Origin: Myxococcota bacterium | GTDB lineage: Bacteria; Myxococcota_A; Bradymonadia; UBA7976; UBA1532 | NCBI GenBank assembly: GCA_018813065.1 | Contig: JAHJCH010000114.1 | Location: 1 to 38,326 of the forward strand | Reading direction: 5' to 3' | Length of the DNA stretch: 38,326 nt | Shown: positions 1-38,326 of the stretch, piece by piece | Position numbering within the stretch: position 1 is the stretch's first letter | Layout: every line of letters begins with the position of its first letter | Position numbers and translations under genes: made by a program | The notes under the pieces: model-generated | Databases searched by the model: none | Seen by the model: the letters and a program-made list of their open reading frames with translations, nothing else | What the model was told of the DNA's origin: nothing

Positions 1-174
1 CACACCTCCAGCCCCGATCTTCGCAAGGCTTGGCTCGTCGCCTACCGCCTCTTCTGTGAGATGTGGCGCGCCGCTCTTGAGAAGTTCACCCTTGGAGTCG
101 CGACGTCGTTGCCCGAGGAGGGGTGTAGGCCACCATGGTTGCCCTACACCAGGCCGGTGTCCACTCAAGCGTAG
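1..174 (+). CDS. 3' end of an upstream gene, partial. Frame 1 reads ...DLRKAWLVAYRLFCEMWRAALEKFTLGVATSLPEEGCRPPWLPYTRPVSTQA*. Function unknown.
   Basis: Open frame from the window edge to TAG at 172-174. GC3-rich codons consistent with the host. No domain recognised. Confidence 0.25.
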   Translation, partial: HTSSPDLRKAWLVAYRLFCEMWRAALEKFTLGVATSLPEEGCRPPWLPYTRPVSTQA

Positions 175-262
175 CAAGTCCAGGCACGCAAGAAGGGGCT
201 TGAAGCGCATCGGAGATAGAGCGACCTTAGCGTGACAGTCACGAGGGGCCTGAGGTGCGGGT

Positions 263-619
263 ATGCGACGCTGGATGATGTTTCTCGCTTTGAGCTTTGT
301 GGTGGTGGCGGCGTGCGAGCGCGATGAAGGGGAGGAGGCCGAGGGCGCGGACGCGACCTCTCCAGAGTCAGTGACCTTCCCCTGCGGTCCTCACGCGTGC
401 GCGGCGGATCAGATCTGCGAGCGCGAGTATGGGGAGGGTGCCCACTCCATCGACTCCTCCGAAGGCAGCCCGGAGGATCACTTCGCGTGCGTGGCCGCGC
501 CCGAGTCGTGCGATGGGGTTCCCATCTGTGAATGCCTCAGCTGTGAATGCTCCACCTCCCCCGAGGGCTTCGTGACCTGCGCCTATGCGCGCCCCTCGGC
601 GCCTCCTCAGGGGGGGTGA
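263..619 (+). CDS. Cys-rich secreted lipoprotein (118 aa)
   Basis: ATG preceded by GAGGTG about 6 nt upstream. Hydrophobic N-terminal h-region ending in a lipobox-like VAAC. 12 Cys in the mature part. High GC3. Confidence 0.5.
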   Translation: MRRWMMFLALSFVVVAACERDEGEEAEGADATSPESVTFPCGPHACAADQICEREYGEGAHSIDSSEGSPEDHFACVAAPESCDGVPICECLSCECSTSPEGFVTCAYARPSAPPQGG

Positions 620-681
620 CGCTCGATCCGAGGTCGCGCTCCCGCTGCTCACCCTGGAGGTGTCACCACCCCCGGAGGTGC

Positions 682-918
682 GTGCTCATCAGCTTCAACT
701 CCATTCACCGGACCGATCCGGGCTGGTTTGGCCGCTATCTGCTCTGGGAGGGGATGCGCCAGAGCATCACGCTGGAGGTGCTGCGGGAGATGTTCGGGGG
801 GCATATTGAGCGCTATCAGGAGATCTATCGCGCCCAGAGATCGTCGCACGCCTCCCAAGGCCACCGCCGCACCCATCTCGATGGGGGTTTGCTGAACTCA
901 GAGCACGAATCCACCTGA
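682..918 (+). CDS. Possible small ORF in an alternative frame (GTG start uncertain), hypothetical. Peptide ...GWFGRYLLWEGMRQSITLEVLREMFGGHIERYQEIYRAQ...
   Basis: Non-low-complexity peptide with high GC3. Overlaps the tail of the 263..619 ORF in another frame. No credible RBS, so coding status is unresolved. Confidence 0.2.
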   Translation: MLISFNSIHRTDPGWFGRYLLWEGMRQSITLEVLREMFGGHIERYQEIYRAQRSSHASQGHRRTHLDGGLLNSEHEST

Positions 919-977
919 AATTTTGCTTGAGGCGGGGGGAAGTCGATCTTCGAGGGGTCGAGATCTGGATCAGATAT

Positions 978-1032
978 CAAGAGTGTCGCGATTACGCTTA
1001 CTTAAGGTGGGGTGCTTAAATCACCTGTCCCC
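978..1032. repeat. Left copy of a perfect 55-bp direct repeat (caagagtgtcgcgattacgcttacttaaggtggggtgcttaaatcacctgtcccc) bounding the AT-rich cassette
   Basis: Exact identity with 2692..2746, read directly from the sequence. Confidence 0.9.
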
Positions 1033-1431
1033 TTTGCATTTGATATAGATAACTCCACAAGTATCCAGAATGAGCCATCGACAATTAATACAACCACAAA
1101 CTCTGTCACTATACCAGGTAATACAGTAAGAGAAAGCTCTTCTGTGTTTAATAGATTTCATCAACCGACTATATTAGATATAGATTCATTTATTAATGAT
1201 GGAATTGACCAGTATTTGAGAGAATGGGATTTTGAGGATCAGGATCATATAAATAATAATGGTAATGTTCCATATTGGTATTCCAGAATATACATAGACC
1301 CCTCAAGCAATCTTACATTCCAAGAAGAAATATGTGAAAAATTAGAATTTGATTTCTATCATACTCCAGGCTATATGAATGAAATAAGAAGACAAGATTG
1401 GGCAAAATTCGGAAAAAACTGGAATAAATAA
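1012..1431 (+). CDS. Hypothetical protein (139 aa) encoded in AT-rich DNA. N/T/I-rich with no signal peptide. The only available start is a GTG lying inside the left direct repeat.
   Basis: A 139-codon open frame in roughly 30% GC DNA, where stops are frequent, is unlikely by chance. Composition (N, K, I, Y, T rich) is foreign to the host. No recognisable domain. Confidence 0.45.
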   Translation: MLKSPVPFAFDIDNSTSIQNEPSTINTTTNSVTIPGNTVRESSSVFNRFHQPTILDIDSFINDGIDQYLREWDFEDQDHINNNGNVPYWYSRIYIDPSSNLTFQEEICEKLEFDFYHTPGYMNEIRRQDWAKFGKNWNK

Positions 1432-1451
1432 GGAAAAAAGGGACAAAAAGA

Positions 1452-2450
1452 ATGAAAGAAACACTCTTGATGCTATGTTTAATCATGCTATTTGTATATG
1501 TCGAATCAGCCTGCGCAAATATTATTTTTCTTGAAGATCAAAAGTTGATTGACTATGTAGAATCGGCTAATCTTGATCTATTAAATCAAAAAGATTTAGA
1601 ATATATATCCCAAAGTAAATATTCCTCATATATTTATTTAGAGGAGGCGCTTTACCGAGCATTCTATTGCTTAGACAAGGATACGTGTAAGTATCAACTC
1701 CTAAATAGGCTTCCTAATAAAAATCATGTTTATTTAAACTATGCAATGAATCGAATTCTTGAAAAAATAAATAAAAAAGGAAATATTGAGGAAGAGGACT
1801 ACCGATTTTGTTCAGAATGGTTACTCTATGCTTATATGATCGGCAAAAGAAATGGGGATATCGTTGGTAAAAACAGACCAAATTTTTTTGGTCTATTGAA
1901 AAAATACGACCAAATTAAATTAGAAAATACAGCAAAGCGCTCTAAACTTGCCCAATATTATCGATATTTCGATCAAATCAGTTCTGATTCACCTAAAATT
2001 ATCGATATTTTGATGAGTTTAAATATAGATATGGAAGTTAAGAGATTGCTCTTATCAGAAACGATTAATTTTAATTTTGATTTAAAATCAGAGCGAATTT
2101 ATAATCTTAAAAAGATTAGTATGCATACTATTTTTAATCCCGAAATAAATATAGATCGAAATATTTTAATTGAACATATTAAAATGATGATAAAAATTGC
2201 GGTATCAATCGATGATAACAACTTTCTTAAAGAGATAAAAGATCGTTTAGATGATCTTGAGCTATTTAATTCAAGTAAAGAAATCAGAATTTGCAAACAT
2301 GTCAATGCAGATATAAATGAATTTAACAAATGTATTTATACATATATCGGCCTCAATAGCGAAATAAATCTCCTTAAATACTATCTGAAAAGAGCATACC
2401 TAATGCAGTCATGGTCTAATACATTTGCAAATATGGAAAGGTATCATTGA
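1452..2450 (+). CDS. Hypothetical secreted protein (332 aa), AT-rich, composition-atypical. Predicted signal peptide MKETLLMLCLIMLFVYVESACA.
   Basis: Long ORF in AT-rich DNA starting 21 nt after the previous ORF. N-terminal signal-peptide-like segment. K/N/I/Y-rich, probably helical. No family recognised. Confidence 0.55.
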   Translation: MKETLLMLCLIMLFVYVESACANIIFLEDQKLIDYVESANLDLLNQKDLEYISQSKYSSYIYLEEALYRAFYCLDKDTCKYQLLNRLPNKNHVYLNYAMNRILEKINKKGNIEEEDYRFCSEWLLYAYMIGKRNGDIVGKNRPNFFGLLKKYDQIKLENTAKRSKLAQYYRYFDQISSDSPKIIDILMSLNIDMEVKRLLLSETINFNFDLKSERIYNLKKISMHTIFNPEINIDRNILIEHIKMMIKIAVSIDDNNFLKEIKDRLDDLELFNSSKEIRICKHVNADINEFNKCIYTYIGLNSEINLLKYYLKRAYLMQSWSNTFANMERYH

Positions 2451-2460
2451 TAGAAATACT

Positions 2461-2637
2461 CCCGGCGGAGTAGGTGGCCGGAGTAGGTGGCACCCAGCCG
2501 GAGTAGGTGGCCAGCTGGCGGAGTAGGTGGCCAGCTGGCGGAGTAGGTGGCGGAGTAGGTGGCGGCAGTAGGTGGCTGCACTGGCGGCAGTAGGTGGCGC
2601 GGCAGTAGGTGGCACCCGCGGCAGTAGGTGGCACCCA
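2461..2637. repeat. Array of about 10 short direct repeats: GGAGTAGGTGGC (x6) then GGCAGTAGGTGGC (x4), separated by 0-9 nt spacers
   Basis: Counted directly in the sequence. The array lies between the AT-rich ORFs and the right 55-bp repeat, about 170-350 nt upstream of the NRPS start. Confidence 0.85.
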
Positions 2638-2691
2638 TGTGCTCTTTTGAGTCTTGATACTTATGTTGGCTTTGCTCCAAGCTTGCACGGC

Positions 2692-2746
2692 CAAGAGTGT
2701 CGCGATTACGCTTACTTAAGGTGGGGTGCTTAAATCACCTGTCCCC
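2692..2746. repeat. Right copy of the perfect 55-bp direct repeat
   Basis: Exact identity with 978..1032. Confidence 0.9.
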
Positions 2747-2808
2747 CGCTTGGTCCGCCTCTGCGGAATCTTGTAGGGTGTCGCACTTCACAGGCAACGA
2801 GGCTCCTC

Positions 2809-5800
2809 TTGAGCGAGACGCGCACGGCGCCAGAGCATGACGATCCACCCCTCCCTCTGCCCGCGCTGCGCATCCTCCTCGCCCACCATCGGCGGGCCGA
2901 GCGCGGGGCAGAGACAGACTACAACCTGCCCCAGCTCATCCGGCTCGACGGCCCCCTCGACGTGGCGCGCTTATCCGCGACCCTTGAGCAGCTCATCGCG
3001 CGCCACGACGCCCTCCACAGCCAGATCGTGGCGAAGGGCGGCGCGTGGCGCCTCCAAACGATCACGCCTCCCCCGCTCTCGCTGCGCGCCGAGCCCATCG
3101 CGCGGGGTGAGGCGCGGGCGCGCTTCCAGGCGTTCATCCAGCCCTTCGACTTGGCGACGGCTCCCCTCTCGCGGATCGGGCTGCTGCGCGAGACCCCCAC
3201 CCGCCACTGGCTGATGTGGGATTTTCATCACGCGCTCGTCGATGGGGTCTCGTTGGGTCAAATCTTCGGGGAGATCGGGGCGGGCTACGCGGGGCAGAGC
3301 ATCCCCGCTCCGCGCCTCACCTACGCCGATTTCTGCCGCGACGCCACACGCGAGATCGCCCCACCCCTCAGCCCGCCGCCCTCCCCCATTCCGTGGCTGA
3401 TCGCCCCCTCGCCCCGCGCAGGGATCTTCGTCGAGGCGCTCGATCTCGACGCGGCGCGGCTCGCCCACCTCAAGGCCTCTTCGGCGCGGCTCGGGGTGCG
3501 CTTCACCGCCGTGCTCCTCGAGGGCCTCGGCCGCCTGCTGCGTCGGCTGACGGGCGTCGAGGCGCCGACGATCGGGGTGGTGACCGCAGGGCGCGCGCGG
3601 GCGCGCTTCGAGGGAGTCGTCGGGTGCTTCATCGAGGTCATCCCCGCGCGGATCCCCACGTCGGTGGGCCGCGTCGAGGCCACCTTGGCCGCCGACGCCG
3701 CGCTGACAGAGGGCCTCAACCGCCCCGTCGGCGCAGGCCTCTATGATGTCGTGCTCATCAACCAGGGCTTCCTTGGTCGCGCGGGGCTGCGCCTCGACGG
3801 GCGCGCTCGTCGCGAGGGGCTCGCCCTCACCCCAACGATCATCCGCACGGGCTTGATGGGGGCGACGCTGGCCGTCGAGCTGCTGCCGACCGCCACAGGG
3901 GCGCGCCTGCGCGCGGAGCTGAGCGGGCGCCTCCCCCCCAGCCTGCGCGCCCGCCTCCTGCCCCTCCTCGTGGCGCTCTTGGAGGCCGAGGAGGACACGG
4001 CGCGTTGGCCCACCACCCTCCCTCGCGCCCTCACGGCGGCGCCCGCCCTCGACGGCGGCGATCTGATCGAGGCGCTGCGCGGCTCGGCCCGCCGCCACCC
4101 CGCGCGCGTGGCGCTCGTCACGGCGGCGGGCCGCCTCACCTACGCGGCGCTCTTCGAAGCGGCGGAGGAGATCGCCGAGGCCCTACGCGCCTTCGATCCC
4201 CCGAGCGTGATCCTCGAGGTAGAGGCGCCCGTGGATCGGGTGGCGTTGGCGCTCGGCGCGGCGCTGGCGCGCATCCCCTTTATGTTCATCGAGGATCACC
4301 TCCCCGAGGGCCGCAAGGCCCACCTCCGCGCCCTCCACCCCGGCGGCCTGCGCTTGGAGACCCGCGCTTCATCAAGCTGGAGCCGCCTGCCCGGCGAGGG
4401 TGTACGCCATCCAGGGATCTTGGCCCTCCTGTTCACCTCCGGCAGCACCGGCGCGCCCAAGGCGGTGCGGCTGCGCGCCGAGGCGGCCCTGCGCTACGCC
4501 CGCGCCTTCACCCAGCGCGTCGGCGTCACGCCCGATGATGCGCTCGCCACGCCCGCCTCGTTCATGGTCGATATCGCCCTTGAGGCCCTCCTCGGCGCGC
4601 TCCTCAACGGCGCGGCGCTCTACCCCATCCCCCGCGCGTTGGCCCTCGACGGACAAGCCACCGCCGCCGCGCTGCGACGCGAGGAGATCACCCTCCTCAC
4701 CGCGACCCCCTCTTGGCTGGAGGCGTGCGTGGCGGCGGGCGGCACATTGACGGGGTTGACGATCATCTCGGGGGGGGCGCCGCTGCAGCGCCGCCTCGCC
4801 GTAGAGGGCCTCGCCGGTTGTCGCGTCTTCAACACCTACGGCCCCACCGAGGCCACCATCGCCTGCCTCGCGCATGAGGTCTCCGAGGCTGATCCTGAGC
4901 GCCTCCCGTTGGGGCGGCCCTTGCCGGGGTATCAGATCGTCATCGCCGCGGAGGGGGAGGCGCAGCCTGTGGGGGTCGGCGGGGAGCTGCACATCGGGGG
5001 GCCGCAGTTGAGCGCGGGCTACACCACCCCCGAGGGGCTCGCGCCGCTCAATCTCGTCACGATCCGTGGGGTGGAGGGCGCCCTCTACCCCACCGGGGAT
5101 CTCGCGTGGATGGATCTCGACGGCGTGATCCACTTCGCGGGGCGGCGAGATCGACAGGTCAAGCGGGCGGGGTGGCGCGTGGAGCTGGCCGAGGTGGAGC
5201 GCGTCTTGGCGGCGCGCCCCGACGTCTTGGCGGCGCGCGTCGAGGTCGTCGAGGGCGCGCTCCACGCGTGGATCACCCCCAAGGGCGCCTTCGACCTTGA
5301 GGCGACCCGAGCGGCTCTGCGTCATCACCTCCCCCCCCAGATGCGCCCCTCGGCCCTCTTCGTCAACGGCGCGCGCGCCGCGGAGGGTGGCGCGTCGGCG
5401 ATCCCCGAGGCGCTGCGCCCCCGCCTAGAGGCCCTCTTGCCGCGCTTCGCCGAGGCGCTCGGCGCCGAGATTGGCCCGCACACCGACCTCTTCGAGGCGG
5501 GCGGTGACTCCCTCTCGGCGATGCAGCTCTATGCGGCCCTGAGCGCCGAGTGGGATCTGGAGATCAACGATCTCTTTGAGCACCCCACCCCGCTGGGGAT
5601 CGCCGCGCGGCTGCGCCCCAAGGCCACCGGCGCCGAGCTGGAGGCGCGCCTGCGCGCGATGCTCGAGGTGCCCACCCCGTCCTCACCGTCACACGCGCCG
5701 GTGAACTTCACCCCCTCCACGCCGCTCCAGCGTCGCGCGATCTTGCTCACCGGGGCCACAGGGGACGTGGGCATCCACCTCCTCCGCGCGCTCATCGAGG

Positions 5801-6771
5801 AGACGACGACGCGCGTGTACGTCGGCGTGCGTGGGGGCGTCGAGGCGGGCGGCGCGCGGCTGGCGGCGATCTTCGAGGCCCGCTTCGACGCGCCGCTCGA
5901 TATGGAGCGCGTCACGCTGCTCGACTATGACCTGACGGCGCCCCTCTTGGGGTTGGGCGAGGCGGGCTTCACGGCGTTGGCGCGCGCCTGCGACGGGATC
6001 CTCCACGCCGCCGCCTCCATCAAGCTCGTGGGGCCGCTCGACGCGGCGTTGGCGATCAACCACGCGGGCACCGAGGCCATCCTCGGCCTCCTGGCGCGCA
6101 ACCCCAAGGCCGATCTCTGTTACATCTCGACGACGGCGCTGGATCACCTCGACGGCGCGCCCCACAACCCCTATCTGATCTCCAAGGCGCGGGCCGAGGC
6201 GGCGGTGATGGCGGCCCGTCAGCAAGGCGCGTGGGCCTCGATCTACCGCGTGGGTAACGTGGCCTTCGACGCGGCGACCGGGCGGACACGTCACGACATC
6301 GAGGCGAGCGCCTTCTACCGCTTCCTGCGCGCCGCCCTCGCCACGGGCGCCCTCTTCGATGGACACCGCCCTCTCTTCAACTTCACCTACGCCGATCAGC
6401 TCGCGCGCGGCCTGCTGCGCCTCTGGCATCAACCCACGCTGCTGGGGCGCGACTTCACGTTGAGCAACCCCCATGATCTGAGCCCCCGCCAGCTCCGCGA
6501 GGGGCTGACCCGCGCGGGCTACTCACTGGAGGGGCTGACGCCCGCTGCCTTCGTCGAGGTGTGGGCGCGTCAGCCCGCCACGCGGCGCGGTGATCTCGCC
6601 CTCGCCGCCCACGCGCTGGCGTTGATGGTCGCCGTCTCCCAGCCCGCCTTCCCCAACGCGCGCTCCTGGCTCAAGGCGCTCGACGCCCCCTTCTCCCCCC
6701 CCACCGCGGCGCACCTCCGACGCATGGTCGATCACTGCGTCGCGCGTGGCTTCTTCGAGGCCCCCGCATGA
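2809..6771 (+). CDS. Single-module nonribosomal peptide synthetase (C-A-PCP-R) with a terminal thioester reductase domain. 1320 aa, TTG start assumed.
   Basis: C-domain HHxxxDG (MWDFHHALVDG, nt ~3226-3246). A-domain cores A3 LFTSGSTGAPKAV (nt ~4426-4464), A5 NTYGPTE, A7 YPTGDLA and A8 GRRDRQVKRAGWRVEL. PCP motif GGDSLSAMQL (nt ~5497-5517). C-terminal NAD(P)-binding TGATGDVG (nt ~5751-5775) plus YLISK (YxxxK), typical of R domains. Confidence 0.9.
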   Translation: MSETRTAPEHDDPPLPLPALRILLAHHRRAERGAETDYNLPQLIRLDGPLDVARLSATLEQLIARHDALHSQIVAKGGAWRLQTITPPPLSLRAEPIARGEARARFQAFIQPFDLATAPLSRIGLLRETPTRHWLMWDFHHALVDGVSLGQIFGEIGAGYAGQSIPAPRLTYADFCRDATREIAPPLSPPPSPIPWLIAPSPRAGIFVEALDLDAARLAHLKASSARLGVRFTAVLLEGLGRLLRRLTGVEAPTIGVVTAGRARARFEGVVGCFIEVIPARIPTSVGRVEATLAADAALTEGLNRPVGAGLYDVVLINQGFLGRAGLRLDGRARREGLALTPTIIRTGLMGATLAVELLPTATGARLRAELSGRLPPSLRARLLPLLVALLEAEEDTARWPTTLPRALTAAPALDGGDLIEALRGSARRHPARVALVTAAGRLTYAALFEAAEEIAEALRAFDPPSVILEVEAPVDRVALALGAALARIPFMFIEDHLPEGRKAHLRALHPGGLRLETRASSSWSRLPGEGVRHPGILALLFTSGSTGAPKAVRLRAEAALRYARAFTQRVGVTPDDALATPASFMVDIALEALLGALLNGAALYPIPRALALDGQATAAALRREEITLLTATPSWLEACVAAGGTLTGLTIISGGAPLQRRLAVEGLAGCRVFNTYGPTEATIACLAHEVSEADPERLPLGRPLPGYQIVIAAEGEAQPVGVGGELHIGGPQLSAGYTTPEGLAPLNLVTIRGVEGALYPTGDLAWMDLDGVIHFAGRRDRQVKRAGWRVELAEVERVLAARPDVLAARVEVVEGALHAWITPKGAFDLEATRAALRHHLPPQMRPSALFVNGARAAEGGASAIPEALRPRLEALLPRFAEALGAEIGPHTDLFEAGGDSLSAMQLYAALSAEWDLEINDLFEHPTPLGIAARLRPKATGAELEARLRAMLEVPTPSSPSHAPVNFTPSTPLQRRAILLTGATGDVGIHLLRALIEETTTRVYVGVRGGVEAGGARLAAIFEARFDAPLDMERVTLLDYDLTAPLLGLGEAGFTALARACDGILHAAASIKLVGPLDAALAINHAGTEAILGLLARNPKADLCYISTTALDHLDGAPHNPYLISKARAEAAVMAARQQGAWASIYRVGNVAFDAATGRTRHDIEASAFYRFLRAALATGALFDGHRPLFNFTYADQLARGLLRLWHQPTLLGRDFTLSNPHDLSPRQLREGLTRAGYSLEGLTPAAFVEVWARQPATRRGDLALAAHALALMVAVSQPAFPNARSWLKALDAPFSPPTAAHLRRMVDHCVARGFFEAPA

Positions 6772-9122
6772 GCACGCGCTTCTTCGAGTGGACCCTTCAG
6801 CGCCGCGCGTGGCTGCTCCTCGGCGCGGCGCTCCTCCTCATCCCCCTCCTCCTCGGGGCGCTGCGCGCGCGCCTCGACTTCGACGTAGAGCGCTACTTCC
6901 CCGACGGCGACGTGGAGATCGAGCGTCTCCACGCGCTCCAAGATCGCTTCGGCGCCAGCGGCCCCGCGATCCTCACTTGGCGCCAAGCCGGGGGGTTCTC
7001 TGACGCGGACCTGCCCGCCCTCGCCTCGGCGGCGCGGATCTTCGAGGCGGAGGGGCTTGAGGGGATCTCGTGGATCGGCTCGGTGATGCGGCGCTACGCG
7101 CTGGACTCCCTTGAGGATCTCTTCGAGGACGAGGGGGACAACCCGCTCTACGAGGGGCTCTTGTGGAGCGCGGATCGCGAGACGGTGGTCTTCACCGGGC
7201 GGCTCCCCGCCGCGCGGGATCATGACGATGGGCGGCGCGCGCTGAACACAACGCTGACGGCGGCGCTGGCGTCGCTGGAGATGGAGGGGCGGACGCTGAC
7301 GCTCAACGGCGAGCCCATCCTCCGCGCGCGCTACCTTGAGATGATGGCGGTGGATCAGGTCAACCTCATCGGCGGCGGGGTCCTGCTCACCTTCCTCATC
7401 ATGCTGCTCGTGACGCGCAGTGTCGCCCACTCGCTCTTGACCCTCGCGGCCGTGATCCCCGCCTATCTGCTCGTGCTGACGGTCCTGGCGCTGACAGGGC
7501 GCCCCGTGACAGCGGTGATGTCGATGCTGCCCATCATCCTGCTCGTGGTGGGCCTCTCGGACACGATCCACATCCTCACCCCGCTGAGGGCGCCGCGCGG
7601 AGAGGTTGGCTGGCGCGCGCACATCGCGCGGACCTTCGCGGAGATCGCCCGCCCCTGCCTCTTCACCAGCTCCGTGACGGCGTTGAGCTTCGCGACGCTG
7701 GTGACGGCGGGGGTGGGCATCATCGTGGACTTCGCGCTGGCGACGGCGCTGGGGATCTGGGCGACCTTCGCCTTCTCCATGCTCCTCTTCCCCCCGCTCC
7801 TCAGCCTCCAGCGCGAGAAGGCCGTGGTGGCGCGGCCGACGCCGCGCGCGGTGACGTGGCTGTTGGGGCTCGGCGCGCGGCGGCCCAAACAGGTCCTGGC
7901 CCTCTTCACCCTCAGCGCGGCGGCGGCTGCGGCCTTCGCGCCGCAGACCCAGATCGAGGGCCACATCCTCAACGATCTCCACGATGGGGCCCCGCTCAAG
8001 GAGGATCTGCGCCGCATCGAAAAGCAGGGCTTCGGCGTCTTTCGCGTCAACATCGTCCTCGACGGCGCGCGCGCCCCGCTCTCCCCCGAGCTGCTCGACT
8101 TCAACGATGAGATCGCCCGCTTCGCCCGCGCCTTCGGCGCCTCAGCGAACTCTTCGAGTTCACTTCGTCTCGGGCGCGCAGCGCCCGGCGAGGAGAAATC
8201 CAAAGGATTTATCCGAGGGGGCGAAGCCCCACGTTCTTGGCCTGCTTCGCGGTCCAATTCATCGCGTACCACGCCGCAGGTCATCAAGGCGTTGACCCTC
8301 AATGACTTCATCGGCGAGGCGCTCAACCTGCGCGGGATCCCCTTCACGGCCCAGACGCGCGCCCGCCTCGACTTCTCCGAGGTCGAGGCGGCGCTGCGCG
8401 AGGCAGGCCGCGACGGGGATGGGCCACGGCTCCTCTACGATCCCGAGACCGGCTCAAGCCAGATCCTCCTCTTCGTCGAGGACGTCGGCTCCGAGGTGAT
8501 GCGACCTCTCCTCGCCGAGCTGGACGCCCTGGCGCGCCGCGCGGGTGGATCGATGGCGCCGCACGTGACGGGGACAGTGTGGCTGACAGAGCGCACCTAT
8601 GCGGCGCTCGTTGGTGACTTCACGCGCTCCCTCGGCGTGGCGGTGGTGATGATCTTCGCGATGCTCTGGCTCGTCGGCCGCTCATTGCCCCTCGCGCTCC
8701 TCGGCCTCATCCCCAACTTCTACCCGCTCCTCGCGCTCCTGGGGGTGATCGGGGCCACCGGCTACACCCTCAGCCCTGTCTCGCTGCTCATCTTCACCGT
8801 CGCCTTCGGGCTCGTCGTCAATGACACCGTGCATATCCTCAGTCGGGTCGCGCTGGCGCGGCGCGCTGGGCGTGAAGGGGCCGCCCTCATCCATGAGGTC
8901 ATGGCGATCTTGGGCAAGGCGATCATGACGACCACGCTCGTCCTCGCCGTGGGCTTCGTCGTGATGACGCGCTCTGCGTTTCAGACGATCTTCGATATGG
9001 GCTTTTTGATCCCCACCGCGCTTGTCTTCGCCCTCCTCGCCGACGTGATCTTGCTGCCCGCGCTCTACATCACCGCCGGGCGTTGGGTGGCGCCTCCGGC
9101 GCCTCGGGCTCATGTTGCGTGA
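6768..9122 (+). CDS. MMPL/RND-superfamily membrane exporter (784 aa)
   Basis: The start overlaps the NRPS stop (ATGA). Two blocks of about 5-6 hydrophobic helices (aa ~190-340 and ~610-770), each preceded by a soluble domain. GLSDTIHIL-type motif. Architecture matches MmpL/HpnN-like lipid transporters. Confidence 0.65.
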   Translation: MSTRFFEWTLQRRAWLLLGAALLLIPLLLGALRARLDFDVERYFPDGDVEIERLHALQDRFGASGPAILTWRQAGGFSDADLPALASAARIFEAEGLEGISWIGSVMRRYALDSLEDLFEDEGDNPLYEGLLWSADRETVVFTGRLPAARDHDDGRRALNTTLTAALASLEMEGRTLTLNGEPILRARYLEMMAVDQVNLIGGGVLLTFLIMLLVTRSVAHSLLTLAAVIPAYLLVLTVLALTGRPVTAVMSMLPIILLVVGLSDTIHILTPLRAPRGEVGWRAHIARTFAEIARPCLFTSSVTALSFATLVTAGVGIIVDFALATALGIWATFAFSMLLFPPLLSLQREKAVVARPTPRAVTWLLGLGARRPKQVLALFTLSAAAAAAFAPQTQIEGHILNDLHDGAPLKEDLRRIEKQGFGVFRVNIVLDGARAPLSPELLDFNDEIARFARAFGASANSSSSLRLGRAAPGEEKSKGFIRGGEAPRSWPASRSNSSRTTPQVIKALTLNDFIGEALNLRGIPFTAQTRARLDFSEVEAALREAGRDGDGPRLLYDPETGSSQILLFVEDVGSEVMRPLLAELDALARRAGGSMAPHVTGTVWLTERTYAALVGDFTRSLGVAVVMIFAMLWLVGRSLPLALLGLIPNFYPLLALLGVIGATGYTLSPVSLLIFTVAFGLVVNDTVHILSRVALARRAGREGAALIHEVMAILGKAIMTTTLVLAVGFVVMTRSAFQTIFDMGFLIPTALVFALLADVILLPALYITAGRWVAPPAPRAHVA

Positions 9123-9145
9123 CCTCTCGACGCCCGAGGCCCATC

Positions 9146-10090
9146 ATGATGCCCATCATGGACAGCCCATTCTCCGCCAAGCTTAAGCGGCTCCGCCGCA
9201 ACCTCAGCCTGCGGGGGGTCTTTCTCCTCCTCGCCTTGGGCGTCATCTTGCCCGCGCTCGCCTCCACCTCGGTGGGCATCGTCGCCCTCGTCATCGGCGA
9301 GGGCGACGACGATCTCGTCATCGGGGTGCTGGTCGTCTCCTTCACCGCCGTGGCGATCGGCGCGTCCGTCGCCGCCACGATCCTGCTCGGCGTGCGCGCC
9401 CGCACCGCCCGACTCCAAGCGGATCTGCTGGCCAACGTCAGCCACGAGCTGCGTACGCCCCTGGCGGTCATCCGGATGTACGCCCAGACGCTCCAGCACA
9501 AGCGCTTCGAGCGCCCCGAGCAGGAGGAGGCCTGCGTGGAGACCATCATCCGAGAGACGGAGCGGCTTGAGGCGATGATCCAGCGCGTGCTGACGTGGCG
9601 GGCCGCCGCCAAGGATCGAGACGTCGCGGCGATCGAGCGCGCGCCGCTGAGCCCGACGGTGGCGCAGGCCATCGCTCGCTTCCAGCGGATGCTGGCGCCC
9701 GGAGAGGTGGAGCTGGACGTCGAGCTCGACGCGGAGGTCCAAGCGCGGCACGATCCCCATCAAATCACAGAGTCGGTGCTCAACCTCTTGGTCAACGCGC
9801 ATAAATACACACGATCGCCGCGCCGCGTGCGCGTGCGCACCCTACTTCAAGGTGAGATGGCCGCCATCGTCGTCGAGGACAACGGCGTGGGGATCCCTCA
9901 CGCGGAGATCAAGCGGATCTTCGATCCCTTCTATCGCGTGCAGCGGACGAATCACAAAGCCGCGGGCGCGGGCCTGGGGCTGGCGATCGTCCGTCATATC
10001 GCCAAGGTGCATGGGGGGCAGATCCTCGTAGAGAGCGAGGTGGGGGTGGGCAGCGCCTTCACCCTCCAGATCCCGGGGGCGGCGCCATGA
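9146..10090 (+). CDS. Sensor histidine kinase (HisKA + HATPase_c) with two N-terminal TM helices and essentially no extracytoplasmic domain
   Basis: H-box ANVSHELRTPLAVI, N-box LNLLVNAHKYT, G1 DNGVGIP and G2 GAGLGLAIV. An alternative GTG start at 9083 would overlap the MMPL gene. Confidence 0.85.
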   Translation: MMPIMDSPFSAKLKRLRRNLSLRGVFLLLALGVILPALASTSVGIVALVIGEGDDDLVIGVLVVSFTAVAIGASVAATILLGVRARTARLQADLLANVSHELRTPLAVIRMYAQTLQHKRFERPEQEEACVETIIRETERLEAMIQRVLTWRAAAKDRDVAAIERAPLSPTVAQAIARFQRMLAPGEVELDVELDAEVQARHDPHQITESVLNLLVNAHKYTRSPRRVRVRTLLQGEMAAIVVEDNGVGIPHAEIKRIFDPFYRVQRTNHKAAGAGLGLAIVRHIAKVHGGQILVESEVGVGSAFTLQIPGAAP

Positions 10091-10764
10091 GCGAGACGAT
10101 CTTGGTGATCGAAGACGAAGACGCGCTCCGCGAGGGGTTGGGCTTGAACCTTCGCCTCGCGGGCTATGAGGTGCGCCTCGCCCCCGATGGGATGACGGGG
10201 CTAGGGCTGGTGGTGGAGCTGAGCCCCGCCTTGCTCGTGCTGGATATGATGCTGCCGGATCTGGATGGCCTGGAGATCATCGACACCCTGCGTGGGCAGG
10301 GGGATGATGTGCCGATCTTGGTGTTGTCGGCGCGGAGCACGACGGAGGATAAGATCGAGGGGCTGAAGCTGGGGGCGGATGATTATCTATCTAAACCTTT
10401 CGAGCTGTCCGAGCTGCTGGCGCGGGTGGAGGCGATGCTGCGCCGCCGTCGTGCGCGCGTGCGAGAGCGCTTGTGCTTCGGTGAGATCTGCATTGATATG
10501 GAGGCGCGGGAGGTGACACGGGCAGATGAGGTGGTGGCGCTGTCGGCCAAGGAGTTTAATCTATTGTATTTATTGGCGCGTTCGCCTGGTCGGACTTTTA
10601 GTCGGGAGCTGATCTTGGATCGCGTCTGGGGCTGGGGCTTTGAGGGGACCAGCCGGACGGTCAATAATTTTATATTGAGCTTGCGGCATAAGCTGGAGGA
10701 TAACCCCAAGCGGCCGCGACATATCAAGACGGTGCGGCAGGTGGGGTATAAGCTCGTTCGATAA
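10087..10764 (+). CDS. OmpR/PhoB-family response regulator (receiver + winged helix)
   Basis: Start overlaps the HK stop (ATGA). Receiver motifs (LVLDMMLPDLDG, SARSTTEDKIEGLKLGADDYLSKPF). C-terminal trans_reg_C signature (...RTVNNFILSLRHKLE...VRQVGYKL). Confidence 0.9.
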   Translation: MSETILVIEDEDALREGLGLNLRLAGYEVRLAPDGMTGLGLVVELSPALLVLDMMLPDLDGLEIIDTLRGQGDDVPILVLSARSTTEDKIEGLKLGADDYLSKPFELSELLARVEAMLRRRRARVRERLCFGEICIDMEAREVTRADEVVALSAKEFNLLYLLARSPGRTFSRELILDRVWGWGFEGTSRTVNNFILSLRHKLEDNPKRPRHIKTVRQVGYKLVR

Positions 10765-10882
10765 CGCTGCGCGTGAGTAGGCAGTGGACAATAGAGCGTT
10801 GGAACAGCTCTAAGATTTGGCGGAGTGAGGTAAATATCCACGTCTACTAAAGAATCGCCCCGTATTCGGGGGGAGGATACTT

Positions 10883-12460
10883 ATGTCGATGTTTTCGCTG
10901 ATCATCGCTCTCCTGATCACGCCCGCCCCCGCTGAGGAGCGGCTCACCTTAACGGTGACACCCTACGCCGAAGATCTACACAGTTGGTCACCGGCGCGCG
11001 TGGATGAGGCCATGAGCTTGGCGGCGTGGTATCTCAAGAAGTGCCGTATTGACCTTGACTGGGCGCCGATCAAGCCGCTGCGCCCAGGCGATGAGACCGA
11101 CTTAACGACGCTCCAGCGCACGAACCGTCACGATGAGCTGCTCTTGTTGTTGCGGGCGCCAGGGGACCGGCGCGCATACGCGCTGAGCGGCGTGGCCAAT
11201 CTGCGCCGCGTCCACGGTGGCTGGGTGGCGGAGACGGCTTGGACCAACACGATACTCGCCCTCGCGGAGGTGCTTGGCCGAGGTAAGCTCAAGCGCTGGC
11301 CGAGCCCTGAGGGGGCAGACGGCGAAGCCTCGCGGGCGTTGGCGCACCTCGCCATGCTCTACGCAACAGCGCAGGGCTGGATCACGATGGCCCCGGCGAT
11401 CACCGAAAAGCACTGCGCCTTCCTGCAACGGAGGCTGAGCCACCTCAGCAAGCAGCGGCCTCGACAAGCGGGCGGGCGGAGGCCTCTGAGCGAGAAGGGG
11501 CCTCAAGCGATCCATGGCTTGACGCTGCCACGCGCGCCCCAGGCGCTGCTTATGGCCGATGTGCCAGCCCGTGATGCCTATCAAGCGGCGGTGAAGGTGG
11601 CCGCAACCTCTTGGCGTCTGCTCACGTGGTATCCACACCAAGTGCAGCTCCATAAAGGCGTCATCGAGGTGCCGGGCGAGGGCCTCGCGCTGCTGCGCGT
11701 GGGCTGGATGCCGCTGTTTATCTCGAAGAACAACGACGCGGTGCATATCACCTGGGCGCATGTCTATGCCCGCGACCTGAAGCAGTACCGTCGAGGGCGT
11801 CGGCTCAAGGGCTGCGCGCGGCTGCTCGCCGCCGATGTCGTACAAGCGGGTCATGACCTGCCCGCCCAGCATCCAGGCGTGGCGATGGTCGTCTGTGACA
11901 ATCGCGTATATCAGATCACGCCGCTGCTCTCTCACGATGAGCGCGTTGACACGCTGCCGCCCATGCGTTGGGCCACGATCACGCGCTGGGGGCCTGGCCG
12001 CGCGCAGCTGATCGCCGCGCATCCGGACGGGGTGGGCGTCTATACCCTGTGGCCTGGTCATCCACCGCAGCGGGTCAAGACGCCTGAGGCGGTGGCCGCG
12101 CTGGCGGCGCTCGCCGACGCGCCGATTTGGCAGGGTTTGGGCGTCGAGCCCGTGCAGTTAACCCCGAATGTTCTGCGCACACCCACGACATCGCGGCCTC
12201 TGGGTGATGGCGCTCGGGCGTGGTTCAGCGGGCATCAGCAGCGGGCCTTGCGGCTCAAGGCCACGGCGAGCGGCTTGAGCTTTCGCAGCGACAGCCTGAT
12301 TGGGGGCGCGTCGCGCCAGGTGACTTTGCCCGTAGGCGCGATCTGGGCCATTCAACCCGGTGACGTCGGGCCGCTCTTATGGGCGCTGACCCTCATCAAC
12401 GGGCGTTGGCATCTGTATCCCGCTTTCGAGCCCGGGTGGAGTATGAGCGTTGAGCCATAG
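10883..12460 (+). CDS. Hypothetical secreted protein (525 aa)
   Basis: Strong RBS (GGAGGA, 6 nt spacer). N-terminal signal peptide MSMFSLIIALLITPAPA. High GC3. No family recognised. Confidence 0.6.
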   Translation: MSMFSLIIALLITPAPAEERLTLTVTPYAEDLHSWSPARVDEAMSLAAWYLKKCRIDLDWAPIKPLRPGDETDLTTLQRTNRHDELLLLLRAPGDRRAYALSGVANLRRVHGGWVAETAWTNTILALAEVLGRGKLKRWPSPEGADGEASRALAHLAMLYATAQGWITMAPAITEKHCAFLQRRLSHLSKQRPRQAGGRRPLSEKGPQAIHGLTLPRAPQALLMADVPARDAYQAAVKVAATSWRLLTWYPHQVQLHKGVIEVPGEGLALLRVGWMPLFISKNNDAVHITWAHVYARDLKQYRRGRRLKGCARLLAADVVQAGHDLPAQHPGVAMVVCDNRVYQITPLLSHDERVDTLPPMRWATITRWGPGRAQLIAAHPDGVGVYTLWPGHPPQRVKTPEAVAALAALADAPIWQGLGVEPVQLTPNVLRTPTTSRPLGDGARAWFSGHQQRALRLKATASGLSFRSDSLIGGASRQVTLPVGAIWAIQPGDVGPLLWALTLINGRWHLYPAFEPGWSMSVEP

Positions 12461-12485
12461 GCGCAGGGTGAGGCTGAGCCTGCGC

Positions 12486-12506
12486 TTAAAAAACGACAGC
12501 TGTCGT
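12486..12506 (-). terminator. Intrinsic terminator for the glycosyltransferase gene. Hairpin acgacag/ctgtcgt followed by TTTTT on the - strand.
   Basis: Perfect 6-7 bp palindrome 3 nt after the - strand stop codon, then a T-run. A second GC stem, gcgcagg...cctgcgc at 12461-12485, follows the + strand gene. Confidence 0.5.
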
Positions 12507-12508
12507 AA

Positions 12509-13645
12509 TTAAGCGCCGCGCGCGGCTTGGCAGAGATCGAGGATGCGCCGCGCGCGGGCGTCCCAGGTGTACGCCGAGGCCACCTCCAGGGCGGCGGCGG
12601 CCAGCGCCTCCATCCGCGCTGGCGCCGCCAACGTCGCTCGCAGGGCCTCCGTGGCCGCAGCCACGTCGTCGGGGGGCACCAACACCGCGTCCTCATCGTT
12701 TAAAAGCTCGCGCGTGTCAGGCGCCCTCGGCGCCAAGATCACCCGCCCCGCCGCTAAATAGGAAAACAGCTTCATCGGCAGCACCGTGTTGCCATGCCGC
12801 GTCAGCGGCGCGCCCGTGGGCGGCACCAAGAGCACGTCCGCGGCGTAGAGATACTCCACCGTCGCGGAGTACGCCTGCCAAGGCGCGAAGATCACGTTCT
12901 CCAAGGCGGCCCCCTCGCGCTCCAGCGGGCCGCCCGGCCCCCTGGAGCCGACGATCAAGAAGCGCACTTGGGGTAAACGTCGCGCCATCTCCAAGAGCAA
13001 GCCCACGCCCTTCTCAGGATCAACGCGCCCGGTGTAGCAGGCGATCGGCTTGTCATCGGGCAGGCCAAGGCGCGCGCGCGCCTCGGCGCGGCTGAGCCCT
13101 TGAAAGCGGCGGGGATCAAAGCCGTTGTGCTGCACTGAGATCTTGCCTGGGGCGACGCCCAGGGCGCGGAAGCTCTCCGCCGCGTGCTCTGAGTGCGTGG
13201 CGAGCCCGATGAGGCGCGGGTGGGCCAGGGCGCGGCGCAGCGCGGGGCGCAGCGCGGGGAGCTGTGTCGGCCAAGGCCGGTATGTCTCGTAAAAAACAGG
13301 CAAATCACGCCGCAACGCGGCGAACAAGACCGGCAGGTGACGGGTATGAATCCAGTCCACGGCGCGGAGGCGAGGATCAGCGGCGAAGCGCCGCGCGAAG
13401 CGCAGCTTCTGGATACCGCGCAGCTGAGGCGCGGTGGGGCCGACGTTGAGGGCCTCGAAGGTCAGGGGGCCAGAGATGTCATAGTGGGCCTTGAGCGCGT
13501 CGTCGTCGTCGCCCAGCGTCGTCGCCCACAGCGCCACCTCAGCGCTTGTGCGCGCCAAGGCGGCGGTGGTGTTGACCACCTGCTCCGAGTCCGCGCCGAG
13601 GTTGGGGAGGGGTTGATCATAGGCATAGACAATCTTGGGGGACAT
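12509..13645 (-). CDS. Glycosyltransferase, GT4 / group-1 family (378 aa)
   Basis: C-terminal GT-B signature region (...ADVLLVPPTGAPLTRHGNTVLPMKLFSYLAAGRVILAP..., an E-x7-E-type motif variant). Length typical of the family. Confidence 0.8.
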   Translation of the reverse strand: MSPKIVYAYDQPLPNLGADSEQVVNTTAALARTSAEVALWATTLGDDDDALKAHYDISGPLTFEALNVGPTAPQLRGIQKLRFARRFAADPRLRAVDWIHTRHLPVLFAALRRDLPVFYETYRPWPTQLPALRPALRRALAHPRLIGLATHSEHAAESFRALGVAPGKISVQHNGFDPRRFQGLSRAEARARLGLPDDKPIACYTGRVDPEKGVGLLLEMARRLPQVRFLIVGSRGPGGPLEREGAALENVIFAPWQAYSATVEYLYAADVLLVPPTGAPLTRHGNTVLPMKLFSYLAAGRVILAPRAPDTRELLNDEDAVLVPPDDVAAATEALRATLAAPARMEALAAAALEVASAYTWDARARRILDLCQAARGA

Positions 13646-13716
13646 GAAGGCTCCAGTGCTGCGAGGCGCGCCCGCTTAGCACAAAGTAAGCCTGTGGTGA
13701 AGGGGCGGGGCGCGGC

Positions 13717-14859
13717 TCACCGCGCGGCGCTGAGGGCCTCGAAGCTGCGGCGGGCGAGGTGCTGCGTGCGCTTGAGCGCGTCCTCATTCAAGCCCAGGAA
13801 GCGGGCGTAGGGCTGCGCCGCCTCGGGGAGCGGCGCCTCATCGGGCTCCAGCAAGGCATAGGCGAGCTGATTGGCGAGCTGCACGACGCCGACAAGGCCC
13901 CCGTGCGGCTGGGGATCGTGGTGCTGGGTCGCGACGTCGAGGAAGGTCTTATCAAAGCGCCACTTGGTCAAGAGCGTCGCGCCGAAGCGCCCATGGAGGC
14001 TGTCGATGATGGTCATCACCTCGTCCTCGGGCAGATCATCCTCCTCGTCGGAGAGGATCTGGTAGAGGACCGCCTTGCCGATGTCATGGAGGAGCCCATG
14101 GAGGAAGTAGCTGGGCGGGTTGGGGGCCTCCAGCTCATAGGCGATCTGCTCGCTGAGCGAGGCGGTGATCAAGCTATGAACCCACAGCGCCTTGATCGCG
14201 CCCTTGCGCCGCATCGTCGAGAAGTTAAAGAGCTGTTGATTGCACTCAGTCATCAAGAACTTGCTCAGCTCACGCGAGCCGACGCGCATGATGGCGTCAT
14301 TGAGCGTGCGGGGGGGGCGACCACGGCCCATAAAGAAGGGCGAGGCGCCCAGGGCCATCAGCTTGGCGCTGAGGGCGGGATCGCGCTTGACGACCTCCAC
14401 GAGCTTAGAGACGTCGTAGTCTGGATCAGCCAGGATGCGGTTGACCTGGGCGCCCGTCTCGGGGGGCTGGGGGAGCTTGAGCGGGCCGCGTTGGGCGCGG
14501 GCGATGACGCGCTGGATGGCGGAGCGGGGCGCCGCCTCGACGCTGGGCGGCGGGGCCACCTCGGCGGGTGTCCCCTCGGGATCAACGCCCAGCTCAAGGG
14601 CGCGGTTGATCCCATCGCGGGCGCCAGCGGCGTAGAGCGCCAAGAACAGCCGCCGCAGCCGCGCTTGGGTCGGCGCGCCGAGGTGCCCCAGCAGCTGATG
14701 ACCCAGCGCCCCCTCCTCCAGCTCATCCAGCAGGCGCTCGACGCCCTCCCCCTCGGGCAGCGCCACCACCACGCCGCGATGCTTTATCCGCGTCAAGCTC
14801 ACCTCCGAGCGCAGGTTATACCGTGAACGGCGGCGCGCTCCAAAAACGACATTCCTCAT
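13717..14859 (-). CDS. HDOD-domain signalling protein with an N-terminal domain of unknown type
   Basis: HD-related output domain motifs (HSLITASLSEQIAYELE...HGLLHDIGKAVLYQIL). Confidence 0.65.
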   Translation of the reverse strand: MRNVVFGARRRSRYNLRSEVSLTRIKHRGVVVALPEGEGVERLLDELEEGALGHQLLGHLGAPTQARLRRLFLALYAAGARDGINRALELGVDPEGTPAEVAPPPSVEAAPRSAIQRVIARAQRGPLKLPQPPETGAQVNRILADPDYDVSKLVEVVKRDPALSAKLMALGASPFFMGRGRPPRTLNDAIMRVGSRELSKFLMTECNQQLFNFSTMRRKGAIKALWVHSLITASLSEQIAYELEAPNPPSYFLHGLLHDIGKAVLYQILSDEEDDLPEDEVMTIIDSLHGRFGATLLTKWRFDKTFLDVATQHHDPQPHGGLVGVVQLANQLAYALLEPDEAPLPEAAQPYARFLGLNEDALKRTQHLARRSFEALSAAR

Positions 14860-14991
14860 AAGATTGGCCGCAATGTTGCGCCATCAAGGGCAAGGACAAT
14901 TGCATCAAATGATTTAATTTCAATATCTTAGCTGACTTAATGGTCACGCCGCGCGCCCCGAAGATTTCTCCCGCATGACGATTCACCTTTC

Positions 14992-15009
14992 TTTCTAAAT
15001 TTTCTAAAC
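14992..15009. promoter_or_regulatory. Tandem TTTCTAAA(T/C) direct repeat in the AT-rich divergent intergenic region between the HDOD gene and the XRE regulator. Candidate operator.
   Basis: Two adjacent 9-nt repeats, 58 nt upstream of the XRE start, in a local GC trough. Confidence 0.3.
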
Positions 15010-15066
15010 TGACGTCTGGACGCAGCCGTTAGGGCGTAAATATCTCCAAGGGATAATGGGGGAGCT

Positions 15067-15501
15067 ATGCAACAGCAGACGAGCTTTGGGCAGATTCTAT
15101 ATCGACGACGCAAGGAGCTTGGGCTCACGCAGAGCCAGCTGGCCAGGATGATTGGCGTGCAGCCTAACTACATAGTTTATCTAGAGAAAGGTGAGCGCCA
15201 CCCCTCGGATCGTACGGTCAAAAAGGTGGCCGTGGCGCTTGAGCTTGATAAGGGAGAGCTGTTCCTCGCGGCGAATCCACAGGTGCGCGACTTTCTAAAC
15301 GTAGATGAGGATAACGTGATCCACCACGAGTACTTGCCCATCGGGCTTAAAGCGCTCTTGGAGGATGATGATCTATGCAATTTATTTGATATTACTGGCG
15401 AAGAAATCGCACTTTTGGCGAAAATTCGCTTTGATGGGCGTGTGACAGAAGCTCAACAGTACTTATCTCTCCTATTAAATATAAGATATATCTTCTCTTA
15501 G
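15067..15501 (+). CDS. XRE (Cro/C1)-family helix-turn-helix transcriptional regulator (144 aa)
   Basis: N-terminal HTH_3 signature (LGLTQSQLARMIGVQPNYIVYLEKGERHPSDRTVKKVAVALEL). The C-terminal third has lower GC. Confidence 0.75.
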   Translation: MQQQTSFGQILYRRRKELGLTQSQLARMIGVQPNYIVYLEKGERHPSDRTVKKVAVALELDKGELFLAANPQVRDFLNVDEDNVIHHEYLPIGLKALLEDDDLCNLFDITGEEIALLAKIRFDGRVTEAQQYLSLLLNIRYIFS

Positions 15502-15503
15502 TT

Positions 15504-16391
15504 TTATTTATCCTCTGAATGGGTCAAATCAAGCGCGTAATGCGCCCAGATTCGGAAACTCCAAAAGCCGAGCTTGAGCGTCAACGAGTCCAGCGCGTCT
15601 TGATCCTCCGAGACCCGCAGAGCGAGGCCACACCCCGCCGTCGCCGCCGCGCGCATGGCCTCCACTAAGAGGAGGCGGCCTACGCCGCTGCCCCGCTGAT
15701 CTGGCCGCACCGCGAGGGCGCCGACCTCCCAGGCGTCGCGCAGCGGGTAGATGATCACCGCCCCAACGTCCTCCCCACCCCGCGCGGCGATCCGCGCCCA
15801 GGCGCGCCCCGCTTGGATGTCCTCCTGGTCAACCCAAGGGGGCGGCCACGCCTGGGGATCAAAGGCGCGGATCAACGCCGTGAGGCGCTCGGCGTCCACG
15901 CTGGCGCGCAGCGTCGCGCTGTGAAAAGCCGGCGCGACCTCCTCGACCTCGCCATCCCAGCGCCTCAACGTACACAGCTGTCGTGGCTGGAAGCCCTCGC
16001 GCTCAAGGAGCCGCCGCGCCGCGACGCTCGTCGGATCAAAGCTGGCGTAGGCGCGCCTCTCCTGCCTCAAGAGCCGCCTCAGTAACGCCCGGCCCACCCC
16101 ACGCCGCCGATGCTTGGGGATCACGCTCACCCCGATGGCCGACCACCCCCCCATCTCTCGACGCCAGCAGACCCCAAGCGCGCTCCCATCCCGAACGGCG
16201 AGGTGCGCTTCTTGGCTGCGCTCAATCCATAAAGCAGAGACCGGCGCGGCGAGGAAGTCGCCCATGCGGATCGCTGAGAGGCAGCTCGTCAGCGCGCCGT
16301 GGGGGGCGAGGCTGAGCGGGATTAAATCGTAGGTGTTGGTGCTCTCCACGCCCACGCTCCATCCTGGCTTGTGCTCCTCCTTATGGCTCAA
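15504..16391 (-). CDS. Tandem GNAT-fold N-acetyltransferase (295 aa)
   Basis: Two acetyl-CoA-binding motif A copies (PKHRRRGVGRALLRRLL and RPDQRGSGVGRLLLVEAM). Confidence 0.75.
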   Translation of the reverse strand: MSHKEEHKPGWSVGVESTNTYDLIPLSLAPHGALTSCLSAIRMGDFLAAPVSALWIERSQEAHLAVRDGSALGVCWRREMGGWSAIGVSVIPKHRRRGVGRALLRRLLRQERRAYASFDPTSVAARRLLEREGFQPRQLCTLRRWDGEVEEVAPAFHSATLRASVDAERLTALIRAFDPQAWPPPWVDQEDIQAGRAWARIAARGGEDVGAVIIYPLRDAWEVGALAVRPDQRGSGVGRLLLVEAMRAAATAGCGLALRVSEDQDALDSLTLKLGFWSFRIWAHYALDLTHSEDK

Positions 16392-16450
16392 GCGCGCGCT
16401 GAGGTGAAGTCTATCTTTTGTATCTAACCTGCTCTGATTCGTTGATTTCG

Positions 16451-16475
16451 CGCCGCGAGGGCGCGGCGATTTTTA
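16451..16475 (+). terminator. Terminator-like hairpin (cgccgcg-aggg-cgcggcg followed by aTTTTTa) in the leader region upstream of the giant secreted-protein gene
   Basis: 7-bp GC stem, 4-nt loop and a T-run on the + strand. There is no + strand gene immediately upstream, so it may be an attenuator or insulator. Confidence 0.35.
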
Positions 16476-16529
16476 GGCGGTGAGGCTTGTCAGTCGCGGA
16501 GGCTTGCTCTCATCATCTGGTACGCAGCT

Positions 16530-16558
16530 CGCAAAATAAGTTTTGCGTGAGTTTTGCG
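16530..16558. promoter_or_regulatory. Perfect palindrome CGCAAAA-TAAG-TTTTGCG plus a third AGTTTTGCG half-site. Candidate operator about 45-75 nt upstream of the giant gene start.
   Basis: 7-bp inverted arms read directly, and a repeated half-site 4 nt downstream. Confidence 0.3.
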
Positions 16559-16602
16559 AGTCCCGCGCAAAGCACCCTTAACATCCATCAGGAGGCGCCC
16601 TT

Positions 16603-19600
16603 GTGATAGATCAGATCCCCCTTCTTGGGCTCACGCTCTTATTGGCCGCGCCCCCCCCCGCGCCCATCCCTCGCCCCGGCGCGGGTGAGTCGGAGGCGGT
16701 CATCGAGGTTCAAGGCTTTGGCCGCTACGCCATTCAAGCGCAGAGCCCACGCGGCGCCACTGTGCGGCTCCTTGATCGCATGACCGGCCTCAGCGCGCCC
16801 GCCGGTGAGGTGGGCCGCGTCGATGGTCGCCTCGATGTCTTCCTTGAGCGCGGCGAATATAAGATCGTCACCCAAGGGCCGGCGGATGAGCAGGGCCAGA
16901 CCCTCTTGCACGTCCGGCCCTTCTCCGAGCGCGGCGCCGATCAAGCCCTCGTGGAAGGCCAACCCCTCACCACCGCTTTGGATGATCTTGAGTCGCTGAG
17001 CTATTGGCTGGAGCTGCCCCTCCCCAAGCGCGTCACCCTGGAGGCCGCCGGGCGAAACCTGGAGACCCTGCGCTTGTGGCGCGATGGGGCTTGGCTCGAT
17101 CCCAACACCCCTCAGTGCGCGGTGATCTCCCCCACCCCCACACAGCCCCTCAAGCGCTGCCGCTTCTCCGCGCAGCTGCCCGCCGGGCTCTATCGCCTCA
17201 GCCTCTACGGCGGCCCCAGCCAGCCCTGGACCACCGCCAGCGACGCCCACCCGCTGCACCTGCGCTGGGGCATCCCGCGCCTGGGCGCAGAGGGCTACAG
17301 CGCCCAGGTCATCAGCGCCTTCGGCGAGGACCTCTTCATCGCCCCCTCCGGCGCTGATCGCTTTGAGCTGTGGCTGAGCCAACCCGCGCCCATCGCCTTT
17401 AAGGTTGAGCGCCTCTGGAATCAGCCCTTCGGCGATCCCGAGCGGGCGCTCAGCGCCCTGAGCCCCCAGGCGCGCGTGCCGACGTTGAGCCTCTATGAGG
17501 GCAGCGACGCCGAGCGCTTGGTCACGGTGCAAGGTCAGCCCGGTCAGGGCTATCGCCTCTGGCGTTATGAGGAGGCCTATACACAAGGCGCCCTCAGCCG
17601 CGACGGCGATTTCTTCTTCTCGTTGATCCCCGCCGCGCCCCTCGCCGACGTCATCGACGTCACCTTGCTCCTCTGGCAGCAGACCGAGGCGGGCGCCAAG
17701 GAGATCGCCGCGCAGCTCATCGAGATCGGGCCAGGTCGCGCTTATCAGGGCCGCTTTAACGTCGAGGGCGAGGTCAGCTTGCTCATCGATGTGTTGGCGC
17801 GTGGCAGCTACCCCTTCTATGCGGAGGGCGCGCGCTTTCAGCTCAAGCCGCTGGTGATGGATGAAGAGGCGCCGTTTGAGCTGGCGCCCTTCGCCGAGAA
17901 GCGCCTGGAGGAGCTGGAGGCGGGCCGCTACGTCTTGACCCTCAAGAGCGACGCGCCGCAGGCGGTGGCGCTGCGGATCGGCCTGGGCGCGCCGACCCCG
18001 ACCCGAGGCGTGGCCCAGATCCCCCAGCTCCACCTGGAGGGGGGCACGAGCCTCTACTTCCGCGCCGGCGAGACGGGCGCCCGCTTCGCCAAGCACCTGC
18101 GGCGGCTGCCCCTCGATCTGGAGTCGGCGCTGCCCTTGGTGCTCTTGCCCGGCGAGACGATCGAGCTGCCCATCGCCCCCAAGGTGGCGGGCGTCATCAA
18201 CGCCTTGGCCGTTGAGGGCGCGGCCCAGCTCTCCCTCGACGGCGGGCCTTGGCGCGCCGAGGTGACCGCCGCCCCCGGCGCGGCGCGGCTGCGCGTCCGC
18301 AGCGCTGCGCCCACCTCCGCCCTCTTCAGCCTCGCCCTTACCCCCGCGCTTCAAGCCCTCAAGGCCCCCACCACGCGCCCTGAGCCCCTGGTGGGGATCA
18401 AGCTGGGCGCGCCGCTGGCCTTCGCCGTGACGCCCAACACGCCCTACACCCGCAAGGTGGAGATCGACGCGCCGGGCTTCTACATCGTCGAGAGCGCGGG
18501 GCTGCTGAGCGTCCGTGGGCAGCTGCGCACCCGCACCCGCCCTGAGCTGGCCACCAACACCGGCGGCGGCCCGGGCGGCAACGCCTGGCTCTCCGCCTTC
18601 CTGCGCCCCGGCGACTACGCCGTGACCTACACCCCCCAAGGCCGCTCCGCCGGTGACATGAGCGCCCGCGTGCGCGCCGCCACGCTCATCGAGGCGGGCG
18701 CCTTGGTCGATGGTCGCCCCGCCCGCGTGGAGATCCCCGCCGACGCCGTGGCCCGCTTCACCTTTGAGATCCCGACGGCGGGGCGCTGGCGCGTGGAGGC
18801 CTTTGGCCTGGGGCAGACCCTCCTCTGCCGCGTCGAGGACGAGGCGGGCTGGCCCATCGGCGCCGTCGATGGCCCCTGTGATCGCGCCCTCGATCTCAAG
18901 GCGGGCCGCTACGCCCTGCTCTTGCCCGCCAAGCGCGTGGAGATCACCGCCCAAGCGCGCATCAGCCGCGTCCTCGACGCGCTGACCGTCAAGGGGCATG
19001 GGCCGCACGCCGTGGCCTTGGGCGCCTCCGTTGAGGCCCTCTGGCGTGAGTCGCCGCAGCGCGAGCCGGATGTGTGGACCTTTAGCCTCCCCGCGCCGGA
19101 TGAGATCACCCTCAGCCTCGGCGACGCCATGATGGGCCAGCTCCTCGACGCCCAAGGCGCCCTCATCGCGCCCATCCACCCCGGCCAAGCCCTCAAGCGC
19201 GCGCTGCCGATGGGGGATTACCGCCTTGAGATCCGCGCCCGTCGCCGCGATGACTTCCGCGCCTATACGCTCGATTTACGCAGCGAGGCGCTCTTAGCGG
19301 GGCAGACGCGCGAGGTGGAGGTGCTCAAGTCCAAAACGCTCAGCGTCTCCATCGGCGAGGCCGGGCGCTATGTCTTCTCCTCCTTCGGCCAAGCGGATCT
19401 GATGGCCCACCTCTACGACGCCCAGGGCGCGCTGATCGCGCATAACGATGATCGCCCGCTGGACTGGAACTTCCGCCTCTCCGCCCAGCTCAACCCTGGG
19501 CGTTATCGCTTGGAGATCGAGGACTTCGAGGAGCGCGAGCCCTGGGCGTGGCGCTGGGAGGCGCCCAAGGAGGCGCGCGTGGAGCTGCGCCGCGTCACCC

Positions 19601-21555
19601 CACGCCCCGGCCCCGCGCTGCCCCCCAACGCGCCCCTCACCGCGCCGATCGCCGATGACGCGTCGAGCCACCTCTTCGCTCTCGATGGCCTGCGCCCCGG
19701 CTTGATCGAGGTGGAGGTGCGCGGCGGCGAGGCGCTGGAGGTGGCCTTGGATGCCCAAGGGCCGCGTGGCTGGGCGGAGATCGCCGCCACGCAGGGGGTC
19801 CACGTGCAGTTTAAGGCGCTGACGACCCCTGGCGCGGCGCATCGCCTGCGCGTCTCCTCGATGGATCTGCGCGGCGCGCCGGCGACGATCTCTTGGCGCG
19901 CGGTCCAGGTCCCCCGCGTCGAGGCGGCCCGCTTGGCGCGGACCCCGACGACGGCGGACGGCGCCTATGTGGTCACGCCGCCGGGCCTGTGGCGGCTCTC
20001 TCGCGCCGATAACGTGCTGGTCTGCGACAGCCTGCCTGGCGCCTGCGCGGCGCCCACCTCCACGCTCATCTACACCCAAGGCGGCGGCCTGTTCTTGCTC
20101 GGCGAGGGCCTCACCGCCGCCCCCGTGGTGCTGGCTGAGGGGGAGGGCCTCAAGGTCAACGCGCCGGGGCCACGGCGCCTGGGGGTGGCCGCCTCTGAGG
20201 GCGCGCCTCGTGTCCTCATCGCCCGCGCCTCGGGGGGCCGCCCGCTCCTGGCCTTTGGTCCTAAGCCGACCATGCCCGGCGCCGTCAGCGCCAACGGCGC
20301 CCTGGCCGTCGATCCTCAAGGGGGCGCCACGGAGGCGATCCTCTGGCCCGCCACCGGCGAGGTGGCCACGGCCACGCTGCGCCTCACGCCCCTGCGCGCC
20401 TTGCCCTCACGCGCCGTGGCCTTGGGCGCGGTGGATCTCAACGTCCCGCCGCGCGCCGCGCTGCGCTTGACGCCCCCGCGAGGGCGGCTGCGCTTTGAGC
20501 TGAGCTTGTCCGAGGGCTTGGCCGCCGAGGCGCTGGCCCTGCACTGGGCCGACGGCGCGGCTTTGCATATCCAAGGCGAGCTTGAGGGCGCGCTGACCCT
20601 CTACAACCCCACCGAGGCCCCAGGCCGTGTTGCTCTGTCGCTACGCGAAGCGCTACGCGGGGAATGCAAGGCGCCCTGCGCCGCGCCCATCGCCGTGGGC
20701 CGCCCGCTGGCGGAGGTGCTCTTGAGCGCCGGGCGCTACGCCGCGTCGATCCCCGCCGCCGAGGCGGGCGTCACCCTCCACGCGCGCGGCGGCGCGGCGC
20801 GCTACCTCCGCCATGATGGCCGCCTCTTCGACGGCGACGCCGCCCCCGTTGGCCCCGGCGGCGTGCTGCTCATCGAGCACGCCCCCGGCTCGATCTTCGC
20901 GTGGATCGAGGCCCAGCCCGGCGCGGGCCCCTGGCCGCAAGCCGAGGCGCCGCCGAGGGCGATCACCAGCCCCACGCGCTTGGAGCTTGAGGACGCCGCG
21001 CGCCTACAGCTCGACGTCGGCGGCCCCGCCCTCCTCCACGTCCGCGCCCATGGCACGCTCGCCGCCCGCGTGCAGACACAGGGCGGGCGCGCTGACACCG
21101 CGCTCGTCAACGGCGCCTTTGATCGCTGGCTGCCGACGGGGCAGGCCGAGATCCACCTCCGCGCCCTGCCGCGCGGCCCCCTCGGCGTGGTGGACATCAG
21201 CCACAGCCCCGCCGTGGCGCTCCAAGAGGGCGTCGGCCCCCAGGCGCTGCTGCGCCCCGGTGAGCGCCGCGCCTACACCCTCAGCCTCAGCAGGCCCCGC
21301 ACCATCGGCTTCGGCCTGCGCGCCGACGCCGATCGCGTCACGCTGGAGATCCGCCGCCCTGACGGGACGCTCATCGCTGAGGGTCTGGCCCAGATGACCG
21401 CGCTGGAGGCCGGGGACTATATCCTGCTCCTCCACCTCCCCCCCGAGGGCAGGCCCACCCGCGTGCGGCCCGTCGTCTTGGGGCTGACGCCCCCCGAGGC
21501 GGTGCCCCCAGACGTGATCGAGTCCTATCAGCAGCAAGCACAAGGAGGTGACTGA
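16603..21555 (+). CDS. Giant secreted protein (1650 aa) built from repeated PPC-like (pre-peptidase C-terminal type) beta-sandwich modules. No catalytic domain recognised.
   Basis: GGAGG RBS 7 nt before a GTG start. Signal peptide MIDQIPLLGLTLLLAAPPPAP. Recurrent module signatures: G(R/D)Y(R/A/V)L..., DLMAHLYDAQGALIAHNDDR and LLDAQGALIAPIHPG...GDYRLEIRA. The stop lies 1 nt before the A2M start. Confidence 0.8.
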   Translation: MIDQIPLLGLTLLLAAPPPAPIPRPGAGESEAVIEVQGFGRYAIQAQSPRGATVRLLDRMTGLSAPAGEVGRVDGRLDVFLERGEYKIVTQGPADEQGQTLLHVRPFSERGADQALVEGQPLTTALDDLESLSYWLELPLPKRVTLEAAGRNLETLRLWRDGAWLDPNTPQCAVISPTPTQPLKRCRFSAQLPAGLYRLSLYGGPSQPWTTASDAHPLHLRWGIPRLGAEGYSAQVISAFGEDLFIAPSGADRFELWLSQPAPIAFKVERLWNQPFGDPERALSALSPQARVPTLSLYEGSDAERLVTVQGQPGQGYRLWRYEEAYTQGALSRDGDFFFSLIPAAPLADVIDVTLLLWQQTEAGAKEIAAQLIEIGPGRAYQGRFNVEGEVSLLIDVLARGSYPFYAEGARFQLKPLVMDEEAPFELAPFAEKRLEELEAGRYVLTLKSDAPQAVALRIGLGAPTPTRGVAQIPQLHLEGGTSLYFRAGETGARFAKHLRRLPLDLESALPLVLLPGETIELPIAPKVAGVINALAVEGAAQLSLDGGPWRAEVTAAPGAARLRVRSAAPTSALFSLALTPALQALKAPTTRPEPLVGIKLGAPLAFAVTPNTPYTRKVEIDAPGFYIVESAGLLSVRGQLRTRTRPELATNTGGGPGGNAWLSAFLRPGDYAVTYTPQGRSAGDMSARVRAATLIEAGALVDGRPARVEIPADAVARFTFEIPTAGRWRVEAFGLGQTLLCRVEDEAGWPIGAVDGPCDRALDLKAGRYALLLPAKRVEITAQARISRVLDALTVKGHGPHAVALGASVEALWRESPQREPDVWTFSLPAPDEITLSLGDAMMGQLLDAQGALIAPIHPGQALKRALPMGDYRLEIRARRRDDFRAYTLDLRSEALLAGQTREVEVLKSKTLSVSIGEAGRYVFSSFGQADLMAHLYDAQGALIAHNDDRPLDWNFRLSAQLNPGRYRLEIEDFEEREPWAWRWEAPKEARVELRRVTPRPGPALPPNAPLTAPIADDASSHLFALDGLRPGLIEVEVRGGEALEVALDAQGPRGWAEIAATQGVHVQFKALTTPGAAHRLRVSSMDLRGAPATISWRAVQVPRVEAARLARTPTTADGAYVVTPPGLWRLSRADNVLVCDSLPGACAAPTSTLIYTQGGGLFLLGEGLTAAPVVLAEGEGLKVNAPGPRRLGVAASEGAPRVLIARASGGRPLLAFGPKPTMPGAVSANGALAVDPQGGATEAILWPATGEVATATLRLTPLRALPSRAVALGAVDLNVPPRAALRLTPPRGRLRFELSLSEGLAAEALALHWADGAALHIQGELEGALTLYNPTEAPGRVALSLREALRGECKAPCAAPIAVGRPLAEVLLSAGRYAASIPAAEAGVTLHARGGAARYLRHDGRLFDGDAAPVGPGGVLLIEHAPGSIFAWIEAQPGAGPWPQAEAPPRAITSPTRLELEDAARLQLDVGGPALLHVRAHGTLAARVQTQGGRADTALVNGAFDRWLPTGQAEIHLRALPRGPLGVVDISHSPAVALQEGVGPQALLRPGERRAYTLSLSRPRTIGFGLRADADRVTLEIRRPDGTLIAEGLAQMTALEAGDYILLLHLPPEGRPTRVRPVVLGLTPPEAVPPDVIESYQQQAQGGD

Positions 21556-21556
21556 G

Positions 21557-24500
21557 ATGAAGCGGTTGACGCTCATCGCGGCCCTGCTGGCCACCGCCGC
21601 CTTCGCCGGAGAGGCCCTCTTTGACGCCCTCGCCCAGCGCCCCGCTGGCGAGGGCGCCCAGATTATCCCCGACGGCCACCTGCGCCGCTGGGATCCGATC
21701 ACCGTCTTCTTCACGCAGCCTCAGGTCAAGGCGGCGGGCGCCGAGGCGAGGCCCGAGCGCTTTATGCGCCTGCGCCCCGCCCAGCCCGGCGCCTATGAGT
21801 GGCTCGACACCAAGACGCTTCAGTTTCGCCCCGCCGCGCCTTGGACCCCCCTCACCCTCGTCGAGGTGGAGGCGGGCGGGGCCACGGCGCGCTTGAGCAG
21901 CCTCCTCCAGCCCCCCATCGAGGCCAGCCCCTCAGAGGGCGAGGTCTCCAGAAAACCGGCCTCGCGGATCACGCTGACCTTCCGCGGCGACACCGCGCCG
22001 ATGACGCCCGAGGCCCTCGCCAGCGTCGTGCGCGTCGAGGTCGAGGCCCTGGCCTCGGATGATCGCCGCGCGCTGACGGCTGAGGACTTCACCATCAAGC
22101 GCCTACAGCGCGCCAGCGCCGAGGAGCCGCTGAAGTACACGCTGCTCTTTAAGTCGCCCATCCCCCTGGGGCGACGGGTGACGCTGCGGCTGGGCCTCTC
22201 CCTGGAGGCGCGCCGTGAGGCGGCCTATCAGCTGCGCTTTGAGACGGCCGCGCCCTTTGAGATTGAGCAGCTCGCCTGCGAGCACGGCGAGCGGATCGCC
22301 ATCGCCGCTGGCGCCACGCTCTCCAAGAGCCGCCCCATCACCTGCGACACCGGCGCGCTGAGCGTGCGCTTCACCGCCCAGCTCAAGGACAACGTCGATC
22401 CGCTGATGGCGCGCAACCTCCTGCGCTTCGATCCCGCCGTGGAGGGCCTGACGTGGTCCTCGGCGGGCGATCGGCTGGAGGCGCGTGGCGCCTTTGAGCG
22501 CGAGCGGCTCTACGCGCTGCGCCTGACCCCCACGCCCCTCACCGACAAGGACAACCGCCCCCTGGAGCTGGCCGCGCCCGTGACCGCTTGGCTGCGCTTC
22601 AAGGCCCCCAACCCCCGCCTCAGCTGGGGCGAGGGCGCGGGGCTCTTGGAGCTGCATGGCCCCAAGCACCTGCCCATCGAAGGCCAAGGCATCGAGCGCG
22701 CCGATCTGCGGATCTACCGCGTCGATCCCCTCAGCCGCGATCTCTGGCCGCTCAACGGCACGCTCAGCGTGGATGAGACGATCCAGCCGCCCACGCCCGG
22801 CTACCGCCCCACGCCTTGGGCGGAGGCGCTGAACATGGACGATGATGATCTGCTGCCGCGCCTGCGCGCCTTGGGCACGCCCAGCCTCTCGACGCTCGTG
22901 GATCTGCCGTTGAAGGCCGAGGCGGGTCACGCGGGCTTGGACCTGGCGGCGCATCTCCAGAAGATCGAGGGGCGCGTCGCGCCGGGGCACTACCTCGTGG
23001 GCCTGCGCCGCCTCGATCAGCCCACGCGCGAGTGGCGCCGCGTTCAGATCACCGATCTCTCCTTAGCCACGGTCGAGGGCCGCCAGGGCGTGCGCTTCGT
23101 CGTCACGCGCCTCGCCGACAGCGCGCCGGTCTCAGGCGCCACCGTGCGGCTCGAAGGCCGCGTTGGCCCCTCGTGGAAGTCGCGCAGCTGGGGGACGATC
23201 TTTGAGGGCCAGACCGACAAGGCGGGGATGCTGGACTGGCCCGCCCCCGGCGACGCGCTCAACGAGGATCGGATCATCGCCCGGATCAGCGTCATCAAGG
23301 GCAAGGACACGCTGGTCCTTAACCCCGCCCGCGCCCCGGCGTACTTCGAGGACGGCCACTGGCGCGGCGTCGGCTGGCGTGGCTGGATGGCCTGGGCCTT
23401 GGAGCGGCGCAATGAGCGCGCCGCGCAGCCTGAGCGCCTCGCCCACGTCTTCACTGAGCGCCCGATCTACCGCCCGGAGCACGAGGTCCACATCGGCGGC
23501 TGGGTGCGCGACCGCTTCAAGGGCGAGTTTACGCCCGTCAGCGGCCCCGCCTACCTGGAGATCATCAACCCCGAGGGCCAATCAGAGCGCCTGGACATCA
23601 CGCTTGGCGAGCAGGGCGAGTTCTACCTCAAGTGGTCGCGGGAGGCCCCTGAGACGGGGCTCTATCGGATCTACCTGCGCGACAAAAATGACCGCTTCCT
23701 GCGCAGCCAATCCTTCCGGATCGAGGCCTACCGCCTGCCGCGCTTCAAGGTGGATCTCGTCGGCCCCAAGACGGTCCCCTCGGATCGCCCCTTTGGCGTG
23801 GACTTAATGGCCTCGTACTTCGCTGGCGGCAAGGTCGTTGGCCGCCCGCTGCGCTGGCGCGTCACCCAGTTCCCCTACCGCTGGACCCCCAAGGCCCGAG
23901 CGGGCTTCCTCTACTCCTCCGATGGTCGCTACAGCCGCGTGCGCCGCTTCGAGGCCAGCCCTGAGCTGACGCAGCAGGAGAAGACCAACGCCGAGGGCGG
24001 CGCCCACCTCGACCTCGATCCCAGCATCGAGCCCAACGCCAGCCCGCGGACCTATGTGGTCGAGGCGACGGTGACGGGCGCGGATGATCAGACCGTCACC
24101 ACCACGCACCGCGTCAACGCCGTGCCTGCCTTCGCCGTGGGCCTCAAGATCGATCGCTTCTTGCCCAAGGCCAAGGCCCTGGAGCCTGAGCTGATCGTCG
24201 CCGACGCCGAGGGCGCGCTGATCGCGGGCCAGCGCCTTGAGGTGCGCCTCCTCCACCGCCAGTGGCACGCCCACCTCCAAGCCAGCGACTTCGCCGACGG
24301 CGAGGCCCGCTACATCACCGAGATCGTCGATGAGGAGGTGCTCAAGCAGGTCGTCCACAGCCAGGGCGAGCCGCTGAAGCTGAGCCTGCCCATCGCGGCG
24401 GCGGGCGTCTACATCATCGAGGCCAGCGCCACGGACAAGCTGGGCCGCGCCCAGGTCGTCGCCGTGGATCTCTACGCGGGCGGCGAGGGCGCCGTGGGCT

Positions 24501-27250
24501 GGCAGAAGCCCGAGGCGGGCGTGTTCACCGTCAGCCCCGATCAGCCTCGCTACGCCCCCGGCGAGCAAGCCCACCTGACGCTGCGCAGCCCCTTCCAAGA
24601 GGCCGAGGCGCTGATCATCGTCGAGGCCCCCGAGGGCAACCAATATCACTGGCGGGCGGTGCGCCAGGGCCAAGCCACCTTTGATCTGCCCATTGATCGC
24701 CGCTGGATGCCCAAGGTGCCTGTCCACGTCATGCTCTCGCGTGGCCGCGTCGCCGCCCCGGATCACCGCTCCAACACCGATCCGGGCCGCCCCAAGACCC
24801 TCGCGGCGACGCGCTGGATCGAGGTCCAGCCGGTGGATCATCAGATCGACATCGAGCTTAAGCACCCCGAGGAGCGGATGCCGGGCCAAGCGATGGATCT
24901 GGAGATCAAGCTCAAGGACCCCAAGGGCGCGCCCCTCAGCGGCGCGGTGACGCTCTGGCTCGTGGACGCGGCGATCCTGACGCTGGCCCAAGAGCAGCGC
25001 CTCGATCCGCTTGATGACTTCATCACCACGCCTCAGAGCGTCGTGCAGATCCGCGACGCGCGTAACCTCGTGCTGGGCCACATCCCCTTCTCGGAGATGC
25101 CCGGCGGCGACGGCGGCATGGACGATGACATGGCCGGCTTTGATCGCCTCACCGTGCGCAAGGACTTTAAGCCCGTGCCCTACTTCGCCCACGCCCTTGA
25201 GGTCGGCGCGGCGGGGCGGACCGTGCAGATCACCCTGCCTGATAACCTCACGCGCTTCGCCATCCGCGCCAAGGCCATCAGCGGCCCGGATCGCTTTGGC
25301 GCGGCCAAGAGCGCCGTGGATGTGCGCCTGCCAGTGCTCGTCCAGCCCGCGTTGCCGCGCTTCGTCCGCCCGGGAGATCAGCTGATCGCCGCCGGGATTG
25401 GGCGCGTGGTCAGCGGCGAGGGCGGGGCGGCGGCGGCCCGCTTAACCGTAGAGGGCGCGGTGGTCCGGGGAGAGACGACCCTGCACCTGACGCTGCCCAA
25501 GGCGGCGCCCGCGCGGCTGGAGTTCCCCTTGGAGGTGCCCGCCGCCGTCGGCGAGGCCATCCAGATCCGCTTGGGGCTGATCCGCGCCGCCGATCAAGCG
25601 GGCGACGCCTTCGAGGTGCGCCTGCCCGTCCGCGAGGATCAACGCTGGCAGACGGCGGGGGCGACGCTGCGGCTCAAGGCCGGCGAGGTCACGCCGGTGC
25701 CGCTGCCCCAGCCCGAGGCCCGCGAGGGGCAGGTTGAGCGGCGGCTGGTCTTCTCCACCCATGAAGAGGTCCTCGCCGCGCTGGCGGGCTTGGCGTCCTT
25801 TGAGCGCGAGCCGGTCTACACCACCGAGCAGATCCTCAGCCGCGCCAGCGCCTACTTGGCCCTCAAGCAGCTCGATGACCTGCTCGATGAGGGCAGCCGG
25901 CTGCGACTGGAGGCGGCCACGGAGGCGGCGCTGCGCTGGCTGCCGCTGGTGACCAATGACGCGGGGCGCGTGGCCCACTGGCCGGGCGGCGGCGGCTCGG
26001 TGACGCTCACCGCGCGGGCGCTGATCTTCATCGTCGAGGCCAAGGCGGCGGGGATCGCCGTCTCCCCCGAGCTGGAGCGGCCGCTGATCCGCGCGCTGCG
26101 CCAGGCGCTTCGCTCGGACTACGGCTTCTTTGTCAAGGGCGCCGACTGGTATGAGCGCGCCCAAGCCCTCGCCGCGCTGGCCGCCGCCGGCCAGCTCCAA
26201 GAGGCCTACTTCTCCGAGCTGGCGGGCAAGGCCCGCTTCGTGGGGCTGGCGGGCCAAGCGGCCTTGATTCACGCCGCCCTGGATGGTGGACGCGCTCAAG
26301 ATCCCCTCGTCGCGCGCCTGGTCAAGCAGCTCCTCGACGGCGTGCAGCTGCGCCGCCATGAGGGACGGATGATCTACGCGGGGCTGGCCAACCTGGGCGC
26401 CTACAGCCCCGAGGTCTTCCACTGTGAGACATTGGCCCTCGCCGAGATGACCCGCGCGCTCCTGCGGCTGGGCGTCGCAGATCCCAAGGTCGAGGCGATG
26501 GTCAACGCGCTGGTGGCCCTGGGCCGCGAGGGGGGCTGGGGCTCCACCGCCAACAACGCCGCCGCGCTCAAGGCCCTCAGCGCCCGCCTCAAGCAGCCCG
26601 GCGGGCTGGTCAAGATCGGCCTCATCGAGCCTGGCTTTAATCGCGAGGTCCAGATCCACGCCGATCAGCCCATTGGCCGCGACGTCAGCCCGCGCGTGAC
26701 GCCGATCAGCCTCCTCAGCTCTGGCGCCGTCAGCGGCCTCGCTCGCCTCCGCTACCGCCCCGCGGGCGCCGCCTCCAGCCTCGCCCCTGAGGCGGCGGGG
26801 CTGATCGTCGAGCGCGAGATCCTCATCCTCCGCGACGGCCAGGAGATCAGCCGCGCGCGGCTCAACACCCCCGATCAGGTCATCGCGCTCAAGCTCGGCG
26901 ACGTGGTGGAGACGCGCGTGCGGGTGATCAACCCCAGCGATCGCCACTTCGTCGGCGTCGAGGCGCCCTTGGCGGCGGGCATGGAGCCCCTCAACCCAGG
27001 GCTGGCCACGGCGCCGCCTGAGGCCAAGCCCAGCCAAGAGGACAGCCTCGGCGCCGATCACCTCGCGCGGCTCGATGATCGGATCTTCTGGGCCTTCGAG
27101 GTCTTGCCCAAGGGCAGCTATGACTTCTTCTTCCGCTCAAGGGCGGCCTTCGAGGGTCGGTTTATCCAGCCCCCCGCCTGGGCGGAGGCGCTCTACACCC
27201 CCGCTGAGCGGGGCCGATCCGCAGGCGCCGTCATCGAGATCCGGCGTTGA
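21557..27250 (+). CDS. Bacterial alpha-2-macroglobulin family protein (about 1897 aa). No CxEQ thioester motif and no lipobox.
   Basis: AGGAGG RBS 8 nt upstream. Signal peptide MKRLTLIAALLATAAFAGE. Size, position immediately upstream of pbpC, and a TED-like alpha-helical region (...FEREPVYTTEQILSRASAYLALKQL...) fit A2M. No C-x-E-Q was found anywhere in the translation. Confidence 0.8.
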   Translation: MKRLTLIAALLATAAFAGEALFDALAQRPAGEGAQIIPDGHLRRWDPITVFFTQPQVKAAGAEARPERFMRLRPAQPGAYEWLDTKTLQFRPAAPWTPLTLVEVEAGGATARLSSLLQPPIEASPSEGEVSRKPASRITLTFRGDTAPMTPEALASVVRVEVEALASDDRRALTAEDFTIKRLQRASAEEPLKYTLLFKSPIPLGRRVTLRLGLSLEARREAAYQLRFETAAPFEIEQLACEHGERIAIAAGATLSKSRPITCDTGALSVRFTAQLKDNVDPLMARNLLRFDPAVEGLTWSSAGDRLEARGAFERERLYALRLTPTPLTDKDNRPLELAAPVTAWLRFKAPNPRLSWGEGAGLLELHGPKHLPIEGQGIERADLRIYRVDPLSRDLWPLNGTLSVDETIQPPTPGYRPTPWAEALNMDDDDLLPRLRALGTPSLSTLVDLPLKAEAGHAGLDLAAHLQKIEGRVAPGHYLVGLRRLDQPTREWRRVQITDLSLATVEGRQGVRFVVTRLADSAPVSGATVRLEGRVGPSWKSRSWGTIFEGQTDKAGMLDWPAPGDALNEDRIIARISVIKGKDTLVLNPARAPAYFEDGHWRGVGWRGWMAWALERRNERAAQPERLAHVFTERPIYRPEHEVHIGGWVRDRFKGEFTPVSGPAYLEIINPEGQSERLDITLGEQGEFYLKWSREAPETGLYRIYLRDKNDRFLRSQSFRIEAYRLPRFKVDLVGPKTVPSDRPFGVDLMASYFAGGKVVGRPLRWRVTQFPYRWTPKARAGFLYSSDGRYSRVRRFEASPELTQQEKTNAEGGAHLDLDPSIEPNASPRTYVVEATVTGADDQTVTTTHRVNAVPAFAVGLKIDRFLPKAKALEPELIVADAEGALIAGQRLEVRLLHRQWHAHLQASDFADGEARYITEIVDEEVLKQVVHSQGEPLKLSLPIAAAGVYIIEASATDKLGRAQVVAVDLYAGGEGAVGWQKPEAGVFTVSPDQPRYAPGEQAHLTLRSPFQEAEALIIVEAPEGNQYHWRAVRQGQATFDLPIDRRWMPKVPVHVMLSRGRVAAPDHRSNTDPGRPKTLAATRWIEVQPVDHQIDIELKHPEERMPGQAMDLEIKLKDPKGAPLSGAVTLWLVDAAILTLAQEQRLDPLDDFITTPQSVVQIRDARNLVLGHIPFSEMPGGDGGMDDDMAGFDRLTVRKDFKPVPYFAHALEVGAAGRTVQITLPDNLTRFAIRAKAISGPDRFGAAKSAVDVRLPVLVQPALPRFVRPGDQLIAAGIGRVVSGEGGAAAARLTVEGAVVRGETTLHLTLPKAAPARLEFPLEVPAAVGEAIQIRLGLIRAADQAGDAFEVRLPVREDQRWQTAGATLRLKAGEVTPVPLPQPEAREGQVERRLVFSTHEEVLAALAGLASFEREPVYTTEQILSRASAYLALKQLDDLLDEGSRLRLEAATEAALRWLPLVTNDAGRVAHWPGGGGSVTLTARALIFIVEAKAAGIAVSPELERPLIRALRQALRSDYGFFVKGADWYERAQALAALAAAGQLQEAYFSELAGKARFVGLAGQAALIHAALDGGRAQDPLVARLVKQLLDGVQLRRHEGRMIYAGLANLGAYSPEVFHCETLALAEMTRALLRLGVADPKVEAMVNALVALGREGGWGSTANNAAALKALSARLKQPGGLVKIGLIEPGFNREVQIHADQPIGRDVSPRVTPISLLSSGAVSGLARLRYRPAGAASSLAPEAAGLIVEREILILRDGQEISRARLNTPDQVIALKLGDVVETRVRVINPSDRHFVGVEAPLAAGMEPLNPGLATAPPEAKPSQEDSLGADHLARLDDRIFWAFEVLPKGSYDFFFRSRAAFEGRFIQPPAWAEALYTPAERGRSAGAVIEIRR

Positions 27251-38326: not shown

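Follow-up and report, generated by a model that had tools for sequence, protein, structure and literature searches.

How did a block of AT-rich DNA come to lie between two exact copies of a 55-bp sequence, a short distance upstream of an NRPS gene in a high-GC bacterium? The stretch of DNA analysed (the window, 38,326 nucleotides) is an entire contig; it belongs to a Myxococcota MAG obtained from deep-groundwater biofilms at Äspö, and its source lineage is an uncultured member of the Myxococcota in the FSGD cluster, class UBA4248, family UBA1532. The repeat, called V here, is the exact 55-mer CAAGAGTGTCGCGATTACGCTTACTTAAGGTGGGGTGCTTAAATCACCTGTCCCC, found at 978-1032 and 2692-2746 with a start-to-start distance of 1,714 nt. 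The features of the locus are as follows.

682-918, plus strand: upstream host gene KKF91_12845, 78 aa, with its stop 59 nt before V copy 1; the exact protein is found in two NCBI MAGs.
978-1032, no strand assigned: V copy 1 (left), exact repeat, 50.9% GC, with a Shine-Dalgarno-like AAGG and, at 1012, the GTG start of ORF1.
1012-1431, plus strand: ORF1, 139 aa, orphan, with its GTG start in V, its first 7 codons from V and no start of its own before codon 45.
1033-2460, plus strand: foreign AT-rich block, 1,428 bp, 29.2% GC, beginning in frame inside ORF1 and ending 10 nt past the ORF2 stop.
1452-2450, plus strand: ORF2, 332 aa, orphan, with the hydrophobic N-terminus MKETLLMLCLIMLFVYVESAC.
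2464-2636, plus strand: degenerate GC-rich tandem array of ten AGTAGGTGGC cores, six CGGAGTAGGTGGC units and then four GGCAGTAGGTGGC units.
2630-2653, plus strand: weak terminator-like hairpin and T-run at the array end, a consensus match only.
2637-2691, no strand assigned: unique spacer of 55 nt separating the array from V copy 2, dissimilar to the 55 nt preceding V copy 1.
2692-2746, no strand assigned: V copy 2 (right), exact repeat, 62 nt before the NRPS start.
2726-2776, plus strand: candidate upstream ORF of 16 codons (VLKSPVPRLVRLCGIL, then stop), which would open at the V GTG equivalent to the ORF1 start in copy 1.
2809-6771, plus strand: host gene on the downstream side of the insertion, a single-module NRPS (C-A-T-R, 1,320 aa).
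6768-9122: MMPL transporter, directly after the NRPS.

Two ORFs of 139 and 332 aa bracketed by a 55-bp repeat had been noted in a preliminary description of this DNA and are present as described, and the block that carries them is foreign by composition, with 29.2% GC (1033-2460) versus 68.1% in the rest of the contig and GC3 values of 0.24 and 0.26 for the two ORFs versus 0.90 for the NRPS. The bracketed segment of 1,659 bases had been taken as AT-rich throughout, which holds for 1,428 of them; however, the final 231 bp (2461-2691) were overlooked, and are GC-rich (64.9%) and hold the irregular tandem array. The block is xenologous DNA physically joined to a myxobacterial locus, between a small host gene and an NRPS / MMPL operon. 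The distance of 62 nt from the right repeat to the NRPS start was given correctly, as the TTG start lies at 2809; it has GAGG 6 nt upstream and agrees with the 1,320-aa product annotated by NCBI. The "NRPS operon" does contain an NRPS, but this has one C-A-T-R module and is followed by the MMPL transporter, a histidine kinase and an OmpR-type regulator.

An assembly chimera had been listed among the possible origins. In its most explicit form, the chromosome would carry one V, with another V on an independent 1,714-nt circle or in an unrelated genome, and a graph loop would have been threaded in during assembly. A loop at a single k-mer vertex would yield precisely such a picture, the default final k of metaSPAdes is 55, and the Logan k=31 contigs break at V, so phasing is impossible. 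However, the assembler was MEGAHIT, with k = 21, 33, 45, 57 … 141 (steps of 12) and reads of roughly 2x151 nt. MEGAHIT contigs are unitigs, in which a 55-nt repeat is passable only by k-mers exceeding 55; as 55 is not among the k values, V must have been crossed by longer k-mers. Run SRR2544012 (PMC5364579) was traced to the FSGD MEGAHIT assemblies, and the attribution of the contig to the FSGD study is based on matching samples and the three-MAG pattern. A second MAG has the identical consecutive gene order (accessions MBU1431421-26), and in both NCBI MAGs the accession of the KKF91_12845 protein is consecutive with those of ORF1, ORF2 and the NRPS. These two MAG assemblies carry different NRPS haplotypes in one gene order, and a third MAG has a contig end within the NRPS. 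Two libraries (SRR2544012 and SRR2544004) yielded Logan k=31 contigs that start at V[26-55] and enter the AT-rich DNA with 0 mismatches, and the NRPS contigs of both runs open with the same V 30-mer, while the left-flank proteins have no record in Logan. In two libraries the final 30 nt of V run on into the AT-rich DNA, and an unrelated AT-rich genome that shares this junction by chance is ruled out. Thus, given the gene order of the second MAG and the junction contigs from two libraries, an assembly chimera is very unlikely, and we give the graph loop next to no credence. The more specific idea of a SPAdes k=55 loop was dropped, as the run was traced to FSGD MEGAHIT and the second MAG and two Logan libraries carry the junction. 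The insertion is a genuine chromosomal structure, reproducibly assembled.

As a repeat V is maximal, with neighbouring bases that differ on both sides, and no similarity was found past its edges on either side. No third copy is found in the window at <=3 mismatches (chance expectation 0.00), and an exact scan with a V 27-mer found no match in GTDB representative genomes, JGI metagenomes or IMG/VR. The GTGTCGC motif of V is seen again in the right flank. As first described, the left repeat is the source of the sole usable start codon of ORF1, the next in-frame start being codon 45; among shuffled V sequences, only 4.8% have an in-frame start together with a Shine-Dalgarno-like motif, and 46% have one if the motif is not required. 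The suggestion that V is the NRPS promoter was not borne out, with no sigma-70-like match inside V and no RNA family match, and V may equally be a leader or 5'UTR. Scans for Rfam families, tRNAs, promoters and terminators found nothing significant within or around V.

One way to account for two copies would be that V is a dispersed host repeat (REP/MITE-like, or a regulatory module), and that the cassette either happens to sit between two copies or owes its position to homologous recombination between them. The recurring GTGTCGC motif and the fact that only 38 kb of the genome were examined are points in favour of this. However, just two copies are present in the window, the collections scanned for the 27-mer hold no exact match, and copies that are fully identical over exactly 55 nt and then end abruptly are unusual among such repeats, which makes this origin highly improbable.

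The cargo gives no indication of its source. A word-indexed search of 5.8 billion clusters and a full HMMER search of 1.84 billion representatives each returned ORF1 and ORF2 themselves only, and neither has a significant match in Pfam, NCBIfam, PHROGs, PADLOC or PDB. The cassette has no match in IMG/VR, or in plasmids and phages by tblastn and blastn. AF2 single-sequence models (pLDDT 38 for ORF1 and 41 for ORF2) are too poor for a fold search. As neither protein has a homologue in the databases searched, the donor cannot be named, and the prey, eukaryote-like, Bacteroidota or Firmicutes origins that had been put forward are unsupported. ORF1 is open without a start of its own for 44 codons into the AT-rich block (probability of accidental openness 0.034), and is either 5'-truncated or natively begins in V. 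The open frame around ORF2 is 340 codons long, versus a maximum of 162 among 2,000 shuffles. ORF2 is predicted to be all-helical, and its N-terminus, judged by eye, appears to be signal-peptide or lipoprotein-like; ORF2 appears to be complete, and its product is probably either secreted or a lipoprotein. Our guess is that both proteins are cargo that the host could dispense with, and that any expression depends on host signals located before V copy 1.

V and the region 2461-2691 are host-like in composition (51% and 65% GC, respectively). The array units within this region are irregularly spaced (12-22 nt) and in a single orientation throughout, and their copy number varies between samples. 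A scan for three AGTAGGTGGC units in metagenomes and IMG/VR, for which the pattern is ill-suited, returned 58 loci, all of them unrelated perfect tandem repeats containing the 10-mer. With blastn of 2440-2810 against plasmids and phages, marginal chance matches were found to the array only, and vector sequence was absent. Logan contig L001 terminates at 2653.

These repeats are relevant to the possibility that V is foreign too. The insert would then be a 1,769-bp over-unit-length linear copy of a 1,714-bp circular or concatemeric replicon, or terminally redundant linear DNA, joined by illegitimate recombination between 977 and 2747; the repeat would be the overlap, and the host would never have had V. 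Perfect identity and arbitrary length are accounted for in this way without a special enzyme, and ORF1 would natively begin in V, with the Shine-Dalgarno-like motif and GTG there, a combination that shuffled V gives at the low frequency above. When the 1.7-kb unit is circularly permuted, ten direct repeats come to precede a two-gene operon, an arrangement like that of small iteron-bearing minimal replicons. Unlike in those replicons, however, the spacing is irregular, the repeats are GC-rich whereas the genes are AT-rich, and neither ORF matches a Rep initiator, HUH or partition family, with nothing found by tblastn against plasmids. The host-like GC content of V and of the 231-bp tail is also unlike that of the 29% GC genes, whereas an AT-rich replicon should be AT-rich in its non-coding parts as well, and the signal-peptide-like start of ORF2 is ill-suited to a replication protein. 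We therefore consider a foreign V improbable.

The earlier view that the segment is not a standard mobile element holds: it is not an IS, transposon, prophage, ICE or integron cassette, and is without transposase, integrase, inverted ends, tRNA or attC-like structure. No recombinase or transposase is found in the insert or in the 38-kb window, and no transposase family in Pfam, NCBIfam or PHROG matches ORF1 or ORF2. Terminal inverted repeats are absent, the best end-to-end inverted alignment falling within the shuffled range, and the flanking duplication is 55 bp long, versus about 2-15 bp for the target-site duplications of IS elements and transposons. The window has no tRNA or tmRNA, and the insertion site is intergenic. 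Integron cassettes are similar in being small, promoter-less units of one or two orphan genes between repeated sites, often with atypical composition. In contrast to these, V lacks an attC imperfect palindrome (only 5-6-nt palindromes are present) and RYYYAAC/GTTRRRY cores, with no GTTRRRY at the junction; intI and attI are absent from the window, and the attC sites of different cassettes are not expected to be exact repeats. Membership of IS200/IS605, prompted by the sizes of the 139-aa and 332-aa genes, found no family support, and nor did IS110, retron or toxin-immunity orphan cassettes.

The exact 55-bp direct repeats at both ends are nevertheless what att-flanked elements have, an att role for V being putative, and site-specific integration into an att-like sequence, as initially suggested, is possible but not favoured. 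A 1,714-bp circle (V, AT-rich genes, array and spacer) would have recombined with a chromosomal V by a Campbell-type crossover, the catalyst being a tyrosine or serine recombinase acting in trans, or RecA on 55 bp of homology. V could be the att identity segment, and the adjacent AGTAGGTGGC array could provide putative arm-type binding sites. In high-GC integrative plasmids and phages, att identity segments typically have about this length (about 58 bp in pSAM2), int/xis lies beside attP and the targets are tRNAs. The insert resembles pSAM2-type elements in the length and perfection of its repeat and in that an element-borne copy restores the sequence beside the target gene, but int and tRNA are absent here. 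Also in agreement with integration, the perfect repeats exactly flank the insert, the ten same-orientation repeats lie 55-230 nt from V, and circular permutation has V supply the Shine-Dalgarno-like motif and GTG of ORF1. Elements that keep attL and attR without integration genes are known as cis-mobilizable elements (CIMEs), decayed ICE/IME remnants in which the integration and transfer genes are lost (PMC5704250). Like CIMEs, the locus has cargo between long perfect direct repeats and no recombinase or transfer genes. Unlike CIMEs, it has no known cognate integrase or ICE, its target is an intergenic leader rather than a tRNA or gene 3' end, at 1.7 kb it is far smaller than those described, its first gene reads in from the repeat, and relatives of V, of the array context and of the cargo were not found in the collections searched. 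Further points against are the absence of an integrase even from the 38-kb window and the lack in V of convincing inverted repeats of core type (the longest being 5-6 nt). Additionally, MEGAHIT traversed both V copies in two assemblies, and thus circle and empty-site joins must be absent or minor. Integration of a non-autonomous cassette is therefore possible, if rather unlikely. Less likely still is its fullest form, in which the locus would be the integrated state of a 1,714-bp non-autonomous cassette with a 55-bp att that doubles as ribosome-binding site and start codon and with ten AGTAGGTGGC arm sites, placed in a leader by a recombinase in trans so that orphan secreted-protein genes come under host control and the leader of the downstream operon is regenerated. 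Such a cassette would be of a kind so far undescribed.

The explanation that we tentatively prefer, at somewhat less than an even chance, is a one-off capture of a foreign fragment by break repair or template switching, with duplication of 55 bp of host leader. No recombinase or transposase, inverted ends, tRNA, V relatives or cargo relatives were found, which argues against a dedicated mobile element. The block starts inside a start-less open frame and stops 10 nt after ORF2, and thus has the character of a random fragment; the host-like GC content of V and of 2461-2691 also favours capture. Under this explanation, a random foreign fragment, not a self-mobile element, would have been captured once. 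A break or collapsed fork in the leader would have been repaired by end joining or template switching that inserted the fragment and re-copied 55 bp of the leader, either through a staggered break or a "return upstream of the departure point" event, or as local templated filler copied from V 286 nt downstream. The first gene of the fragment would have lost its 5' end, and would now read in from AAGG and GTG present by chance in V copy 1, while V copy 2 and the 62-nt leader would keep the immediate upstream context of the NRPS intact.

Comparable insertions with flanking duplication are known as NHEJ filler DNA and FoSTeS/MMBIR products, mostly from eukaryotes and experimental bacterial systems. 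The locus is like these in its arbitrary fragment ends (the first gene being putatively truncated), the absence of mobility genes and of microhomology-independent signals, the arbitrary-length target duplication and a possible second host-like piece. It is unlike them in that such events are rarely documented in natural bacterial genomes, the duplication is as long as 55 nt, and the repair pathway is here an inferred one. We know of no documented bacterial example of a 55-nt repair-generated duplication around foreign DNA, from a literature search that was not exhaustive.

Several observations speak against capture. Where islands are flanked by long perfect direct repeats, these are classically att sites; the 4.8% shuffle frequency fits V as the native 5' end of ORF1 somewhat better; and simple capture accounts for the GC-rich array within the bracket only if the array is native to the host or was captured as a second piece. 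Relatives of the NRPS among GTDB representatives are limited to 30% matches in Novosphingobium, and the closest NRPS in the protein database is also 30% identical; thus there is no orthologous locus in another species. No empty site was recovered from the V 27-mer scan of GTDB representatives, JGI metagenomes and IMG/VR or from the NRPS relatives.

As a single orphan islet, the locus is of modest importance, below the rating that it was first given. When a MAG contig shows an exact repeat of 55 bp, a SPAdes k=55 artefact should not be assumed before the assembler and independent assemblies have been checked. If V proves to be a functional att, this would be an unusually small trans-mobilised cassette that targets operon leaders, of interest to researchers of integrative elements. 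If repair capture is true, the locus would be a natural snapshot of a high-GC bacterium wiring in foreign orphan genes without mobile-element machinery, with the duplicated leader supplying a start codon and the downstream operon keeping its leader, a useful example rather than a surprising one.

Two copies of the direct repeat V, at 978-1032 and 2692-2746, lie upstream of the NRPS gene, with a spacing of 1,714 nt and identity over all 55 nt. The neighbouring bases differ on both sides, and the four flanks, when aligned, score no better than shuffled sequences. No third copy is found in the window at up to 3 mismatches, nor do shuffles give one; thus the perfect 55-bp repeat of the preliminary description is exact, maximal and present in two copies only within the window. 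A V 27-mer scan of GTDB representatives, JGI metagenomes and IMG/VR found no relatives, and V is very improbable as a dispersed host repeat. Palindromes in V are of 5-6 nt only. The proposal that V is the NRPS promoter is unsupported, with no sigma-70-like match in a promoter scan and no match in Rfam; V may be simply a leader. The heptamer GTGTCGC, with a purine-rich 5' context, is present in V (983-989 and 2697-2703) and in the NRPS leader (2779-2785), 82 nt downstream of V copy 2 (~0.17 expected for a 7-mer). This recurrence could represent a regulator site or chance.

Between the V copies, GC content is 29.2% at 1033-2460, compared with 68.1% in the remaining contig, and 64.9% at 2461-2691. 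The AT-rich segment previously put at ~1.66 kb is thus confined to 1033-2460, the GC-rich part at 2461-2691 having been overlooked. The features of the insert are as follows, with a unique 55-nt spacer after the array:

1012-1431, same direction as ORF2: ORF1, 139 aa, in the AT-rich block
1452-2450: ORF2, 332 aa, in the AT-rich block, annotated KKF91_12855 at NCBI
2464-2636: irregular tandem array, six CGGAGTAGGTGGC units then four GGCAGTAGGTGGC units, 12-22 nt spacing
2630-2643: weak terminator-like hairpin (terminator scan)

Both ORFs are confirmed at the lengths first reported. The open frame of ORF2 (340 codons) exceeds all of 2,000 block shuffles (maximum 162), so ORF2 is a real gene. GC3 is 0.24 and 0.26 for the two cargo ORFs versus 0.90 for the adjacent NRPS gene. 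Only self-matches were found for ORF1 and ORF2 among 5.8 billion protein clusters and in a HMMER scan of 1.84 billion representatives. There is no match in Pfam, NCBIfam, PHROGs, PADLOC or PDB, nor, at the protein or DNA level, in IMG/VR, plasmids or phages, so the homology check suggested earlier gave no non-self match in any collection searched. Single-sequence AlphaFold models are unusable (pLDDT 38 for ORF1 and 41 for ORF2). By sequence comparison, both cargo proteins are strict orphans, and they point to no donor lineage, whether prey, amoebal, Bacteroidota or Firmicutes as suggested earlier. The foreign origin of the AT-rich insert is clear. By eye, the ORF2 N-terminus reads as an n-h-c segment of classical type with ESA|C at its end, suggestive of a secreted protein or lipoprotein.

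The window is an entire MAG contig, and both ORFs recur among the k=31 Logan contigs assembled independently from run SRR2544012, an 'old saline, glass' biofilm from borehole KF0069A01 of the Äspö Hard Rock Laboratory (PMC5364579). In FSGD (Fennoscandian Shield Genomic Database), cluster 180 (Myxococcota, class UBA4248, family UBA1532, ~65% GC) comprises three MAGs, from a modern-marine co-assembly, a modern-marine glass biofilm and an old-saline glass biofilm (PMC8275790). Three NCBI assemblies carry this NRPS at >99% identity, matching that pattern. The second MAG has a 37,999-nt contig on which consecutive accessions (MBU1431421-26) give the order upstream lipoprotein, 78-aa gene, ORF1, ORF2, NRPS, MMPL transporter; thus the integrated arrangement was assembled twice. 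The NRPS haplotypes of the two MAGs with the insert differ at four residues. The contig of the third assembly (JAHJGJ010000308.1) breaks within the NRPS gene and is uninformative. The FSGD re-assembly of SRR2544012 used MEGAHIT 1.1.1 (k-min 21, k-max 141, step 12) on reads of ~2x151 nt (PMC8275790). A SPAdes artefact, with a loop at a single vertex of the k=55 graph, was rejected, as 55 is not among the k values (21, 33, 45, 57 …). MEGAHIT contigs are unitigs, and a 55-nt repeat can be crossed only via longer read-derived k-mers. By implication of the MEGAHIT contigs, other joins (empty site, circle) are missing or minor in the libraries assembled this way.

Logan contigs L001 (SRR2544012) and L006 (SRR2544004, from a different borehole) open with the final 30 nt (k-1) of V, from which they continue into AT-rich DNA with 0 mismatches to the window, L001 lacking array units only; L004 and L005 start with the same 30-mer and continue into the NRPS gene, and k=31 contigs cannot phase V. 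Two libraries thus show the AT-rich DNA in physical linkage with at least 30 nt of the myxobacterial leader, and this excludes a chimera with an unrelated organism. The assembly chimera initially allowed for is also contradicted by the gene order in the second MAG, and an artefact of assembly is scarcely credible. The bracketed structure is real. In L001 the AGTAGGTGGC array (2464-2636) lacks one unit of 20 nt and another of 19 nt. Because the repeat behind the 19-nt loss is shorter than k=31, this loss probably reflects a genuine copy-number polymorphism from sample to sample. L001 ends just past the hairpin, at 2653, with 38 nt left to V copy 2; no repeat within the window explains a k=31 graph branch there. 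Logan contigs from three runs (L004, L005, L066-L068) all break at 8158-8187, inside the MMPL gene, which points to a shared graph branch from a repeat elsewhere in the genome or structural polymorphism. Near-identical strains (99.7-99.98%) occur in biofilm libraries of the modern-marine borehole KA2198A and of the hydrologically separate old-saline borehole KF0069A01 (L004-L006, L065-L068), with NRPS haplotypes mixed in each. The strain could be a genuine flow-cell coloniser, or its presence in both could come from carry-over on beads or equipment or from index bleed.

V copy 1 carries AAGG-N4-GTG, and its GTG at 1012 is the only start of ORF1 before codon 45, so the left repeat does supply the start, as proposed. 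Codon 8 is the exact point at which AT-rich DNA begins. For codons 8-44 to be open by chance the probability is 0.034; thus either the 5' end of ORF1 was lost at the junction or its native start lies in V. Shuffled V has an in-frame start in 46% of cases, and an SD-like motif as well in 4.8% (SD defined ad hoc). Past the ORF2 stop, the AT-rich block runs on for 10 nt. The corresponding GTG of V copy 2 begins a putative ORF of 16 codons, which ends 33 nt upstream of the NRPS start (TTG 2809, GAGG 6 nt upstream, yielding the 1,320-aa product annotated at NCBI). Four candidate histories were compared, each with a different empty site except for two that share one. A circle of 1,714 nt inserted as an over-length copy, V then being foreign and the empty site left-right, best accounts for the SD and start within V, but conflicts with the GC-rich non-coding part, and is improbable.

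No integrase or transposase was found by family searches of the insert or the 38-kb window, the insert has no inverted ends, and there is no tRNA in the window; the absence of integrase and transposase reported earlier thus extends to the full 38 kb. Recombination of Campbell or att type between a 1,714-nt circle and a V on the chromosome (empty site left-V-right) is the classical reading for long perfect repeats. The array would then serve as arm sites, but this model requires an unseen recombinase and is considered rather unlikely. A repair or template-switch class of histories is tentatively favoured, because the foreign block has arbitrary ends (a start-less first gene and an end just past the second), the composition of V and of the 231-bp tail resembles that of the host, mobility genes are absent, and V and the cargo have no relatives in the collections searched. 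Within this class, break repair or template switching would have duplicated V during insertion of foreign DNA, predicting the same empty site as circle recombination. Alternatively, the array, spacer and V would be native and the insert would comprise the foreign block and a locally templated filler of 55 nt, predicting left-array-spacer-V-right.

Other genes in the window are as follows:

2809-10764: NRPS locus, with C-A-T-R NRPS, MMPL transporter, histidine kinase and OmpR-type response regulator
21548-29583, + strand: alpha-2-macroglobulin and PBP1C-type pair (domain matches)
29725-32280, + strand: major-vault-protein-like protein, 851 aa, Pfam MVP_shoulder (E 3.9e-25) and Vault_3 (E 1.7e-11)

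The supposed NRPS operon does contain an NRPS, but this is one C-A-T-R module followed by transporter and regulatory genes. Among 5.8 billion protein clusters, the nearest NRPS reaches no more than 30% identity; thus the host locus is itself lineage-specific. Directly after the bacterial alpha-2-macroglobulin (A2M; 1,900 aa; bMG10, A2M_BRD and MG2 domains) comes a transglycosylase/transpeptidase of PBP1C type bearing a BiPBP_C domain; the two form the known A2M-PbpC pair. A 1,650-aa ORF adjoining the A2M gene upstream (16603-21555, + strand) has no Pfam domain. The vault-protein-like gene sits on a bacterial (Myxococcota) contig. A second atypical patch, 14860-15501, has 46-48% GC in this 68% GC contig and contains a 144-aa XRE-type HTH gene (15067-15501), conserved in all assemblies of the strain.

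The defining features tested for an IS or transposon, an integrase-bearing element, an integron cassette and an iteron plasmid are lacking in the insert. The likeness to a CIME (PMC5704250) lies only in repeats without recombination genes; the key feature of a CIME is a cognate integrase. The insert is a single orphan islet of one uncultured species, with neither relatives nor demonstrable machinery. It fits best among horizontally acquired islets with flanking direct repeats, as an unusual variant.

Follow-up and report, generated by a model that had tools for sequence, protein, structure and literature searches.

A compound, length-polymorphic repeat array in a putative foreign insertion upstream of an NRPS operon in a groundwater Myxococcota bacterium

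Are ten short direct repeats in front of an NRPS gene a control element of the operon, or did they reach this position for another reason? The question is raised by a stretch of 38,326 nucleotides, hereafter the window, which is the complete contig of a Myxococcota MAG from Aspo deep groundwater (locus tags KKF91_12840 to 12855). An earlier note, made from the letters of this DNA, had described the repeats and considered two explanations: a multimerised binding array or upstream activating sequence (UAS) for an OmpR/PhoB-type regulator of the operon, or a slippage-prone tract. Here we examined the array, its surroundings and its occurrence in independent assemblies. With moderate confidence we consider the ten repeats to be a compound, G-rich, slippage-prone and non-coding minisatellite situated in a foreign insertion. 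Taken by itself, the array adds one more example to a familiar class of features. More unusual is the AT-rich block that carries two ORFan genes between 55-bp direct repeats.

The repeat array and the block around it

A motif search confirmed six 12-mers followed by four units that are one base longer, i.e. ten direct repeats, a copy number which derives from a short-read metagenome assembly and is lower in a second assembly of the locus. The whole 38,326-base window was searched for GSAGTAGGTGGC with up to one mismatch. This gave 10 matches, 10/10 perfect, all on the + strand and all within 2467-2632, against a chance expectation of 0.33 and a maximum of 2 across 100 shuffles. Sub-array 1 (2467-2563, + strand) consists of six GGAGTAGGTGGC units starting at 2467, 2480, 2500, 2520, 2540 and 2552. 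Sub-array 2 (2564-2632, + strand) consists of four GGCAGTAGGTGGC units starting at 2564, 2586, 2601 and 2620. Across the ten units the start-to-start distances are 13, 20, 20, 20, 12, 13, 22, 15 and 19 nt and the spacers measure 1, 8, 8, 8, 0, 0, 9, 2 and 6 nt, in agreement with the range of 0-9 nt given before. Three units of sub-array 1 are spaced exactly 20 nt, with CAGCTGGC-type spacers. Both sub-arrays share a AGTAGGTGGC core that is invariant in 10/10 units while the spacers vary, and a search for diverged array copies with 1-3 mismatches found none. Tandem Repeats Finder reported overlapping periods of 12, 13, 15, 19, 20, 34 and 40 on the array, among them period 20 with 3.8 copies and 90% matches, period 12 with 3.3 copies and 96% matches and period 19 with 4.0 copies and 80% matches. 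A single uniform period does not run through the array; we take it as compound or decayed, which leaves room for membership in the VNTR class.

The array has 70% GC and a G-over-C skew of +0.41. Of the 9 unit distances only 2 are divisible by 3, and none of the six frames passes through the array without a stop or a shift. Because the unit distances break all six frames, the array is non-coding; a coding repeat, Gly-rich on the + strand or Pro/Thr-rich on the - strand, was ruled out on the same ground. CRISPR arrays have repeats of 23-50 nt and unique spacers of similar length. The units of 12-13 nt and the spacers of 0-9 nt differ from this, and a CRISPR hit was not obtained, so the note had rightly set this class aside.

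The array lies 177-342 nt before the TTG at 2809 (170-350 nt in the earlier estimate). At this TTG opens the frame of a single-module NRPS (C-A-T-reductase; 2809-6771, + strand), the first gene of the operon. Among the genes downstream are an MMPL-type transporter, a histidine kinase (9083-10090, + strand) and its partner, a response regulator of the OmpR/PhoB family (10087-10764, + strand; domain matches Response_reg and Trans_reg_C). The regulator that had been announced for the operon is thus indeed encoded there.

On its left the array starts 16 nt past the stop codon of a 332-aa ORF, exactly at a switch in base composition. A short inverted repeat, TACTCC-cggc-GGAGTA, was noted in the sequence at this boundary (2457-2472, + strand): TACTCC (2457-2462), the final six bases of the AT-rich DNA, pairs with GGAGTA (2467-2472), the start of the first unit, across a loop of 4 nt. 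The chance of an inverted repeat at exactly that boundary is about 0.0015. It may be a seed of the array or a coincidence, either being possible. On its right the array is followed by a unique non-coding stretch of 59 nt with 47% GC (2633-2691, + strand). The 11-mer GATACTTATGT is found in this stretch at 2656-2666 and again at 10876-10886, where it covers the RBS and the start codon of a 525-aa unknown ORF at 10883. A mini-ORF of 18 codons from the ATG at 2662, within the first of these copies, would extend into the repeat that comes next.

This repeat is the right copy of a 55-bp direct repeat (DR2, 2692-2746, + strand). It begins 59 nt after the last array unit, just as the array had been placed inside it before, and lies 63 nt upstream of the NRPS start. 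The left copy (DR1, 978-1032, + strand) is 100% identical and forms the left boundary of the block. Identity stops sharply on both sides; past either edge of the repeat no homology was found. Between the repeats lie 1,659 bp; with one 55-bp copy the unit amounts to 1,714 bp. Most of it is an AT-rich block with two ORFan genes (1033-2455, + strand), which has 29% GC vs 68% in the rest of the contig, and GC falls from about 0.65 to 0.29 at the block. The array is the GC-rich, non-coding right end of the 1,659 bp.

That the block is a real insertion is well supported, though short of proof, and the unit from 978 to 2746 has the appearance of prokaryotic or viral DNA that entered recently from a foreign source. 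Because the array is located between the direct repeats, it arrived with the inserted DNA or arose at its edge. Judged by this arrangement, it is not a part of the ancestral NRPS control region, which would comprise 919-977, one repeat copy and 2747-2808. The heptamer GTGTCGC occurs inside both 55-bp repeats (983-989 and 2697-2703) and once more at 2778-2784, 81 nt further on, within the native DNA that precedes the NRPS gene. Its contexts GTGTCGCGATTAC and GTGTCGCACTTCAC are a candidate pair of native operator half-sites; the 7-mer is not over-represented window-wide.

The two ORFan genes have the same orientation, are 20 nt apart and appear operon-like. ORF1 (1012-1431, + strand) encodes 139 aa in a frame that stays open as far as the left junction. 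The second ORF (1452-2450, + strand) encodes 332 aa with a hydrophobic N-terminus resembling a signal peptide. The longest open frame runs to 340 codons, whereas none in 500 shuffles was longer than 136; this exceeds by far what chance would give in DNA so rich in AT. A search for homologues of both proteins among 5.8e9 clusters returned self-hits only, and so did an exhaustive scan of 1.84e9 representatives with the 332-aa protein. Overall, the search for both ORFans covered about 15 billion proteins and yielded no relatives. Matches in Pfam, PHROG, NCBIfam and PADLOC were absent for both. Single-sequence AF2 models had a pLDDT of 41 and 39, too poor for a fold search.

The remainder of the block gave few leads. 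Viral and JGI metagenome contigs contained 0 exact matches to the 55-bp repeat. An attC or dif-like structure of the repeat was dismissed by eye, without a formal model (GTT/AAC core triplets and an 11-6-11 arrangement are lacking). A tRNA or tmRNA as a target was not found, and Rfam at E<=1 over positions 1-4000 reported nothing beyond two chance snoRNA hits. No recombinase, transposase, Rep or partition gene was recognisable in the block or anywhere in the 38-kb contig. Compared with phage and plasmid collections, the block DNA had no similarity except one chance hit of 55 nt. The DnaA box TTWTNCACA matched once, at 1333-1341 inside ORF1, which is not significant; the AT-rich DNA there is coding.

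Length of the array in independent assemblies

The locus was recovered from other read sets. The Logan contig SRR2544012_54898 (L001) matched the window from 1003 to 2652 with 0 substitutions and was fully identical over 1003-2531. Its array is two units shorter; one 20-nt unit and one 19-nt unit are absent. Collapse of a perfect repeat at k=31 can account for the absent 20-nt unit (three 31-mers are repeated in the window). The absence of the 19-nt unit, which belongs to sub-array 2, is backed by ten 31-mers that are not present in the window. Because these novel 31-mers must come from reads, this loss is not a k=31 collapse. Host contigs of the same samples diverged from the window by 0.05-0.26%. 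Near-identical strains therefore differ in array length, and this is VNTR behaviour. The array is length-polymorphic, the polymorphism being one observation at the level of a k-mer assembly for which slippage in the library PCR is a possible source. The comparison of copy number between strains, which the note had proposed, thus came out at one 19-nt unit fewer in the SRR2544012 assembly with 0 SNPs in the adjacent 1.5 kb, and it lends weight to the slippage-prone tract that had been offered there as the second choice.

The insertion at this place was examined in the same way. Two Logan k=31 contigs from two samples, L001 and L126, have their first base inside the left repeat, exactly 30 nt (k-1) short of its end, and enter the AT-rich DNA. 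Because both cross the left junction, it is present in separate read sets. L001 ends at 2652, 40 nt short of the right 55-bp repeat; low coverage or a branch, i.e. a different right junction in SRR2544012, are possible causes. For the upstream lipoprotein-like gene, the 139-aa ORF, the 332-aa ORF and the response regulator NCBI lists two protein accessions each, numbered consecutively in the same way. Therefore, the upstream gene, the AT-rich ORFs and the NRPS follow one another in this order in two deposited MAGs. The block was found with its host in two water types.

We also asked where else such units occur. Viral, GTDB genome and metagenome collections were searched for two or three units in succession; the hits were in-frame coding Gly/Ala repeats, regular non-coding VNTRs of a single period and a few GC-rich minisatellites. 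The minisatellites were in unrelated bacteria beside housekeeping genes (TctC, transhydrogenase, amylase, amidase). Among the arrays in these collections, whose species representatives excluded this genome, none shared the flanks of the window or was irregular in the same manner. Seven loci (L128, L149, L151, L142, L141, L131 and L153) are non-coding minisatellites on the AGTAGGTGGC 10-mer in unrelated bacteria (Burkholderiales, Actinomycetes, Streptomyces, Caulobacteraceae and others); L149 has a regular higher-order period of 46 nt. In these loci a G-rich repeat motif has probably recurred by chance. A literature search for the 10-mer turned up primer coincidences only.

Slippage, protein binding and other origins of the array

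How did the array come about? In the reading that we prefer, two adjoining sub-arrays would have been built on the shared invariant AGTAGGTGGC core, and the array would lengthen and shorten as units slip against each other during replication. Its length would also change through short deletions at GGC microhomologies. The short junctions are in fact derivable from the longer ones by deletion at GGC/GCG microhomologies: GGC-CAGCTGGC-GGAG gives GGC-GGAG, and GGC-TGCACTG-GCG gives GGCGCG. Slippage and deletions together may then produce arrays of different length in very closely related strains. The array would have come in with the insertion or arisen at its edge, and the chief effect of the insertion on the NRPS operon would be that the old upstream DNA was displaced by 1.7 kb. 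The homogeneous blocks of units, the identical cores, the lack of diverged copies and the length difference between strains are better accounted for by recent local duplication than by long-maintained binding sites. The layout of 6 + 4 units in two blocks also fits local duplication, so the stepwise expansion suggested before is retained. The insertion of the block, slippage as the mechanism and the absence of a dedicated function are what we infer from these data.

Bacterial VNTRs or minisatellites, e.g. the MIRU-VNTR loci of Mycobacterium and the 9-20-nt VNTRs of Burkholderia, are the closest known counterpart. Like the array they are non-coding head-to-tail direct repeats of about 12-22 nt with block-wise unit variants, their copy number varies between near-identical strains and they need no associated protein. 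Of the features of this class the array displays detection as a tandem repeat, non-coding sequence and copy-number variation, the last as a single assembly-level observation. Unlike typical VNTRs it is irregularly spaced and mixes units with and without spacers, and it resides on a tiny foreign insertion beside a 55-bp direct repeat. The irregular overall spacing, the main difference from look-alike arrays in databases, counts against a minisatellite: the other public arrays found with at least three core copies keep a single regular period or a regular higher-order period. An invariant core amid varying spacers could reflect the constraint of a binding site instead of recent duplication. The position, 59 nt from an att-like repeat and 16 nt past a stop codon, also speaks against it; functional sites are common beside att-like repeats and just past stop codons.

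Phase-variable contingency repeats, as in Neisseria and Haemophilus, have units of 1-7 nt between -35 and -10 or inside an ORF. The array has in common with them a slippage-prone tract upstream of a gene and a length polymorphism. It differs by its long mixed units and its distance of at least 177 nt. As a minisatellite the array alone would matter little: it would be one more hypervariable non-coding repeat, at most a strain marker for a groundwater Myxococcota population.

The main rival is a protein-binding function. What keeps it alive is that the units are irregularly spaced around an invariant core and that an att-like repeat lies 59 nt away, and we regard it as unlikely, if still worth serious consideration. 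The array might be the multi-site arm of a small integrative or circular element. As candidate roles, its units might be arm-type sites bound by a recombinase or an excisionase that works on the 55-bp core, or else iteron- or centromere-like sites. In a circular form, the array, the 59 nt and the 55-bp core would constitute a control region of about 300 nt upstream of ORF1. The perfect, sharp-edged direct repeat resembles attL/attR of a site-specifically integrated element, and the element recurs with its host in two water types. Arm-type recombinase sites are known from phage lambda (P1/P2/P'1-3) and mycobacteriophage L5 (P1-P7). They are short, irregularly spaced direct repeats near a core that is duplicated at the ends of the element, and in both respects the array is similar; irregular spacing is usual for such sites, as in attP of lambda and L5. 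Unlike these systems, the element is merely 1.7 kb and made of ORFan genes, and it carries ten identical copies in one arm only: direct or inverted copies of the motif were not detected in the other arm. Inverted copies at the other end were absent between 562 and 2467 with up to 3 mismatches, which led us to reject transposon-end binding sites.

More generally, identical end cores, as expected for att sites of tyrosine recombinases, are present. Yet a recombinase gene is missing and an overlap with a tRNA/tmRNA or a conserved target was not seen. Neither an integrase or excisionase nor a Rep, a Par or any recognisable DNA-binding domain is encoded in the element, and no integrase, Rep or Par was recognised across the 38-kb contig. 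Related elements, repeats or proteins were not found in viral, plasmid, phage, genome or metagenome collections. Further, ten perfect sites and a polymorphic copy number fit recent slippage better than sites under maintenance.

The comparison with replication and partition sites is similarly divided. Iterons of theta-replicating plasmids are 17-22-bp units with a regular spacing of about 22 bp, and parC of R1 has 10 x 11-bp repeats. As in these, about ten direct repeats are placed beside an AT-rich region and an ORF of about 330 aa. In contrast to them, the units are 12-13 nt at irregular distances of 12-22 nt, helical phasing is lacking, the locus is chromosomal, Rep or ParR/ParM homology is absent and the 332-aa ORF has a signal-peptide-like N-terminus. 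We therefore agree with the note that this is not a classical iteron origin, given unit size, irregular spacing and the lack of an adjacent recognisable Rep gene.

An extended version of the protein-binding reading would make the whole 1,714-bp unit an undescribed miniature integrative, possibly circularising, element, composed of the 55-bp core, the two ORFans and the array. It would shuttle AT-rich ORFans into a GC-rich Myxococcota chromosome, and the ten 12-mers would be a putative cis-acting arm, with a recombinase or excisionase acting in trans, or one of the unit's own ORFan proteins, as the binding partner. On the present sequence evidence this is speculative and rather improbable. In a related variant the array may be a templated end-joining scar that records the capture of foreign DNA. 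Irrespective of the array, the context of the block is of more interest: 29% GC in a genome of 68% GC, two ORFans, perfect 55-bp repeats, an NRPS operon immediately downstream and no relative in public collections. If the block proves to be mobile, the array is the obvious candidate for a cis-acting site.

Could the array be filler DNA at a junction? Capture of an AT-rich fragment by error-prone, re-primed templated synthesis of the end-joining type might have concatenated a short template. The array begins right where the composition changes. Its opening GGAGTA is the reverse complement of TACTCC, with which the AT-rich block closes; its identical cores are joined by heterogeneous short junctions, and its 70% GC is unlike the 29% GC of the donor DNA. 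Nevertheless, we consider this origin very unlikely. The 59-nt unique stretch and the 55-bp duplication are left unexplained, and an inverted repeat of 6 bp carries little weight. The difference in length from sample to sample points to ongoing slippage and not to one event. Furthermore, we know of no precedent for bacterial junction filler of about 170 nt.

The regulatory explanation, i.e. a UAS that is bound by the OmpR/PhoB-family regulator of the operon or by a σ54 enhancer-binding protein and drives the NRPS operon, was the first choice in the earlier note. Its attraction is evident. The units are direct repeats on one strand within 177-342 nt upstream of the NRPS start, the operon encodes a Trans_reg_C response regulator with a kinase, and an FHA-σ54 activator is encoded at 35142-36599 (- strand). 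OmpR/PhoB boxes (Pho box, OmpR F/C boxes) are direct-repeat half-sites 10-11 bp centre to centre; like them, the array consists of one-strand direct repeats upstream of an operon that encodes the regulator. However, a centre-to-centre phasing of 10-11 nt is absent: the nearest spacings are 12 and 13 nt and the rest 15-22 nt. The array lies on acquired foreign DNA and cannot be an ancestral operator. Recurrence upstream of other operons, which the note had suggested to look for, was not observed within the 38-kb contig at up to one mismatch. The motif is missing from all other intergenic regions of the contig, and all matches with 2 mismatches are inside ORFs. A σ54 promoter of the GG-N10-GC type scoring >=9/12 was not detected between 850 and 3000, nor was a σ70-like promoter in 2451-2808. 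Thus, a binding array for the OmpR/PhoB regulator is unsupported although not refuted, and we judge a UAS of either kind to be highly improbable. The array is a warning against reading regulation into repeats upstream of biosynthetic operons.

Least credible of all is an artefact of metagenome assembly in the arrangement or the copy number, with a block from another organism or a free circle threaded in via the shared 55-mer. In its favour, the MAG was built from short reads, the anomalous block is found in the outermost 2.7 kb of the contig and L001 stops before DR2. Against it, the same gene order across the block is found in two deposited MAGs, the junction from the direct repeat to the AT-rich DNA occurs in two independent k=31 assemblies of different samples, and L001 reproduces the sequence of the array. 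The Fennoscandian Shield set, to which the MAG probably belongs, was assembled with MEGAHIT at k up to 141, longer than the 55-bp repeat. A free circle would still need to share the 55-mer with this host.

Other features of the contig

Several observations were made elsewhere in the window. A second, milder dip in GC (49%) at 15001-15500 covers a gene for a 144-aa protein of the HTH_3/XRE family (15067-15501). A σ54-type promoter-like sequence, TGGTACGCAGCTCGCA, is located at 16518-16533, 70 nt upstream of a 1,650-aa ORF without a Pfam hit (16603-21555). At 21548-29583 a bacterial alpha-2-macroglobulin gene is followed by that of a PBP1C-type penicillin-binding protein, as is usual for this pair. 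An 851-aa protein (29725-32280) combines a major-vault-protein shoulder with Vault_3 repeat domains and has a weak SPFH/Band-7 hit; the architecture of vault shoulder and Vault_3 is uncommon in bacteria. Finally, an ORF from about 36760 to 38326 (+ strand) runs off the right contig end and contains the Ser/Thr-kinase motifs HRDISPQNILL and VVDFGIAK. A long ORF on the - strand (36799-38172) is its antisense shadow. Toward its C-terminus the kinase-like ORF carries an in-frame 36-nt repeat (37868-38127) which encodes units of the QPSYEQPQPGYA type.

Follow-up and report, generated by a model that had tools for sequence, protein, structure and literature searches.

On balance, we lean toward reading this locus as a two-gene cassette, in which a minimised one-module NRPS is coupled to an RND/MMPL-type lipid exporter and which would produce and export an N-acyl, possibly N,N'-diacyl, lysinal/lysinol-type lipid from host acyl thioesters. 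Such a cassette is ordinary in kind, with MxcG, ScoA/MmaA, and the DudABC cluster as its closest analogues.

A conserved synthetase–exporter pair

The window, that is, the whole 38,326-nt contig under analysis, comes from an uncultivated Myxococcota and carries, on its forward strand, four consecutive ORFs located where the first-pass annotation had placed them (table 1). The ATGA overlaps that had been described at the NRPS/MMPL and kinase/regulator junctions are present at positions 6768-6771 and 10087-10090, respectively. The broader claim that the four genes are translationally coupled holds in part: the two overlaps speak for it, as does the tight gene spacing, which is consistent with co-translation, but the MMPL and kinase genes do not overlap, the latter beginning 23 nt downstream when its start is set at ATG 9146. 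This start is the one picked by gene callers and is preceded by a CGAGGC Shine–Dalgarno (SD) sequence, as in the NRPS and MMPL genes; the alternative start, TTG 9083, has no SD. No terminator-like site was found between any of the four genes, and a search of the whole window against Rfam returned no riboswitch or other known RNA. The GC3 of the NRPS (0.90), MMPL (0.89), and kinase (0.88) genes is in line with the remaining contig, which indicates native coding genes rather than chance ORFs of GC-rich DNA and, together with the common CGAGGC sequences, argues for native, expressed genes.

Table 1. Features of the locus, with coordinates on the window.
Feature	Coordinates	Strand	Basis or remark
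Native NRPS leader, 62 nt	2747..2808	+	Between second copy of 55-nt direct repeat and TTG start
NRPS Shine–Dalgarno GAGG	8-11 nt before TTG start	+	Within leader
Single-module NRPS, 1320 aa, C-A-PCP-R, TTG start	2809..6771	+	Pfam, NCBIfam, motifs, AF2 model
Condensation domain, aa ~14-415	2848..4053	+	Pfam Condensation, 115.6 bits vs cut-off 30.6
C-domain active site HHALVDG, aa 140-146	3226-3246	+	HHxxxDG motif present
Adenylation domain, aa ~420-852	4066..5364	+	Motifs A3, A4, A5, A7, A8 intact
14-residue loop NGARAAEGGASAIP, aa 853-866	5365..5406	+	Occupies place of A10 PxxxxGK loop and A-PCP linker
Peptidyl carrier protein domain, aa ~867-952	5407..5664	+	Pfam, model
Phosphopantetheine Ser901 in GGDSL (@898)	5509-5511	+	GGxS motif
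Thioester reductase (SDR), aa 978-1320	5740..6768	+	Pfam, motifs
RND-superfamily exporter, 784 aa	6768..9122	+	Pfam MMPL; nearest NCBIfam HAE3; ATG overlaps NRPS stop (ATGA)
Histidine kinase, intramembrane-sensing type, 314 aa	9146..10090	+	HisKA 9e-17, HATPase_c 6e-25
OmpR/PhoB-family regulator, 225 aa	10087..10764	+	ATG overlaps kinase stop (ATGA)

The same pair of genes is found in two metagenomic loci (L001 and L002) with 40-45% protein identity to the window, and in all three loci the synthetase stop and the exporter start share a 4-nt overlap (GTGA in L001, ATGA in the other two). Since this overlap recurs at such a distance, the link between synthesis and export is stronger than the first-pass annotation could know. 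As judged from these sequences, the conserved unit is the synthetase and exporter pair only. Only one full-length member of the NRPS family was found: in word-indexed searches, no sequence matched the NRPS at more than 30% identity, and the exporter retrieved P0122 and P0123 only; a scan of genome contigs returned L001 again and nothing else; two metagenome scans yielded nothing, or an unrelated 3142-aa synthetase; HMMER on 1.84 billion representatives was dominated by giant multimodular NRPSs, with no family-like sequence ranked above them; a plasmid collection held distant MMPL matches only; and the literature search found no paper on a comparable NRPS(R)-MMPL pair. A 313-aa fragment retrieved with the reductase tail (33% identity) keeps the canonical insertion and, not being clearly of the family, was set aside.

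The exporter is of the MMPL type, as annotated (Pfam MMPL 1.6e-18, 67.2 bits vs 20.5; Sterol-sensing 2e-8). Its hydropathy profile displays about 12 TM segments and two large periplasmic loops, in the order TM1, loop, TM2-6, loop, TM8-12, and the Asp/His motifs GLSDTIH in TM4 (S264-D265-H268) and VNDTVH in TM10 (D686-T687-H689) are invariant in the three orthologues. Against curated subfamilies, all scores are sub-threshold (HAE3 TIGR00921, 93.7 vs 351.9; MMPL TIGR00833, 57.7 vs 874.7; HpnN TIGR03480, 33.8 vs 751.85), and the solved MmpL3 and HpnN structures gave no similarity at E<0.01.

Upstream of the synthetase, no promoter was identified in the native leader. The AGTAGGTGGC array was not adopted as a regulator binding site: its spacing is irregular (12-22 bp) and it sits in an inserted segment, outside this leader. 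That the low-GC insert is a one-off assembly chimera was rejected, because a second MAG has the same ORFs upstream of its NRPS gene and a Logan assembly from a different run reproduces the junction. With just 10 differences in 14 kb, of which two fall inside the NRPS, population SNPs are too few for a selection analysis.

The adjoining two-component system

The histidine kinase conforms to the two-TM, intramembrane-sensing type previously assigned to it: segments at ~24-50 and ~57-83 are joined by GEGDDD, within the <25-aa limit for the extracytoplasmic loop of this type, HisKA and HATPase_c are present with no other input domain, and, since the H-box lies ~16 residues beyond TM2, there is no space for HAMP or PAS. 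Its partner is likewise an OmpR-type regulator (Response_reg 3e-27, 95.5 bits; Trans_reg_C 4e-26, 91.3 bits), and the catalytic cores of both proteins are generic and PhoR/MtrA-like. Neither gene follows the exporter in L001 or L002, so that the sensing part is not a conserved component; the self-contained make-export-sense module that had been proposed is supported as regards the link between making and exporting, whose overlap recurs in these two loci, but not for sensing.

In the window, the kinase and the regulator are probably co-transcribed and may tune the operon to a membrane or transporter signal, as accessories to the conserved unit. It is conceivable, if on the unlikely side, that they instead form an independent neighbour, regulating for instance an envelope function or the downstream orphan secreted protein, and are unlinked to the NRPS product. 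Their absence from both related loci, their generic cores, and the GC3 of the regulator (0.76, below the 0.88-0.90 of the NRPS, MMPL, and kinase genes) would all suit such independence, whereas a distance of only 23 nt from the exporter stop on the same strand, a shared SD motif, and the lack of an intergenic terminator-like site argue against it. Moreover, a sensor-less kinase beside a transporter recalls the transporter-dependent sensing of BceS-type kinases (bioRxiv 10.1101/2020.02.28.969956; PMC3023708), which also have two TM helices separated by only a few residues, lack an added sensory domain, and have an OmpR-type partner and an adjacent transporter gene. This likeness is one of architecture and adjacency, as the neighbour here is an RND/MMPL pump rather than a BceAB ABC transporter, in a host of the Gram-negative type.

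A divergent synthetase without the A10 loop

The C-A-PCP-R order read from the letters alone is recovered by Pfam (Condensation 3.2e-33, AMP-binding 9.1e-44, PP-binding 2.3e-11, NAD_binding_4 2e-28), and the AF2 model of the NRPS resembles solved C-A-PCP modules (Foldseek E 1e-52, TMq 0.5-0.6). The protein is highly divergent: its closest full-length relative is 30% identical, ordinary C-A-T-R enzymes exceed it in length by ~170 residues, and it reaches 211.6 on the NCBIfam adenylation model (TIGR01733, cut-off 317.4) and 108 on the thioester reductase model (TIGR01746, cut-off 213.35), as against 441-490 and 313-364, respectively, for ordinary C-A-T-R proteins. Its top NCBIfam model is MxcG (NF038078), with 235.8 bits against a cut-off of 2300; as ordinary, unrelated C-A-T-R enzymes obtain 670-920 on this model, the match is architectural rather than specific.

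The condensation domain stands first in the sole module (from aa ~14), with no carrier protein upstream on the 38-kb contig, on which the carrier-protein motif occurs once and Pfam and motif scans found no MbtH-like gene, acyl ligase, or ACP. Its C-lobe is shortened, lacks the C6 motif HQDxPFE, is modelled with pLDDT <50, and resembles no other C domain. Its N-lobe ranks the elongation-like TycC6 first in the PDB (89 bits), with Txo2 at 73.5 bits and the starter C domain of RzmA at 28 bits, and, among the C domains of homologues, those at the N-terminus and those at internal positions are equally close to it. By these two comparisons, a starter C, as suggested in the first-pass annotation, is not separated from other C-domain subtypes. 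At the other end, the terminal thioester reductase that had been annotated keeps an intact Rossmann motif (GATGDVG@982) and YxxxK motif (YLISK@1122), with a shortened Thr-to-Tyr spacing and a family-specific C-terminal tail.

The adenylation domain bears a deletion of ~35 aa between A2 and A3, and its motifs TSGSTGAPK@543 (A3), VDIA@587, NTYGPTE@675, YPTGD@760, and GRRDRQVK@778 are also conserved in L001. The FMVDIA stretch, initially flagged as an unusual replacement of the FDxS region, turns out to be an ordinary A4, in which VDIA aligns with FDxS and the amine-binding Asp235 is kept. The oddity that the first-pass annotation missed is that the A10 PxxxxGK lysine loop is missing in the window, L001, and L002 alike. 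The NGARAAEGGASAIP loop found instead has no catalytic lysine and a pLDDT <50, and such replacement loops retain one basic residue in each orthologue. By comparison, 175 of the 193 A8 motifs of the 120 nearest homologues are then followed by xGK[..][D/N], and the 11 other exceptions listed either retain a K or show an interruption, truncation, or scrambling of the site. A frameshift was rejected as the cause: neither alternative reading frame has NRPS-like sequence at this site, and L001 and L002 show the same loss. Since the A10 lysine is deemed critical for adenylation (review PMC10510592), its loss counts against the reading favoured here.

The specificity code, hand-derived on PheA numbering, reads D-I-E-T-I-G-T-I-A (DIETIGTIA) and is conserved as DIETIGSVA in L001, although the two proteins are 40% identical. 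When set against DIEDVGSVVK and DTEDVGTVVK, two Lys codes backed by ATP-PPi exchange assays (bioRxiv 10.1101/121228), it is identical at D235, I236, E239, and G301 (4/9), with three further conservative positions; a literature lookup of Lys/Orn codes gave no match. On the basis of this pocket (Asp235, Glu239), and hence of four identities in nine, the substrate would be a cationic amino acid, with L-Lys as the likeliest candidate.

In view of the lost A10 loop, the synthetase could be decayed or non-adenylating, being either inactive or loaded in trans at its PCP with an A domain that is merely structural. We regard this as improbable. The sub-threshold adenylation and reductase scores would fit it, as would the fact that the C, A, and R domains all bear deletions, and silent A domains without this lysine have a precedent in PyrG A1 (PMC10510592); unlike PyrG A1, however, the present domain retains the A3 P-loop, the A4 Asp, A5, A7, and A8. 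In addition, orthologues of 40% identity have retained the pocket residues, the replacement loop keeps its one basic residue per orthologue, and the 1320-codon ORF is uninterrupted, with a GC3 of 0.90. The same deletions recur in three lineages in which the coupled exporter is kept, which points to selection rather than decay.

Predicted product and known systems

From the presence of the domains and the integrity of their motifs, we infer the following route for an active cassette. The A domain would pick a cationic amino acid, which DIETIGTIA suggests is most probably L-Lys, and this would be loaded onto Ser901 of the PCP. The lone N-terminal C domain would then move an acyl group from a host acyl-CoA or acyl-ACP to the alpha-amine, and maybe another to the epsilon-amine, as single C domains do in MxcG, ScoA/MmaA, and DudA. 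The C-terminal SDR reductase would free the thioester as an aldehyde or alcohol, using NAD(P)H, and the proton-driven MMPL/HAE3-like pump would extract the amphiphilic product from the inner membrane. As product class, an N-acyl amino aldehyde or alcohol is a reasonable inference.

An alternative product would be a metallophore akin to myxochelin or the isonitrile lipopeptides, in which each of the two Lys amines receives a functionalised acyl or aryl group, provided in trans by genes located elsewhere in the genome, before reductive release and MMPL export. MmpL4/5 export mycobactins, MxcG is the top NCBIfam model, the Lys-like code resembles those of Rv0101, MmaA, and ScoA, and the C-A-T-R order is that of MxcG and ScoA. 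This alternative is nevertheless more improbable still than decay, given that the MxcG score falls so far below both its cut-off and the scores of unrelated C-A-T-R enzymes, and that the window and L001 lack DHB, acyl-ACP ligase, ACP, Fe/2OG, thioesterase-like, TonB-receptor, and uptake genes.

The lipid cassette that we favour still shares much with MxcG, the myxochelin synthetase, which comes from the same phylum, has the C-A-PCP-R order, reductive release, and a Lys-type pocket, and acylates PCP-bound Lys with its single C domain (PMC7696016, citing Gaitatzis 2001). Yet the window NRPS falls ~120 aa short of the MxcG profile (1442 positions) and has no A10 lysine, the DHB-supply genes (mxcC-F equivalents) are absent from the window, and the partner gene encodes an RND/MMPL pump instead of siderophore-type transport. 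In ScoA/MmaA, one C domain puts fatty-type acyl chains on both Lys amines and the R domain carries out a 4-electron reduction to the alcohol (10.1101/121228). The codes of these actinobacterial enzymes (and of Rv0101 module 1) resemble that of the window, but belong to another phylum and end in the K that marks a present A10 lysine; their clusters (Rv0096-0101 and ScoA-E) moreover have, without exception, genes for acyl-ACP ligase, ACP, a thioesterase-like protein, and Fe/2OG oxidase; Pfam detected none of the four among all large ORFs of the window.

A similar layout is seen in dudABC of Streptomyces albus subsp. chlorinus, where a single-module NRPS is accompanied by genes for a membrane transporter and a transcriptional regulator, precursor genes are absent, and the single C domain of DudA diacylates Lys with host-derived hydroxy-acyl-CoA (PMC7696016). 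The minimal make-export-regulate arrangement with precursor supply by the host is thus shared, by description rather than by sequence. DudA terminates in a thioesterase, so that its product is a free acid, as opposed to the aldehyde or alcohol expected here. The description of DudB goes no further than putative membrane transporter, and that of DudC no further than transcriptional regulator, with no MMPL pump or two-component system shown (PMC7696016).

If active, the cassette would be among the smallest self-sufficient lipo-amino-acid pathways known, with one enzyme and one pump acting on host acyl thioesters, as well as a test case for NRPS module trimming (~170 residues shorter, no A10 loop, and a 14-residue A-to-PCP connection). 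It would also show whether the "universal" A10 lysine is dispensable for adenylation, which would be useful to NRPS engineering and to the judging of "degenerate" A domains in genome mining. If inactive, it would be a cautionary case for automated BGC calls. The most far-reaching version, and the least probable of the readings considered here, is that of a rare minimised Lys-type NRPS family that adenylates without the A10 lysine, through another residue or mechanism, and whose C domain diacylates Lys, reductive release then yielding an N,N'-diacyl-lysinol/-al membrane lipid with two tails and no phosphorus, which the RND pump would deliver to the outer envelope while the kinase reads the pump or the lipid.

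The passing of an NRPS-made lipidic product to an adjacent MMPL-family RND exporter is familiar from mycobacteria, in the glycopeptidolipid (GPL) mps/mmpL4 and mycobactin/MmpL4-5 pathways, and GPL synthesis likewise terminates with an R domain. In contrast to these pathways, the present locus has no MmpS, Gap, or PKS partners, and its exporter scores higher on the HAE3 model (93.7 bits) than on the MmpL one (57.7 bits), without reaching the cut-off of either. More distant relatives of this exporter adjoin LolA-like TP_0789/DUF1329 genes, a neighbourhood with which lipid handling by the exporter fits.

Layout of the synthetase–exporter locus

The first-pass annotation had read, between 2809 and 10764, a compact run of four genes whose NRPS follows the order C-A-PCP-R, and four plus-strand ORFs are indeed found there (table below). 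The window is an entire MAG contig, 38,326 bp long, of an uncultivated Myxococcota bacterium. The Pfam domains of the NRPS succeed one another in the claimed order and are accompanied by catalytic motifs (by residue, HHALVDG 140, TSGSTGAPK 543, VDIA 587, NTYGPTE 675, YPTGD 760, GRRDRQVK 778, GGDSL 898, GATGDVG 982, and YLISK 1122), and both ATGA start/stop overlaps that it had described are present (6768-6771 and 10087-10090). For the kinase, ATG 9146, 23 nt past the exporter stop, is the most likely start because it is preceded by a CGAGGC Shine–Dalgarno sequence, as are the NRPS and MMPL starts, because the alternative TTG 9083 has none, and because gene callers choose 9146 too. The GC3 of the NRPS, MMPL, and kinase genes (0.88-0.90) is in line with that of the rest of the contig, and Foldseek pairs an AlphaFold model of NRPS residues 1-960 with solved C-A-PCP modules (E 1e-52, TMq 0.5-0.6), although the C-lobe of the C domain is poorly modelled. 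Taken together, ORFs, domains, motifs, overlaps, GC3, and model match therefore confirm a real four-gene pattern rather than chance ORFs. No terminator-like site was detected between any of the four genes, and they are likely co-transcribed.

Features of the cassette and of its surroundings in the window
Feature	Coordinates	Strand	Description
NRPS	2809 (TTG) to 6771	+	1320 aa; Condensation, AMP-binding, PP-binding, NAD_binding_4/Epimerase (Pfam order)
Exporter	6768-9122	+	784 aa; RND superfamily; Pfam MMPL (67 bits) and sterol-sensing domain
Kinase	most likely from 9146 (ATG)	+	Third ORF; HisKA/HATPase_c
Regulator	to 10764	+	Fourth ORF; receiver and winged-helix domains
Direct repeat	978-1032 and 2692-2746		Flanks the insert upstream of the NRPS
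First insert ORF	1012-1431		Orphan
Second insert ORF	1452-2450		Orphan; N-terminal signal/TM segment
AGTAGGTGGC array	2464-2632		Irregular, GC-rich, tandem; inside the insert; 10 exact copies, 12-22 bp spacing
Hairpin	2630-2643		Terminator-like; follows the array
525-aa ORF	10883-12460	+	Orphan; signal-peptide-like N-terminus; 118 nt past the response regulator
XRE-type HTH gene	15067-15501		Small; GC 48.5%, GC3 0.56
GNAT acetyltransferase gene	15504-16391		Two-domain; opposite strand; abuts the XRE-type HTH gene
Overlapping gene run	16603-29583		1650-aa ORF lacking a Pfam domain, which overlaps the start of the next gene
Alpha-2-macroglobulin gene	21548-27250		Bacterial; overlaps the next gene
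PBP1C-type gene	27247-29583		Penicillin-binding protein
MVP-like gene	29725-32280		851 aa; eukaryote-type major vault protein domains

Relatives of the cassette and the A10 loop

The NRPS is highly divergent. Its best full-length relative in a collection of 5.8 billion proteins shows 30% identity over 68% of the length, and an exhaustive HMMER search of 1.84 billion representatives ranked no family-like protein above generic giant NRPSs. It scores below the cut-offs of the NCBI adenylation-domain model (211.6 bits vs. 317.4), of the thioester-reductase model (108 vs. 213.35), and of its best named model, MxcG (235.8 vs. 2300), when three ordinary C-A-T-R proteins reach 441-490, 313-364, and 670-920, respectively. 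The protein is also compact relative to 102 comparators: 403 residues separate the His-motif from A3 (minimum 432, median 477) and 123 separate A8 from the PCP serine (minimum 131, median 148), the A3 to A8 spacing (235 residues) being normal. Alignments locate the losses in the A2-A3 interval (~35 residues), in the C-lobe of the C domain (several deletions, the C6 HQDxPFE motif among them), and in the reductase domain, whose Thr-to-Tyr spacing is short.

Two proteins on short metagenomic contigs, P0122 (45% identity) and P0123 (42%), are moderately close to the exporter, and beyond them identity falls to 25% or less. In the two related loci, L001 (on the same contig as locus L003, from the MAG “Deltaproteobacteria bacterium SZUA-580”) and L002 (from an ENA assembly), a contig-truncated gene directly upstream of the exporter shares 40-42% identity with the A-PCP-R region of the window NRPS. 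In each of the three loci the NRPS stop overlaps the exporter start, through GTGA in L001 and through ATGA in L002 and the window. Other assemblies of this population also carry near-identical copies of the window locus (L005, 99.93%; L006). The cassette is real and very rare, with three loci known. As the exporter is followed by no kinase or regulator gene in L001 or L002, and nothing beyond the NRPS and the exporter is common to them and the window, the conserved functional unit is the NRPS–exporter pair, and the two-component system is a local addition.

On the basis of its sequence, this cassette appears to pair a minimal lipo-amino-acid NRPS with an exporter dedicated to it, and its main point is that the A10 lysine has been lost across the family from an A domain that is otherwise intact and apparently under selection. 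The anomaly suspected at first, FMVDIA in place of FDxS, dissolves on alignment: VDIA falls at the FDxS position, and Asp235, the residue binding the alpha-amine of the substrate, is retained. The true anomaly lies at the C-terminal end of the domain. Past the A9 motif LPPQMRP, the window NRPS has SALFVNGARAAEGGAS in the place where relatives have AAFVVLDALPLTPNGK; HMMER sets NGA against NGK, the other reading frames encode nothing at this position, and the AlphaFold model leaves only 14 low-confidence residues between the last Asub strand (849-852) and PCP helix 1. Among the 120 closest homologues, a canonical xGK[..][D/N] follows A8 in 175 of 193 motifs, and, of the other exceptions, the 11 listed all retain a lysine or else show methyltransferase interruption, truncation, or scrambling. 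The replacement loop holds one basic residue in each family member, at a position that is not conserved. The A10 lysine is described as critical for the adenylation step in a structural review, which also cites a silent A domain devoid of it, where A3 is missing as well (PMC10510592). Since the A10 loss, the SFMVDI motif, the short reductase, and the C-terminal tail are common to the window NRPS and its relatives, they are best read as family traits under selection and not as decay in a single genome.

Predicted product and export

Placing the A-domain pocket on PheA numbering, through the A4, GG(E), and A5 motifs and 1AMU alignment offsets, gave the specificity code D235 I236 E239 T278 I299 G301 T322 I330 A331 for the window and DIETIGSVA for L001. 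In the Stachelhaus table, codes that combine an acidic position 239 with I/G at 299/301 typically belong to Lys/Orn/Dab-type domains. Two Lys codes validated by ATP-PPi exchange, DIEDVGSVVK (Rv0101/MmaA) and DTEDVGTVVK (ScoA), have four identities and three conservative positions in common with the window code (10.1101/121228). Because the C domain starts at about residue 14, and a second carrier protein, an acyl ligase, and an ACP are absent from the contig (as is an MbtH-like gene), the acyl donor would most simply be a host acyl-CoA or acyl-ACP; a host-derived donor was shown for DudA (PMC7696016). MxcG, ScoA/MmaA, and DudABC are the closest functional analogues of the cassette, which by the tests run is a member of none of them. 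Since MxcG, ScoA/MmaA, and DudA, the three characterised one-module Lys systems, each use one C domain to acylate the two amines, a diacylated product is, by analogy, a live possibility, and the reductase domain predicts release as an aldehyde or alcohol.

In the exporter, about 12 hydrophobic stretches and a pair of large loops can be recognised, and GLSDTIH (TM4) and VNDTVH (TM10) are invariant in all three orthologues. Among the HAE3, MmpL, and HpnN models, the exporter comes nearest to HAE3, under every curated cut-off, and its best solved relative is the NPC1L1 sterol-sensing domain (E 1.5e-4). TP_0789/DUF1329 (LolA-like) genes adjoin its distant relatives (24-25% identity) in two other loci, L007 (7075-10271) and L008 (7318-10815), which fits export of a hydrophobe and suggests that the wider subfamily may work together with a lipid carrier in the periplasm; the window contains no TP_0789-like/DUF1329 partner of this kind.

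Two-component system and neighbourhood

The kinase was described as having two TM helices and a short loop; the helices are joined by GEGDDD, and the H-box lies 16 residues past TM2. This is the architecture of BceS-like intramembrane-sensing kinases, known examples of which sense through their transporter. The NCBI label “HAMP domain-containing” finds no HAMP support in Pfam. Overall, the earlier reading of a make-export-sense operon was right in outline and overstated in its sensing part, given the lack of both regulatory genes in L001 and L002, and its assignment of a starter-C domain is only putative. The 525-aa ORF downstream, which matches no Pfam, NCBIfam, or PHROGs family, occurs in all three assemblies of the window population, not in L001 or L002, and might be either an additional gene of the operon or one that the regulator controls.

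A 1659-bp insert sits directly upstream of the NRPS, flanked by a perfect 55-nt direct repeat, 55 being a common assembler k-mer size; it includes a stretch of 31% GC in a ~70%-GC genome. Its ORFs match nothing in Pfam, NCBIfam, PHROG, phage, or IMG/VR collections, and neither an integrase nor a tRNA was found at the insert. A one-off chimera is ruled out because a second MAG has these ORFs ahead of the NRPS as well, and a Logan assembly from a different run reproduces the left junction. The 10 AGTAGGTGGC copies compare with 1.3 expected, none occurring elsewhere in the window; in a Logan contig from another sample the array is one 20-bp unit shorter, so that either its copy number varies or assembly collapsed it.

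Further downstream, the XRE-type HTH gene, with GC and GC3 markedly below its neighbours, is possibly a recently acquired regulator. The A2M-PbpC gene pair is well known. Finally, the 851-aa protein matches the MVP shoulder (3.9e-25) and the Vault_3 repeat (1.7e-11), with a weak SPFH/Band 7 match under the Pfam cut-off.
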